From contig CBDCNP010000002.1 in the NCBI GenBank assembly GCA_965219415.1, forward strand, positions 4,960,001-5,024,000: a DNA stretch of 64,000 nt. The letters are read 5' to 3'. The notes beneath the pieces were generated by a model. That model saw nothing but the letters and a program-made list of their open reading frames with translations. It made no database searches and was not told the DNA's origin. The position numbers and the translations under genes are program-made. Source of the stretch: Candidatus Marinacidobacterales bacterium (GTDB lineage Bacteria; Acidobacteriota; Vicinamibacteria; Marinacidobacterales; DATDRI01). Of the stretch, positions 1-64,000 are shown in pieces (the stretch's first letter is position 1; every line of letters starts with the position of its first letter).

Positions 1-551
1 AACTGCGCCGCGTTCGTCCAGACGATCGCCAGGAGGCCACCCAAGGCGACATAGGAAACGAAAATGACGGTCCCCAATAGCTGCCCCCAGATCACGTCGA
101 TGCCCAACAGTCTTTCGAGAACGAATCCCATGCCCCTAATCTGCGCGATCAGATAAATCACGCTGGTGAGAGCCACGACGCCGGCGCTCCAGGCGCGGAG
201 AAATCGGCTGTCGAAGCGGTCTCCCATGTAGTCGGGGAGCGTGAAGCCTCCCGACTTCCGGAGTTTCTTGGCGAAGAAAAACAAGATGACGGCAAAGCCC
301 AGCGCATACGCGAAAGTGGTGGTGATCGCCACGCCGCCGATGTGGCCAGCGAATGCCAGATGACTCATGATCGCCCCGCCGTGGACCATGGCCGCCACGT
401 TGGCCATGACCATCATCGGTACGCCGAAACGACGGCCGGCAACCCAGAAGTCTTCGGAAGTCTTTTGAAAGCGGAAGGAAACCAGGCCGATGACGACCAT
501 CACCCCCAGATAGACGGCGAAGACAATGGGGCCGATGGTGCCGAGCGGCAT
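1..551 (-). CDS. Sodium:solute symporter (SSS family), N-terminal part; runs off the window
   Basis: Manual translation: MPLGTIGPIVFAVYLGVMVVIG...SEDFWVAGRRFG...YLIAQIRGMG...YVALGGLLAIVWTNAAQ. These are SSF motifs in a hydrophobic sequence. Confidence 0.85.
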   Translation of the reverse strand, partial: MPLGTIGPIVFAVYLGVMVVIGLVSFRFQKTSEDFWVAGRRFGVPMMVMANVAAMVHGGAIMSHLAFAGHIGGVAITTTFAYALGFAVILFFFAKKLRKSGGFTLPDYMGDRFDSRFLRAWSAGVVALTSVIYLIAQIRGMGFVLERLLGIDVIWGQLLGTVIFVSYVALGGLLAIVWTNAAQ

Positions 552-563
552 AGAAGCCAGGGA

Positions 564-1067
564 CTACATCTGGACGTCTTTGGGGTCGACGTTCCAGACC
601 GACAGCTCGAGCGTGATCCCGTTCGGGTCGGTCAACGTAATCGTGTCGAGAATCTCATGGGAAATCGTGGTGTAGGCGACGTTCCGCTCTTTGAGGCGCT
701 TTTCGACCGCGGCGTACTGTTCCCGGGTAACCGTGAGGGCCCCATGGTGGTATCCGCCTTTTCCGACCTTGGCAGGCTCATTGACGTTGTTGAGACGCAG
801 GAAAGCCAGGAGCTCGCCACGACCCATATCGAAGAAGACCTGGGTGGATTGAGGGTCGTTGTCCATCGCTCGCACGCGCAGCATCTTCAAGCGGATCACC
901 TGGGTATAGAACTCGATGGTCTTGTCGATATCCCTGGTGATGAAGGCCAGGTGATTGACTCCATCGGCCTCGCTCTCGAACCCGGTGTAGGTGCTGTCCT
1001 TGTCCTTGATGTAGCGGGCGATGAGGTCTTCCCGCTCCTTCTCTGCTTCCTGCACACTCATTGACAT
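564..1067 (-). CDS. VOC/glyoxalase-like protein
   Basis: GVNHLAF...FYTQV, YHHGAL, DPNGITLEL motifs; AGGGAGG RBS upstream of ATG at 1067. Confidence 0.85.
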   Translation of the reverse strand: MSMSVQEAEKEREDLIARYIKDKDSTYTGFESEADGVNHLAFITRDIDKTIEFYTQVIRLKMLRVRAMDNDPQSTQVFFDMGRGELLAFLRLNNVNEPAKVGKGGYHHGALTVTREQYAAVEKRLKERNVAYTTISHEILDTITLTDPNGITLELSVWNVDPKDVQM

Positions 1068-1135
1068 TCCAAACCTCCCTGTAAACGCGTGGCAAGAAGT
1101 AACACGTTGCTGGCTGGCTCTGCAAGCGCATTTCC

Positions 1136-2335
1136 GGTGCTTCCGCAATTAAGTGTTGGCGGCCAGCCCCTAACCGGTCTGCGTGCTAGAGTTTGAACCA
1201 GAATTCCGAAGACACAGTTCTCTCATCGTCAGGGCCGAGCCAAAGTGAAGAATCGCAGATGTCTCAATCTCGCATGTCCGTTGCGGGGCAAAGTCAGTTC
1301 CGGAAACATCGTTCGCCACGGATTCTACAGAACGAGGTCCGGGAAACGCCGTCGATACCGGTGCGGCGAGTGCGGAAAGACGTTCTCCTCGACGAAAGGC
1401 ACGCCCTACTACCGTCTCCAACATCGAAGAGCTACTTTCGATGGGGTCATCGCTCTCAGAGTCGAGGGTGTCAGCATTTCCTCGATTTCCCGGATCAAAG
1501 GGATTGCCTGGAACACCGTCGCCCGCTGGCTCGAGAAGGCAGCCCAAGTGTGTCGTCGATTCAATCACAGAAGGATCGCTGGCTTCGCTGCCGAAGAGCT
1601 TCAAGCCGACGAGATTCGCACGTTCGCGGGCAACAAGAAGACACCGAGTTGGGTCTTCGTTACAATCGAAGTCTGGTCTCGGCTCTGGCCATCGACGGTG
1701 ACGGGAAGGCGAAGCTACCGGAACACTCACGCTCTGTTTCGCGACCTTTCGAGACGGATGAATTTCGAGCGTCTTCCCTTGATCGTCACGGATGGATTCG
1801 AATTCTACCAGAAGGTCATCCGTCGCTTCTTCGGTCCAGCGTGTCTCTACGGCCAGGTCCTAAAAACGCGCAGGAACGATCGCATCATCAAGGTCGAACG
1901 CAGAGCGCTGCACGGAGCCGCGTGGCGATTCGAAGACGCGCTCAATAACTCCGAGGACTCTTCGACATTGAACACGTCGTTCATCGAGCGGTTGAATCTG
2001 ACCATCCGGCAAAGCTCGGCATACCTTTCGAGACGAACGCTTTCCCACGCTCGCTCGACGGAGAGGCTCGATGAGCACCTGGAGTTGCTCCGTTGCTATT
2101 ACAACTTCGTCCGACCGCACGGAGCTCTGAAGTTCGGACGTGAGATCCGAACTCCGGCTATGCAGGCTGGTCTGACCACGCGACGGCTCACCTTTCGAGA
2201 CATCTTCTTGGCGACGACGATTCCTTTGTGGTCGCGGATCGAGGTTTTCCTGCTCAGTAGGGCGCGCAACCCAGTCTCTTCTGCACCTGTACCACTGCCC
2301 GCAGCTGCGTAGCAACACTTGATGGCGGAAGCACC
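1136..2335 (+). mobile_element. IS1-family element, copy 1 (1200 bp, apparently intact)
   Basis: 23-bp imperfect TIRs GGTGCTTCCGCAATTAAGTGTTG / CAACACTTGATGGCGGAAGCACC; no target duplication. Confidence 0.85.
1245..2312 (+). CDS. IS1-family transposase (Zn ribbon-HTH-DDE in one ORF)
   Basis: CxxxxC...CxxC Zn ribbon, ADEIRTF..NKK, VTDG, IERLNLTIR, YYNFVRPH, TPAM. Confidence 0.85.
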   Translation: MKNRRCLNLACPLRGKVSSGNIVRHGFYRTRSGKRRRYRCGECGKTFSSTKGTPYYRLQHRRATFDGVIALRVEGVSISSISRIKGIAWNTVARWLEKAAQVCRRFNHRRIAGFAAEELQADEIRTFAGNKKTPSWVFVTIEVWSRLWPSTVTGRRSYRNTHALFRDLSRRMNFERLPLIVTDGFEFYQKVIRRFFGPACLYGQVLKTRRNDRIIKVERRALHGAAWRFEDALNNSEDSSTLNTSFIERLNLTIRQSSAYLSRRTLSHARSTERLDEHLELLRCYYNFVRPHGALKFGREIRTPAMQAGLTTRRLTFRDIFLATTIPLWSRIEVFLLSRARNPVSSAPVPLPAAA

Positions 2336-3193
2336 AGGATAAGCGCACAGAAGTCGACTGCTGACGTCATAAACCGGACGCTAAGTCAAATCAAGAAGCT
2401 AGCCAATGACGCGGCCGCAACTGCGCGCGAGGAACTAGACTCTTGGATTGAGAACACGCAGACGTTGAAGTACGAGTTCGATGATAGCCATGGCAAGCGC
2501 GTCACGGATGCATACTTTGCAGGCGGAGAACCATTCAGTAGGCCGAAGCACAGGATGGATTTTCCAGACGCGTTCATCTACGAGTCGGTCAAGGATATTT
2601 CCGCTAAGCGTGGAACACTGCACGTGATTGTGGCTGACGTAAATCTCAAAGACGCCTGCGAACGTTTAGGAAACGTGCGGACGTACAACTCCATCGAAGA
2701 GTTCATACGCTTGCCCGAGTGCCAGAAGTTGCTGAGCAATCTGGATAAAGTCATAAGCATTGATAGAATTAGGGACAGATTGCCGAAAGAATTGGGAGTT
2801 ACCGAGAAGGATCTGGGGAGCCGAGTCATTGACCTTATAGCCGACAGGATAGTCACGGGCTCAAGACTAGACGACGATAATGAAGCGCTGGTCTGTTGGG
2901 TCGAAACGCCGCGCGACACGGAGTTCAAGTTCGATCAGGCGGAGTATTACGGTGAGGGAAAAATTGGCATTCCGTTTACAACCGTCGTGCAGTGCGGGCT
3001 CGACTTTTTTTCCATCTTTGCAGTAGAGATTCGTCCTGCAGTAGAGATCCGTGATGTCGATATTGAGGGCCGATTGATTCTACGGCTACCGACTGACGAA
3101 CTTCGGCGCTACGAGCGAACCGACGAGGATCTGAATGTGCTGATCAACGAGGACGACTACGTCGTAGAAATCGACCGGTCGGTAGCCGGCTGA
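2336..3193 (+). pseudogene. 5'-truncated PIN-like (DUF4935-type) protein
   Basis: Frame is open from the IS boundary; PF...DFPDAFIYES and HVIVADVNL resemble C-terminal PIN motifs; N-terminus replaced by the IS. Confidence 0.55.
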
Positions 3194-3204
3194 TCGGGAC
3201 GCAT

Positions 3205-3289
3205 GCCCCGGCCTCGATTCTGAGCCTCTCGGGTGGCCCCTTTTCCGCCACCGCACGGCCCGGTCAGCGCCCGTTCTCCTATTGGGGGT
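3205..3289 (+). repeat. Arm repeat R1 (partial copy of the tRNA-Ser-proximal arm)
   Basis: GGCCTCGATTCTGAGCCTCTCGGGTGGCC...CACGGCCCGGTCAGCGCCCGTTCTCCTA matches ~34694-34768; cut by the TGT-ended element at 3290. Confidence 0.85.
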
Positions 3290-3333
3290 TGTCCCTTCCA
3301 TAAACTTGAGCTGCGTGAGATTGGCAAACTGCC

Positions 3334-4533
3334 GGTGCTTCCGCAATTAAGTGTTGGCGGCCAGCCCCTAACCGGTCTGCGTGCTAGAGTTTGGACCAGA
3401 ATTCCGAAGACACAGTTCTCTCATCGTCAGGGCCGAGCCAAAGTGAAGAATCGCAGATGTCTCAATCTCGCATGTCCGTTGCGGGGTAAAGTCAGTTCCG
3501 GAAACATCGTTCGCCACGGATTCTACCGAACCAGGTCCGGGAAACGCCGTCGATACCGGTGCGGCGAGTGCGGAAAGACGTTCTCTTCGACGACAGGCAC
3601 GCCCTACTACCGTCTCCAACATCGAAGAGCTACTTTCGATGGGGTCATCGCTCTCAGAGTCGAGGGTGTCAGCATTTCCGCGATTTCCCGGATCAAAGGG
3701 ATTGCCTGGAACACCGTCGCCCGCTGGCTCGAGAAGGCAGCCCAAGTGTGTCGTCGATTCAATCACAGAAGGATCGCTGGCTTCGCTGCCGAAGAGCTTC
3801 AAGCCGACGAGATTCGCACGTTCGCGGGCAACAAGAAGACACCGAGTTGGGTCTTCGTTACAATCGAGGTCTGGTCTCGGCTCTGGCCATCGACGGTGAC
3901 GGGAAGGCGAAGCTACCGGAACACTCACGCTCTGTTTCGCGACCTTTCGAGACGGATGAATTTCGAGCGTCTTCCCTTGATCGTCACGGATGGATTCGAA
4001 TTCTACCAGAAGGTCATCCGTCGCTTCTTCGGTCCAGCGTGTCTCTACGGCCAGGTCCTCAAAACGCGCAGGAACGATCGCATCATCAAGGTCGAACGGA
4101 AAGCGCTGCACGGAGCCGCGTGGCGATTCGAAGACGCGCTCAATAACTCCGAGGACTCCTCGACATTGAACACGTCGTTCATCGAGCGGTTAAATCTGAC
4201 CATCCGGCAAAGCTCGGCATACCTTTCGAGACGAACGCTTTCCCACGCTCGCTCGACGGAGAGGCTCGATGAGCACCTAGAGTTGCTCCGTTGCTATTAC
4301 AACTTCGTCCGACCGCACGGAGCTCTGAAGTTCGGACGTGAGATCCGAACTCCGGCTATGCAGGCTGGTCTGACGACGCGACGGCTCACCTTTCGAGACA
4401 TCTTCTTGGCGACGACGATTCCTTTGTGGTCGCGGATCGAGGTTTTCGTGCTCAGTTGGGCGCGCAACCCGGCCTCTTCCGCACCTGTACCACTGCCCGC
4501 AGCCGCGTAGCAACACTTGATGGCGGAAGCACC
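3334..4533 (+). mobile_element. IS1-family element, copy 2 (1200 bp; transposase 3443-4510)
   Basis: Same TIRs and near-identical transposase as copy 1. Confidence 0.85.
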
Positions 4534-4749
4534 CGTGAGTGTCTCGACCACGTGATCGTCCTTGATGAGCGGCACCTGAGGCGAATCCTACGCAAATACG
4601 TCGACTACTATCATTCGTGCCGGACTCATTTGTCGCTTGAGAAGGACGCGCCTGAGCCTCGCCGGGTAGAGTCACTGGCGATGGGCAAAGTGAGAGCCAT
4701 TCCAAAGATCGGTGGTCTCCATCATTATTACACTCGACGCGCTGCTTGA
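4534..4749 (+). pseudogene. C-terminal fragment of an rve integrase-core transposase
   Basis: RECLDHVIV..E.HL...YYH..R.H.SL.KD.P...GGLHHYY. Confidence 0.8.
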
Positions 4750-5443
4750 GCCGATCCGCTCGGAACGGCTGCCGGACTTCGCACCAGCTTACACCTCTAC
4801 CCCTGAGTAGAGCCGACGCCGGCTCTTAAAACGTCCTACATGAAGACGACCAAAGCATTCCGGTTGCAGGAAGTTCGCCAATCTCATACAGCTCGAGTTT
4901 ATGGAAGGGACAAGTACTCGTAAAGCGTGGTCCGTGCCCATATCCACGGACGGAACTTCAGGATCGGTCTTGCGGTGCGCCGTGTCATGGTTCTGTCCTC
5001 GCTGGTTGTGCCGCCGGAACGCGGAGGCGTGCATAGAATGCCGAGCCACCTGCCGCCACCCTGTAGGCGACGCCGGGCCGAGCGGGAGCGGCTGCAGTAT
5101 ATTGTGCGAATAGACAGATCTGGCCGCTTTCCGGCGCTGCCCGGGCGCATGGAGGCCCATCGAGCGTTCCGGGATTCCGTGTCCCACGTCGTTGGGAATC
5201 GGGAGCACCCAGTGAGGATGGACCTCGGGGTGGCGCGGACGTTCGCCGAGAGCATCGTCGGCGTCGGCGTTCTGGTCGAACTGGACCGGATCTTCTCGCA
5301 TGGGGCCGACGGTTAGGGTCGGCACCCTGGCTCGCGACGCCGGCGCTGCACCACGGGATCGTCGGTCGGGGAACGCGGGCCCACGACATACGGCGCGAGG
5401 GTATGTGCGGGCGCGGAATCGCGCCGAGCGGAGGAGCACACGG

Positions 5444-6420
5444 ATGAAGGAGGGAACAAGGGGAGTCGAGGCCACAACCGGTCTGGTCCAGCTGGGTTGG
5501 CCGGGCGGGGCGCTGACGCTCAGGTATACGGGCATTGCGACCGTCGACAAGGAAGCGCAGGACGAAATCAGAAACGTCATGCAGCAGTTCCAGGGGAACT
5601 GCCAGATGATGCTGGTCTGGTTCGCGGGCGTGGTCGGGAGCCAGGACGCGATACGCCAGCACCTCGACGAAGTATCCCAGCGGAGTGAAACGCTCTCGGT
5701 CAGCAGCTTCCGCCCCGACGGCAGGGACGAGTCGGTATTGGCCCGGTTGCCCGTGGAGAAGGTCATCGAGGCCTTCGCCAACGCGGGTGCGTTCGAGAGG
5801 CTCTACGCGAAGGCCTTCGTGGTCTTTACGTTCCAGATCTGGGAGGAGGTGGCCCGTCCCGGGATCGCCGTCGCCCTGAAGGTGAAGCCTAATCATGTGC
5901 AGGCGGACCTGATAGGCGAGTGGCGTCGGCTGAGGAATTGGCTCGTGCACCGGAACAAGGACGCCGAGGACGAGTTTTTCGGGAACGCCGTGAAGCTGCC
6001 CGGGTTGTTGGAATTGCGACGGGAAGACCCCGGCCTCACGGCCGGCATGGTCTACGTTCTGATGCGAGAGCTGAACCGGATGCAGGTCGACGTGAACCCG
6101 GAGTCGCTGCAGTTCGGGCTGGAGCTCGCGCCGGTGGACGCGGGAATGATCGCTGGCGTCGCGAAGACCCTGGAATCGGGGGCTGGAGCGTTCGTGCCCG
6201 CCGAGGCGGCCATGTACCCGTCGAGGGTGCTCATCGTGTTCAACAGCGAAACCGCCACGATCCACGAGCGCGACTGCGATCGGAAAGACACCGAGTTCCA
6301 AAGCGTCGACGGCGGGCGCTGGGTCGGCGTGAGTTCGTTGGAGGTAGCCCGCGAGGTAATCGAGAACATCTCGGGAAGCAGGAGCGTCTGTGCGAGCACT
6401 GCATGGTACGACAGGGGTGA
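5444..6420 (+). CDS. Putative HEPN-domain protein with C-terminal Zn-binding domain (frameshift near 6363)
   Basis: GAGGAG RBS; helical region with RRLRNWLVH (R-x4-H); IHERDC, and after removing 2 nt at GAGA, HLGKQERLCEHCMVRQG*. Confidence 0.5.
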
Positions 6421-6489
6421 TGTCGCACGATGCGCGGACGCAACCGGAGTTGCGGCTGGGGGCGGCGGAGATTTCATGTTGCTGGTGGG

Positions 6490-7296
6490 CGACACTGAAG
6501 AAAGAGCGCCCACGCCCACCGCTCAACGACACGGAACGGGCTTTCTGGGTTGCCCTTCGAGGTTCGTGGCCCGTGTGGGCGAGCCGCCTGCTCATCGTCC
6601 ACGCGGACACCGTGGCCCGTTGGCATCGCGACCGATTCCGACGGTACTGGGCAAATATCTCGCAGCGCCGCCATCCCGGTCGGCCTCGGATTGATGCCGA
6701 GATTCGTCGCCTCGTCCGCACGATGGCGCAAGACGGCTGGGGGGCGCCACGCATCCATGCTGAGCTCACCAAGCTCGGTTTCATCATCTCCGAGAGCACG
6801 GTGTCGCGATACCTGCCGCGGCGTCCCGCGGAGCCCGACCAGCTGAAACGATGGATGGCTTTCTTGCGCAACCATAAAGACGATATCGCCGCCATGGATC
6901 TGTTCACCGTGCCCACCGCTTCGCTCCGGCTGCTGTACGGCTTCTTCGTCATCGAGCACGGTCGTCGGCACATCGTTCACTTCAACGCCACGTTCCACCC
7001 GACGTCTGCTTGGGTTATTCAGCAACTACGCAAGGCGTTTCCCTACGACACCGCTCCGAGATATCTCATCTTCGACCGCGACTTCATCTTTAGCGCTGCG
7101 GTCATCGAGTTCATCAAGGCAACGGGCACAAAACCCGTTCGCACTTCGTTTTGCAGCCCATGGCAAAACGGAACCGCGGAGCGGTCGGTCGGCAGCTGCC
7201 GTCGCGAGTTCCTTGAGCACGTCGTGGTTCTCGGCGCATGTCATCTCGTCCGGCTCGTGCGAGCTTACATCAGCTACTATCATGAGGACCGTTGCC
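6490..7296 (+). pseudogene. rve integrase-core transposase, truncated at both ends
   Basis: Paralog of 7416-8465; lacks the N-terminus and is cut at 7297 by the TGT end of the next element. Confidence 0.8.
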
Positions 7297-8642
7297 TGTG
7301 CATCATCAATATCCGTCCGCTCCTGAAATCAAGGACTTACGCACCGTTCACGCCTCGGCCAACGAGCGCATCTCCCGCTTGAGATCCCGGTCTTGAGACG
7401 GCAAACTCTGCCGCCATGCTCCGTGTCCTCATCTTCCTCGTCTCACTCGGCGCCCGTGCGATCCGGGCGATGTGTCGGTGCCGAGCCGACCTCGTGATTG
7501 AAAACCTGGCCCTGCGGCAGCAAGTTACGGCGTTGAAGAAGGAGCGCCCCCGGCCACCGCTCGAGGACACGGACCGAGCATTCTGGGTTGCGCTCCGAAG
7601 CTCGTGGCCAGCGTGGGCGAGCCGGCTCGTTATCGTGAACGCCGACACGGTCGCCCGGTGGAATCGAGATCGGTTCCGCCGATACTGGGCTCGGATCTCC
7701 CGTCCGCGCTATCCAGGTCGACCTCGGATTGATGCCGAGATTCGTCGTCTCGTCCGCACGATGGCCCAAGACGGCTGGGGTGCACCTCGTATCCACGCTG
7801 AGCTGACGAAGCTCGGATTCGTTGTCAGCGAGATGACGGTGTCGCGATACATGCCGCACCGCCGAGCCGAACCCGACGAAGTGAAGCGATGGATTGCGTT
7901 CTTGCGGAACCACAAGGACGACATCGCCGCGATGGATCTGTTCGCCGTACCGACGGCGTCGCTACGGCTGCTGTACGGCTTCTTCGTCATCGAGCACGGC
8001 CGTCGCCATATCTTGCACTTCAACGCGACGTACAACCCCACGTCAGCGTGGGTGATTCAACAACTGCGCGAGGCGTTCCCATACGACACGGCACCACGAT
8101 ACTTGGTCTTTGACCGCGACGCGATTTTCAGCCCTGCAGTGGTGGAGTTCATCAGGGCCATGGGCACAAAGCCTGTTCGCATTTCTTATCGCAGCCCTTG
8201 GCAAAACGGTACCGCCGAACGCTGGATCGGAAACTGCCGCCGCGAGAGGTTAGAGCATGTAGTTGTCCTCAGTGAGCGGCATCTCGTCCGGCTCATGCGC
8301 TTGTACATCAGCTACTACCACGAGGACCGTTGCCACTTGGGTCTCGACAAAGACACCCCGAACTCAAGACCCGTCACGCCCCGACCATCACCGACCGCAA
8401 AAGTCGTCGCGTTGCCGCGAGTGGGTGGGCTCCACCACCGCTACGAATGGCGCGACGACGCCTGAGCCAGTTTAGTCGCTGCGCGTCGATTGCTGGGGTC
8501 CCTCGCGATTGCGTTGTCCAGCTCCGCGGCCCATTGATCTCGTGATCTTGGCAAGTGCCCGCGCGCGCCGACCCGGGTTTCTTCGTTCGTCGTAGGGCCA
8601 CCAGCGGTACCATTCCCGCTGGATCAATAATGATGAAGGACA
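7297..8642 (+). mobile_element. Complete rve-integrase IS (IS3/IS481-like) with TGT...ACA ends
   Basis: Left end TGTGCATCATCAATAT, right end reverse complement TGTCCTTCATCATTAT; related left ends at 24122 and 24661. Confidence 0.7.
7416..8465 (+). CDS. Integrase core domain (rve) DDE transposase
   Basis: WGAPRIHAEL (HTH), AMDLF, FDRDAIF, SPWQNGTAER, GGLHHRY. Confidence 0.85.
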   Translation: MLRVLIFLVSLGARAIRAMCRCRADLVIENLALRQQVTALKKERPRPPLEDTDRAFWVALRSSWPAWASRLVIVNADTVARWNRDRFRRYWARISRPRYPGRPRIDAEIRRLVRTMAQDGWGAPRIHAELTKLGFVVSEMTVSRYMPHRRAEPDEVKRWIAFLRNHKDDIAAMDLFAVPTASLRLLYGFFVIEHGRRHILHFNATYNPTSAWVIQQLREAFPYDTAPRYLVFDRDAIFSPAVVEFIRAMGTKPVRISYRSPWQNGTAERWIGNCRRERLEHVVVLSERHLVRLMRLYISYYHEDRCHLGLDKDTPNSRPVTPRPSPTAKVVALPRVGGLHHRYEWRDDA

Positions 8643-8687
8643 GGTGAGTTCGTTCGTATTTTCGGACACGACGGGCTTGACCCCTCT

Positions 8688-9203
8688 TTAGAATGTGGGG
8701 GGGAATGGAAATCTGATCTCAGGGATCCACATTCGGTCCTCAATCGTCATCTCGGTTCGATAATGGGAACCCGCAACGCTCTCGTATTCGATGATGACGA
8801 TGGCATTTTCAGGTAGCGAATTGACGATATGAGGGGATTTGAAGCAGCTAGACGGTCCAATCTCAGGCAGCTGGCACGATGTTTCCCCCTTCCCTTCTTC
8901 CCCTGTGTCCTTAACGTGGTATCGGCAGTTCACGGCTGGCCCAGTGCCAACGTTCGCAAAGTTCAGGTAGTTCATGGAGTCTTGATCGTTGGTGAGAGAA
9001 CCAGTTGTTCCTTTAAGCACCGCCATATCTGAAGGGTCGGCAGATCGTTTCAGGACAACGCAGGGTCGTGGTAATTGCTCGACGGCTGCGCCTGCCAGTG
9101 TTTTAGTGTCTCGCGCATACTTCCTCAAAACAGCGAGTGTACAAGAAAGCACCAACAAAGTCAGGAGGCCGACCACCAAGTTTAAACATTCGTACGTTGT
9201 CAT
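8688..9203 (-). CDS. Hypothetical protein with N-terminal TM helix
   Basis: LNLVVGLLTLLVLSCTLAVL followed by a soluble beta-rich domain (NVGTGPAVN); ORF extends to 9233. Confidence 0.55.
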   Translation of the reverse strand: MTTYECLNLVVGLLTLLVLSCTLAVLRKYARDTKTLAGAAVEQLPRPCVVLKRSADPSDMAVLKGTTGSLTNDQDSMNYLNFANVGTGPAVNCRYHVKDTGEEGKGETSCQLPEIGPSSCFKSPHIVNSLPENAIVIIEYESVAGSHYRTEMTIEDRMWIPEIRFPFPPTF

Positions 9204-9310
9204 TCCCCTTATCCCCTTATTGCCCATTTCCAAGTTGATCGGCCGTTAGTCTCAACTTGGCAATGCCGACACCACTGTTGACTCCCATGAAGTCCATCTC
9301 TTTGGGTAGG

Positions 9311-12300
9311 CTACGCGGCCGATAGATCCTGCCCGCTGGCGCTTCTGTGCCAGACATAGTCGTAGACGCGCGAGGCGACATCCTCGGTATCGGCCTCGGT
9401 GAATGGCGGACGAGGTAGCGACTCATAGAGCCGATCCAGGATGAAGACCTTGACTTCGGCCCGCGTCGTCGCATGCTGAAGCCACCCTGGCATCGGCGCG
9501 AGCAGGCCGCGCAGTGACGACAGCAGGCCCCGACTCGCCTGTTTCAGGTGCTCTCGGTCCTTCTTGCTGATATTGTCCTTGAACAAAAGGTCAAACAGCG
9601 CCAACTCATCAGCGCTCAGGCCCTCTTTGGCGGCGCGTCGCTGTTCCGTGTCGAGGCTGGCTGCCAGGGCAACCAGTTGCGCAAAAGTGGCTTCAACGGT
9701 CGCCCGGTCTTTCTCGCGGTTGTAGTCGGCGATGATCTCCTGGTACTTCTTGTAGTAGTCCATCCGCATCGGGTTGCGGGCCAGTATCTGGCCCAACTTC
9801 TGCTCGACGACGACGCGAATATCCTGCAGCGCGGCGTGCTTGCGGCGCACCTTGCTGGCAAACTCGTTTCTGAGCTTCTCGAAATCGATCTGACTCAGGT
9901 CCACCGTGAGTCCTTCGGCGCGGTCGTCGCCCGGCGCAGCGGCACGAATCGCCTCGTTCACGATGCGGTGCAGTTCCTTCAGCACCTCGGTCACGTCAGC
10001 GGTGTCGCGCCTCTCCTGCAGTTTCTTGTAGATGGCCTCGATGTTGTCGTGCCGCTCCGCATAGGCCAGTGCGCTTAGTTCCATCAGGAGGGCCTTGAAG
10101 CGGATGAATATCTGGCGGGCCATGATCTCGAAGCGGTGCCTGGCTTCGTCCGAGGCGTAGAGCACGTCCACCGCATCACGCAGGGCTTCGATACGGTCAA
10201 ATCCGGTTGCGCCGTGCAGCCGGGCCGCATCGAAGCCAAGTCCGAGTAGGTGCTTCTCCGCCGCTTCGATGGCCTGGAGCAGGCTCGCCACCAGTTCCTC
10301 GATCGGAGCCACGATGCCCCCGGCACCGCCACCGTCGTCCTCGTCGCCCAGGGCGTACTGCGCCAACGCCTCGCGCAGGCTCTTGAGCATGCCGTTGTAG
10401 TCCACGATGACGCCGCAGTCCTTCCCGGGGAATACGCGGTTGGCACGGGCAATGGCCTGCATCAGGTTGTGAGCCTTCATCGGCTTGTCGATATAGAGCG
10501 TTGCCAGACACTCAACGTCGAAGCCGGTCAGCCACATCGCGCAGATGATCGCGACGCGGAAGGGATGCTGTGGGTCCTTGAACGCGTCCTCGACTGGCAC
10601 CCGCTCGCCGTCCGGCGTCTGAAAGCCGGTCTTCATCACCATCCGGTGCGGAATGATATCGAAGCCCCACCTCTGGAAGTCGCGAACCTCGTTCTGCGCC
10701 TCACTGATGACAATCTCGATGATCGTGCTCTCCATCCACTGCGCTTGGCTGCGCAGGGCATCGATCTCCGCCGTCAGGCGCTCGCGGCTGTCAGCGTCGG
10801 TGGCCACGGCACGCTCCGCCTCCTTGCCTGGGATCAGCGTCTGAATCCGGGCGAGCTTGGCCTTCCATCGTGGCTCGATGCGCTGAAACATCCGGGCGCA
10901 GGTGATCTTGTCGATGCACACCACCATGGACTTGCCCGTCTGCCAGCGGGTGGAGCAGTGCTCGACGACATCGTCGGCGAGCTTGTCGAGCCGGTCGTCG
11001 GCCGTGATCACCTCGTAGTCCTTGCCAAGCAGGTGCTCCAGCAGGGCTTGTTGATTCGGGTCGAGGTCGGTCTTCTCGATGGCGTCGGCGATCCGGTCGT
11101 TGAGATCGAGGCGGGCGATTCCCAGTTTCTCGCCCCGGTTCTCGTAGACCAGTTTGACCGTGGACTGATCCTCTTCGGAACGCTTGAAGTCGTAGCGCGA
11201 GATGTAGCTGCCAAAAATCCGCCGGGTCAGCTCATCGTGCCTGAAAAGCGGGGTCCCGGTGAACCCGATGAACGAAGCGTTGGGCAAGGCGAGGCGCATG
11301 TTGCGCGCGAACTTGCCTGCCTGCGTCCGGTGCGCCTCGTCCGATACGACGATGATGTCGTCACGCACGCTGTAAGGCTCGGTCACTGGCTGGTTGAACT
11401 TGTGGATCAGGCTGAAGACAAAGCGGTGATTGCCGCGCAGGATCTCCTGCAGCGCTTGGCCTGAGCCAGCCCGCGGGGTTTTCTCGTCCGACACGCGGCA
11501 GCCCACGAAGGTGCGCCAGATTTGGTCGTCCAGGTCTTCGCGGTCGGTCATCAGTAGGAAGGTGAAGTTACCGGGCACCACTCGGCGCACCTTCTCAGCG
11601 AAGAACACCATCGAGTAGGACTTGCCGCTGCCCTGCGTGTGCCAGAACACGCCCAGGCGTCCCAGGTCGTCATGCGCCCGCTTCACCAGCGGCAGTTCGT
11701 CCTCCGCCGCGCCACCGGCGGTGGCTTGCACCGCATAGGCCGAGTCAGGCGGCGCTTTAGCGGCCTCCAGCAGCTCCGGCTTCGGCACGCGATACTCGAT
11801 CAGGCGCTCAGCCGGAGGGAAACGACGCTTCAGCTCTTCTTGCTGCACGACAGACGCGACGGCGTTGTTGACGCCGAGCACCTGGTGGTTCCGCGCCACG
11901 ATCTTGCGTGTGCCACCCGCACGGCTGTCGTCGAACAGGATGAAGTTCTCGACCAGATCCAGCAGACGCTCCTTCGCCAGCATCCCGTCGAGCAGCGCCT
12001 CGGCATCCAGGCGCGCCTTGTCTTTCTCGGTGTTGCGCTTCCACTCGACGAAGTGCTCCCACTTGCTGGTGATCGAGCCGTAGCGGGCTTGGTCGCCATT
12101 GCTCACCACCAGGAATGCATTGTGATGGAAGGCGTGGGCGATGCTGTGCTCGGAGAGGTAGTCGGTCAAGTTGTCATCGAAGCCGGCGCGGATGTTCCGA
12201 TAGACCGCTTTCAGCTCGATGAAAACCAGTGGCAGGCCGTTTACGAAGCACACGAGATCGGCGCGTCGGTTGTAGTGCGGCACGCGCAAGCCCTCTATCT

Positions 12301-12718
12301 TCAACTCGCGCACGGCAAGGAAGCGGTTGCGCCCGGCGGCGCGGAAATCGATCACGTGCGCATGTGCGTGCCGGGTCTCGCCGCTCGCGTCCCGCCACTC
12401 CACCGGCACCCCGCCGCGGATAAAGCCGTAGCACTCCCGGTTGTGCTGGATTAGCGAGTGGGCAATGTCGATACGGATGATTTTCTCGATGGCCTGTTCG
12501 CGCGCCGATTCCGGAATGTCCGGGTTCAGGTGCGCGAGCGCTGCCCGCAGGTCGCGCACCAGCACCACGTCGCGCGTCGACGCCCGGCCGAGCGTTCCCT
12601 GCGGCCCGAAGGTCTCGGCGTTGTAGGCGTAGACGCTTTGCCAGCCGAGCCGATCGCGGAGATGATTCGCGAAGGTCTGCTGGACCAGCCGGTCCTCGCT
12701 GTTGATGTCGGTGATCAT
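9311..12718 (-). CDS. hsdR: Type I restriction enzyme subunit R
   Basis: ADLVCFVNGLPLVFIELK nuclease motif, HTQGSGKS, DEAHR, FTGTP, MWLTGFD, QAIARANR. Confidence 0.95.
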   Translation of the reverse strand: MITDINSEDRLVQQTFANHLRDRLGWQSVYAYNAETFGPQGTLGRASTRDVVLVRDLRAALAHLNPDIPESAREQAIEKIIRIDIAHSLIQHNRECYGFIRGGVPVEWRDASGETRHAHAHVIDFRAAGRNRFLAVRELKIEGLRVPHYNRRADLVCFVNGLPLVFIELKAVYRNIRAGFDDNLTDYLSEHSIAHAFHHNAFLVVSNGDQARYGSITSKWEHFVEWKRNTEKDKARLDAEALLDGMLAKERLLDLVENFILFDDSRAGGTRKIVARNHQVLGVNNAVASVVQQEELKRRFPPAERLIEYRVPKPELLEAAKAPPDSAYAVQATAGGAAEDELPLVKRAHDDLGRLGVFWHTQGSGKSYSMVFFAEKVRRVVPGNFTFLLMTDREDLDDQIWRTFVGCRVSDEKTPRAGSGQALQEILRGNHRFVFSLIHKFNQPVTEPYSVRDDIIVVSDEAHRTQAGKFARNMRLALPNASFIGFTGTPLFRHDELTRRIFGSYISRYDFKRSEEDQSTVKLVYENRGEKLGIARLDLNDRIADAIEKTDLDPNQQALLEHLLGKDYEVITADDRLDKLADDVVEHCSTRWQTGKSMVVCIDKITCARMFQRIEPRWKAKLARIQTLIPGKEAERAVATDADSRERLTAEIDALRSQAQWMESTIIEIVISEAQNEVRDFQRWGFDIIPHRMVMKTGFQTPDGERVPVEDAFKDPQHPFRVAIICAMWLTGFDVECLATLYIDKPMKAHNLMQAIARANRVFPGKDCGVIVDYNGMLKSLREALAQYALGDEDDGGGAGGIVAPIEELVASLLQAIEAAEKHLLGLGFDAARLHGATGFDRIEALRDAVDVLYASDEARHRFEIMARQIFIRFKALLMELSALAYAERHDNIEAIYKKLQERRDTADVTEVLKELHRIVNEAIRAAAPGDDRAEGLTVDLSQIDFEKLRNEFASKVRRKHAALQDIRVVVEQKLGQILARNPMRMDYYKKYQEIIADYNREKDRATVEATFAQLVALAASLDTEQRRAAKEGLSADELALFDLLFKDNISKKDREHLKQASRGLLSSLRGLLAPMPGWLQHATTRAEVKVFILDRLYESLPRPPFTEADTEDVASRVYDYVWHRSASGQDLSAA

Positions 12719-12734
12719 AGCGCGGGAGCTCTCA

Positions 12735-13955
12735 TCACACCGCGATCTCCCCGCTCATGAGGCGCGGCAGCAGCACATCGCGGGCGGCGCGGAGCTTCTC
12801 GTTCTGTAGACGTAGCGTGTTCGCCTGCGCAAGAAGGGGCTCGGCCCACTCATTGAACGCACTTATCAGAAGCGAGGCGCGCGGCACGAGAATCTCGGAG
12901 CGCTCAAAGTCGCCAGCAACGACTGCCGGATATGCCGCTCCGCGCGCGTGCTTCTCCAGATAGCCGACGAACGCATCTGTTGTAGTCGCTTGGAGCAGGA
13001 ACGCCGTTGGTAAGCCGGTTGGTGTGATGACGGCGAATCCCGTTGATGCGATCAGATTCGATGATGGCTGCCATATCACTGCATATGACCTACGGTTGGG
13101 CCGGACGCATGACCAGATGATGTCGCCGTGCTTCACGACCCTGCGTGCCCGACTAGGGGCATCCCTGAAGTTGTATCGAGTCGTCTCATTGATCGAGCCA
13201 GGCGCAACCGACGAAATGTCGATATAGTGAATCTCGCCGTCATAGGAGCCGGAGAGCGACTCCTGATTTACGTCCGCAACGTCAGAAAGACGCTTTTTCT
13301 CCCACCCATCCGGCACACCGTTGGTGATACGGGTGTGCTCGTGGCCGGGGAAGCGCAAGCGGACGAACCATTCGCGGTAGAGCTGCCGCGCCGCCTCCTC
13401 CAACAGCGCCATCCGTCGCCGGTTGTTCTCGATCAGGTCGTCGTAGGCGGAGAGGATGCTAACGATCCGCCGCTGCTCCGAGATCGGTGGCAACGGCACT
13501 CGCAACGTCTCCACGTTGGTGATGTTTAGGTTCTGCTGTACTGCGCCGCGAGCTACTGAGAGAATGTTGCTTCTGCCTGCCGGAGAGTTGAAATAGTAGC
13601 GGTAGAAGCGCGAGTCCGCGCGCTCATTCATCCTGAAGCGGATCAAGAATGCGCCCGGCAGAACCGGGAGAGAGAATCCTTCGAATATGGATGCGATCCC
13701 ACATGTTCCGGATCGTGTGATGACAAGGTCTCCAGCTGTGAGAAAGTGATTGCCAAACCGGTCTTCGTTAAGGTGAGCAAGAGGCATTGTTTCGTAGGAA
13801 ATACGACCGTCGTTATCTAGATCAGTCGTGCGTAGCGTGGCGATGTTCCCGTCGTCCGCATATGCAGAGCCGCTGAACCTCGGGCCGAATGCGCTGTGAG
13901 CTACGAGTTCCTCGAAAACGACATGTCCCCACCCTCCTATTCGGGGTGTGGTCAT
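12735..13955 (-). CDS. hsdS: Type I specificity subunit S
   Basis: Two TRDs; PLPPISEQRRIVSILSAYDDLIENNRR and LRAARDVLLPRLMSGEI conserved helices; ATGA overlap with hsdM. Confidence 0.95.
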   Translation of the reverse strand: MTTPRIGGWGHVVFEELVAHSAFGPRFSGSAYADDGNIATLRTTDLDNDGRISYETMPLAHLNEDRFGNHFLTAGDLVITRSGTCGIASIFEGFSLPVLPGAFLIRFRMNERADSRFYRYYFNSPAGRSNILSVARGAVQQNLNITNVETLRVPLPPISEQRRIVSILSAYDDLIENNRRRMALLEEAARQLYREWFVRLRFPGHEHTRITNGVPDGWEKKRLSDVADVNQESLSGSYDGEIHYIDISSVAPGSINETTRYNFRDAPSRARRVVKHGDIIWSCVRPNRRSYAVIWQPSSNLIASTGFAVITPTGLPTAFLLQATTTDAFVGYLEKHARGAAYPAVVAGDFERSEILVPRASLLISAFNEWAEPLLAQANTLRLQNEKLRAARDVLLPRLMSGEIAV

Positions 13956-16075
13956 ACCCCCAGTTCCTCGAAGTTCCGGTGGATGGTGTTCGCCAGCTCG
14001 ACGGCTTCCTTGTCGAGGTCGGCCAACTCGACGTGGATGTCGCGTAGAGTCTGCTCGAAGTCGAAGTCCTCGTTCTCCTCCGGCAGGGCGACGCCGACGT
14101 AGCGGCCAGGGGTGAGGCTCCAGTCGGCGGCTTCAATGTCCTTGCGGTCCACAAGCTTCACCAGACCAGGCACGGCTTCGAGTTCGGCCTTCGGGAAACG
14201 GTCCTGCAGCCACATTACCTGCCGGTGGAAGTACGTAGCGTGCTTCAACTGCTCAACTGCGGCCTTGCGCTCCTCGTCGAGTTGCTTGACCAGCCGGCCT
14301 GTGGCGCGGCGGTCGTAGGCGGCGGAGATCGCATCGTCGGCTGCCAGATCGGTGCCAAGATCCGCTACCCGCGCGGCGAGCTTGTAGAGCAGGTCCACTT
14401 GCTTGATGAGGCCGCGGATCGCCCCCGCGTGGGGGGTAAACGCCTTGCGCGCAGCGTGCTGGGCGTCGTTCTTGTCGGGCAACGCCTTAGCGTATTTCTG
14501 GCCGAAGCCAGCAAGGCTCTTACGAAGCTTCTTCGCGTCGACCTCGTAAAGCGCGGCGGCCTCGCGCAAGTCGGTGACGGCATCGTCGAGTGCTTGCTTC
14601 CTGTCAGCGTCGAGGTCGGCGTGCGTCGCCGTGGCCTTGGCGAGCGCATCGAAGCGTCCACGCAGGTCGGTAAGTGTGGTCACGAAGGGTGCGAGCATCC
14701 CCGGGATGGCGGCGCTCTCGGCGTAGACGCTAGCCAGGTAGTCCTTTACCAGTCCGAGGAAGCGCTTCTGCTGGCCGCGGTACAGCCAGACAATCGCCGC
14801 GAGATCGTGCATCTGCGCGGGCGAGAAATCGTAGATCTTGCGCGTGACCTTACGATAAACATTCCGCGCGTCGAGCATCAGTACCTTGTCCCTACGCTCG
14901 GACGGTTTGGCCCGGTCGAAGTGCCACAGTTCGCAGGGGACGGTGCGGGTGTAGAAGAAGTTGGAGCGGATGGAGATCATCACGTCCACGTCGCCCGTCT
15001 CGACGATCTTCCGGCGCACCTCCTTCTCGCCATGCCCGGCGCTCGAGGCCTGCGAGGACATCACGAAGCCGGCGCGGCCCTTCGGGCTCAGGTAGCTCCA
15101 GAAGTAGGAGATCCAGAGATAGTTGCCGTTGCCGATCTTCTTCTGCTTGTTCACGCCCGGCAGGCCGAAGGGCAGACGCGGGTCGCCCTTGATGCGCTCG
15201 GCGTCCACCAAGTCCACATTGAACGGCGGATTGGCCATCACGAAGTCGCACGTGCCGGCGAGAGTGTGCTCGTCCTGGTAGTAGGTGATAGCCTCGGCAA
15301 TCTTTCCCTCTAGCCCGTGCACCGCGAGGTTCATCTTCGCGATGCGGATGGTGTCACGGTTCTTCTCCTGACCGTAGAAGACGACTTTCTTCGCCGTGTC
15401 GCCGCCCTCGTGCTCGATGAAGTGGCTGGACTGCACGAACATGCCGCCTGAGCCACAGGCCGGGTCGAACACCGTGCCGTGGTCCGGCTCGATGACGTTG
15501 ACAATGGTCTGCACGATCGAGGACGGCGTGAAGAATTCACCGTTGTCGTGCGCCTTCTGAATCGAGAACTTGGCGAGAAAGTACTCGTAGATGCGACCGA
15601 AGACATCGCCAGTGGCCTGCTTGATCTGCTCGCTGTTGAACAGGCGCATCAGATCCTCAAGCACCGTGGACTCGAAGATGCCGTAGTCCTTGGGTAAGAC
15701 GCCGACGAGCGGTTCGAACTCGGATTCGATGGCGGTCATGGCCTCGGTGACGAGCTTCGGCAAGTCGGCGCCGCTCACCGCCGCCTGCTGCATGATCCAG
15801 TCGTAGTGGGCCTTCTCCGGTAGGTAGAGGGAGCGGCGCGCGATGTAGTCGGCCGGTAGGACCTTACGCCTCGGCATTTTGCTGCTCGTCTGGTCGGCAT
15901 CGATCTGCCGGCGGGCGGCCTTGAAACGATTGGCCGCGTGACGAAGAAAGATGATCCCCAGCACCGGCATGAAGTAGTCGCTCGACGTGAGCTTCGAGTT
16001 GGCGCGGAGGTTGTCCGCGGCCTCCCAGAGGTCGGTTTCGAGCTTCTCGATGTGTTTGAAGGCGTTGCTATTCAT
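13952..16075 (-). CDS. hsdM: Type I N6-adenine methyltransferase subunit M
   Basis: LWEAADNLR, GEFFTP, DPACGSGG, ANPPFN, WSLTPGRYVG. Confidence 0.95.
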   Translation of the reverse strand: MNSNAFKHIEKLETDLWEAADNLRANSKLTSSDYFMPVLGIIFLRHAANRFKAARRQIDADQTSSKMPRRKVLPADYIARRSLYLPEKAHYDWIMQQAAVSGADLPKLVTEAMTAIESEFEPLVGVLPKDYGIFESTVLEDLMRLFNSEQIKQATGDVFGRIYEYFLAKFSIQKAHDNGEFFTPSSIVQTIVNVIEPDHGTVFDPACGSGGMFVQSSHFIEHEGGDTAKKVVFYGQEKNRDTIRIAKMNLAVHGLEGKIAEAITYYQDEHTLAGTCDFVMANPPFNVDLVDAERIKGDPRLPFGLPGVNKQKKIGNGNYLWISYFWSYLSPKGRAGFVMSSQASSAGHGEKEVRRKIVETGDVDVMISIRSNFFYTRTVPCELWHFDRAKPSERRDKVLMLDARNVYRKVTRKIYDFSPAQMHDLAAIVWLYRGQQKRFLGLVKDYLASVYAESAAIPGMLAPFVTTLTDLRGRFDALAKATATHADLDADRKQALDDAVTDLREAAALYEVDAKKLRKSLAGFGQKYAKALPDKNDAQHAARKAFTPHAGAIRGLIKQVDLLYKLAARVADLGTDLAADDAISAAYDRRATGRLVKQLDEERKAAVEQLKHATYFHRQVMWLQDRFPKAELEAVPGLVKLVDRKDIEAADWSLTPGRYVGVALPEENEDFDFEQTLRDIHVELADLDKEAVELANTIHRNFEELGV

Positions 16076-16435
16076 GCCGTACCGGGCTCAGGCCGTTCTT
16101 TTCACCTTGATACGTTCGCGGACATCTGCGGCAACGTCGAGACTGCTTGCGTCACCAGTTCGGCGAAGAGCCAACGCCCACCGACTGACCCGCATGGGCT
16201 TCCTAAAGTGTGAGCCCAGCAAGATCCATTTGTTCACCGGGGCTAATGCTATCAACCCGAGGTAGAAGTGTGAAGTTGAACACTACGTTCTGCATCCGCT
16301 CGGCGAACGCCCGCTCGAGGAGAACAGAGTCCTCAAAGCTCGGCTTCGCGGGAGGAAGCTTCGCTCAAACCTTGGCGGACCCTGGTTGAGGCCCAATTCG
16401 AGAGCAAGCTAAGGGTATCAAGGAGGTCTAGGCGC

Positions 16436-16726
16436 ACCTGGACCAGAACGTGCTAGTCCGCTACACTGCGGTAGCCTCGGCCTCGATTCTGGGCCTCTCG
16501 GATGGCCTCTTTTCCACTGCCCGTACGGCCCCCGGTCAGCACCGGCTCCCCATTTGGCGCAAACTTGTCCCTCGGAAATCGAGATTAGAGACCAAATCCG
16601 AAAATGAGGCCCTTTCAGCCCTTCTAGGGCGTCTCTAGTGACACCTAATCCTGGAAAACCGCGCCAACCGCGCGGAAAATCCCACCCGTCTCTGCAGTGC
16701 CACAATCGGCCAGACTGGGTGGCGGA
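16436..16726 (+). repeat. Arm repeat R2 (full-length), ending in the tRNA 3'-end core TGGCGGA
   Basis: Collinear with ~34651-34939, including CCAACCGCGCGGAAAAT..CCGTCTCTGCAGTGCCACAAT.GGCCAGACTG.GTGGCGGA. Confidence 0.9.
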
Positions 16727-16770
16727 TGGGGCAGTTCGGAGCTATCCGGTCTCGGCTGGAAACGAATGAA

Positions 16771-16894
16771 TAACAGGGAATTAACAGGGAATTTGGGCTA
16801 TTTTGAGGCTGATCGGGCCGTTTTTCCACGTGGTAACCCATCTGTATTTCAAATGGTTAGATGGCAATTCCCTGTTCCAAAAAAACAGGGAATT
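16771..16894. repeat. AACAGGGAATT motif cluster (putative recombinase/accessory binding sites)
   Basis: TAACAGGGAAT x2 in tandem (16771-16792) plus palindrome AATTCCCTGTT-N7-AACAGGGAATT (16866-16894). Confidence 0.65.
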
Positions 16895-17059
16895 TGAAAT
16901 AGGCGAACAGAGAAATGTCACGAGCAGCCTCGCGCACTCCACAAGCGCCGCAGAAAACCGCCGGAGGACCGCGATGGCAAGTTCTCGGCAGACCTCCACC
17001 GCTTCGTCCGAGCGAAGGGTGTCCGGCCGTTGAGGACGCCGCGAAGAGCACCTCAGGCG

Positions 17060-17345
17060 AATCCTACTGTGAGAGACTCACCGGCACCACACGCCGGGAG
17101 TGCTTGGATTTTCTGATACCGCGGTCGGAGGAACATCTCCACCGACTCTTGACCGAATGGCGTGACTACTATAATCGGGCGAGACCACATTCATCGCTCG
17201 GGCCACGCCTTCCCACCCCCTCTGTCGAGCTTCCGATGAAACCGGACCAGCACCGACATCAATTACCCTACCAGCGCGCCGTTGCCTCGAGGCCGGTCCT
17301 TGGTGGGCTCCATCACGATTACCGGTTGTCACGCGTTGCCTGCCT
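17060..17345 (+). pseudogene. C-terminal rve transposase fragment
   Basis: ERLTGTTRRECLDF...YYNRARPHSSLG...GGLHHDY. Confidence 0.75.
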
Positions 17346-17627
17346 GACTGACCTAGTTTCTCGCGGGGAACAACGCGTTCTTTCTCGAGCACGTTATTGC
17401 GTCGGTGGCCTGGCGGCGACAGCGTGCAGAATTTCCACCGCGTCGAAGACGAGTTCGCAGAACGTCGCTCTCATGGCTGTCTGCCCGTCAATACGCGATC
17501 TTCTTTTTTGTGGGTCACAACTATTCATAGTAAACTAACTCTTAACCTGGAACAGTTTTTGCGGGTAGGTCAGGAGATATTTGAAGACGTTCATTCGAAG
17601 CGCGGCGATTGAGCTGAGATCCTTGCC

Positions 17628-17759
17628 ATGAGGTTCACCCGCCATATCGGCATCGACTACTCCGGTGCGAAAACACCGGAGAGCCAGCTGAAAGGACTGC
17701 GGGTCTACGAGGCAAAAGCTGGGCCACCCACCCACGAAGATCAGCCACGCCGTCAGTGA
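17628..17759 (+). pseudogene. N-terminal fragment of a DUF429-like (RNase H fold) protein
   Basis: MRFTRHIGIDYSGAKTPESQLKGLRVY followed by an early stop. Confidence 0.4.
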
Positions 17760-17882
17760 AGTCGGTCGCTGGCGGTGCAGAAACCGCGCCGTGGCGCGCT
17801 GACCGTTGGCAGTAAACCGAGCAGACTCCACCAATGGCGTATCATTCCAACCGCCGGATCGCTTCGAGAAGGAGTTGCTGGA

Positions 17883-18893
17883 ATGACTGATACTGGGTAC
17901 TACTACCCGGCACCGTATTGGAGTTCGGAGGACAGTAGTTGGATCAAGTCGCTTCTGCTGTTCTTCGACGACGTTGCTATTCTATTACCGAATTACATGT
18001 ACGGTCGCCACGTCGACGCAGATCCAACGCTTGCTGAGCCTCTTGAGGACCGAGGTCTCTTGCGAGTGCTCGAACCCAACGACTGGATCGACAGAGAAAT
18101 CACTGGCAAGTTGGCGGAGGTCGTTGCTGAACTGCTCACCAATGGCACATTCGATGACCTTCGGAAGACTGACTACTTCGCGGAGCTGTCGCAGTCCCGA
18201 ATCGGCTATGGCGCCGACGTGAAATTGGCAGGTTCTTTGGTCGAGGAGCTTCAAGCGAAAGGACTTGCGCGCCCGAGCGAGGACGGCGGAGTTTCGATCC
18301 CGCTCCATCCTGATGTACGCACCACTATTCTTGCCGTTCTCGCACAACTCGCCCGTATCGCCGGAAAAAAGCACGAATTGGCGATTCATCCGGTGACCAA
18401 CAACTCCGAAGCCGTCATGGATTTGGTGAGAACATTGTCACGGGAGTCGATGCCATCACGGGACAAGGTGATTAAACTAGACCTTGAACCCGTGACGTTC
18501 GACTTGGCATCCATTCCTCTTGATGATGTTCTTCAGTTCCGTACGGAACACCAAGATGCCTATCGCGCATACATGCGCGATCTTCGGGGTTTCATCGCCG
18601 AACTAGCCGACATCGATAACCCCGATGAGCGAGAAAGTGCGTTGCTGAAACGCCGACAGGAAGTTGCTGATGCAGCCCACGACATCCAACGATCTACCAG
18701 ACTGGCGCTCGGGAAGGATCTGCGCTCGTGGTCTCTGGGGATTGCAGGCAGCGTTTGGTCAGCGGCTACTGGTGACCCGATTGGCTTGGCACTCACGGCT
18801 GCCGGCGTCATTTCCGGGATCGTTCCTGGCGTCCCCGAAAGAGTCAGCGCGTATTCCTACCTGTTCGCAGCCAACCGCACATTCGGAATGTAG
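17883..18893 (+). CDS. Uncharacterised DUF6236-like protein with C-terminal Gly-rich hydrophobic segment
   Basis: GGAG RBS; YYYP...WIKSLLLFFDDVAILLP N-terminus; SLGIAGSVWSAATGDPIGLALTAAGVISG C-terminus. Confidence 0.5.
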   Translation: MTDTGYYYPAPYWSSEDSSWIKSLLLFFDDVAILLPNYMYGRHVDADPTLAEPLEDRGLLRVLEPNDWIDREITGKLAEVVAELLTNGTFDDLRKTDYFAELSQSRIGYGADVKLAGSLVEELQAKGLARPSEDGGVSIPLHPDVRTTILAVLAQLARIAGKKHELAIHPVTNNSEAVMDLVRTLSRESMPSRDKVIKLDLEPVTFDLASIPLDDVLQFRTEHQDAYRAYMRDLRGFIAELADIDNPDERESALLKRRQEVADAAHDIQRSTRLALGKDLRSWSLGIAGSVWSAATGDPIGLALTAAGVISGIVPGVPERVSAYSYLFAANRTFGM

Positions 18894-19094
18894 GTTGCGT
18901 GACGGATAGCCCGTCTGGTCCAAATACTCGAACGCCCAGCGGGTCAGCAGTTTGCAATCCGCTCTCGAACGATGGAAGCACGAAGTCAGCGGAGCAGATT
19001 CGGTTTCAACCAAATCGTTTCGGGCGCCAGCGGTCGGTAACCCACTAGGTTGAACCCGTCCTGTGCCAAAACTCGGCCCCTTTTGAAATAGACC

Positions 19095-20247
19095 GGTGCT
19101 TCCGCAATTAAGTGTTGGCGGCCAGCCCCTAACCGGTCTGCGTGCTAGAGTTTGAACCAGAATTCCGAAGACACAGTTCTCTCATCGTCAGGGCCGAGCC
19201 GAAGTGAAGAATAGCAAATGTCTCAATCCCGCATGTCCGTTGCGGGGCAAAGTCAGTTCCGGAAACATCGTTCGCCACGGATTCTACCGAACCAGGTCCG
19301 GGAAACGCCGTCGATACCGGTGCGGCGAGTGCGGAAAGACGTTCTCTTCGACGAAAGGCACGCCCTACTACCGTCTCCAACATCGAAGAGCTACTTTCGA
19401 TGGGGTCATTGCTCTCAGAGTCGAGGGTGTCAGCATTTCCGCGATTTCCCGGATCAAAGGGATTGCCTGGAACACCGTCGCCCGCTGGCTCGAGAAGGCA
19501 GCCCAAGTGTGTCGTCGATTCAATCACAGAAGGATCGCTGGCTTCGCTGCCGAAGAGCTTCAAGCCGACGAGATTCGCACGTTCGCGGGCAACAAGAAGA
19601 CACCGAGTTGGGTCTTCGTTACGATCGAGGTCTGGTCTCGGCTCTGGCCATCGACGGTGACGGGAAGGCGAAGCTACCGGAACACTCACGCTCTGTTTCG
19701 CGACCTTTCGAGACGGATGAATTTCGAGCGTCTTCCCTTGATCGTCACGGATGGATTCGAATTCTACCAGAAGGTCATCCGTCGCTTCTTCGGTCCAGCG
19801 TGTCTCTACGGCCAGGTCCTAAAAACGCGCAGGAACGATCGCATCATCAAGGTCGAACGGAGAGCGCTGCACGGAGCCGCGTGGCGATTCGAAGACGCGC
19901 TCAATAACTCCGAGGACTCTTCGACATTGAACACGTCGTTCATCGAGCGGTTGAATCTGACCATCCGGCAAAGCTCGGCATACCTTTCGAGACGAGTTGC
20001 TCCGTTGCTATTACAACTTCGTCCGACCGCACGGAGCTCTGAAGTTCGGACGTGAGATCCGAACTCCGGCTATGCAAGCCGGTCTGACGACGCGACGGCT
20101 CACCTTTCGAGACATCTTCTTGGCGATGACGATTCCTTTGTGGTCGCGGATCGAGGTTTTCCTGCTCACTGGGACGCGCAACCCGGTCTCTTCCGCACCT
20201 GTACCACTGCCCGCAGCCGCGTAGCAACACTTGATGGCGGAAGCACC
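19095..20247 (+). mobile_element. IS1-family element, copy 3 (47-bp internal deletion, frameshifted)
   Basis: Same TIRs; 1153 bp versus 1200 bp; deletion near 19995. Confidence 0.85.
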
Positions 20248-20449
20248 CGTCCAGCTCGAAAAAAATCCAATCCCGTCCTGTTCTGCTCCGCAAAAAGTCT
20301 ATCCGGAGTTGATTGCGCATTTTAGACTGCTATGGTCGGCTGCTTTGTGCCAGTCGACCCGACGACGCCACCGGTATCTGCAAAGGGATGCGTACACATC
20401 ACCAACAGCAAATAGCGCAAGCATCGTTAAGAGATCTAGCCCATGCTAG

Positions 20450-21965
20450 TTAACGCAGACGAAAACGATTACGTACGGTCAACAAGAGCAGAAAAAGGAA
20501 AATGGGGCCGGTGATAGCCTGAATTGCACCCAATGCATTCAGAAGGGCACTATTGTGAAGCGCAGCGACTACGCACTCCCGGGAATTGTACAAATATCCG
20601 CCGTCGGAGGTTAGGCCGAAAAACGCGTGTGCGTTCGAAAAACTGATTAGTAGACAATCCCACAACACAGCTCCGCACGTTTCGTACCCGGGGCTAGCCT
20701 GACTGAAAAGCAATAGCCCAATAATGATGTAGTGCCCTGCCCACCAAATCAATGCGCGTCGCATGTTCCAACCATAGTCGCACGAAACATCAAACAACCA
20801 ATTGGCTAGAGACAAAACACTCCACCCATCTCGTTTTCTCTGAGCGCGCATTCGAAGTCTGTAGAAATCATGTCTTTCTGGCAGTTTTTCGACCTTGCTC
20901 ATGATTAGTGCCAATCGATCCCAGGCTTGCATCGCTTTGCTAGCATCGACGACGTCCGATGTAGTTCGTTCTTGAGTGCGGCGAAAAATATTCTTCGACC
21001 ACCATGACACTGCATAACATGATTCCGCCTTGCGCCAGTCTACGCCGCTAAAATCTGTATCCTCATGGAGGTTAGTCTCGAAAAACTGTGGTGGCTGCAG
21101 AAATAATGAATCGCAGAAATATGTAGTAGCTTCGAACCTAGCGTCATTGAAATTTGCAATGTGCTCGAACCGTGCGGCAGAGAAATCGGCTGTACGTTCG
21201 AATACTGCTCTCTGAAAATCTGCGCTCTTTACGAATAGACAATCCCTGAAGTTGACATTGTTATGAAATTTTGTGCCTTCTAAATTGCCTGGCACGCCTA
21301 ATTTAGTTCCCTCAAAACTTGCATCGCTCTTGAAAACAGAATTCCGAAAATCCACCGCACCGGCCGAGTTTCCTTGTATGCCGGGGATGGGTAGGAAATT
21401 CGATCCGTCAAAAGAGGCAGCATCCTTGAATTCGGATTCGTCGAACACGGTGGTTTCCATGAATGTCGCAGCTTTGAAATAGACGGAATTTTCGAATGTG
21501 ACGCTATCGAAACGAGTGCAACGCCTAAACGCTGCTCGCTCAAAGTCTGCTGTATCTACAAATGTTACATTGCGGAAGTCGGAGAGGCGGTCGAATGTGG
21601 CGTTCTTAAAGCTAGCTTTGATCAAAATCCGGCCAGCAAAACATACGTCGTCGTTGAAGGTGTGGTCGGAGAAATCCATGTATCGAGCCAGTACTTCCGT
21701 TGGGTCTGCTTGGAAATGGAGGATGTCCTCCGAACTTATCGGCGAGTGCATCGAGTTTACGCTTCTCGTCTTGCTTTAACTGCAAATGTTCGTTCTGAAA
21801 GAACCGATTGAAAGGAGGATTCCCAACGTTACGGATTTTGTACCGGAAGTCACTCGGCAACTTCCACGCAAGATAACCGTTCCAGTATCGTGTTCGTCGC
21901 TGGGCGTCGTCTGGGTAAGTCAGCAACGCGAGCCAAAATCGCGTATTCTCATGTGAGTCACTCAC
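20450..21965 (-). CDS. Pentapeptide-repeat protein with C-terminal TM segments (probable frameshift near 21680)
   Basis: Repeated A(D/S)F..A.F units; C-terminal CDYGWN.RRAL, TM helices, FLFLLLLTVRNRFR; low GC; upstream frame VSDSHENTRFW probably belongs to the same gene. Confidence 0.7.
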
Positions 21966-22063
21966 GGGGTCATTTCTCCTAGATTTTTTTCGGGAAGCAG
22001 GGGAGTTGGACACGAGAGGGGCAGCGGCAATGATACGCGCTAGGTGTGCGCAGAGTTATCAGC

Positions 22064-22337
22064 TGTGCTCCGCAAAAAGTCGATCTAGCGTTGATTGCGT
22101 GGTTTAGACCTGCCACGATCGGGTTCTCCGTACCGGTCGACCCGACGATGCATGCGCAGGGAAACACCGTCCAGAAAGCAAGATACCACGCTCCCTGGGC
22201 GAAGACCTAGGTCCAGGTCATGGGCAAAGATGGAAATAAAGGAGGCCCGGGCCGGACCTGGACTAGAACGTGCTAGGCCCGCTACACCACAGTAGCCCCG
22301 GCCTCGATTCTGGGCCTCTCGGGTGGCCTCTTTTCCC
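22064..22337 (+). repeat. TGTGCTCCGCAAAAAG end fused to arm repeat R3 (partial)
   Basis: 22119-22337 is collinear with ~34561-34730; truncated by the CCCGTCCTGTGCCAAAA end. Confidence 0.8.
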
Positions 22338-22438
22338 GTCCTGTGCCAAAACTCGGCCCTTTTGAAAGACCATGGCTGTAATTTAATGCACCGTAAAGTC
22401 TTAGCGTTATTTTACCAACACTTAATGGCGGAAGCACC
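22335..22438 (+). mobile_element. 104-bp hybrid remnant with ends from two different IS families
   Basis: Left end CCCGTCCTGTGCCAAAACTCGGCCC; right end CAACACTTAATGGCGGAAGCACC (IS1-type IR). Confidence 0.6.
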
Positions 22439-22468
22439 GCCTGGGCTGCAACAAGCAGGTGCAGATGG

Positions 22469-23026
22469 CTAAACAGCCTGGATGGCATAAGTGGCCAGCC
22501 CGATGGCCACCACATCGTCGTTGCCCCCAACGACCTCGAGCCGGCAGGTGGCGAGGGAGCGTCCCTTGCGGACGACCTCTCCGATGGCGAGCAGGTCTCC
22601 CTGGACTCCCGCCAGCAAGTTCATCTTGAACTCCACCGTCTTGACCGTGGAGCCCGGCGAGACCGAACCCACCGCGAAGTTGCCCGCCGTGTCCGCCAGC
22701 AGACCGATGAGACCCCCGTGGATGACGCCAGGCCTTTCTTCGAACTCGGCCCGAAACGGCAAACGCACGCGCGCCACGCGGTTCTCGCAATAGCTGAGTG
22801 TCATGCCCAGGTAGCGGCTGATCGGAGCCGCCTCGAAGAGTTGTTTGAGTTTTTCGAGATGCGCGGAACGTTCCGTCGTTTCACCCACCCGCTGGTGGCG
22901 GACACCTTCGGGCAGAGGAATCGGCACCGGCTTGGGTTCATTGCGGGGAGCCGAACGAGGCCGTGCAGCGGCTTTCTTGCTAGCAAGCCTGGAAAGGATG
23001 TCTCTCTTCCCTGGTCCTTCTTTCAT
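22469..23026 (-). CDS. PaaI-family hotdog-fold thioesterase
   Basis: PGVIHGGLIGLLADTAG, TVEFKMNLL, GEVVRKGRS. Confidence 0.85.
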   Translation of the reverse strand: MKEGPGKRDILSRLASKKAAARPRSAPRNEPKPVPIPLPEGVRHQRVGETTERSAHLEKLKQLFEAAPISRYLGMTLSYCENRVARVRLPFRAEFEERPGVIHGGLIGLLADTAGNFAVGSVSPGSTVKTVEFKMNLLAGVQGDLLAIGEVVRKGRSLATCRLEVVGGNDDVVAIGLATYAIQAV

Positions 23027-23180
23027 ATCGAGACACGCTCCACGATGTTGCGAGTGACGTGCTGTCTACGCCGGTCATAGAACTGTGTGGCCCGAGGGGT
23101 TGGAGTGTCCGGCCAGATACTGCACGTCCTCCAGGGGCACGTTCTGGCTGAGTATATCCGTGATCTCCATCACGCGGATG
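23023..23180 (-). pseudogene. C-terminal remnant of a tyrosine recombinase
   Basis: IRVMEITDILSQNVPLEDVQYLAGHSNP(+1 C)RATQFYDRRRQHVTRNIVERVSI*; box II LAGH...Y; 5' part cut by IS1 copy 4. Confidence 0.75.
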
Positions 23181-24121
23181 GGTGCTTCCGCAATTAAGTG
23201 TTGGCGGCCAGCCCCTAACCAGTCTGCGTGCTAGAGTTTGAACCAGAATTCCGAAGACACAGTTCTCTCATCGTCAGGGCCGAGCCAAAGTGAAGAATAG
23301 CAGATGTCTCAATCTCGCATGTCCGTTGCGGGGCAAAGTCAGTTCCGGAAACATCGTTCGCCACGGATTCTACCGAACCAGGTCCGGGAAGCGCCGTCGA
23401 TACCGGTGCGGCGAGTGCGGAAAGACGTTCTCCTCGACGAAAGGCACGCCCTACTACCGTCTCCAACATCGAAGAGCTACTTTCGATGGGGTCATCGCTC
23501 TCAGAGTCGAGGGTGTCAGCATTTCCGCGATTTCCAGGATCAAAGGGATTGCCTGGAACACCGTCGCCCGCTGGCTCGAGAAGGCAGCCCAAGTGTGTCG
23601 TCGATTCAATCACAGAAGGATCGCTGGCTTCGCTGCCGAAGAGCTTCAAGCCGACGAGATTCGCACGTTCGCGGGCAACAAGAAGGCACCGAGTTGGGTC
23701 TTCGTTACAATCGAAGTCTGGTCTCGGCTCTGGCCATCGACGGTGACGGGAAGGCGAAGCTACCCGAACACTCACGCTCTGTTTCGCGACCTTTCGAGAC
23801 GGATGAATTTCGAGCGTCTTCCCTTGATCGTCACGGATGGATTCGGATTCTACCAGAAGGTCATCCGTCGCTTCTTCGGTCCAGCGTGTCTCTACGGCCA
23901 GGTCCTAAAAACGCGCAGGAACGATCGCATCATCAAGGTCGAACGGAGAGCGCTGCACGGAGCCGCGTGGCGATTCTAAGACACGCTCAATAACTCCGAG
24001 GACTCTTCGACATTGAACACGTCGTTCATCGAGCGGTTGAATCTGACCATCCGGCGAAGCTCGGCATACCTTTCGAGACGAACGCTTTCCCACGCTCGCT
24101 CGACGGAGAGGCTCGATGAGC
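23181..24121 (+). mobile_element. IS1-family element, copy 4 (premature stop, 3'-truncated)
   Basis: IRL present; GAA>TAA at 23977; cut by the TGTGCATC end at 24122. Confidence 0.85.
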
Positions 24122-24290
24122 TGTGCATCGTCAAAACTGCTCCGCCCACGAAATCAAGGACTTACGCTCCGCTTGAATTCCGGGCTGAAGACGGCGAAAC
24201 TCCGCCGCTATGCTCGACGTTTGTTGTCTTCCTCGTCTTACTTGGCGTCCGTGCCATTCGGGCGATGTGTCGGCACCGCGCCGACCTCGT

Positions 24291-25054
24291 CCTGTGCCAA
24301 AACTCGGCCTTCTTGAAATAGCCGATAAATCAGCAGCTTAGCGTCTGTGTTTTGCGACCGGGCCAAGGGCCGTGGGCTCTACAATCGTCTGGCCCGAGGG
24401 TGTTATCTTCAGACCCATGATGACGTACCACGTGCAATTCCTACTGCTCGTTCTGGCTGGCTGGGTCAACCGCCAGCAGCAGGATGTGAGCGACTACCTG
24501 CGAGAGGAAAACCGTGTGCTCCGAGCCGGGCTTCGGGGCAAGCGTCTCAGGCTCTCTGACGACGACCGGCGGAGGCTCGCCGTCAAGGCCCAGGCCTTGG
24601 GCCGCGAGGCGCTGGCCCAGATTGCGTCGGTTGCCACACCCGCTACGCTTCTACGCTGGTTGTGCATCGTCAAAATTGCTTCGCCCAAGAAATCAAGGAC
24701 TTACACTCCGCTTGAATTCCGGGCCGAAGACGGCGAAACTCCGCCGCTATGCTCGATGTTGTTGTCTTCCTCGTCTCACTTGGCGTCCGTGTCATTCGGG
24801 CGATGTGTCGGCACCGCGCCGACCTGGTGTTGGAGAACGTCGCTTTGCGGCAGCAAGTGACGGCGCTGAAGAAAGAGCGCCCGCACCCACCGCTCGACGA
24901 CACGGAACGGGCTTTCTGGGTTGCTCTTCGAGGTTCGTGGCCCGTGTGGGCGAGCCGCCTGCTCATCGTCCACGCGGACACCGTGGCCCGTTGGCACAGA
25001 CGCTAAGCTGTTGATTTTATCGGCTATTTCAAAAGGGCTGAGTTTTGGCACAGG
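24291..25054 (+). mobile_element. Non-autonomous element with ~58-bp TIRs enclosing two rve transposase N-terminal fragments
   Basis: CCTGTGCCAAAACTC.GCC.T.TTGAAATAGCCGATAAA..CA.CAGCTTAGCGTCTGTG inverted at both ends. Confidence 0.7.
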
Positions 25055-25134
25055 AAGGGACTGCTGTCGTGCGCTCCGCAACGCTGGCTGTCGCCATGGT
25101 GTTGACCGCGTGCGCGGTCGCAACGACAGGGAGC

Positions 25135-26160
25135 GGTGCTTCCGCAATTAAGTGTTGGCGGCCAGCCCCTAACCGTCTCAGGGTCCGTGGATGAGGAGTT
25201 GCTCCTGCGCAACGAGTATCTTGTGGCCGAGCTCGGAAAGCGTCTGGGTAAGCAAGCCCTTGATGAGATCGCGAGTATCGTGAATCCCGACACGATCCTA
25301 GGTTGGCACCGGAGGCTTGTCGCGAAGAAGTTCGACAGCTCCGAGAACCGTCCGTATCCAGGGCGACCGCGGATCGACGCCGACATCGAAGAGCTGGTAG
25401 TGCGTCTCGCCAAGGAGAACAAGTCCTGGGGTTACGACCGGATTGCCGGGGCGCTAGCCAACCTCGGGTATGAAGTGGCCGACCAAACCGTCGGTAACAT
25501 TCTGAAACGCCACGGCATTCCGCTCGCACCAGAGCGTCGGAAGACCACGACGTGGAGGGAGTTTATCCGCTCGCACATGGACGTGCTCGCGGCGACAGAT
25601 TTCTTCACCACGCAAGTGTGGACTCAGGGCGGGTTGGTGACGTACTACGTTCTGTTCTTCATGCACCTGGCTACCCGTCGAGTCCACGTTGCCGGCATCA
25701 CGCCGCATCCGAACGAACAGTGGATGACTCAAGTGGCTCGCAACGTGACCATGGCAGATGTCGGCTTTCTGTCCTCGAGCCGATACCTCATTCACGACCG
25801 GGACTCGAAGTTCTGCGAGTCGTTCCACCGGACCATCGAGGCGGTTGGCGTCGCGCCCGTCAAGCTGCCCGCACGGAGCCCGGATTTGAACTCGTTCGCG
25901 GAGCGCTGGGTGAAGTCCGTCAAAGAGGAATGTCTCTCGAAGCTCATCCTGTTCGGCGAGAAGTCGCTCCGTCATGCGCTTAGGGAGTACGTCGTCTACT
26001 ATCACCACGAGAGGAATCATCAAGGCAAGGAGAATCTGCTGCTGTTCCCAGCCAGCGACCAGTTACCTCAGTCCGAGCGCAAGGTGCGCTCCCGTGAACG
26101 GCTTGGCGGGTTGCTACGTTTCTACCATCGGGAAGCCGCATGAGTATTTTGACCTCACGG
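25135..26160 (+). pseudogene. IS1 left end (~41 bp) fused to an N-terminally deleted rve transposase
   Basis: IRL at 25135; WGYDRIAGAL, ATDFFT, HDRDSKF, SPDLNSFAERWVKSVKEECL, GGLLRFY. Confidence 0.8.
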
Positions 26161-26259
26161 GCATTCTCAACTACTACTGCGGTGCCGCGTAGATGGTCGC
26201 CGGCGACGGTAGCCCCTTGGTGGGCTCGACCGGCGTAGCGTGGAAACAGCTTCAGGAAC

Positions 26260-26352
26260 TTCGGCCTGCGCCAGGATGCCGTCCACGGCCTCCAGCGCCC
26301 CCGGCATCTTCAGGTCCGCCAGCATTGCCCGCAGTCGGTCTCGCCGGTTACC
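26260..26352 (-). pseudogene. IS21 istB N-terminal fragment
   Basis: NRRDRLRAMLADLKMPGALEAVDGILAQAE. Confidence 0.5.
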
Positions 26353-26359
26353 CGCCGCC

Positions 26360-26952
26360 TTCAATGGCACGGACTCGAAGTTGCTTGGCGGCACGGTAGA
26401 GGTTGACGAGACGTACATGGGCTGCAAGCGCAAGAACATGAGCAACGCGAAGCGCAAGGATCTGGAAGGCCGTGGAACGGTGGGCAAGACGGCGGTTGTG
26501 GGCGCGAAGGAGCGCGATGGCCGGGTCAAGGCTCAGCCGGTGCAATCCACGGACAGCGAGACTCTGAGCGGATTCGTGCAGGACGCCATTGAGTCCGGCT
26601 CCACTGTCTTCACGGACGGTGCCAGCGCCTACGACAGCGTGGAGGGATTCGAGCACGATACGGTCAACCAAACATTGCCAAGGAATACGTCCATGGAAAA
26701 GCGGACACGAACGGCATAGAATCATTCTGGTCGCTATTGAAGCGCGGCTACTACGGCACATATCACAAGATCAGCGTGAAGCACCTGTACCGCCACGTCA
26801 ACGAGTTTGCGGGCCGTCACAACATCCGGGATCTTGATACCATTGCTCAGATTGTCATCATGAGCCAGAGCATGAACGGCAAACGATTGCGCTACAAGGA
26901 CTTGATCCGCTTCAATGGTCTACCTTCCGACGCGAGGGCTATGTCAATATGA
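26360..26952 (+). pseudogene. IS1595-family transposase, 5'-truncated and frameshifted
   Basis: GTVEVDETYMG, TDGASAY, TNGIESFWSLLKRG..G.YH..S.KHL.R..NEFA.RHN. Confidence 0.85.
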
Positions 26953-29707
26953 GCGGCCCGCGCAACACGGAGCCGCAAGCGAACGGTGCGCTGGCTCGTG
27001 CGCTGAGACGACGAAACCCAGGCTGGAACGACAACACTGTCCACGCCGAACGGACCCACGTGATTCAGCAAGCTGTGCCAGGCACGGGGACAGGCAAGAG
27101 GCCGGACATTCTCATAGCCCCGCCTCGCCGCCAGCCAGTGATCGTGGAGACGGAATTCGCCCCCGCACACACGGTCGATCAAGACGCGACCGCCAGGCTC
27201 GGGACGAGCTTGCACAGTACCGGAGAGGACATCGAAGGCGTGCTCTCCGTTGTCTTGCCGGAGAGAGCCTCAAGACAGGTGACCTCGAAACCATCGAAAG
27301 CGCAGCGTTGCGCTACGCCACGCATTACCTGGATTCCAAGGGAGAAAGCATCCGCTGGCCGCCGGAGAGGAAGTGGCTTGAGGGGGGCGTGGACGACCTT
27401 GCTGATGCCATCGAATACCTGTCCCTCTCGGAACGGCAACTGGCGCGAGGGACGGAAGCCCTTGAACAAGTGGTACGGAACGCGGCGGGACTGCTGGCCG
27501 AGCACGCCGGTGAGGGCCCACTGGCGCGGATCGCCCGTGACCTGCATCAAGGAGAAGGCAAGCAGACCGAGCGCATGGCAGCGGCTATCTGCGTCTCGGC
27601 CTTCGTGTTTCATGCAGCGATCGAAAGGCAGCAACAGATCCCGCCGGTTCCGTTAGCGGGATCTATCGACAAGGGGACGCTTCTGGGCGTATGGAACGCG
27701 ATTCTCGAAGTCAACTACTGGCCGATCTTCAGCGTCGCCAGTGACTTGGTGAAGGAATTGCCGATCAAGGCGGTTCCGCCGGTCATGAACCGCATCGCGG
27801 AGTCCATCTCCGACTTGGCGCAGCTGGGCGCGACGACCTATCACGACCTTACTGGGAGGATGTTCCAGACCCTTATCACGGATCGGAAGTTCCTGGCCAC
27901 CTTCTACACATTGCCCGAGTCAGCCTGCCTCCTCGCCGAACTAGCGGTCGAGCAGCTAGACGTGGACTGGTCGGACCGGGTCGCGATAGAAGGGCTGCGG
28001 ATTGCGGATTTCGCCTGCGGCACGGGAGCCTTGCTCTCGGCCGCGCAGCGGGCAGTGTATCGGCGCTATCGACGGGCCGGCGGCGATGACAAGGACTTGC
28101 ATCAAGCCCTGATGGAGCGCGTCCTGAGCGGGCTGGACATCATGCGCGCCGCAACGCATCTCACCTGTTCCATGCTGTCCAGCTCCCACCCCTCGCTCGC
28201 CTACGGCAAATCCCAGATCCACACGATGCCCTACGGCATCGATGGCGTCGGTACACACATCGGAGCACTCGACCTTCTCGATTCCGACCATTCCTACTCC
28301 CTGTTCGCCACGGGCGAGTCCATGGGCGGTACAGAATCGGAGAGCCGTAGCGAGCATTCCGTCACGGTCAAGGACAACTCCTGCGATCTGGTCATCATGA
28401 ACCCCCCGTTCACGAGGCCCACAAACCATGAGGGAAGCCACGCCGAGATACCGATCCCATCCTTCGCGGGATTCGGCACTCCTCTTAGCGAACAGAGGGC
28501 TATGTCGAGAATGCTCGGCAAGTGCAAGCCCGAGTTCGGTCACGGCAACGCTGGGCTGGCGTCGAACTTCATGGATCTCGGCCACCGCAAGCTGAGAGAT
28601 GGAGGCGTGCTGGCCTTGGTACTGCCATCCTCACTTGCACGAGGCCAGGCATGGGAGAAGGCGAGAAAGGCGCTGGCGGCAAACTATTCCGATATCCACA
28701 TCCTGTCCATCGCCGCGACGGGGACGACGGCAAGGGCTTTCTCGGCAGACACGGGCATGGCCGAGTGCCTTGTCGTAGCCAATAAACGGAGCGGAGGCGG
28801 AATGCGTTTCACGAATCTGTCCTACCGGCCAGCAGGGTTGCTGGAATCGGCTCTGACTGCAAGGGAGACAGGACAGGGGACGTCGAACGCTCCGGCAATC
28901 CGCAGCGCCTTTAACGGCAGCCTTCTCGACCCATGCGGAGCAGGAGTGCTTAGCGAGAGCGTGGGAAATGCGGCACGGGCACTAGCTTGCGGGGAGTTCG
29001 TGTTCCCCCAATCGCTAGCGTCGGAAGGCATTGCCGTCACCCAGCTAGGGAATGTTGCAGAACGAGGGCTCGTTGATAGGGACATCAACGGCAAGCCACC
29101 TGCAAGCAATGCCCTGCCTCGGGGTGCGTTCGATATCCGCCCCATCCGCAAGGATGAACTTCCCACCTATCCCGCGTTGTGGGGACACAACGCTGAGCGA
29201 GAACGGCAGTTTGTCGTTCCGCCAGACAGATGTGGCGAAGTGCGTCCGAAGATGAAGTCTCATGCGGTCAAGACGTGGCGTCGAACGGCATCCCGTCTCC
29301 ATTCCAACCGAGACTTCCAGCTCAACTCACAGAGTTTGGCAATGTGTCTCACACCGGAGAAGTGTCTCGGCGGCAGGGCATGGCCGAACGTAATCCCGCG
29401 CGAACCGAAGTACGCGATCCCGCTACTGCTGTGGTGCAACTCGACGCTAGGACTGATCCTGTTCTGGTGGCACGGCACGAGACAGCAGGAAGGTCGATCC
29501 ATACTCACGATCTCCAAGCTGCCAGATCTTCCCGTGCTCGATCCCCGCACCTTGACGGAGGAGCAGGTGGATCACTGCCGTGCGATCTTCGATGACTTCA
29601 AGGATCGCGAGTTCCTACCCGCTAACGAGGCGTGGCGCGACGAGACGCGCAAGGCGCTTGACCGCGATCTGAGCGAGGTTCTCGAACACGCGGAGGTTGC
29701 CGCCTGA
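26949..29707 (+). CDS. Type IIG-like fused restriction endonuclease-N6 methyltransferase (frameshift near 27265; C-terminus possibly truncated)
   Basis: N-terminal RPDILI...VIVETE nuclease-like motif; FLATFYT, ADFACGTG, MNPPF; removing 2 nt in GAGAGAG joins the two ORFs (VVLPESLKTGDL). Confidence 0.75.
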
Positions 29708-29764
29708 TATGATACTCAGATGACGGAGTGGAGGGTGCCGTTCTTTTTCCACGAACATCGGGAC

Positions 29765-29944
29765 ACATCCATCGATAGCCGGTATATCGACAAATTCCCC
29801 ATCCCGCATTTTTCTAACAACTTCGCCCTGCGTCTGCGAGAGTTGGTCTTCGAATCAAAGAACGCGAAGCGCAAATCCGACGAACTGCTCGAACAAGCCA
29901 AAACACACGTCGAACAACTCATCGAGGAGGCCGTGAAGCCATGA
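29765..29944 (+). pseudogene. C-terminal remnant of an HsdS-like specificity subunit
   Basis: IDKFPIP...LVFESKNAKRKSDELLEQAKTHVEQLIEE resembles the terminal conserved helix of S subunits; ATGA overlap with the next gene. Confidence 0.55.
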
Positions 29945-30135
29945 ATCTGTCTCCGGAAGATTCTAAGCTCCTCGCGGAGCTTTGCGAACAGCACGGCGTT
30001 AGCCAAGAGAAGGTCCTAAAGCTACTATCCGCTGTGCGCGAGTACGAGTTCAAGGACCGGCGCACCGGCATATATAGCGCGCTGCGTGAGATTCTGAAGA
30101 GCAACCCCTCACGGGCTTCGGAACGGCTGGCATGA
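29941..30135 (+). CDS. Small Dnd-associated protein resembling the DndC C-terminal tail
   Basis: LLAELCEQHGVSQEKVLKLL...EY...RRTGIYSALREIL; coupled by ATGA on both sides. Confidence 0.65.
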   Translation: MNLSPEDSKLLAELCEQHGVSQEKVLKLLSAVREYEFKDRRTGIYSALREILKSNPSRASERLA

Positions 30136-30767
30136 GCAATAACAATGACATCATCGGTTTCGTCAAGGACCCGAGCAAGTTGGTGGAACTTTGCCGGGAT
30201 GTCATCGACCAGATCGATGCTAGTTCTGAAGGCGTGGCGGTTGCCGAGCAAGACGCCCAGTTGCACGCCATAGCAAAGGCGATTGAGAAGCTCGAAAAGG
30301 ACCACTTCGGCGTCCCGGACCCGTTACGCGCTGAGAAGACCCGCTTGGCATCCGCCCTGGCTGTGCACGCGGATGCTAAGCAGGCGCTGGCGCAGTTGGC
30401 TGACGAGTTTCAGGACATTTTGAAGGATCTTCGAGAGCGAATCGGGCAGAACACAACTGCCCCGGAAGCCAAGCCTCGCGGCAAGCGCTTGAAACTGCCC
30501 AAGACCCCGTCGGCTGTCTTGCGCGAGCACATTCTGCAGGCACTCAAGAAACAGGGAGGCCGCGCGAGGGTGCGTGACGTGATCGAGGAAATAACCCGGC
30601 AGCTCGAAGGCAAACTTCTACCGGGCGACAGGGAATGGCGCGAGGCGACCAACGAGCCCGCCTGGAAAAACAACGTCAAATGGGAGCGATTGCGGATGAC
30701 GCAGGACGGCGCGCTACGGCGGGGCTCGCCCCATGGCATTTGGGAGCTTGATGAGGATAGTGAATGA
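30132..30767 (+). CDS. Coiled-coil + Mrr N-terminal-type winged-helix protein (no nuclease domain)
   Basis: ILQALKKQGG...WKNNVKWERLRM..DG.L...SPHGIWEL. Confidence 0.7.
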   Translation: MSNNNDIIGFVKDPSKLVELCRDVIDQIDASSEGVAVAEQDAQLHAIAKAIEKLEKDHFGVPDPLRAEKTRLASALAVHADAKQALAQLADEFQDILKDLRERIGQNTTAPEAKPRGKRLKLPKTPSAVLREHILQALKKQGGRARVRDVIEEITRQLEGKLLPGDREWREATNEPAWKNNVKWERLRMTQDGALRRGSPHGIWELDEDSE

Positions 30768-32764
30768 AGTTCCACAAGCTGACCATCGAGAACTATAAGT
30801 CCTTCCAGTTCCCGACAGAAATCGTTTTCCCGGTTGGAGAGGACGGCTGCAGCATTTTCCTCATCGGCGGCATGAACGGGGCAGGCAAGACCTCGATCAT
30901 GGAGGCCGTGACTTTCTGTCTATATGGTGGCAAGGTCGAGGACATTTACCGCAATATCAACCGGCGGGAAAAGGCAAAAGGCAATGCCAATGTAGCCTTC
31001 GAGCTGGTAATAAAGATGGACGACGGTTCGGAGCTGGTCGTCAAACGTTCGTGGACGGCCGGCGCAGTCAGCGAACCCAAGCCGCGCGACCTGACTGAAC
31101 GGCTGGTGGTAGTTCGCGACGGCAAGCGGGTGTCGGTGCAGACTCAGGAGATATGGCAGGACTTCATTCGCGCAGTAATTCCTAGGGGGATCACGCAATT
31201 TTTCTTCTTCGACGGCGAGAAGATTCAAGAAATCGCGGCCGATGACCATTCTGAAGTGCGCTTGAAGTCGTCGCTGGACGCGGCGCTGGGCATCCAGTTC
31301 ATTAACCGGCTGGCGAGCGACATCGCCTACATCAAACAGGAGGAGCGCAAGGGATTCGTCGAGATCTCAGACGAGGACCTGGAGTTCAAGCAGAGCGAAC
31401 TGAAGCGCGAGGAAAGCAAGCTGGCGCGCAAGCATCAAGAGCGCGACGGGTTAAGGGCAGAGCTAGACGGGTTCAAGGCACAGTTGGAAGAGGCGAAGAA
31501 GCGCTTTGAGGCGACCTTTCACGCCGCGCCGGAGTCGCGCGAGGCGATGCGCGAGCAGGAGAAAAAGCGAGTCTTGGCGGCCAATCGGCAAGCGCAGGTG
31601 GAGAGCGAAGCTCGTGCCCTGAGCGAAAAAGTGCTGCCCTTCACCATCGCGGGCAAACTATTCGACGGTATCCGGCGGCAGATCGAGATCGAACGCGAAT
31701 CGGCCAGCGGCGAGGCAATAAGGGAAAACGCCGCGTCATTGGCGAAACGCATCGTACGAGTGGTCGAGGAACCAGAGCCGATCTATACCGAAAAGCTTTC
31801 CGCAGAACGGATGGCGGAACTTGAACGGCGAATCTTTCGACTCCTGAAAGAAGGTGACCCCAAGGCTAGCGTGGATAAGGTGCTGGACCTTTCGGACCGG
31901 GACGCGGCACGGGTATTGAACGGGATGGAGTCGCTGGAAAACAGCGATGTGTTCCTGCTCAAGCCGTTACTGGAAGAGGCGCACAGCTTGGAGGCGCAGA
32001 TACGCCAGCTCGAAGGTGTTGGCCAAGGTGGCGCGCTGACGCTGACAGAGCGCCACCTGTTCGACGAGCTACAAGCAGAGATGGAAAGCTTCTCGACGCA
32101 AATCGGGCGAAAGACCGAACAGTTGCGGCTCGTGGAGGAAGGCATCCTGGCGCTGGAAGAGCGCATTAGTGACATCGAGATGGAGATCGAAAAGCTTTAC
32201 GAGAAGCACAACGTTTCGAAGGAGAAAACGGACCTCATCGAGGAGTGCGATTCCATAGCCAGCGTGCTGAATCAGTTTATTGTCCGACTGCGTAAGAACA
32301 AGGTGCAATTGCTCCAGGAGAAGACGTTCGAGATGTACCGCTTGCTCTCCAGCCGAAGTGGACTCATCAAAGACATCACTATCGATGAAAAGACCTACGA
32401 GGTGCACGTCATCGACCGCAACGGCCATAAAATGCGAAAGTCTGGATTGTCGGCCGGTGAGAAGGAAGTATTTGCGGTGTCGCTGTTGTGGGGACTTGCT
32501 CAGACCAGTGAATTGAAGCTGCCGATCATTATCGACACACCACTATCTCGCCTGGACAGCACGCACCGCGACAACATTGTGGACAATTACTTTCCTAACG
32601 CGGGCGACCAGGTGATCATTCTTTCGACCGATACGGAAATCGACGCCAACTACTACCGAGCCCTGAAGCCTCGCCTCAGCGGTGCGGGGAGTCTGGAGTT
32701 TGACCAACGCCAGGAGCTAACGACCTTTCGGCCGGGTTATTTCTGGGAGAGGAACCATGGCTGA
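30764..32764 (+). CDS. dndD: DndD-type SMC/ABC ATPase
   Basis: GGMNGAGKTS, FFFFDGEKI, long coiled coil, LSAGEKE, IIDTPLSRLDSTHR, ILSTDTEI. Confidence 0.85.
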   Translation: MKFHKLTIENYKSFQFPTEIVFPVGEDGCSIFLIGGMNGAGKTSIMEAVTFCLYGGKVEDIYRNINRREKAKGNANVAFELVIKMDDGSELVVKRSWTAGAVSEPKPRDLTERLVVVRDGKRVSVQTQEIWQDFIRAVIPRGITQFFFFDGEKIQEIAADDHSEVRLKSSLDAALGIQFINRLASDIAYIKQEERKGFVEISDEDLEFKQSELKREESKLARKHQERDGLRAELDGFKAQLEEAKKRFEATFHAAPESREAMREQEKKRVLAANRQAQVESEARALSEKVLPFTIAGKLFDGIRRQIEIERESASGEAIRENAASLAKRIVRVVEEPEPIYTEKLSAERMAELERRIFRLLKEGDPKASVDKVLDLSDRDAARVLNGMESLENSDVFLLKPLLEEAHSLEAQIRQLEGVGQGGALTLTERHLFDELQAEMESFSTQIGRKTEQLRLVEEGILALEERISDIEMEIEKLYEKHNVSKEKTDLIEECDSIASVLNQFIVRLRKNKVQLLQEKTFEMYRLLSSRSGLIKDITIDEKTYEVHVIDRNGHKMRKSGLSAGEKEVFAVSLLWGLAQTSELKLPIIIDTPLSRLDSTHRDNIVDNYFPNAGDQVIILSTDTEIDANYYRALKPRLSGAGSLEFDQRQELTTFRPGYFWERNHG

Positions 32765-34286
32765 CCGGCTCTACACATCGAGCGAAGCCGATGAAGTGCT
32801 AAGTGCTCTGCGCTTCGAGACCAAGCTGGAAAAAGCAACGCTCGCGCGAATTGCCTTCACTCTTTCCCTAGTCAAGGAGGGAGCCACAGTTGCGCGCAGT
32901 CCGAGCTTCAGTGGCGGCGAGATGAAGCGGCCGACCTTCGTCGGAGAGAATGAAGTGTTTCTACGGACGCTGATCGCGCATGTATATGGCAAGCGAGAAT
33001 TTAGTGAGGATGAGTTCTTCTCCAATCGCTCCATGGTGAAAAACCATATCGACAGCGGCGCCGCTCTGCTGGCGCAGATGTTCCAGGAAAGCGGTCGTAG
33101 CGGTGACGCACTGATCTTGCGACTGGTAGACGAGGTGGAGTTTGCCGGACGGCGCGAGCAACTCGGCAGCGGGCTGGATATTTTCATTGGCCGGACCCTG
33201 TTGCACCGGAACGAGCTGGTCATGAAACTGAATAACACGGCCAAGCACGCCAATTCGAATTTAGCCATCATGGGCAAGCCCGGCGTCGGCAAGACACAGT
33301 TTCTACTAAAGATACTGACCGACATCCGCGTCCAGTCGAATTTCCAAACGAACTTCATCTATTTCGACTACAAGGGCGATGTCGTTGAGAACGCACGTTT
33401 TCTGGAGCTGGCGCGCGTGCAACCATTTCGACTATTGCAAAGTGGGCAAAGCCTGCCGATCAATCCTTTTATCTTGCCAGCATATGACGAGCCGACGATC
33501 AACGTATCGGCGCGCGAGAAAGCAGAGAGTTTTGCGTCGATCAACAGCAAGCTTGGGATAGTGCAAAAAGGGGCGCTGACCGAGGCGATTCGCGCGGCTT
33601 ACGCCAAAAGGGCCGGGTCGGTCGAGCCTTATCCAGACTTTCCGGACATCCTAGAGATAGCTGTTGCGGCTTACGAAGAAGACGGAAAGAAGGACGACAG
33701 TCTGATCGAAGTACTACGCGATCTAGCCGATTTCGAGCTGTTCTGGCGCCATGGCAGCGAAGGCACCCCAATGGACCGTGTGTCTACCCGCTCCATGCTG
33801 ATTGATGTACATGCGATGCCTGTTCTGAAGGAGCTAGTAGCCTACCTAGTCATCGAGCGACTTTACAAGGAGATGGCGACTCTTCCCGATAGCCCGGTGA
33901 CTGAGGGGAGGCGGACAATTCGAACTATTCTTGTCATCGACGAAGCTCACAACTATCTCGGCCAGAAGAACATCTTCCTACAGCGCATCATCCGCGAGGG
34001 GCGGTCGAAAGGCGTTGTAGTATTCTTCGCAAGTCAGTCACCTAACGATTACCAGCAGAAGTTCTTCAACTTCCAAGAGCTGCTCGAGTTCGCTTTTATC
34101 TTCCAGTGTGACGGAGTAGCCGCCGGTTCAGTGCAGGACATTCTAGGCTGCGGCACCAAGACGGCAAAAGATCTTCAGACTGAGATCGCACGACTCGAAC
34201 CGTGGCAGGTTGTTGCTCGCAGTCAAGAGAAGACCGAGGAGTTTGTGAAGTTCACTGCTGAAGCCTTCTACAAGAGCTATTCGTAG
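32757..34286 (+). CDS. DndE-like domain fused to a HerA/FtsK-type P-loop ATPase
   Basis: N-terminal ~125 aa with LARIAFTLSL and HIDSG; then GKPGVGKT, FDYKGD, PINPF, LVIDEAH, REGRSKG, ASQSP. Confidence 0.7.
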   Translation: MADRLYTSSEADEVLSALRFETKLEKATLARIAFTLSLVKEGATVARSPSFSGGEMKRPTFVGENEVFLRTLIAHVYGKREFSEDEFFSNRSMVKNHIDSGAALLAQMFQESGRSGDALILRLVDEVEFAGRREQLGSGLDIFIGRTLLHRNELVMKLNNTAKHANSNLAIMGKPGVGKTQFLLKILTDIRVQSNFQTNFIYFDYKGDVVENARFLELARVQPFRLLQSGQSLPINPFILPAYDEPTINVSAREKAESFASINSKLGIVQKGALTEAIRAAYAKRAGSVEPYPDFPDILEIAVAAYEEDGKKDDSLIEVLRDLADFELFWRHGSEGTPMDRVSTRSMLIDVHAMPVLKELVAYLVIERLYKEMATLPDSPVTEGRRTIRTILVIDEAHNYLGQKNIFLQRIIREGRSKGVVVFFASQSPNDYQQKFFNFQELLEFAFIFQCDGVAAGSVQDILGCGTKTAKDLQTEIARLEPWQVVARSQEKTEEFVKFTAEAFYKSYS

Positions 34287-34560
34287 TCAGGGTCGCGCGT
34301 GGTTCCTTGAAATCATCCGCACGGACTGTCCGCAGGTACTCGATAACCGGTGGACGGAGGTCTTTCCACCGAGCAGGGCGGCCCTGCCACAGACTGCAGC
34401 GGCGACACTCCTCAGGCAGATAACATCCTGCGGAAGGTCCTCGTACCCGTCCTGTCCAAAAACACAAACGAACTCAAGATTGGCGCGCCGGGCCGTTTCG
34501 ATCGTCATCGACCCGTGGCGAGCCCCAGATATGGGGCGTGTCGGAGGCGATGTCGGCGAT

Positions 34561-34932
34561 TCGGGTTCTCCGTACGCGCAGGGAAAACAACGTCCAGCAA
34601 GGGGATGCCACGCTCCCGGGTGGAGACCTGGATCCAGGCCCCGGGCCGCAACCTGGACCAGAACGTGCTAGCCGGCTACGCCACGGTAGTCCTGGCCTCG
34701 ATTCTGGACCCCTCGGGTGGCCTCTCTTCCGACGCTGCACGGCCCGGTCAGTGCCCGTTCTCCTACTGGGCGCAAACGTGGCACTCGAAAATCGCGATTA
34801 GAGACGAATCCCAAAAATGAGGCCCGTTCCGCCCTTCTAGCGCGTCTCTGGTGCCACCTACCCCTGCAAAACCCCGCCAACCGCGCGGAAAATCTCATCC
34901 GTCTCTGCAGTGCCACAATTGGCCAGACTGTG
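34561..34932 (+). repeat. Arm repeat R4, abutting the tRNA-Ser 3' end (island boundary)
   Basis: Reference copy for R1-R3. Confidence 0.85.
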
Positions 34933-35018
34933 TGGCGGAGGGAGAGGGATTCGAACCCCCGGACCTCTCGGTCTGCGGTTTTCAAGACCGCCGCCTTAAA
35001 CCGCTCGGCCATCCCTCC
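34933..35018 (-). tRNA. tRNA-Ser(TGA)
   Basis: GGAGGGATGGCCGAGCGGTTTAAGGCGGCGGTCTTGAAAACCGC...GGTTCGAATCCCTCTCCCTCCGCCA; long variable arm; encoded CCA. Confidence 0.97.
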
Positions 35019-35424
35019 GCAATAACTTACAGGTGTCCTTGACTCTGCGTTGCAAAGTCTACAGGTCCTTAGTAGGCAAACTCAACCAGCAAAGACTTGC
35101 AAAGTCTTCCATCCCGCGCATCCCCGCGCCGATCCACGATCCTCCGCCTGCTATCAGATCGATCAGATCGGCGAAATGTTGACCGATTCTACGGGTCCCG
35201 ATAAAGCCCGCAACATGCCGACTTCTACCGTGCCGCACCTCACTTTCGAGGCGAGCGAATCCGCAGTGCAGATGCGGGCTTTCACCGGATGTTGCGGCTT
35301 CGAGTCAGCCTAGCAGGGCCTAGATGGATCAGAGGCCGGGAGATGCGCGGATAAATCGGTAGCCCAGGACCAAGATGACCGTTGCCCACAGTTGACATGG
35401 GTCTACCTTACAGGTCAATGATGG

Positions 35425-36825
35425 GAGTTATAACCAGAAGTTGTGGATCGCCTGAATGAGAAAGGCGGCGTATCCTTCCATGTAAGACAAAGGCCAAACC
35501 GGTTTTAGCGAACCGGAGGAAGGAAACGCCACCGATGCTGAGGATACAAGATCCACCGAAGGAAACGAAACATGAGGAAGTCGGGACTGCGCTCGATGAG
35601 CTGGCTCGTGAGGGGGCGCGTCGAATGTTGATGACGGCGCTGGAGGAGGAAGTCGGAGACTACATCGAAAGCCACTCTCCGGAACGAGACGAGAACGGAC
35701 ACGCGAGCGTAGTCCGCAACGGTCGAGCTCGAGCCCGCAAAGTGACGATGGGCTGCGGAACGATGGAAGTCGAGGCGCCGCGAGTCAACGACAAGCGGGT
35801 GATCGATGGAGAACGTCAGCGCTTCACGAGCAGCATCTTACCTCCGTATATGCGTCGCTCCCCGAAGGTGAGTGAGGTTTTGCCGTTGCTGTACTTGCGC
35901 GGATTGTCGACGAACGATTTCGGGCCTGCGCTGAAGGAGCTGCTGGGCGAGGAGGCTTCGGGGCTTTCGTCGACGGCGATCACGAGGCTGACGGCGAAAT
36001 GGCAGTCGGAGTACGAAGAGTTTCGGAAACGAGACTTGAGCCGCGAGGATTACGCGTACATCTGGGTCGACGGCGTTCACTTCAATGTTCGTCTCGAAGA
36101 CGACAGGCTTTGCACCCTTGTCGTTCTTGGTGTTCGGGCGGATGGGACGAAGGAGCTGCTCGCGGTGGAGGACGGTTATCGAGAGAGCGAGGAGAGCTGG
36201 GCGTACGTGCTGAGGGAACTAGATCGCCGCGGGATGAAACCTCCTCTTCTCGCCATCGGAGACGGCGCCTTGGGATTCTGGGCTGCGGTTCGAAACGTAT
36301 GGCCGGAAACCCGTCACCAGTTGTGCTGCGTTCACAAGACAAAAAACGTCCTCGACAAGCTACCGAGGCGTCTTCATGGCCGTGTGAAGGGTGCCCTGAA
36401 CGAGATCGTCAAGGCTGAGACCAGGGAGCAGGCGGAAGAAGCTCTTGAGCGGTTCGAATCGGACTACGGGGCCAAGTACCCCAAGGCTGTCGCATCCCTG
36501 ACCAAGCACCAGGACAAACTCCTGACGTTCTACGATTTCCCCGCCGAGCACTGGGAGCACATCCGAACCGCCAACCCCATCGAGTCGGCGTTCGCCACGG
36601 TGCGACTCCGGCAGAGAGTTACCAAGGGAGCAGGCTCCCGTTCGAAAACCCTCCTCATGGCCTACAAGTTACTCGACATGGCGAGCCAACGATGGCGCCG
36701 GGTGAACGCCCCCGCACTTGTCGCTCGGATACTTGAGGGAGAGAAGTTCGTCGACGGATTAAACGAAGAAGCGAGGAACGCCGCTTGACTCAGAAAGTTG
36801 ATCCACAACTCTTGACAATATCTCC
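35425..36825 (+). mobile_element. IS256-family element (transposase 35535-36788)
   Basis: RNG, YLRGLST.DF, YIWVDG, IGDGALGFW, RTANPIES; inverted ends sharing AGTTGTGGATC; near-duplication AATGATGG/AATTATGG. Confidence 0.9.
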
Positions 36826-36888
36826 AATTATGGTCGGTGAGATCACTACCCCAAAAATGGCAAATCACACGAAGAGAGGCGGATAACT

Positions 36889-37254
36889 TTGTTCACGTGC
36901 GTTATTCGATATGAGGTTGATCCCAATAAACTGAACGAATTTAGAGAGTATGCTGAGGCTTGGATAGAGCTAATAGAAAAGTATGGTGGTAAGCACCACG
37001 GCTACTTTCTTCCTCCGAACGAGGCAGAAAGGAAATCCCTGCCTGACCCAACACTTAGTTTCCCAGGCTTAGGAGTCAAAGGACCGTCGAATATGGGGTT
37101 CGCATTGTTTAGTTTTGAAAGTGTAGAAAAATATGAGGCATACAAGCGTGATGTCGCGGACGACGAGGGCTGCAAAATAGCCACTGCGAGGTTTGACGAA
37201 ACAAAGTGTTTTACGCGGTATGAAAGGAGCTTCACAATACCGGTACTTGTATGA
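36889..37254 (+). CDS. NIPSNAP-family protein
   Basis: TCVIRYEVDP...F..YA..W...I.KYGG.HHGYFLP...FESVEKYEAY; low GC. Confidence 0.8.
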   Translation: MFTCVIRYEVDPNKLNEFREYAEAWIELIEKYGGKHHGYFLPPNEAERKSLPDPTLSFPGLGVKGPSNMGFALFSFESVEKYEAYKRDVADDEGCKIATARFDETKCFTRYERSFTIPVLV

Positions 37255-37294
37255 CTTAATTAGCTCTAGAACCGGAAGGCACTGCCCTCTCGAC

Positions 37295-37371
37295 GAAAGT
37301 GTGCCAATCTTAGTTGGGAATTGAAACGGCTCCAAACCCCGTGGTTTGATGGCGTTGGACAAAACAAAATC
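37295..37371 (+). mobile_element. Isolated left end of the IS256 found at 42271-43706
   Basis: Inverted near-identical copy of ~43629-43706. Confidence 0.85.
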
Positions 37372-38755
37372 GGGTCTACGCGGGTTCGTGTGGGTTGAAA
37401 ACTGCATTTCTGGGTAATGGCGGAAGGAAAGTCGCCACGATCTTCAGCTTGAGATATTCCTCGTCGCGATAGCCGTAGGCGCGTCGTTGCAGAACACGGA
37501 TTTTGTTGTTGACCCCTTCAACTAGGCCGAGACTGACTTTGTTCTCCGGATGACAGTAGGAGGCGATACCATCCCAATGGGACTCAATCATACCGGCGAA
37601 CTTCTGGTACGGATGCAGGCGTTGCCATTTGAGGCTGTCTTTCCAACGAGTGAAAAAGGCGCGAGCGCCGCGTTCGGTGCGGTAATCCCAGAGTTGCCCG
37701 AAGGCCTCCTTCAAAATATAGGCGGTGTTCAGGCGCCGGTTGGCCTGGAGCAACTTTTTGAGTGCGCGGCGACCGTCTAGGCTCAGGTTCTCCCGCCGGG
37801 AAAGCAAAGTGTAACGCTGCCCCTTGATGTACGACCGGTCCTTGCCGCTGAGGCGTTTGTACTCACCGCGCCGGACCTCATCGAGGGCCTTTGACAGATG
37901 ACGCATGATATGAAACTTGTCGAAGATGATCCGCGCATTAGGCGCGTTGTGAATCACCGAGTTCCGGAAGGGCTTCCACATATCCATGGCGGCCAGCTTG
38001 ATACGGGCGCTTTTCTTTCCGCCCAGCGCCTTGAAGAACAAATCGATGTCGGTTTCTTTGCGACCCTCACCGCCCACCCAGATGGGACGCGCCCGCTCCA
38101 GGTCGCTGACAATGACGCGATAGTTATGTCCCTTGCGGATGGAGATCTCATCGACACCGATGGCCCGAGGCGCCGGTAGCCCCGCCCGGTCGACCTGCTC
38201 TTGCATGTAGAGCGTATCCAGAGCCTTCACCGTACCGTGGTGCAGACGTTCCATCTCGGCCACCGCCTTGTTCGGCATATCCCGGCACAGCTTGCCCACA
38301 TGCGTCGCAAAACGCTGGGTGTAGCGCGAGTTGTTCGCCAGCCAGTCTAGGTGTTCTACATGCACACCGCCGCACCCAGAACAGTTGACGCGCCAACGCT
38401 CGTATTCCAGATAGATCCGCCAGCCTGCCAACGACAGGTCGCGGACCCGGCACACTTGCTTGTCATAGCGCCCCCGGCACCGTTGCCCACAGTAAGAGCA
38501 CACAGCTGTTTTTTTCGCCTCTTGAGCTGGATGACGCGGGCGTATCGGTCACCGAATAGACCCTTCAATCCGGCACCAACCACGAAACCTGGCAGCGCAA
38601 ACAGCGAGCGGATCGACTGGGAATTTTTCACTCGGTTAGCCTATCCTAAAAATGGACCACTTTTCAGCACCTGATGAAGTACTCGATACCTTTTCCACAC
38701 AATGAGTTACACTGTTTTTCCGTCAGAACTTACCCACACGAATCCGCGTAAACCC
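37372..38755 (-). mobile_element. ISL3-family element, copy A (orfA 38356-38631, orfB 37376-38503)
   Basis: GGGTTTACGCGGATTCGTGTGGGT / GGGTCTACGCGG TIRs; IGVDE, AMDMW, FDKFH, EGVNNKIR, RAYGYR. Confidence 0.92.
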
Positions 38756-38985
38756 TCTTTTCTTGAACTTGATGTTAGGTCGAGCACGCGCAAGAACCGT
38801 GCCTCAGCTGGTGTTAGCTTCTGAGCATTGAGATGTTGTTTTGATTGAATGAGTTAAGGTGTATCAGCGGTGTGGGAACCGATGGGGGGTGATGGGAGAT
38901 CCCTACACTCCATGCGCACCACGTGTCACCGTCCAAGAGGGACCTGGACGGAGACGGTTACGGAAGACAAGTCAAAAGTTTTTCC

Positions 38986-39355
38986 TCATTCCTCGCCGAG
39001 GATCCGGAGGATCTCTGGACGATCCTTGGCAAGTAGATACACAGCACTCCGTAACCGGCTGACCGCGCTGTCCACTTGATCCATGCGCGTGGAAAGGGTG
39101 CGGTCGATATTGCCGATCCGTAAATCGAACGCGCTCGATATCCCCGCGGATGGCCGTCACGTCTTCCTTCGTCGCCATGCGTTCGCGAACGGCAGCAAGT
39201 TCTTCCTTCGTCGCCATGTGGTCTTCAACACGCCCAATCCGAGTCTCTATTCCGCCTAACCGGTTCTCGATCCCGCCGACCTTGTCGCGTATGCTTTCCA
39301 CGTTCGAGGCGAGGAAACGTAGAATATCCTCGCTATCCTCTCGTCCGTCAGTCAT
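38986..39355 (-). CDS. Small coiled-coil protein with MATKE repeats (frameshift near 39127)
   Basis: GGIENRLGGIETRIGRVEDHMATKEELAAVRERMATKED; second frame continues DLRIGNIDR...LAKDRPEILRILGEE*. Confidence 0.55.
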
Positions 39356-39460
39356 CCTGTATAGACCTCTCTTCCAAAGTATGTTGTCAAATTTTCGGCT
39401 CCACCGCCACCGCAGCGGAAGCGCCATCTCCATATAGAGACTTGTAACCATTTGTTTCAA

Positions 39461-40645
39461 TCAGTTGGATCGTTGAACGGCTTTCAATAGATGCTCTAAC
39501 CGTTCGGCTCGGTGCTCCCACGCAAAGCCATTCGCGTCGTGGAAAGATTTTTCAGCAATTCGAGTTGCCAACGAAAGGTCATCTACAACACGATTTATGC
39601 CGTCAGCGAGCGCGTCTGCATCTGACGGAGTCACAAGAACTGCATTACGCCCATCCTCAAGAACTTCACGCGTGGCCTGTAAGTCAGACGCAACAATTGG
39701 CTTTCCTGCAGCAAGATACTCAAATAGTTTGAGAGGCGAAGTATAGCGATCTGCAGATTCAGTCGACGTGGTCGGAAGGACCAACACATCAGCAGTCCCT
39801 AACCTCGTCTGTACATCAGCCACCGAAATCATCCCAACAAAGTCCACCCGATCACTAATGCCAAGAGACCGTGCTAAATCCTGCAGTCGGAGACGGTCCC
39901 CCTCTTCAGGATGGCCACCGACAATAACTGTTCGAACCTTTGGTATACGGGTAACGGCACGGAGTAATACCTCGACGCCCTTCCATGGATACAGATGTCC
40001 CGCGTAGAGGACGACCGGCGACTCAAGCCAACTCGGTGGTGTAAATCGCCTATTTGACGAAAGGCGAACACCGTTCGGGATAGTAATAACGTCATCTCTC
40101 CGACCAAAACGCGTCTCGAGCTCACTTGCGAGAGTTCGTGTCGTGGTCACATAACCATCCGCAAGCTTCCATACTCGCTCTTCACGCCTAAGAAGACGGT
40201 CCTTTTGGGTCGGCCTTGCACGGCGCCCCCCAGACACGAGTTCGTCCATTGTCTCGGCAAACACCGGAGCAAATCCGTGAGACTCAAACACAATTGGTGG
40301 ACGCAGCCACCGTGGCAGGTCCAAAAGTAAGGAAGCGACGCCAAGATCGCGAGTCAGAATTACGTCGGACCGATGGCATACCGAACGTTCGACAGCGAAC
40401 GCGAAATAGAGGGCCCGACGGACTGCCGGTGGACCGACAACACGTAGACGGTCAATGGTCAGTGTTGAAAGAGCTTTTAACCCGTAAAAGTTGAGCGGGT
40501 CCCGTGAGGGTCGTGCAGTATCCGAACGCACGCCCAGCAAGACTTGGTGCCCACGCGCGGCGAGAGCGTGACACGTTTCCATCGTTTGTACGCCATTGGC
40601 TCGCTCAAGTGGAAGTCGGATGTCCGAGAAATAGCGAATTCGCAC
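39461..40645 (-). CDS. Glycosyltransferase family 4
   Basis: IPNGV, YAGHL..WKGV, SPLKLFEYLAAGKPIVASD. Confidence 0.92.
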   Translation of the reverse strand: MRIRYFSDIRLPLERANGVQTMETCHALAARGHQVLLGVRSDTARPSRDPLNFYGLKALSTLTIDRLRVVGPPAVRRALYFAFAVERSVCHRSDVILTRDLGVASLLLDLPRWLRPPIVFESHGFAPVFAETMDELVSGGRRARPTQKDRLLRREERVWKLADGYVTTTRTLASELETRFGRRDDVITIPNGVRLSSNRRFTPPSWLESPVVLYAGHLYPWKGVEVLLRAVTRIPKVRTVIVGGHPEEGDRLRLQDLARSLGISDRVDFVGMISVADVQTRLGTADVLVLPTTSTESADRYTSPLKLFEYLAAGKPIVASDLQATREVLEDGRNAVLVTPSDADALADGINRVVDDLSLATRIAEKSFHDANGFAWEHRAERLEHLLKAVQRSN

Positions 40646-40828
40646 GTCAAGTCACTGGCTTCCGCTCGGTTTTGCGTTGATCATTTCGATGACACGAACA
40701 ACCCGTTCGGCCCTCTTAGAATCACCCGCCTGATGAATGCCATGATGGTGAGGATATCCTGAATCTAGTTGAAATCGGTGAGTAACTCCAATCAAGATTG
40801 TCGGTTGTCGAAGCTGGCGATCAAAAAG

Positions 40829-42213
40829 GGGTTTACGCGGATTCGTGTGGGTAAGTTCTGACGGAAAAACAGTGTAACTCATTGTGTGGAAAAGGTATCG
40901 AGTACTTCATCAGGTGCTGAAAAGTGGTCCATTTTTAGGATAGGCTAACCGAGTGAAAAATTCCCAGTCGATCCGCTCGCTGTTTGCGCTGCCAGGTTTC
41001 GTGGTTGGTGCCGGATTGAAGGGTCTATTCGGTGACCGATACGCCCGCGTCATCCAGCTCAAGAGGCGAAAAAAACAGCTGTGTGCTCTTACTGTGGGCA
41101 ACGGTGCCGGGGGCGCTATGACAAGCAAGTGTGCCGGGTCCGCGACCTGTCGTTGGCAGGCTGGCGGATCTATCTGGAATACGAGCGTCGGCGCGTCAAC
41201 TGTTCTGGGTGCGGCGGTGTGCATGTAGAACAACCTAGACTGGCTGGCGAACAACTCGCGCTACACCCAGCGTTTTGCGACGCATGTGGGCAAGCTGTGC
41301 CGGGATATGCCGAACAAGGCGGTGGCCGAGATGGAACGTCTGCACCACGGTACGGTGAAGGCTCTGGATACGCTCTACATGCAAGAGCAGGTCGACCGGG
41401 CGGGGCTACCGGCGCCTCGGGCCATCGGTGTCGATGAGATCTCCATCCGCAAGGGACATAACTATCGCGTCATTGTCAGCGACCTGGAGCGGGCGCGTCC
41501 CATCTGGGTGGGCGGTGAGGGTCGTAAAGAAACCGACATCGATTTGTTCTTCAAGGCGCTGGGCGGAAAGAAAAGCGCCCGTATCAAGCTGGCCGCCATG
41601 GATATGTGGAAGCCCTTCCGGAACTCGGTGATTCACAACGCGCCTAATGCACGGATCATCTTCGACAAGTTTCATATCATGCGTCATCTGTCAAAGGCCC
41701 TCGATGAGGTCCGGCGCGGTGAGTACAAACGCCTCAGCGGCAAGGACCGGTCGTACATCAAGGGGCAGCGTTACACTTTGCTTTCCCGGCGGGAGAACCT
41801 GAGCCTAGACGGTCGCCGCGCACTCAAAAAGTTGCTCCAGGCCAACCGGCGCCTGAACACCGCCTATATTTTGAAGGAGGCCTTCGGGCAACTCTGGGAT
41901 TACCGCACCGAACGCGGCGCTCGCGCCTTTTTCACCCGTTGGAAAGACAGCCTCAAATGGCAACGCCTGCATCCGTACCAGAAGTTCGCCGGTATGATTG
42001 AGTCCCATTGGGATGGTATCGCCTCCTACTGTCATCCGGAGAACAAAGTCAGTCTCGGCCTAGTTGAAGGGGTCAACAACAAAATCCGTGTTCTGCAACG
42101 ACGCGCCTACGGCTATCGCGACGAGGAATATCTCAAGCTGAAGATCGTGGCGGCTTTCCTTCCGCCATTACCCAGAAATGCAGTTTTCAACCCACACGAA
42201 TCCGCGTAGACCC
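40829..42213 (+). mobile_element. ISL3-family element, copy B (extra frameshift near 41232)
   Basis: Near-identical to copy A; flanked by 8-bp TSD TCAAAAAG. Confidence 0.93.
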
Positions 42214-42270
42214 TCAAAAAGAAAGGAGCCACCCTGGCCATACCAGCCATGATGCAACAGCGCATGTGTT

Positions 42271-43706
42271 GAGTCAAGCCCATTCTTAGTTGAAACTCTC
42301 CACGGCTCACGTTTGAGCGACCTTCTTCTTCGATACGGTTGATGTCTTCGCCTCGATCTTCAGTTCCCGCTTGAGAGCTTCGCGAAACTTGGGAAGATGG
42401 CGGTAGCCCACCACCTTCCTCAAGCGCGGTTCGATGTCTACGAGCGCCGTTGCCAACCAGCGCTGGCGTTGGCTCGAGTTCTTCCAGTGGTCGACCTTCG
42501 CGCAGCGTTCCTCGACGAGAGCATTGACGGACTCAAGGCAGTTCGTCGTCTTGAACGAACGGCCCAGCACCGCGTGCACGCCGAGTCGATGCAACGTCAG
42601 CGTCTCCTCGAGGCCTTCCTCCAGGCTGCCAGCTGCGGATTGGTTCCGCTCTTCTAACTCACCGTGGAGTTGCTCGAGCGCAGTGAGGGCCTCTTCGTAC
42701 TCCGGCCTGTTGTAGGCCCACTGGAGCCGCTTGCGCCATGACGCCTGCTCGCCCTTGGACAGGTAGCTCACTACGTTTTCACGTTTGTGCCACTGGCAGC
42801 GTTGTATCAGGGCCCGCTTACGGAATGCCTTCTTGACTGCCGCTTGGAGACCCTTGCCGCCGTCGATGATCACCAGCAGACCCTGGGAGATATCGAGTCC
42901 CCGCTCGAGCAGTGAACGCAGGAACGGCGTCAACACCTGCGCGTTCTCCGTGTCCGTCTCCACGAAGCCCAAGAAGCGTTTTTCCCCGCAAAGCGTGATG
43001 CCCAGAGCCACGACCATCGTTGCCTCGGCGAATGTCTTCCCATCCAGAAACAGCGCCACCACATCCTCGCCGGTCAGATCCCGTTCCTGCATCTCCCGCA
43101 GCTTCGCAGCGCTCGCTTGCACGAACCCTCGGGACACCGTTGAGCTCGACAGCCCGATGGCGCCCGGAATCGCTTCCGCTGCCGCCTCGTAGTTGCGACA
43201 AGAGATTCCGTAGAGAACTCGTTTCAGCAGAAGATCATTCACCTCACCGCCGTGGCTCACCGCCTCGTAGCAGCGAAGCGGAATCTCTCCTCCCTCGATG
43301 CTCCGAACCCGTGGCACACGGATCGGTACCCGCTGGCCGCCAAGCCCTACCGTGCCCGGGTTGCTTCCGGGACGGCGACCGCGCTCCAGCTCGTCCTTGC
43401 GAGAGTATCGCTCTCCCGCCAACGCCTTCACTTCGTCGTCGAGCAACTCGTGAACGTGCATTAGACCAAGGGGGACCAACCAACGGATCATCTCTACCTT
43501 GGCGTCCAGCGCGAGTTCCCCGTAATCCTCGTGCCTCACCATCTCGACCTCACCCAAACGACGCGACTTCTTGCGTTTCTTGACCGAACGTAGCAGACTT
43601 CCCATCTCGGCTCCTTTCTTCGCGGCTTGATTTTGTTTTGTCCAACGCCCATCAAACCACGGGGTTTGGAGCCGTTTCAATTCCCAACTAAGATTGGCAC
43701 ACTTTC
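42271..43706 (-). mobile_element. IS256-family element (transposase 42307-43605)
   Basis: GISCRNY, LFLDGK, IIDGGKGL, QRCQWHK, TTNCLES; TIRs sharing TCTTAGTTG; 8-bp TSD CATGTGTT. Confidence 0.92.
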
Positions 43707-43840
43707 CATGTGTTCACTGGAACTGACTAGATAATTCGTAAATATTAGTCAATGACAGAAGGATGTTACGCTTGACACGGGAAAGGTCGAGACGTTACGC
43801 TTTAGCCGTTAGGGGGAGTGTAAAATTGGAACCTGAAGCC

Positions 43841-45037
43841 ATGCTGTCCTCAATCCGCCACTTCGTATCTCGTAGCCCAGCGTTTGCGATCGCGCGCCGC
43901 GTTTTAGGTACGTATCGCCGTCAGAAGTACGAACGTAAGATTGCTCGATTCCTGCGTGAACGCACCGGCCTCGCCGACCGACTTCCTCAGGGCGCCGTGT
44001 ACGAAGGCACCATGCGGTGCAATTTGCATTGTGGTTTTTGCTGGGTTGGAGACCTCCTCAACTTGGAGGGTGAGTGGCGCGAAGAATTGCCGCTCGACGC
44101 ACTTCGCTCCGCGTTCCCAGACAAGGTAGGATTTCAGATAAACCTGACGGGTGGAGAGATCTTCATGCGAAAGGACATTTTTGACGTCCTCGATCTCTTT
44201 AAAGGTAAGGGATATTCCTGCGGTTACATCACAACAAACGGCACGATCATCGATGACGAGAGAGCGGATGCGCTTGCAGCACTTGCGCAGTCCGGATTCC
44301 TTAAACACGTCAGCGTCTCCGTCGATGGCCCGAAGGACATTCACGACGAGGCACGCGGCGTTAAAGGTACATTCGAGCGAACCGCAGCCGGACTCCGCCG
44401 GCTCCAAGAAGCGATTAAACGTAACGGTGGTGCACGTTTGCCAATTAGCATTAACACCACGGTCACACAGGAAGGACTTGGCGCACTCGATGAGATGGTC
44501 GACGTAGCCGAAGAACTAGGTGTCGACGCAATTGGGCTTAATCACCTGATGTACAGCACACCCGAAGAGGTCAACGAAACACTACGTCTTCTCGGTGAGG
44601 ACGACCCCGCTGTGATCCAAACCTATGTAACACCAGACCCCGGTCTACGCCCAGAGTCTGTGCGACAGAAGGTGTTATCGCTTGCGGATAAATGTCAGCA
44701 CGCCAACATTCGGTTCGGAGCTCGCCCGCAAATATCTGATGACGTCCTCGATCAGTATTATGAACCTGGTGGGCGCGTCGAGGGACGCTGCCTTTATCCG
44801 TTCCTCAATGCGCGCGTATCCTTCAGTGGCAAGGTGTACTTTTGCCCAATGATCAGAGTTGAAGTAGGCGACCTCACAAAGAACTCAATGGAGGAGATTT
44901 GGAACAGCGAACGCTACGTCGAACTGAGGCGACGTCTTCTCGACAACACACTGTTTCCCGTATGCCAGCGCTGCTGTAAGGTAGAGCTTTCCCCAGAGCG
45001 TGCCATCCAACCGGACACCTTGCAGATAGAGAGTTAG
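43841..45037 (+). CDS. Radical SAM / SPASM domain protein
   Basis: CNLHCGFC, TGGE, TTNGT, SVDG; C-terminal CLYPF...C...IWNS...CQRCC. Confidence 0.9.
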   Translation: MLSSIRHFVSRSPAFAIARRVLGTYRRQKYERKIARFLRERTGLADRLPQGAVYEGTMRCNLHCGFCWVGDLLNLEGEWREELPLDALRSAFPDKVGFQINLTGGEIFMRKDIFDVLDLFKGKGYSCGYITTNGTIIDDERADALAALAQSGFLKHVSVSVDGPKDIHDEARGVKGTFERTAAGLRRLQEAIKRNGGARLPISINTTVTQEGLGALDEMVDVAEELGVDAIGLNHLMYSTPEEVNETLRLLGEDDPAVIQTYVTPDPGLRPESVRQKVLSLADKCQHANIRFGARPQISDDVLDQYYEPGGRVEGRCLYPFLNARVSFSGKVYFCPMIRVEVGDLTKNSMEEIWNSERYVELRRRLLDNTLFPVCQRCCKVELSPERAIQPDTLQIES

Positions 45038-45375
45038 TCATTTCTATCCCGAGGAACAATCCGCGGGAGGGCTATAGGAGGCAGCGGGGCTTCGGGGCGA
45101 CAGTGAACTCGGATGGTAGGTCGAAGCTACCTCGGCTGCTCGATCGTCGACGCGCCGTCACATTGTTCCGGAAGCTCGTCGAGGAGCAACTCCGCGTTGC
45201 GGCGAACGCCGACGGGGTAGGTTGTTGCAGTGCGATTCCCGGCGGGCAGGCTGAGGCTTTCAATTCGTTGTGCAGCGTCGACTCTGGCCGCCCAACGCGC
45301 GTGGTGCTTGCGCTGTTTGCTGTTGGTGTTGTGTACGTATCCCTTTGCAAAAAAAGGCGCTTACGCTCCATTTTG

Positions 45376-46577
45376 GGTGCTTCCGCCGTCAAGTGTTGCT
45401 ACGCGGCTGCGGGCAGTGGTACAGGTGCGGAAGAGAGCGGGTTGCGCGCCCCAGTGAGCAGGAAAACCTCGATCCGCAACCACAAAGGAATCGTCGTCGC
45501 AAAGAAGATGTCTCGAAAGGTGAGCCGTCGCGTGGTGAGACCGGCTTGCATAGCCGGAGTTCGGATCTCACGTCCGAACTTCAGAGCTCCGGTGCGGTCG
45601 GACGAAGTTGTAATAGCAACGGAGCAACTCCAGGTGCTCATCGAGCCTCTCCGTCGAGCGAGCGTGGGAAAGCGTTCGTCTCGAAAGGTATGCCGAGCTT
45701 TGCCGGATGGTCAGATTCAACCGCTCGATGAACGACGTGTTCAATGTCGAAGAGTCCTCGGAGTTATTGAGCGCGTCTTCGAATCGCCACGCGGCTCCGT
45801 GCAGCACTCTCCGTTCGACCTTGATGATGCGATCGTTCCTGCGCGTCTTGAGGACCTGGCCATAAAGACACGCTGGCCCGAAGAAGCGACGGATGACCTT
45901 CTGGTAGAATTCGAATCCATCCGTGACGATCAAGGGAAGACGCTCGAAATTCATCCGCCTCGAAAGGTCGCGAAACAGAGCGTGAGTGTTCCCGGTGGCT
46001 TCGCCTTCCCGTCACCGTCGATGGCCAGAGCCGAGACCAGACCTCGATTGTAACGAAGACCCAACTCGGCGTCTTCTTGTTGCCCACGAACGTGCGAATC
46101 TCGTCGGCTTGAAGCTCTTTGGCAGCGAAGCCAGCGATCCTTCTGTGATTGAATCGACGACACACTTGGGCTGCCTTCTCGAGCCAGCGGGCGACGGTGT
46201 TCCAGGCAATCCCTTTGATCCGGGAAATCGAGGAAATGCTGACACCCTCGACTCTGAGAGCAATGACCCCATCGAAAGTAGCTCTTCGATGTTGGAGACG
46301 GTAGTAGGGCGTGCCTTTCGTCGAAGAGAACGTCTTTCCGCACTCGCCGCACCGGTATCGACGGCGTTTCCCGGACCTCGTTCTGTAGAATCCGTTGTGA
46401 ATAATGCTTCTGGAACCGACTTTTCCATACGACGGACATGCGGGATTGAGACATCTGCGATTCTTCACTTCGGCTCGGCCCTTACGATGAGAGAACTGTG
46501 TCTTCAGAATTCTGGTTCAAACCCTAGCACGCGAACGGGTTACGCGGCAGCCACCAACACTTCATGGCGGAAGCACC
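45376..46577 (-). mobile_element. IS1-family element, copy 5 (diverged variant, two frameshifts)
   Basis: TIRs GGTGCTTCCGCC; 1202 bp; variant N-terminus SYGKVGSRSIIHNG. Confidence 0.85.
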
Positions 46578-46886
46578 GAAAACTTACCGACTGTCCCTGA
46601 CTGGCTCTAGTTTGCTGCTCAATGTATTCGTTCTGCTGCGAGACAAGTTGATTCTGCCACCACAGCAGGTACCCTTGCCAGTCGCGAGAGCGAGCCCCTC
46701 TACGTTCATAAGACGCCTGTTGCATCGTCGGGCCGACCGATACGGACCAGCCGATCGTGGCAGGTCTAAACCGCGCAATCAACGCTGGATCGACTTTTTG
46801 CGGAGCACAGGCCCTCGAGGCGGGCCGATGGTTGAACGCGCACACGACCCACCAACAAGAGATCGGGTTCTGGTTCCGTCGCGGCG

Positions 46887-49610
46887 CTAGGCGGACTTCG
46901 CGGGGCTCTTTTTGCCGCGGGCCGTCTGTCCGCGCAGCTGCTGGATGTTCTTCTCGATGCGTTCCGCAAGCTCGCGCTCGTGCTGCAGAGTCTGCAACGT
47001 CCCCTGCGCTTCTCGCATCACGAACTCGAGACGAGCGATCCGTTCGCCCACGTCGTCGATGACCGCCTTCTGTTCGCCGACCATCTCGAGATTCACCCGC
47101 ACGTCCTCAAGGAGGTGGGCGATCTGGTTCGTCTTGGCCTGCACATCGGTGACGACGGCGTGCCGTCCCTCGATCGACGCGATCTTCTGCTCGGTGTCGC
47201 GGGCCATCGACAGGAGGCTCTGCACCCGCGCGCGCACAGCCGCCACCTCGTCGCGATGCGCGGCGACGTACTCCAGGTCGGCCTTGCTTCGGGCGCTCAC
47301 CTCGTGCACCCCCTCCACCTGGGTCCGCACCGCGGCGACGATCGCGTCGCGGTCGGCCAGGGCCTTGATTTTCTCCTCGACGGCCTGCTGCTGGCCGGCG
47401 AGACTGCCCAGCCGCGCCTCGACCGCCCCGACGCGCTTCTCGGCAAACGCCAGCTGCGACCGGCGCTGCTCCAACGACGCGTACATCGTCTCAACGCGTT
47501 TGAGCTGATCCTCCGCGGCTTTGGTCTGCGACACCGCGTCGCGCTGGCTGGCCTGCACGCGCGCCAGCTCGCCCACCAGCTCGTCTCTCGCCGTCCCCGC
47601 CCGTGCCAGCTGCTCGTTGAGCGACTGGATCTGCGTGAGGCGCTCCTCGGTCTCGGCGGTCAGGCTCCGGCTCGACTCGACCAGCGCGCCGAGCCGCGCC
47701 TCCTGCGAGTCGAGCGCGGCAGCGTCCTGCTGGACGGCCGTCACCTGCGCCTGCGTCTTCCCCAGGTGATCCTGCAGGATGGCGACGCGGTTCTCCATCG
47801 GCAGCACCTTCGCCTGCAGCGCCGCCACGGCCTCGACTTTCTGGTGCGCCTCCAACATCTGAGCCACGACGGCGTCGCACTGGGCCTGCAAGGTGTCGAG
47901 CTCGGTGCGGCGCGCGAGCTGCTCCGCGAGCTTGCCGTCAATGTCGACGGTGAGCGTGTGCAGCGCATCGACCCGCCCGTCGAGCTTGTCGAGGAACTGC
48001 ACGCGCGCGCCCACGCGGGTGGCCTGGGCGTCGAGCTCGCCCACCACCTCGCCGAGCTTGACCGCCTGCCGGGTGCCCTCCTCGGCCTGCGCCAACTTGC
48101 CCAGCACGGTGTCGAGGCGCGCCTCGATCTCGGGCGTCCGCGCCTTGAACTCACTGATCCGGCCGATGAAGCCTTCGAGCGCCGACCGGTCCGCCCCCAT
48201 CTGGTCACGCAGCCGTACGGCCTCGGCGTGCGACTTGTGGAAGTCCTGGATGTCGACCCGCAGGCGGTCGAGATCGTTCCGCGTCTGCTTCAAGCCCTCG
48301 AACTGCGTTGTCGTCTGCTTCGACAGCGCATCGACCTCCGTCAGCCGCTCGCCGAGCGACTCCAGATCGGCCTGCTTGGTGGAGAGCTCCCCCGCCCGGG
48401 CCAGCAAGCCCTCGAACGCCTTGCTCAGACCATCGACGCGCTGGCCGAGCGGCGCCAGGTGCCGCTCGCGGGCGCTCAGCGCCTTGATCCGGCTCTCGGC
48501 CTCGCCCACCGACGACTGCAGCACACCCACCCGCTGCTGATAGACCTCGAGGCTCTTGTTCTCCTGCCCGACCCGATCGAGCGCGGCGCGCATCTGATCC
48601 ACCAGCGCCCGCCAGTCCTTCTTGAATCGCGCGGCCTCGCGGGCCATCTCGTCCCGCACCTTGGCGGCGCCCTCCGCCCGGGCGGTCACGTCCTCGACGA
48701 GCTTTTCGACGCGCGTCACCACCTTCTCGCCGCGGGCGGCTTTCTTGAGCCCTTCGTTCAGCTTGCCGATCTGCACGTCCATCGCCCAGACCATCTCGTT
48801 GAGCCGGTTCGCCTCCACCGTGGCCCGGTCGATCGTGTGTTTCTGGCTCTCCAGCGCTTTGGCCTTCTGCGTGACATGCTCGGCCAGCGCGTTGAGCGCG
48901 GTGAGCTTGTCCTCGGTCGTCTCACTCCGATTCTGGAGTTGCATCAGCGGGCCGAGCCGGCTCTCGATGTCCTTCACCGCGGCCGTCGCCACGGAGGCAT
49001 CCTCGCGCGCCGCGCGGGTCGTGTCCCGCAGCTTCGCGTAGTCCTGGCCGAGCTGTCCCGCGGTGCCACGCACCTGCTCGATCTCGCCACGAAGCCCCCC
49101 GGCCGCCTCGATCGCCTGGCATGTCTCGGCCTTCGACTGGGCGATCTGTTTGCGCAGATCTTCGAGCACGGCCCGTTCGTGCGCCAGCGCCTCGACGCTC
49201 GCCCGCGTCTCCAGCGTCTGCGAGGAAAGGTGCTGCACCTGCTGGCGGTGCTTCTGGAGGTCGCCGTCGGGCGCCATCAGCTTCTCGGCAACCTCCTGCG
49301 CCGCCCCGGCCGTCTGCAGCATCGCCTCGACGCGTTGTTCCACCTCGTCGAACGCCTTGGTCCGGGCCTCGAGGCCGTCGATACGCGACAGCACCTCACC
49401 GAGCCGCTCGCCGATCGAATTCGCCTTCTGGTCGACCGCCTTAAGCGACTTGCCGACCTGGCCCAGCTTCGAGCTGCGCGTCGAGACCTGGGTGAGCATG
49501 GCACTGAGCGCTCCCCGCTCCTCCCGCGCCGTCTCGATCAGCTTGTGGAGATCCTCCACCTGGCGCTGCGCCTTTCCGCCCCCGCCGATCCATTTGAATG
49601 CGTCCATCAT
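46887..49610 (-). CDS. 907-aa long coiled-coil protein of unknown function
   Basis: Continuous heptad-rich A/E/L/Q/R sequence; no Walker motifs or TM segment; AAGGA RBS; very high GC. Confidence 0.75.
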   Translation of the reverse strand: MMDAFKWIGGGGKAQRQVEDLHKLIETAREERGALSAMLTQVSTRSSKLGQVGKSLKAVDQKANSIGERLGEVLSRIDGLEARTKAFDEVEQRVEAMLQTAGAAQEVAEKLMAPDGDLQKHRQQVQHLSSQTLETRASVEALAHERAVLEDLRKQIAQSKAETCQAIEAAGGLRGEIEQVRGTAGQLGQDYAKLRDTTRAAREDASVATAAVKDIESRLGPLMQLQNRSETTEDKLTALNALAEHVTQKAKALESQKHTIDRATVEANRLNEMVWAMDVQIGKLNEGLKKAARGEKVVTRVEKLVEDVTARAEGAAKVRDEMAREAARFKKDWRALVDQMRAALDRVGQENKSLEVYQQRVGVLQSSVGEAESRIKALSARERHLAPLGQRVDGLSKAFEGLLARAGELSTKQADLESLGERLTEVDALSKQTTTQFEGLKQTRNDLDRLRVDIQDFHKSHAEAVRLRDQMGADRSALEGFIGRISEFKARTPEIEARLDTVLGKLAQAEEGTRQAVKLGEVVGELDAQATRVGARVQFLDKLDGRVDALHTLTVDIDGKLAEQLARRTELDTLQAQCDAVVAQMLEAHQKVEAVAALQAKVLPMENRVAILQDHLGKTQAQVTAVQQDAAALDSQEARLGALVESSRSLTAETEERLTQIQSLNEQLARAGTARDELVGELARVQASQRDAVSQTKAAEDQLKRVETMYASLEQRRSQLAFAEKRVGAVEARLGSLAGQQQAVEEKIKALADRDAIVAAVRTQVEGVHEVSARSKADLEYVAAHRDEVAAVRARVQSLLSMARDTEQKIASIEGRHAVVTDVQAKTNQIAHLLEDVRVNLEMVGEQKAVIDDVGERIARLEFVMREAQGTLQTLQHERELAERIEKNIQQLRGQTARGKKSPAKSA

Positions 49611-50100
49611 GTGGTCCTTGCCTTAGTGTCTGAGCCCTGTGAGTTGTGAAGAATAGCGTACCTGTCGCCTCCCCTATCGGGGGCAGGGCCGGGTCGCAAC
49701 GACCCAGCCACACGCGGCCTCCCTGTTCGGGGCGGTTTATTACTAATATATTCTATCTCTCCTGTCAATCCGGCGCGTGGGTCTTGAGTTCGTTTGTGTT
49801 TTTGGACACGACGCGCATGCGGGGACCTATCGCGAGGGGCGGCACGGGATCGAACTGGTCGCCGAACAAACGATCAGTGTCTCGCCCGAGAAGACACCGC
49901 CGTTCTCAGAGCTGGGTAGAACGGAGCACAAGCTATCGGTGGAGCGTCTGGGGGAAACCCTGGTGATCACGTTCGGCAGCGGAACGGAGCAGACCTTCAG
50001 GCGGCTCGGAGACGCCGAGCGTGAAGGAGACTCCTACGCTCTGGAAGTTCTGCGCTGGGCGGAAGCTCAGGCAACGAAGGTGTCCTACCGGCGCGACGCT

Positions 50101-51185
50101 GCCTTGGTGCACAACTCCGATAGAGGCCGAGAGCTCGCTTGGCCCCGACTCCCATCATCCGATCATCTCGCTATCAGGCATCCCGAGCGCCGTCATGGTG
50201 TTGAGAATCTTGCACCCGATCCTTGCCTCACCTCTCTGTGCCGCCAACCCTCTCGCTCGCATCGCTGAGCCCACGATAGCCTTGTAGCGATGGAACGTTG
50301 TCTCGACTTTGCTCCGTTTGCTGTAGCCCGATTCTGTGTGCCACTTTCGTTTGCCGAGCCGAGCTTGTGCTGCAATGTTGCGATTGCGCTGTCGGCTGCT
50401 CGCCGGCCCCGATGCGAGCAGGGCGCCCTTGCGCGGCGGTATCAGCACCCTCGGCGAGCGATGAGCGCTGTGATTCTCGATTGCCTCATAGACGCCGCCG
50501 GCGTCGTATGCGGTGTCAGCTCTGGCCGATGAGATGGGACTGTCGATCTGTCCGACAAGCGATGCAACCCGCGATGAATCGCGGGCTCTTTTGCTCGTCA
50601 GCTCGCCGGCGACGACTTCGCCACTCTGCTCGTCGACACACAGATGGAGCTTGCGATAGTCCCTGCTCTTTTGTGCTCTGCGCAGCTGGCCGGCGTGGAC
50701 AGCGAGACCGCTGCTGTCGATCAAGATGTGCAACGGCGTCTTCTGCTTGACTGGGTAGAAGGGGACCTTACCCAGCTTCGGCTTGCGCCTCGAGATCGTG
50801 GTGTGATCGGGCACATCATTGTCTAGCTTCATCAGAGCGAACAACGACCGCAGCAATCCCTCGCTCTGCCTAGATGACAGATGAAACACCATGCCCAGGG
50901 TGACAGCCGTCTCGATGGCGTGGTTCGAGTACTTGCGTTGACGGCCCGGTTTCCTCCTCCTTGGCCGGGGCGCGTCCCAGTTCACAAGCTTGCCGGCGGT
51001 GAGCGAGATCCAGACGGTCAGGCTCCCGCGGTTGCGTAGACCCGCCTCATATTCACGCCAATTCCTCACGCGATAGGCCTTCTTCACATACTGCCGCTGA
51101 GTGCGTTTGAAAATGCTCATGGGGAACCTCGTATCCGCGAGTACAGGACAATTGTGGACCGAGATCGAGAGTTGTGCACCAAGGC
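50101..51185 (-). mobile_element. IS5-family (IS903-group) element (transposase 50155-51120)
   Basis: YRVRNWREYEAGLRNRGSLTVW, IDSSGL, RKLHL, ADTAYD, Y..RSKVET; TIR GCCTTGGTGCACAACTC. Confidence 0.92.
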
Positions 51186-51620
51186 ATCAAACTGGTAGAT
51201 TTCGGTATCGCCAAGGCGGCTATCAAGGCTCCCTCCACGGACAGCGGTTCCCTTAGAGGTAAGCTTCTCTACATGTCGCCCGAGCAGGCATGGGGGCGAG
51301 TCATGGACAAGCGGTCCGACATTTTCTCATTGAGCGCTGTCTTCTTCGAAATGCTGACCGGGCGCAGCCTATTCATGGGAACTTCGGAGATGAGCATTTT
51401 GGAAAGAGTAAGGGAGGCCAAGTTCCTGACACCTTCCTCGTTCAACCCCGCGATTCCCATCGAGCTGGAAGCGGTGACCGCCCGCGCACTCAAGAAGGAT
51501 CCGGACGATCGTTACCAGGACGGTTCCGAGATGTTGCGGGACCTAGACGCCTATTTGCGCCGCCGACCGGCGGTGGGAAGCGCCGAACTGGCAGCTCGCG
51601 TAGCGGAGCTCTTCTGTTAG
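51186..51620 (+). pseudogene. Ser/Thr protein kinase, N-terminus deleted by IS5
   Basis: IKLVDFGIAK, GKLLYMSPEQ, DKRSDIFS. Confidence 0.85.
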
Positions 51621-51695
51621 TCCGACACAACCAGAGATGGGAGCCGAGACCGAAACTAATCTGCGTCGCGTAGGAAGGAGCCGAGTGTAGCAAAG

Positions 51696-51941
51696 ATGCC
51701 GCTTACCGACGAAGAGGAACGCACTTACCGCCAGACCCTCGAAGTGGCGCAGCGTCAACTCGAGGAGATCGACGAGAACATCGAGCGCGAGCTCGAGCAA
51801 GTGAAAGAACGCTTTGCGGGGCTTCAGGAAAAACGCAAGGCGGCCCTCCAGATGTATGACGCGGCCTGTACGATGCTCGGCATCGAGAACGAGTTCGAAC
51901 ACTACGAAGAAGAAGGCTCGGACCAAGAGCCGCAAATCTAA
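51696..51941 (+). CDS. Small acidic coiled-coil hypothetical protein
   Basis: AGGAG upstream; heptad pattern; 81 aa. Confidence 0.65.
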   Translation: MPLTDEEERTYRQTLEVAQRQLEEIDENIERELEQVKERFAGLQEKRKAALQMYDAACTMLGIENEFEHYEEEGSDQEPQI

Positions 51942-51953
51942 GCACGAAGGCAG

Positions 51954-52871
51954 ATGCTGTTCCTCGCGCGATTCGCGCTTTTTGTCCTGGCCTCCTGGCT
52001 CATCGCCTGGACCTCCCCACCACCTTCGTCGGGAACCGCTTCGCATCGGTCTCTTGCGTGGGCTTATCAGCAAACCCTTGCCCTGCGCATCGTGTCGACG
52101 ACACCGAACTTCACGGAAATCCTGTTCGAGATTGGTGGCGGCGGCGAGGTGGTCGCGGTGTCCGACTACTGTCTCTATCCAAAAGAGGCGCGAGCAAAAC
52201 CGCGCATCGGCGGTCCTTTCAATCTGAGCTACGAACGGATTGTGGCCCTTCAGGCGGACCTCGTGGTGTTGCCATCGAGTCTTGAAACGGTGGCGGGAAA
52301 GCTTAGGACGCTGGGACTCACCGTGCTACGGCTTCCTAACGAGACGGTCGCCGACGTTCTGGAGTCGGTTACGCGGCTTGGCGAAGTAAGCGGAAGAAGC
52401 GCCCAGGCGGCCGTACTAGCGGCGGGGATACGAGCCGATCTCCAGGGGATCGAACAGAAAACTCGCGGTCTCCCGAGGGCAAGAGTCCTTATCGTGGTGC
52501 TTCGAGCCGCGGGGGGCCTCCAAGATCTCACCGCCGCCAGCACGGACACCTTCCTCAACGAACTGCTCGTCCTCGCTGGAGGGGAGAACGTGATTACCGG
52601 TACGATTTCCCGCTATCCGCGCATCTCCAAAGAAGAGATCGTTTCTCTCGACCCGGAAGTGATCCTGGATCTCACGTTTAGCGCCGAGGGCGAGGACACT
52701 CTCGGGATCTGGGCCCAACTGCCCACGCTCGACGCCGTGCGCACGGGTCGGGTCGTGGCCATACCCGATCCTGTTGCCACCATACCAGGTCCACGCATGG
52801 TCGAAACGCTCCGCCGCTTCGTCGAGGTTCTTCACCCGGAGGCCGTACCACCGCGTGGGGTGTCTCAGTGA
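51954..52871 (+). CDS. BtuF/Fe-siderophore-type ABC substrate-binding protein
   Basis: RIVSTTPNFTEILF, VAVSDYCLYP, ERIVALQADLV, PGPRMVE. Confidence 0.88.
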   Translation: MLFLARFALFVLASWLIAWTSPPPSSGTASHRSLAWAYQQTLALRIVSTTPNFTEILFEIGGGGEVVAVSDYCLYPKEARAKPRIGGPFNLSYERIVALQADLVVLPSSLETVAGKLRTLGLTVLRLPNETVADVLESVTRLGEVSGRSAQAAVLAAGIRADLQGIEQKTRGLPRARVLIVVLRAAGGLQDLTAASTDTFLNELLVLAGGENVITGTISRYPRISKEEIVSLDPEVILDLTFSAEGEDTLGIWAQLPTLDAVRTGRVVAIPDPVATIPGPRMVETLRRFVEVLHPEAVPPRGVSQ

Positions 52872-52899
52872 ACGAGATAGATACTTGGTTTGAGTTAGC

Positions 52900-53700
52900 G
52901 TGAGCCGAGCACTCATGATCCGTGCGTCCGAGCTTGGCTTTTCCTACAACGGTGGGCGAGATGTCATCTCGGAACTGGACGTCGAGCTTCGGGACGGCGA
53001 TCTCCTGGCAATCCTGGGTCCCAACGGGTCTGGCAAGTCGACTCTTCTCAAACTTCTTGCCGGTCTTCTCAATCCTAAGCATGGCGAGATCGCGTTGGAG
53101 GGTCGACCTCTCGATTCCTACTCTCGCCAAGAGTTGGCCAGGGTGGTGAGCTACGTTCCGCAGCAGACCACAGTGGGCTTGCCTTTTACGGTGGGCGAGA
53201 TCGTGCTTATGGGACGACATCCTCATCAAAGTGCGTTTCGCCTCGAGACCAAGGAGGACCTTGCAGTGGTGACTCGGGCCCTCGAGCTCACCGAGACTTC
53301 TGAGTTCGGATCGCGGCCATTTCACAGCCTTTCGGGAGGCGAAAAACAGCGAGTCCTGATCGCGCGGGCGATTGCTCAAGACTCAAGGCTACTGTTATTG
53401 GATGAGCCCACCGCGGCGCTCGATCTCAAACACGAGGTGCGCATGTGGGAGATACTGGAGCGCCTGGTTGTCGAGCAGTCGAAGACCGTGGTTAGTGTAA
53501 CGCACCATATCAACCTGGCTGCGCTCTACTGTCCCAGGATGCTTATCCTCAAAGAAGGTCGTGCGGTGGCAAGTGGAGCGCCCCGGGAACTACTCGATCG
53601 GGAGCTGATGGAGTCGGTGTACGAAACCCCGTTGCGGGTCGAAGCGGGGTCGGCCTCTGCGGTTCCTTTCATCCTCCCCGAGAGACGCCGTGGTGGGTAA
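52900..53700 (+). CDS. FecE/BtuD-type ABC ATP-binding protein
   Basis: GPNGSGKST, LSGGEKQR, LLLDEPT. Confidence 0.92.
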   Translation: MSRALMIRASELGFSYNGGRDVISELDVELRDGDLLAILGPNGSGKSTLLKLLAGLLNPKHGEIALEGRPLDSYSRQELARVVSYVPQQTTVGLPFTVGEIVLMGRHPHQSAFRLETKEDLAVVTRALELTETSEFGSRPFHSLSGGEKQRVLIARAIAQDSRLLLLDEPTAALDLKHEVRMWEILERLVVEQSKTVVSVTHHINLAALYCPRMLILKEGRAVASGAPRELLDRELMESVYETPLRVEAGSASAVPFILPERRRGG

Positions 53701-54754
53701 AAGCGGGGCCGAGCTCAAGGCGCTTACCGCCAAACGATTCGCCACCACGGTCGGGGCATCGGCGGTCCTCCTGCTGCTCGCACTCGTTGGGGCCCCACTC
53801 ATTGGGTCGACCCAGATCGATCTTTCTCGAGCTTTCGATTTTTCGATTCCGGCCAATCTCAATCCAGACGCTAGCATCTTGTTTTCGGTGCGGCTCCCCA
53901 GGACGCTACTGGCGGCCTTGGTGGGAGCGGCGCTCTCCGCCTCGGGGCTCACCTTTCAGTCTTTGCTTCGAAATCCGTTGGCTTCACCGTTCACCCTTGG
54001 GATCTCGGGCGGTGCGGCGGTGGCGACCGCGCTCGCTATCCGCCTCGGTTTGGACGGCGCGGTGGGTCCTCTCTCCTCCCAAACGATAGCGGCGCTTCTG
54101 GGATCGGCGACATCCGCCACGTTGGTTTATCTGTTGGCGAAAACCCGCGGCTACCTAGCTCCGAGCACGATGCTCCTCGCCGGGGTGACACTTCATTTTT
54201 TCTTTTCTTCACTCATCCTCTTGATTCAGTACACCGCGGACTTCACCCAGTCTTATCAGATGGTTCGATGGGTCATGGGAGGGCTGGATTTGATCGAGCT
54301 TCGCAGGCTAGCGGTCGTGGCCCCGCTGGTGATAGCCGGCTTGGTCGTTCTCATCGTCTTGTCGCGACAACTAAACGTGATGGCCTTGGGAGATGAGACC
54401 GCGCGGAGCTTGGGGGTTCCCGTGGACCAGTCCCGTAGACTGGCGTTTGCCGCCGCTTCGGTGGCGACCGGCTCGGCGATTTCTTTGTCCGGACCCATAC
54501 TTTTCGTCGGACTCATGGTCCCTCACTTGCTACGGATGGTCCTGGGACCAGATCACCGCGTGCTGATGCCGAGCGCGGTGTTTGCCGGCGGCGCGATCGT
54601 GGTAGCCTGTGACACGGTAGCGCGCACGATCTTGGCACCCACCGAGATTCCGGTGGGTGTGGTGACCGCCCTGACGGGAGGTCCTTTCTTTCTTTGGATT
54701 CTGCTGCGTCACAAGTTACGCGGCATCTATCCTGAGGAGTCCCTGTCGGTTTGA
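53690..54754 (+). CDS. FecCD/BtuC-type ABC permease
   Basis: RLPR, QSLLRNPLASP, A.SLGV, FVGLMVPH, IPVGVVTA..GGPFF. Confidence 0.92.
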   Translation: MVGKSGAELKALTAKRFATTVGASAVLLLLALVGAPLIGSTQIDLSRAFDFSIPANLNPDASILFSVRLPRTLLAALVGAALSASGLTFQSLLRNPLASPFTLGISGGAAVATALAIRLGLDGAVGPLSSQTIAALLGSATSATLVYLLAKTRGYLAPSTMLLAGVTLHFFFSSLILLIQYTADFTQSYQMVRWVMGGLDLIELRRLAVVAPLVIAGLVVLIVLSRQLNVMALGDETARSLGVPVDQSRRLAFAAASVATGSAISLSGPILFVGLMVPHLLRMVLGPDHRVLMPSAVFAGGAIVVACDTVARTILAPTEIPVGVVTALTGGPFFLWILLRHKLRGIYPEESLSV

Positions 54755-54794
54755 CGACGATAGTGGGACTTGTTAGGATCCGCCATCCCCTACC

Positions 54795-55685
54795 ATGAGC
54801 TGGTTCAAAAAAGAAAAAACGCCCCTGGCGCCGGCCGAAAAAAAGAGCCGGATGCCGGAGGGATTATGGAGCAAGTGCAAGGGATGCTCGGAAATCCTTT
54901 ACAAGAAGGAGATTGTCCGCAACTCCAATGTGTGCCCCAAGTGCGACTACCACTTCGGCCTATCGGCTACGGAACGGCTGACCATGCTCTTGGACGGGGG
55001 ATCCTACGAAGAGTTTGATTCCGGAATACGCTCCACCAACCCCCTTCGTTTCAAAGACACCAAGCGCTACCAAGATCGCCTGAAGGCTGGGAGAGAACGG
55101 ACCGGACTCGATGATGCGATCATGACGGTCAAAGGTACCATCAACGGCATACCCGTTATCGTAGCGGCGATGGAGTATGGCTTCATCGGCGGAAGCATGG
55201 GCGTCGTGGTCGGAGAGAAGATCACGAGAGCAATCGAGAGGGCTCTCGAGGAGCGCACCGCAGTCATCATCATTTCTCGTTCGGGAGGAGCGCGGATGCA
55301 GGAGGGTGCTCTTTCGTTGATGCAGATGGCCAAGATAAGCGCTGCCCTCGCCCGCCTCGACGAGGCGGGCATTCCCTACTTCTCAATACTTACTGACCCC
55401 ACCACCGGCGGTGTCACTGCCAGCTTCGCGATGCTCGGTGACTTGAACATCGCCGAGCCCAAGGCGCTCATCGGCTTTGCCGGCCCACGGGTCATCGAGC
55501 AGACTATCCGCCAACCGGTACCTCCTGGCTCTCAGCAGTCGGAGCACTTGATGGAGCGCGGAATGCTGGATCTCATCGTCGAGCGCAAACAGATGAAGGA
55601 GTCTCTGGGCAAGATTCTGCAGTTCTTCACCGATTCCGTTCCCGAGGGATCGGGTGACTCCGCATCGGAACCCTATCTTCCCTAG
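54795..55685 (+). CDS. accD: Acetyl-CoA carboxylase carboxyltransferase beta subunit
   Basis: CxxC...CxxC Zn finger, GGSMG, SGGARMQEG, PTTGGVTASFA, GFAGPRVIEQT. Confidence 0.97.
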   Translation: MSWFKKEKTPLAPAEKKSRMPEGLWSKCKGCSEILYKKEIVRNSNVCPKCDYHFGLSATERLTMLLDGGSYEEFDSGIRSTNPLRFKDTKRYQDRLKAGRERTGLDDAIMTVKGTINGIPVIVAAMEYGFIGGSMGVVVGEKITRAIERALEERTAVIIISRSGGARMQEGALSLMQMAKISAALARLDEAGIPYFSILTDPTTGGVTASFAMLGDLNIAEPKALIGFAGPRVIEQTIRQPVPPGSQQSEHLMERGMLDLIVERKQMKESLGKILQFFTDSVPEGSGDSASEPYLP

Positions 55686-55718
55686 ACGATCTAAGCGGGC
55701 TAAACAGGCCCTCGAAAG

Positions 55719-57041
55719 ATGAACTACGCTGAGGCGTTAGCCTATCTAACCGGGCACGAGCGCCTGGGCATCAAATTCGGGTTGGAGAATATCGGCCGTC
55801 TCGTCGAGGCGCTGGGGCACCCAGAAAAATCCTGGCGCTCGATCTTGGTTGCTGGCACCAACGGCAAGGGATCGACCGTCGCACTCGTCGAATCCATTCT
55901 GCGTGGCGCCGGACATCGCGCGGCGCGGTATACCTCACCCCACCTGGTTCGTTTAGAGGAGCGGATGATGGCGGATGGCAAGCTGATCACCTCCGATGAG
56001 CTCGCTGATGTCGTCGAAGAGGTGAAGCAGGCGACCGTCCAATTGAGACAGGAGCAGAAGCTCCTCACCGAGCCAACCTTTTTCGAGCTGACGACAGCGT
56101 GCGCCTTCGAGTTCTTTCGTCGAAAGGAAGTCGAGATTGCAGTGCTGGAGGTAGGAATGGGAGGTCGTTGGGATGCTACCAACATAGTTCCTGCCGACAT
56201 CACCGCGGTGACCAACATCGGTTTCGATCACGAGCGCTTTCTAGGTACATCTCTTGCCGCTATCGCCGCCGAAAAAGCGGCAACCATCAAGCCAGGCCGG
56301 CCGGTGGTCACGACGGTGACGGAAGAAGAGCCGCTCGCCATTGTCCGTTCGGAGGCTGCCCGCCAAGGCGCTCCGTTGTTCGAAGTTCAAAGAGAAGTCA
56401 ATTGGCGAACAAAAGAGGCGGAAGGTGGACAATGGGTTCGATTGGAGACACCCAAGGCGGTCTATCCCGAAGTGTTCTTGCCGCTGGCGGGTGAGCACCA
56501 GGTCGTTAACCTTGCACTCGCGGTCAGGATCGCCGAGCTCGCCGGCCAGTCGGGGTTTGAGATTTCGAAGGAATCGGTAACGGTAGGAGTCCCTTCTACC
56601 GTTTGGGAAGGGCGCCTAGAGAGAATCGGAGACGCACCGCCTCTTCTCGTCGATGTCGCGCACAACCCTTTAGCCGCTGCCGCGTTGGCTCGTTATCTCG
56701 AAGAACATCCCCACTCCAATCGTGTACTCGTCTACGGTGTCATGAAGGACAAGAGATCCTCCGCAATGCTCGATGCCCTCCTGCCTCATGTGCAACACTT
56801 GATCGTGACCCGGCCTCCGAATCCGAGGGCCCAAGATCCCGAGAGCGTGGTAAGGGTTGCGGCGCGGCGCGGCGGCTCATGCGAAGCGATCGATTCTCCG
56901 GAACGAGCACTCGCGAGCGCGCGTCTGAAGGCGGGAAACAAAGGGGAGGTCATTGTGACCGGCTCGGTCTTTCTCGTCGGCGAAGCGAAACGCTTGCTGT
57001 TGCAAGCGGAATCATGGTCAAAAGAAATAATAGAGCCGTAG
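55719..57041 (+). CDS. folC: Folylpolyglutamate synthase / dihydrofolate synthase
   Basis: VAGTNGKGS, YTSPHL, EVGMGGRWDATN, DVAHN, TGS; follows accD. Confidence 0.96.
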   Translation: MNYAEALAYLTGHERLGIKFGLENIGRLVEALGHPEKSWRSILVAGTNGKGSTVALVESILRGAGHRAARYTSPHLVRLEERMMADGKLITSDELADVVEEVKQATVQLRQEQKLLTEPTFFELTTACAFEFFRRKEVEIAVLEVGMGGRWDATNIVPADITAVTNIGFDHERFLGTSLAAIAAEKAATIKPGRPVVTTVTEEEPLAIVRSEAARQGAPLFEVQREVNWRTKEAEGGQWVRLETPKAVYPEVFLPLAGEHQVVNLALAVRIAELAGQSGFEISKESVTVGVPSTVWEGRLERIGDAPPLLVDVAHNPLAAAALARYLEEHPHSNRVLVYGVMKDKRSSAMLDALLPHVQHLIVTRPPNPRAQDPESVVRVAARRGGSCEAIDSPERALASARLKAGNKGEVIVTGSVFLVGEAKRLLLQAESWSKEIIEP

Positions 57042-59330
57042 GTCGAGGGCCGACTCGGTTACTTCACCGAGCGTTCTGCCCGTTACCGACAAGCGAAAGC
57101 CACCGAGTCTAAACTCGAGACCGCCAACCAAATCCCATTGGCTTTCCTCGAAGTCGGTCACGAAGCCTACGCCGGCCAGTAGCTTTGTCATGGCGCTAAT
57201 CGGATAGGACGCCAGCGCCGCGGTCGAAAAAAGTCCTTGTCCACCGATGGTCAGTACCGGATCGACTTGCAGCAACAAGTCCGGAATAAACTTCGATCCG
57301 TGCAGAACGAATACCTCCCGCCGAAAAAGATTCCCGGATCAAAACCCACGGTAGTTATTCCAAACATGACTCCTCTTTCGGGGAGGAGAAATTGTCGATG
57401 GCCCGTTCCTGGTCGGCAACAGTTGCGGGGGGAAGTACTAGTTTCTCGGAATCGCCGTTCGATTTCCCAAAGAACTTCTTGAATGGATGCACCTTAGTCT
57501 CGAACTGAAGTGACCCCGCTTTCGTGGACAGGTTAAGAGTTAGGGATCAAGCGTCGCGATAGTACCTCCTTTCGAATTGGATAGGCGAGCAATAGTCGAT
57601 GGCGGAGTGTCGTCGTCGCGGGTTGTACCAGCCTTCGATGAAATCGAAGGTCGCCATGCGCGCCTCAGCGTGGTAGCGAAACGACCGGCGCTCGATCAGC
57701 TCGCACTCGAGCGTCGCGAAGAAGCTCTCGCACATCGCATTGTCGTAACAGTCCCCGACCGAACCCATCGACGGTCGCACCCCGGCCTCCCGGCATCGCT
57801 GGCCGAACGCTAGTGACGTGTACTGCGTGCCCTGGTCCGAGTGATGGATGACGTCGCCGGGCTTGCGTTGGAACAGCGCCATGTCGAGGGCGCTCAAGAC
57901 GAGCGACGTCCGCAGGTGGGTAGCCATTGCCCATCCGACGATGCGTCGGCTGAAGGCGTCCAGCACGACGGCGAGGAACAAGAAGCCCGACCACGTGGGC
58001 ACGTAGGTGATATCGGCGACCCACAGGCGGTCGGGCCGGTCCACCTCGAAATTCCTGTCGACGAGATCGGGGGCGGGACGGGCGTCGTCACAGCGAATCG
58101 TAGTGTGCGCCCTCTTGCGCCGGTGAACACCTTGAATGCCAGCCTCGCGCATCAGCCGCGCTACACGCTTGCGTGAGACGTGGAGCTCGTGTGTCTCTCG
58201 TAGCTCGTGGAGAATCCTCGGCGCGCCGTACGTGCTCCGCGACGCGGTGTGAATCGCCCGGATCTTCTCAAGCAACTCCGCATCCGACACCGCGCGGGCC
58301 GACGGGGCACGCTCAAGCCACGCATAGTAGCCGCTGGCGGAGACGTCCAGCAGTCGGCACATCGTGGCAACCGGTAGTGAATCCTGGTTCGCCCTCACGA
58401 ATCGGAAGGCTTCGGTGGTACCGACTCGGTCTCCCGAGCGAACCAGGCCGCGGCTTTTGAGAGGATCTCCCGCTCCAACCGTAGTTGACGGTTCTCCCGT
58501 CGCAGGCGGCGGAGCTCCGCACGCTCCTCACTCGTCAGACCGTCCTGCCTGCGACCCTCGTCGAGATCCGCCTGGTTCACCCAGTTCCGGATCGTCTGGC
58601 CCGAGGGCTCAAACTCTCGCGCCAGCTCTTCGGGGCCGCGGCCAGCTCGCACCAGCTCTACCATTTGGCGCCGGAATTCGGCCGCGTATCTGTTTCCCTG
58701 CTTTGACATCGTGGACTACTGTCTCCCAAAGGATTAGGTGTCCACGAAAGCGGGTCAAGTCCAAACGCCTGTTTGTACTGCTCACTGGACCAATCAAAGT
58801 AGTCGAAGTGTCGGTAAAGCTCATCGACTGGAACTAGGTGATATGGAAACGAATTGGAAGGGCAACCGTGCCGCCCATTCGATTCGGCATGGCAGAACAA
58901 AACAGAGTCCCCGTTGTCTCGGCTGTCCATATAGGCAGGGTTGTACCGGCTCCACGTAAGCCCTCTGTCCCTGCCCCCCCAGAGGATCTTGTAACCGGAC
59001 TCACCGTCATCGCCGGGCGTGAATATCCGGTCGCGGTTCGCGTCGGTGCCGGCCGCATGAGAGCCCAGTTCTACCAGGAGATGCGCCCTGCCATCGTGCC
59101 CATTGAACCAGAACGGAAAGAGTCCCGGGCGGGCAGAGTAATCGTTCCAGACGTAGTAGAACCAGTACTCGAGCACGATGGTTTCGGAGGCCCGCGTGAC
59201 GCGTAGTACACCGTGGCTAGCCTCGCCTTTTCCTCAAGGTCTAGCGCAAGGTACTGCTTATCTGAGGCATTCGTGACGGCACCACGTGGCGATGGGTTAG
59301 GTAGGAAAATGACGAAGTGAAAACTCTGGC
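57018..59330 (-). pseudogene. Degraded gene (possible outer-membrane/secreted protein) interrupted by IS3
   Basis: Fragments LEYWFYYVWND (5' side) and a beta-strand-rich C-terminus ending LDLRLYYFF; several frameshifts. Confidence 0.4.
57506..58763 (-). mobile_element. IS3-family element (orfA 58395-58709, orfB 57547-58398)
   Basis: TG...CA ends with ~25-bp TIRs (GACCC.GCTTTCGTGGACA); 3-bp TSD AAC; WVADIT, HSDQG, DNAMCESFF. Confidence 0.95.
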
Positions 59331-59360
59331 ATGCTCGTTGAGCGGACGCCAGAGCTTCGG

Positions 59361-60563
59361 CTACAGCTCCTTTCCATTCAGCTCAACCGAAATTCTGCTC
59401 GGATGTTCTCCGCGCATGGCCGCATGAAGAAAACAGGTCTGTTGTCCCATGCGCACGAGTCTCGGGCCGTCATCGTCTTCCGCGAATTGGGCATCGAGGA
59501 ACACCCGGGTATCCACGGGCTCAATGGTAGCACCTCGACTTCCGACTCGTGAATCTCCACTGAACTGAAACGCGCTCTTTTGAACGATGCGGTAAGAGTC
59601 GAGGGCTTGTTTCTTGATATGCGCGAAGCGGCCGAGTTGCGTCATGTAGCAAAAGCCAATCCCGGCGCTGAGGTACGCGAGAGGCGGCGGAGCGCTCGCC
59701 TTGCCTCCTTGAGTCTTCGTCTCGTCGGAGACAAAGCGGAAACTGCTGCCGATAGGCTTGTAGAGGTGAACGACGCTTTCCATCAGCATGTCCCCGAGCC
59801 AGTTCGCGTCGCCGTGGACATGGAGGGTCCGCTTCTGCTCGGCTTGAAGACTGCTGCCGGCACCTCCCTCGACTCCGGTGCGTTTCTCGGCCTTTTTCAC
59901 CCGCTTGATGATATCGGGAAGAAAACCCTCCGAACCAGGCACCACCCGGTCGAAGTGAGCAGCCGGATCCTGTTCGTTGGGAGAAGGCGACGCCACGAGG
60001 TCATCGATGGGATGCGGTCGGCCGTTCAGTGATAGCGAGAAGGTGTTCTGCATCAAGTTCCGCATTAGGCTCTGGGCTGGTGAGCTGGCCTCCGCCATCC
60101 GCGATAGCTCGGCGATCTCGGAAGGCGATGCCCTGGACTTCACATTGAGACGGAGCACCGCGGGCTTGGCACCGCCGGTGGCGTCCCCTCGCAAAAACGA
60201 GCCCTCCATCGAATAGAAATTGTCTTGGGCGAGCGACACCTCATCGAGCGCGACGCCCTGCGCACGTGCACCCTGGAGGAATTCGCTCAAGAAAGAGAAC
60301 TGCATTCCCGCGGTGAAGAACGCCAGAGGGAAAGGCGCCATGTCTTTCCCGTTGAGATAGTGACCTTCATCGGAGACGAGCCGCCAGGTGGTGCCATCGG
60401 ACTCGCAGGTCACCACCGCCTCTTTCTGCATGCCGTCGAGCGAGCGCACTTCGGTCCTCATGGGGACAGCGTTCTCCGAAAGGCGAGCCCCGCTCGCAAC
60501 AGGAACAGCTTTTCCCTCCGTCTTGAAAACCAGCGGCAGACCGCAACCCTCGATCGATGGCAT
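59361..60563 (-). CDS. Tandem OsmC/Ohr-like domain protein
   Basis: Two repeats of SDE...G...AP.PL; FCYMTQ and TCFLH Cys residues in domain 2. Confidence 0.75.
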   Translation of the reverse strand: MPSIEGCGLPLVFKTEGKAVPVASGARLSENAVPMRTEVRSLDGMQKEAVVTCESDGTTWRLVSDEGHYLNGKDMAPFPLAFFTAGMQFSFLSEFLQGARAQGVALDEVSLAQDNFYSMEGSFLRGDATGGAKPAVLRLNVKSRASPSEIAELSRMAEASSPAQSLMRNLMQNTFSLSLNGRPHPIDDLVASPSPNEQDPAAHFDRVVPGSEGFLPDIIKRVKKAEKRTGVEGGAGSSLQAEQKRTLHVHGDANWLGDMLMESVVHLYKPIGSSFRFVSDETKTQGGKASAPPPLAYLSAGIGFCYMTQLGRFAHIKKQALDSYRIVQKSAFQFSGDSRVGSRGATIEPVDTRVFLDAQFAEDDDGPRLVRMGQQTCFLHAAMRGEHPSRISVELNGKEL

Positions 60564-60749
60564 ATCCGCGCGCCCCTGTGACCCTGATCCGTGCCATTTA
60601 GTCCTTCAGGTGTTTGGATGTCAAATCGATCGGTCAATCACGACCGTGCTAAAATGGGCCTTAACTCACCCGAGGGGGGGCAAAGGAGCTGGCTCCAACC
60701 TCGTTTGCCGAAGAAATGTAGCCCTTACCGCACGGAGCACACGACCGGA

Positions 60750-62114
60750 ATGGCCTCCTCGAACTCGCGCGCCCCCGAGGGCTCTCTCGGAGGTCCTTCC
60801 CAGACTTCTGATTCCAATGAAAAGCAGACTGAAGTCGGAAGCTATTTCGTAGCGAACTACCCTCCCTTCTCCTTCTGGTCCCAAGAGCATCTTCCCGCTG
60901 TAGAAAGAGTGCTATCCGATGGTTCCAATCCAACGGTTCCTCTTGGGCTCTATCTGCATATTCCCTTTTGCCGGAAACGGTGTAAGTTCTGCTACTTCCG
61001 CGTCTACACCGAGAAGAATAGCCGTGATGTAGAAAACTACGCGGATGTTTTGACCGCCGAGCTGGCTCTCTACCGCCGATACGCCGCCTTCTCTCAACGG
61101 CCGCTCCGATTTGTATACTTCGGCGGTGGGACCCCTTCGTTTCTGAGCACTCGGCAGCTTATCTCCCTGGTGGAAAAGCTCCGCGGGTCCGTGAAGTGGG
61201 GCGACGCCGAAGAGGTCACCTTTGAATGCGAGCCGGGGACGTTGAACCGCGCTAAAGTCCAGGCTCTCAAGGAAATCGGCGTGACGCGCATGAGCCTCGG
61301 CGTCGAGAACTTCGACGATGCCATTTTGCGAGAGAACGGCCGCGCTCACGAGAGCAATGAGATCTATCGAGCCTACGAATGGATTGAGAAAGCAGGTTTC
61401 TCCGACGTCAATATCGACCTCATTGCGGGGATGGTTGGTGAGACGGAGGAGAACTGGCAGTCGTGTGTCCGCAAGACCATCGAACTTTCTCCCGACAGCG
61501 TGACCATCTACCAGATGGAGCTTCCGTACAATACCGTTTACTCCCAGGAGATCCGGGTCGAGGGGCAGCCGGTTGCGGTGGCCGGGTGGGAGCAGAAACG
61601 CGCTTGGGTTGGTGAGGCCTTCGCCGCGCTGGAGAGAGTCGGCTACCGGGTCTCGAGCGGATACACCGCTGCGAAGGGCCCCAAGCCCGCTAAGTTCGCC
61701 TACCGCGATAGCCTATGGCACGGCGCGGACATGGTGGGCATCGGTGTCTCATCCTTTTCCTACCTGGGAGGCGTTCATTATCAGAACATGGACCGCCTCG
61801 AGGATTACGTTGCGGCGGTGGGAGCGGGAAATTTGCCTCTTAAGAGAGCGTTACCGATCGGTGATACCGAACGGTTGATACGGGAGCTCATTCTGCAAAT
61901 GAAGCTGGGGAACCTAGACCTCGGTTACTTCCGAGAGAAGTTTCAACGGGACGTCAAGAAAGAGTTCCAGCCTACTTTTGACGATCTGAGACAAAAGGGC
62001 TACCTCGATTGGGAGGGGGACCGAGTCGTGCTCACCCGCGAGGCGCTTCTGAGGGTCGACGCGCTCCTTCCTGGTTTCTTCCTGCCCGAGCACCGGGACG
62101 CCCGCTACACTTGA
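60750..62114 (+). CDS. HemN/HemW-like radical SAM protein
   Basis: NYPP, LYLHIPFCRKRCKFCYF, YFGGGTPS, NIDLIAG, GIGVSS; start uncertain (ORF opens at 60591). Confidence 0.88.
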   Translation: MASSNSRAPEGSLGGPSQTSDSNEKQTEVGSYFVANYPPFSFWSQEHLPAVERVLSDGSNPTVPLGLYLHIPFCRKRCKFCYFRVYTEKNSRDVENYADVLTAELALYRRYAAFSQRPLRFVYFGGGTPSFLSTRQLISLVEKLRGSVKWGDAEEVTFECEPGTLNRAKVQALKEIGVTRMSLGVENFDDAILRENGRAHESNEIYRAYEWIEKAGFSDVNIDLIAGMVGETEENWQSCVRKTIELSPDSVTIYQMELPYNTVYSQEIRVEGQPVAVAGWEQKRAWVGEAFAALERVGYRVSSGYTAAKGPKPAKFAYRDSLWHGADMVGIGVSSFSYLGGVHYQNMDRLEDYVAAVGAGNLPLKRALPIGDTERLIRELILQMKLGNLDLGYFREKFQRDVKKEFQPTFDDLRQKGYLDWEGDRVVLTREALLRVDALLPGFFLPEHRDARYT

Positions 62115-62164
62115 ACCTCACGCTCACCTAGCAAGCTCTTTCGGTTAGGTGGTAGAGTAACTCG

Positions 62165-62641
62165 ATGTCAGAAAAGGTGTTGCTCCATCTGCGCGTCAAC
62201 CGCGAGTCGGTTGCGGTGGCGGCCCCCGTCCACAAGACGCTCCTCGAGGTCTTGCGAGAGGAGCTACGACTCACCGGCACGAAACACGGATGCGAGCTGG
62301 GCGAATGCGGAACGTGTACAGTGCTTGTCGATGGAGGGCCGGTCCTCTCCTGCTTGGCACTGCCGATAGAGCTCGAGGGCCGCGAGATCGTGACGGTGGA
62401 AGGAATGGTCGAGAAGGGCTCTCACCATCCCCTCCAAACCGCTTTCGCCGAAGTGGGTGCAGCCCAATGCGGTTACTGTACTCCCGGAATCCTCCTGGCG
62501 GCGAAGTCCCTCTTGGATCGCAACCCCAGCCCCACGCGTCCCGACATTCAAGAGGCACTGGCCGGTAACCTCTGCCGGTGCACGGGCTACATCCAGATCC
62601 TTCAGGCGGTAGAGCTCGCCGCCAGTCGGCTGAAAGAGTAA
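62165..62641 (+). CDS. (2Fe-2S)-binding subunit, xanthine dehydrogenase/CoxS family
   Basis: GTKHGCELGECGTCTV, QCGYCTPG, GNLCRCTGY. Confidence 0.95.
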   Translation: MSEKVLLHLRVNRESVAVAAPVHKTLLEVLREELRLTGTKHGCELGECGTCTVLVDGGPVLSCLALPIELEGREIVTVEGMVEKGSHHPLQTAFAEVGAAQCGYCTPGILLAAKSLLDRNPSPTRPDIQEALAGNLCRCTGYIQILQAVELAASRLKE

Positions 62642-62653
62642 GGCCCCGGAAAC

Positions 62654-64000
62654 GTGCCTACCAAGGTCGGCGCCAAGCCCAGGCGAAAACAAACCAGCGA
62701 GCCCACGGCACCCTCGGGTGAAGACAAGCTCAGCATTATCGGGAAGCCCCTCCCCAAAGTCGATGCCATGGCGAAGGTCAGCGGGGAAACAGTGTTCGCG
62801 GACGATCTGACGCTTCCCCGAATGCTCTACTGTAAGATCAAGAGGAGCTCTCATCCACACGCGCGCATCTTGAGCGTCGACACGAGCAAAGCGGAAGCGC
62901 TTGCCGGCGTCGTCGCCACGCTAGTCGGCTCGGAGCTTCCTATTCCTTTCGGGATCCTACCCGTATCTCAGGACGAGCATGCCTTGTGCCTCGACAAAGT
63001 CCGCTTCGTGGGAGATCCGGTGGCCGCGGTCGCCGCCATGGACGAGGAAACCGCAGAGAAAGCCTTGGGACTCATCGATGTGCAGTACGAAGTCCTCCCA
63101 CCGATCATGTCGATCGAGGAAGCGCTAGGCGAAGAAAAAGAACGCATCCATGACTATGGAGCGCAAGGAAACATCCACAAGGCGGTAGCGCTCGAGTTCG
63201 GTGATGTCGAGGAGGGATTTCGGGAAGCCGATCATATCCGAGAGGACACCTTCTTTTTCGAGGGCAACACCCATCTTCCCATGGAGCAGCATGCCGCGGT
63301 CGCTGCATACGGCCCCGACGATAAATTAACCCTATGGTCGTCGACCCAGACACCGCACTATGTTCATCGTACCATGGCAAAGGTGTTGGAAATGCCGGCC
63401 TCGCATATACGTGTGATCGCGTGTCCGAACGGGGGCAGTTTCGGGGGCAAGAGCGATCCGTTCAGTCATGAGCTCGTGGTCGGAAAGCTCTCTATGAAGA
63501 CGCGCCGCCCGGTCAAAGTCACGCTGACGCGCGAAGAGGTGTTTTATTGCCACCGCGGACGGCATCCGGTGAAGATGTGGATCAAGACCGGCGTGAAGCG
63601 TGATGGAGAAATTATTGCGATGCACTTCCGTTCCTTCTTGGATGGAGGTGCATACGGGAGCTATGGCGTGGCGAGTCTCTACTACACAGGAGCGCTACAG
63701 ACCGTGACCTACCGGGTGGGGTGTTACAAATTCGAAGGGGTGCGGGTCTTTACCAACAAGCCCCCCTGCGGCCCTAAGCGCGGACACGGTACGCCGCAGC
63801 CACGATTCGCACTGGAGTGTCACTTGGACAAGATCGCGGAGGATCTCGGCATCAACCCACTAGAGCTCCGCCGCCGGCATCTCGTGGAGCCTTTCTCGAT
63901 AACCGCGAATCAGCTTCGCCTTAGCACCGTCGGCTTGAAGGAGTGTCTGGATCGCGTTGACAAGCGCTCCGGCTTTGCCGCAAAGCACGGAAAACTTGGC
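62654..64000 (+). CDS. Molybdopterin-binding large subunit, xanthine dehydrogenase family (runs off the window)
   Basis: IIGKPLPKVDAMAKVSGETVFADD, STQTPH, GGSFGGK, CGPKRGHG. Confidence 0.92.
   Translation, partial: MPTKVGAKPRRKQTSEPTAPSGEDKLSIIGKPLPKVDAMAKVSGETVFADDLTLPRMLYCKIKRSSHPHARILSVDTSKAEALAGVVATLVGSELPIPFGILPVSQDEHALCLDKVRFVGDPVAAVAAMDEETAEKALGLIDVQYEVLPPIMSIEEALGEEKERIHDYGAQGNIHKAVALEFGDVEEGFREADHIREDTFFFEGNTHLPMEQHAAVAAYGPDDKLTLWSSTQTPHYVHRTMAKVLEMPASHIRVIACPNGGSFGGKSDPFSHELVVGKLSMKTRRPVKVTLTREEVFYCHRGRHPVKMWIKTGVKRDGEIIAMHFRSFLDGGAYGSYGVASLYYTGALQTVTYRVGCYKFEGVRVFTNKPPCGPKRGHGTPQPRFALECHLDKIAEDLGINPLELRRRHLVEPFSITANQLRLSTVGLKECLDRVDKRSGFAAKHGKLG

Follow-up and report, generated by a model that had tools for sequence, protein, structure and literature searches.

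We analyzed a stretch of 64,000 nucleotides (the window) from a Candidatus Marinacidobacterales bacterium. Five ORFs follow one another on its + strand, at 29720-29944 (74 aa), 29941-30135 (64 aa), 30132-30767 (211 aa), 30764-32764 (666 aa) and 32757-34286 (509 aa). A preliminary description of this DNA had called the five ORFs coupled, and the ORF list and junction letters bore this out: successive genes overlap by ATGA at 29941, 30132 and 30764 and by 8 nt at 32757. The last four (sp, wHTH, dndD and dndE::herA) are all intact, as had also been stated. The region contains the following features.

26915-29707, + strand: 930-aa methylase-like ORF, a non-cognate neighbour outside the cassette, with an NPPF motif and weak domain matches
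29668-29770, no strand assigned: copy of a dispersed repeat of ~126 bp (103 bp in the window), from blastn against the own genome
29771-29944, + strand: 3' remnant of hsdS (final ~58 codons of ~460, and the stop codon)
29941-30135, + strand: Sp-DndD, 64 aa (Pfam PF20306, 8.1e-13)
30132-30767, + strand: winged-helix accessory protein, 211 aa, with an Mrr_N-like C-terminus at a sub-gathering score
30764-32764, + strand: DndD, 666 aa (TIGR03185, 1.6e-114; PADLOC DndD, 1.4e-135)
32757-34286, + strand: DndE::HerA/FtsK fusion of 'DndEi'-type architecture, 509 aa (Pfam DndE and PADLOC DndH ATPase)
34933-35018, - strand: tRNA-Ser(TGA) (ARAGORN; Rfam tRNA, 60 bits)

High-copy repeats (34443-34942, coverage up to 140 copies) lie between dndE::herA and the tRNA-Ser(TGA) gene, which is likely a landmark of the island. 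The same island carries a type I R-M operon at 9311-16075.

Profile searches confirmed the proposed identity of the 666-aa protein, whose TIGR03185 score of 383.7 bits is above the cut-off of 245.85. It has the Walker A motif GMNGAGKT, the signature LSAGEK and the Walker B motif IIIDT; a CxC motif was not found in it. The 509-aa protein had been described as DndE fused to a HerA/FtsK-like ATPase, a claim that hung on its N-terminus being DndE-like. Residues 4-110 matched Pfam DndE above the cut-off (1.1e-11, 45.4 bits vs 25) and residues 138-505 matched the C-terminal ATPase of PADLOC DndH (1.5e-36), so the description was correct. The DptH ATPase domain (7es4_A, 4e-21) is its closest relative with a solved structure, and the motifs are GKPGVGKT (Walker A) and ILVIDE (Walker B). 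A homology search with this protein gave 886 clusters at E<=1e-3, of which the best 120 were at least 81% identical.

The 64-aa protein scored 48.7 bits against Pfam Sp-DndD (cut-off 27.2), and its gene is present in 64 of 80 related loci. The same peptide was matched by the ends of DndC models, at positions 404-457 of 481 in PADLOC (4.2e-7) and 405-461 of 505 in NCBIfam PRK06850 (2.7e-6), and hhalign placed it on DndC 389-438 of 442 (E 0.001). These matches, all of them short and with an hhalign probability of 21%, suggest that Sp-DndD is a homologue of the DndC C-terminal tail. A complex of Sp-DndD with DndD was predicted with a score of 0.54, compared with 0.00 for the best of three controls; at least 85% of the contacts agreed between runs, and the partner pLDDT was at least 72. 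For comparison, 58 of 80 solved complexes and 2 of 110 mismatches scored at least as high. Because scores up to 0.60 comprised only 7 of the 80 solved complexes together with both mismatches, the model lends weak support to the prediction that Sp-DndD binds DndD.

The gene preceding dndD had been taken for a nuclease-less Mrr-N winged-helix gene. In the AlphaFold model of its product (mean pLDDT 83), long N-terminal helices are connected through a disordered linker to a winged helix at the C-terminus, and no catalytic domain was detected by HMM searches, in the model or by Foldseek. That much of the claim stands, whereas the match to Pfam Mrr_N (2.4e-6) reached 28 bits, short of the gathering score of 29.5. 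Foldseek against the PDB gave no match at E<=0.001, the best matches being winged-helix domains. The gene is optional (its cluster occurs in 44/80 loci) and the protein is hypervariable (median 28% identity).

We then compared the window with 80 fetched loci, all of which (80/80) encode the DndE-HerA fusion, at 68-91% identity. The carriers belong to Proteobacteria, Acidobacteria, Desulfobacterota, Planctomycetes, Bacillota, Bacteroidota, Chloroflexi and further phyla, and one DndE-HerA match is named as a Methanosarcinales archaeon. The full gene order is a small HTH gene, RM, HsdS, 0-2 passenger genes, Sp-DndD, the optional wHTH, DndD and DndE::HerA/FtsK. The RM cluster was found in 46/80 loci and the S cluster in 44/80. 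In 49 informative loci the sequence extends 6 kb or more upstream of dndD; RM is present in 42 of them (38 RM and S, 4 RM only), and 7 have neither. The neighbourhood of the homologues of the 509-aa protein is sp-(wHTH)-dndD-dndE::herA after a methylase and a full hsdS in 38 of the 49, and loci of this family carry hsdS and Mrr-N-like genes in place of dndBC. DndD is 60-90% identical across the 80 loci, and RM co-diverges with it as tightly as DndE-HerA does (Mantel r with DndD of 0.90 and 0.88, respectively; 16 loci). The S subunit is hypervariable (median identity 27%) and DndE-HerA is conserved (74%; its DndE domain, 63%), suggesting that specificity most likely sits in S.

The cassette RM joins an N-terminal PD-(D/E)xK nuclease (HSDR_N_2, 9.8e-22) to an N6-adenine methylase (N6_Mtase, 1.2e-36), and all 35 full-length copies have D125, E142-x-K144, DPxCGS and NPPF unchanged. 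Among solved structures it is closest to RM.BsaXI (8w0p_A; 919 vs 916 aa, E 1.3e-37, aligned in three collinear stretches), the RM subunit of a type IIB (RM)2S enzyme described as needing no ATPase (PMC11997821; PDB 8w0p). The two are collinear, and the cassette RM has an invariant PD-(D/E)xK motif and NPPF and is followed by an S subunit; unlike BsaXI, however, the cassette co-inherits two ATPase genes and a small peptide with RM and S, and the window copy has no RM. The cassette also resembles type I R-M systems: a single operon encodes an N6-adenine methylase, an S carrying two variable TRDs, a nuclease domain of HSDR_N type and ATP-dependent motors, and the same passenger genes (RhuM, DarT/DarG, YhcG) lie within it. 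It differs from them in that no conserved SF2 HsdR cluster was found in the 80 loci, the nuclease domain is part of the methylase protein, and its motors resemble ABC/SMC and HerA/FtsK proteins.

The window was said to contain no dndB, dndC or dptFGH, and it had been proposed to look for dndC in the rest of the genome. In the 8.05-Mb genome (96% complete), no match at E<=0.001 was found for DndC, DndB or dptH; the claim thus extends to the whole genome for dndC and dndB, whereas for dptH the control genomes were silent too. Of 50 carrier genomes, 4 had a DndC above the cut-off, always far from the cassette, and the other 46 lacked it; a further 32 weak DndC matches in carrier genomes were mostly the sp genes themselves. 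These data suggest that the cassette is most likely methylation-linked rather than sulfur-linked. DndC-linked DndE-ATPase fusions do exist in Flavobacteriales, as a distant family 25-32% identical to the window protein and with DndC directly upstream (TIGR03183, 1.8e-130 in L098). Their existence shows that one DndD/DndE-ATPase core serves different modification modules.

The DndD/DndE-HerA pair itself is already in print and less novel than first assumed. A DndD-linked DndE fused to HerA/FtsK is placed in HerA/FtsK clade 3 (Rakesh, Aravind & Krishnan, NAR 2024, PMC10853773, citing Krishnan et al. 2020), and DndEi of Riemerella anatipestifer is encoded in a dndC-D-Ei order (Zheng et al. 2016, via the review PMC6435447). 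The clade-3 proteins share with ours a DndD-clade ABC ATPase beside a DndE-HerA/FtsK related to the DndH/DptH C-terminus, but the cassette family lacks DndC and is placed after a BsaXI-like RM and hsdS. The sections of PMC10853773 examined describe methylase coupling for CxC-clade systems with cytosine methylases only. DndEi, as summarized in the review, likewise joins a DndE domain to an added ATPase/helicase domain and is encoded after dndD; the difference lies in the sampled Flavobacteriales fusions, presumably of the R. anatipestifer type, which have the low identity given above and DndC directly upstream. No description of the RM/S-coupled cassette was found in the literature searched, and Krishnan et al. 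2020 may show such a neighbourhood.

What remains of the front end in the window was located by tblastn, in which HsdS residues 403-460 of 460 from locus L004 aligned to 29768-29941 with 53% identity. The hsdS frame and its 4-nt overlap with sp are also found in L004 and L012, and the 74-aa ORF has weak type I S matches (PADLOC Specificity_I, 1.4e-4; NCBIfam MAD5, 5.6e-4). The repeat at 29668-29770 has more than 50 genomic copies of 90-98% identity, all ending at 29770-29774, which have 126 bp in common and no similarity outside it. The final 13 codons of the 930-aa ORF and the opening ~17 codons of the 74-aa ORF are both repeat sequence. The identification of the 74-aa ORF as an S-subunit tail therefore holds from ~29768-29771, where genuine hsdS sequence begins right after the repeat (near the 29765 at which the preliminary description started), and not for the first ~17 codons. 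About 87% of hsdS and all of RM are missing from the window, with the break at the repeat, and no RM or S of the cassette family was found elsewhere in the genome. The 930-aa ORF is unrelated to the cassette, with no tblastn match in the 80 loci. It has weak Eco57I, MTS and mad2 matches and a paralogue elsewhere in the genome (29% identical). Its true N-terminus is apparently in another frame (26949-27656), leaving the N-terminal ~100 codons out of frame, and the ORF may itself be broken.

Taken together, these data make it probable that 29771-34286 represents the 3' portion of a phosphorothioation-independent RM/S-Dnd cassette that has spread horizontally, and that the copy here is a beheaded leftover. 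The first of the two earlier proposals, a hybrid methylation-specificity/Dnd-motor system that has lost its 5' half here, is supported by the order in 38 of the 49 loci and by the last 58 hsdS codons beside the repeat; a methylase was indeed lost, not a plain HsdM but a nuclease-methylase fusion like that of BsaXI (type IIB RM). In the intact cassette, (RM)2S would recognize a bipartite site defined by the hypervariable S subunit, methylate self DNA and cut unmethylated DNA. ATP-driven DNA scanning or translocation would fall to the DndD/DndE-HerA pair, held together with Sp-DndD, the former tail of DndC, and the pair would occupy the place of the HsdR motor of type I enzymes. We infer these methylation, restriction and ATPase roles from sequence comparison. 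Counted against a motor role is that BsaXI-type enzymes work without an ATPase, whereas the cassette adds two motors. Because the ATPase domain of R. anatipestifer DndEi is reported to be required for modification, not restriction (review PMC6435447), the motors could by analogy serve methylation here. Neither a nuclease nor a methylase domain was detected in the four surviving proteins, suggesting that the remnant, probably beheaded recently and with frames not yet decayed, is non-restricting alone. The dN/dS of dndD and dndE::herA was 0.02-0.06 for the window against relatives and 0.02-0.07 among intact cassettes, showing no sign of relaxed selection at a saturated dS.

It is also conceivable, if unlikely, that the four genes are a portable motor unit now paired with the 930-aa methylase-like protein or with an R-M system in trans, such as that at 9311-16075. 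The methylase-like ORF is immediately upstream, the four ORFs are intact with no sign of relaxed constraint, and the block does occur beside other front ends: a type II N6_N4 methylase and a TdeIII endonuclease are directly upstream of sp in L055, and in distant relatives the gene in front encodes DndC, a beta-class methylase or a sigma-like HTH protein. However, none of the 80 loci contains a relative of the 930-aa ORF, which may itself be broken; the repeat and hsdS stump between it and the module point to an accident and not a designed fusion; and a search for promoter-like sites upstream of the module, a weak test, gave none on the + strand.

The second earlier proposal, a self-sufficient, modification-independent SMC-like and HerA module for defence or DNA maintenance, we regard as distinctly unlikely. 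Neither RM nor S is present in 7 of the 49 loci, and at least L054 and L068 keep all four genes intact although the 7 kb upstream of them hold no RM or S; the block may thus be functional by itself, and the very strong purifying selection agrees with this. But no nuclease or other effector domain was detectable in the four proteins, the block follows RM in 42 of the 49 loci, RM co-diverges with DndD (r 0.90), and some orphans are decaying (a truncated wHTH gene in L008, a 5'-truncated dndD in L021).

That the cassette is a subtype of the eight-gene methylation-associated defence system MADS (mad1-mad8; Maestri et al., bioRxiv 10.1101/2023.03.30.534895; PMC13662399) is very improbable. Both systems have an m6A-type front end with a small regulator gene first, the best NCBIfam matches of the cassette RM and S are MAD2 (3.9e-81) and MAD5 (3.3e-32), and the HerA ATPase domain matches PADLOC mad8 (1e-18). 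All MADS scores are far under the curated cut-offs (273 vs 720 bits for MAD2 and 112 vs 400 bits for MAD5), and no NCBIfam MADS match was found for DndD or DndE-HerA at E<=0.01. MADS has MAD6-8 as mandatory markers and the OLD-like pair MAD3/4, but the 80 loci have no such conserved cluster; the cassette lacks MAD3/MAD4 and MAD6/MAD7 and has DndD and a DndE domain instead. Finally, we give scarcely any credence to a working DndEi-type phosphorothioation system with its sulfur-transfer enzymes encoded elsewhere: DndD and DndE are bona fide family members by profile and DndE-HerA fusions are classed with phosphorothioation systems (Rakesh 2024, PMC10853773, and the DndEi review, PMC6435447), but DndC and DndB were not found in this genome nor DndC in 46 of the 50 carriers, the DndC-linked fusions form a different family, and Rakesh et al. 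(PMC10853773) hold that no housekeeping PP-loop ATPase can replace DndC.

Our preferred reading, the beheaded RM/S-Dnd cassette, would mean that the window copy is the ATPase half only, without the half for DNA cutting and methylation (RM and most of hsdS), and that a widespread predicted restriction-like cassette reuses Dnd scaffold proteins.

The module consists of five overlapping ORFs on the + strand, and their coordinates and junctions (ATGA at 29941, 30132 and 30764, and an 8-nt overlap at 32757) were as the preliminary description had given them:

Genes of the module in the window
29720-29944, + strand, 74-aa ORF in the frame of the hsdS stump (ORF call)
29941-30135, + strand, Sp-DndD, 64 aa (PF20306)
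30132-30767, + strand, winged-helix protein, 211 aa (Mrr_N, sub-threshold)
30764-32764, + strand, DndD, 666 aa (TIGR03185)
32757-34286, + strand, DndE::HerA/FtsK fusion, 509 aa (PF08870 and DndH ATPase)

An HMM scan gave the 666-aa protein 383.7 bits with TIGR03185 (cut-off 245.85), and its best PADLOC match was DndD (1.4e-135), followed by PbeC (4.7e-123). The DndE domain occupies residues 4-110 of the 509-aa protein (PF08870, 45.4 bits against a cut-off of 25; TIGR03184 gave 39.5 bits, under its cut-off of 71.85), and residues 138-505 resembled the C-terminal HerA/FtsK ATPase of DndH (1.5e-36). The same ATPase domain matched PADLOC mad8 (1e-18), and the closest solved relative of the protein was the DptH ATPase domain 7es4_A (4e-21). 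Walker A and B motifs were intact in both ATPases, that of DndD and that of the fusion. Thus, the earlier naming of DndD and a DndE-HerA fusion was borne out by matches over curated cut-offs for DndD and for the DndE domain. A promoter and terminator scan found no promoter-like site on the + strand upstream of the module, with counts at the level of shuffled sequence, and the only match in an Rfam scan was a tRNA.

We then asked how far the fusion is distributed and which genes accompany it. Among 8,000 candidates scored, 886 clusters (groups of 90% identity) matched the fusion at E<=1e-3, and the best 120 of them were 81-93% identical to the window protein; the source names include Accumulibacter, Terracidiphilus, Desulfobacterales and one Methanosarcinales archaeon. 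When one genome per species was scanned, 123 confirmed stretches with the fusion were obtained, and 80 of these, from many phyla and with 68-91% identity, were kept. Identity to the window across these 80 loci was 60-90% for DndD and 67-91% for the fusion. ORFs were called in all 80 loci and then clustered, which gave six recurrent clusters.

Occurrence of cassette genes among the 80 loci
DndD cluster, 77/80
Fusion cluster, 79/80
Winged-helix cluster, ~212 aa, 44/80 (at times duplicated or 3' of the fusion)
RM cluster, ~919 aa, 46/80
S cluster, ~456 aa, 44/80
Sp-DndD peptide, 64/80 (tblastn)

The 16 loci without Sp-DndD were 15 contigs with less than 0.5 kb upstream of dndD and one locus, L021, whose dndD is 5'-truncated. 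Forty-nine loci extended 6 kb or more beyond the 5' end of dndD; RM was found in 42 of them (38 with S, four with RM only), and seven had neither gene. RM combines a PD-(D/E)xK nuclease domain (HSDR_N_2, 9.8e-22) with an adenine methylase domain (N6_Mtase, 1.2e-36), and S is a Methylase_S protein. D125, E142-x-K144, DPxCGS and NPPF were invariant in 35 full-length RM proteins. Passenger genes were found between hsdS and sp, namely RhuM (16 loci), DarT with a macro-domain DarG-like partner (six), the nuclease YhcG (three) and NOV_C (two), and this slot is exemplified by L043:20-1063, L076:5212-5850, L040:4693-5760, L071:4183-5250 and L077:6007-7200 of the related loci. All four kinds of passenger also occur inside type I R-M operons. 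A small HTH_17 gene was often the first in the operon. The closest solved relative of the 919-aa RM was RM.BsaXI (8w0p_A, 916 aa; E 1.3e-37 over three collinear stretches), and excerpts of PMC11997821 describe BsaXI as a type IIB (RM)2S enzyme. A BsaXI-like RM, with PD-(D/E)xK and a gamma-type N6A methylase, and a separate S are present in the related loci but missing from the window.

The divergence of the cassette genes was compared in the 26 loci in which every gene was full length. Median pairwise identity was 27% for S, 71% for RM, 71% for DndD and 74% for the fusion (63% for its DndE domain and 80% for its ATPase domain), and 61% and 28% for Sp-DndD and the winged-helix protein, respectively. 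Over 16 loci, the Mantel correlation with DndD divergence was 0.90 for RM and 0.88 for the fusion; RM tracks DndD as closely as the fusion does, suggesting that RM is a long-term partner. Because S is hypervariable and the fusion conserved, the target specificity of the cassette most likely lies in S and not in DndE.

The window holds DndD, the fusion and Sp-DndD, and lacks RM and a full-length hsdS. When the HsdS of the related locus L004 was aligned, only residues 403-460 of 460 found a counterpart (window 29768-29941, 53% identity), and no RM or S of the cassette family was present elsewhere in the genome. Judged by gene content, the cassette is represented in the window by a truncated copy. 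The preliminary description had proposed a hybrid of methylation specificity and Dnd motor whose 5' half was lost, and this main proposal is supported by the relatives, which show RM and S upstream where the window keeps the last 58 codons of hsdS.

The point of truncation coincides with a dispersed repeat (29668-29770), from which the 74-aa ORF takes its first ~17 codons and a methylase-like ORF of 930 aa on the other side its last 13. This repeat has more than 50 genomic copies of 90-98% identity on all three contigs and no match in Rfam; the copies share ~126 bp with each other and nothing further, so that the repeat does not belong to a larger IS. On the 3' side, high-copy repeats (34443-34942, up to 140 genomic matches per base) lie between the dndE::herA stop and a tRNA-Ser. 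Metagenome contigs were stacked on this interval at thousands-fold summed depth. A search of 30 host relatives gave no copy of the fusion. The flanking repeats, the tRNA-Ser and this distribution suggest that the module is a horizontally acquired island fragment, and the sequence at its 5' junction indicates that it lost RM and ~87% of hsdS at a repeat.

A 4,985-nt contig from one metagenome run (X5) matched window 29769-34398 with 55 differences (~99% identity), and, when contigs of four runs were compared, its first 355 letters did not fit the window, suggesting that the same module stands behind different DNA in another sample. The remaining joints in this comparison had short sides located at repeats and were set aside. 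Against relatives, dndD and the fusion gene of the window had a dN/dS of 0.02-0.06, and intact cassettes compared among themselves gave 0.02-0.07, with dS >1; no decay of the window's copy was visible by this measure, which is uninformative on relaxed selection because dS is saturated. The same island carries a complete canonical type I R-M operon (9311-16075, - strand) with HsdM of 707 aa (HsdM_N and N6_Mtase), HsdS of 406 aa and HsdR of 1135 aa (HSDR_N, SWI2_SNF2 and T1RH-like_C).

None of the 80 loci contained a relative of the 930-aa ORF (26915-29707, + strand). Its Eco57I and MTS matches were below cut-offs, and it matched mad2 at 4e-10. Its likely N-terminus is in another frame, as a 235-aa ORF (26949-27656), and a second place in the genome encodes a relative of this ORF's residues 4-105 with 35% identity. 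A 29%-identical paralogue of the 930-aa ORF (G000 C3:4265151-4268747, on a contig of the same genome) is in one frame and has a serine-recombinase-like N-terminus. These two genes may represent a recombinase-linked R-M-like family.

Because DndD and DndE are parts of phosphorothioation (PT) systems, we examined whether sulfur genes accompany the cassette. In the window's genome (8.05 Mb, three contigs, 96% complete), DndC (TIGR03183) had no match at E<=0.001 and DndB had none; the absence of dndB and dndC, first noted for the window, extends in these searches to the assembled genome. The only DndD and the only DndE of this genome were those within the window. The DptH model gave no match either, the same model being silent in every control genome. 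DndC was also searched for in the carrier genomes of the 50 loci with the longest flanks, and exceeded its cut-off in four, always far from the cassette. Another 32 carrier genomes gave weak DndC matches only, mostly at model positions ~385-446, which are the Sp-DndD genes themselves. No conserved DndC cluster was found among the 80 loci, and in the window dndD is preceded by the hsdS stump, sp and the winged-helix gene. As judged from these searches, the cassette is most likely not a sulfur system.

The cassette differs in this respect from canonical DndBCDE/DptBCDE systems, which share DndD and DndE with the window but have DndC, and from DndEi systems (dndC-dndD-dndEi), which share the DndE-ATPase fusion but have dndC directly 5' of dndD. 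In 301 sampled Flavobacteriales genomes, nine had a match, one of the cassette family (69% identity) and eight distant fusions (25-32%). In five of the eight distant loci, a gene of ~440-447 aa is directly 5' of dndD, and that of L098, which alone among the five was scanned, is DndC (TIGR03183, 1.8e-130). Excerpts of PMC6435447 describe a Riemerella/Flavobacterium DndEi whose added domain, active as a helicase and ATPase, is required for PT. The DndC-linked Flavobacteriales fusions fit this published DndEi and form a separate family from the window's. The other distant fusions stood behind a sigma-like HTH protein (two) or a beta-class methylase (one). In the former, L102 and L103, a protein of 734-746 aa, with an HTH like that of sigma-70 region 4, is next to the DndD/DndE-ATPase pair, with an SF1 helicase in addition in L103; in the latter (L104:9602-18671), a 630-aa beta-class methylase and proteins of 761, 328 and 72 aa are beside the pair.

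Sp-DndD matched PF20306 (8.1e-13, over cut-off) and also the final ~55 positions of DndC models, and the window peptide was 52-83% identical to 32 orthologues. Aligned by hhalign, its residues 7-56 fell on DndC 389-438 of 442 (E 0.001, probability 21%). The small gene is already catalogued, since a Pfam family Sp-DndD exists; the family reportedly goes back to Krishnan et al. 2020. A predicted complex of Sp-DndD and DndD scored 0.54, compared with 0.00 for the best of three controls; the score mark is attained by 58 of 80 solved complexes and 2 of 110 mismatches, and at <=0.60 by 7 of the 80 and both mismatches. The prediction runs agreed in at least 85% of contacts, with a partner pLDDT of at least 72. 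These values weakly suggest that Sp-DndD binds DndD. A relation to TAL-effector repeats was discarded: whole-sequence PDB scores were high, but no stretch was significant alone, and the likeness was judged to be one of chance, a short LLxxLCxxHG-like motif in the Sp-DndD profile (alignment A1) being summed over many repeats.

For the 211-aa protein, AlphaFold gave a model with a mean pLDDT of 83, in which long helices at the N-terminus are followed by a disordered linker (residues 109-117 under pLDDT 50) and a C-terminal winged helix. Its Mrr_N match of 28 bits was below the Pfam gathering score of 29.5, and Foldseek gave no match at E<=0.001, the top ones being generic winged helices. Hence, of the earlier label "Mrr-N wHTH", the winged helix was upheld by the model and membership in Mrr-N specifically was not, which leaves that name plausible but unproven. 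In its layout the protein is reminiscent of the kleisin subunits found in SMC complexes; one of the weak fold matches was a MukE-MukF chain. Co-variation of the protein with S was slight (Mantel r 0.21, p 0.07) and disappeared given DndD (partial r -0.04), so that a role as reader of the methylated site was not supported.

Other known systems were compared with the cassette. Membership in PbeABCD/CxC-ABC was rejected because the 666-aa protein lacks CxC, which was found in 1 of 54 aligned orthologues; no conserved PbeA-like (HKD-SF2) cluster occurred in the 80 loci. MADS systems share a MAD2-like RM, a MAD5-like S and a mad8-like ATPase domain with the cassette, all with scores under curated cut-offs, but MAD3/4/6/7 are missing from it, and membership was rejected as neither the 666-aa nor the 509-aa protein had an NCBIfam MADS match at E<=0.01 (MAD6, MAD7 and MAD8 being the mandatory markers). 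In excerpts of Rakesh 2024 (PMC10853773), DndD-DndE cores without PT genes are said to possibly mediate other modifications, and methylase coupling is described there only for CxC systems. We found no paper describing or testing the RM/S-coupled cassette, though the supplementary data of Rakesh 2024 and of the MADS preprint may list such neighbourhoods; PMC5608340, considered as a cassette paper, merely reports the absence of Dnd genes. Taken together, these comparisons suggest that the cassette is a new version assembled from known parts and partly catalogued.

In the intact cassette, an (RM)2S enzyme would both mark and cut DNA, and DndD and DndE-HerA, together with the peptide derived from the DndC tail, would provide ATP-driven scanning or translocation, the role of HsdR in type I enzymes. 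This placement of the motor in the position of HsdR is weakened by the fact that BsaXI needs no motor and that the ATPase serves modification in DndEi systems. The remnant in the window is probably unable to restrict, since it encodes neither a nuclease nor a methylase domain.

A broader possibility is that the four genes from sp to dndE::herA form a portable ATP-driven DNA-scanning motor able to join different DNA-marking front ends. Sp-DndD, as the freed C-terminal tail of DndC, would then be a universal docking peptide, and the 211-aa protein a kleisin-like bridge sitting on the SMC-like DndD. The front ends seen are DndC (sulfur), the BsaXI-like RM and S (m6A), a methylase of type II together with TdeIII, and a beta-class methylase, and the window's beheaded copy would be live between partners, possibly already serving the 930-aa enzyme. 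RM and S are lacking in 7/49 loci; L054 and L068 kept all four genes of the block, and in L055 (Anaerolineaceae) RM and S are replaced, directly 5' of sp-wHTH-dndD-dndE::herA, by a TdeIII endonuclease and an N6_N4 methylase of type II (4556-7038). These loci make a partner-switching motor possible, and we regard the scheme as a whole as unlikely.

For experiments on the RM- and S-coupled cassette, the intact relatives in cultured strains, Methylotuvimicrobium buryatense 5G (L044), Paracoccus sulfuroxidans (L050), Nitrosomonas sp. Nm51 (L012) and Lysinibacillus sphaericus (L057), are better material than the window's truncated copy, which mainly documents decay of the cassette at dispersed repeats within a defence island. 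The textbook role of Dnd proteins is to insert sulfur into DNA. In the present cassette, DndD, DndE and even a remainder of DndC are conserved at 60-90% identity over distant phyla, mostly in DndC-less genomes, and are co-inherited instead with a fused adenine methylase and nuclease and the specificity subunit belonging to it. If this is confirmed, the DndD/DndE core would be a general DNA-scanning engine attachable to different self-marking chemistries, and the cassette would represent an R-M class with an SMC-like and HerA-like motor rather than an SF2 helicase.
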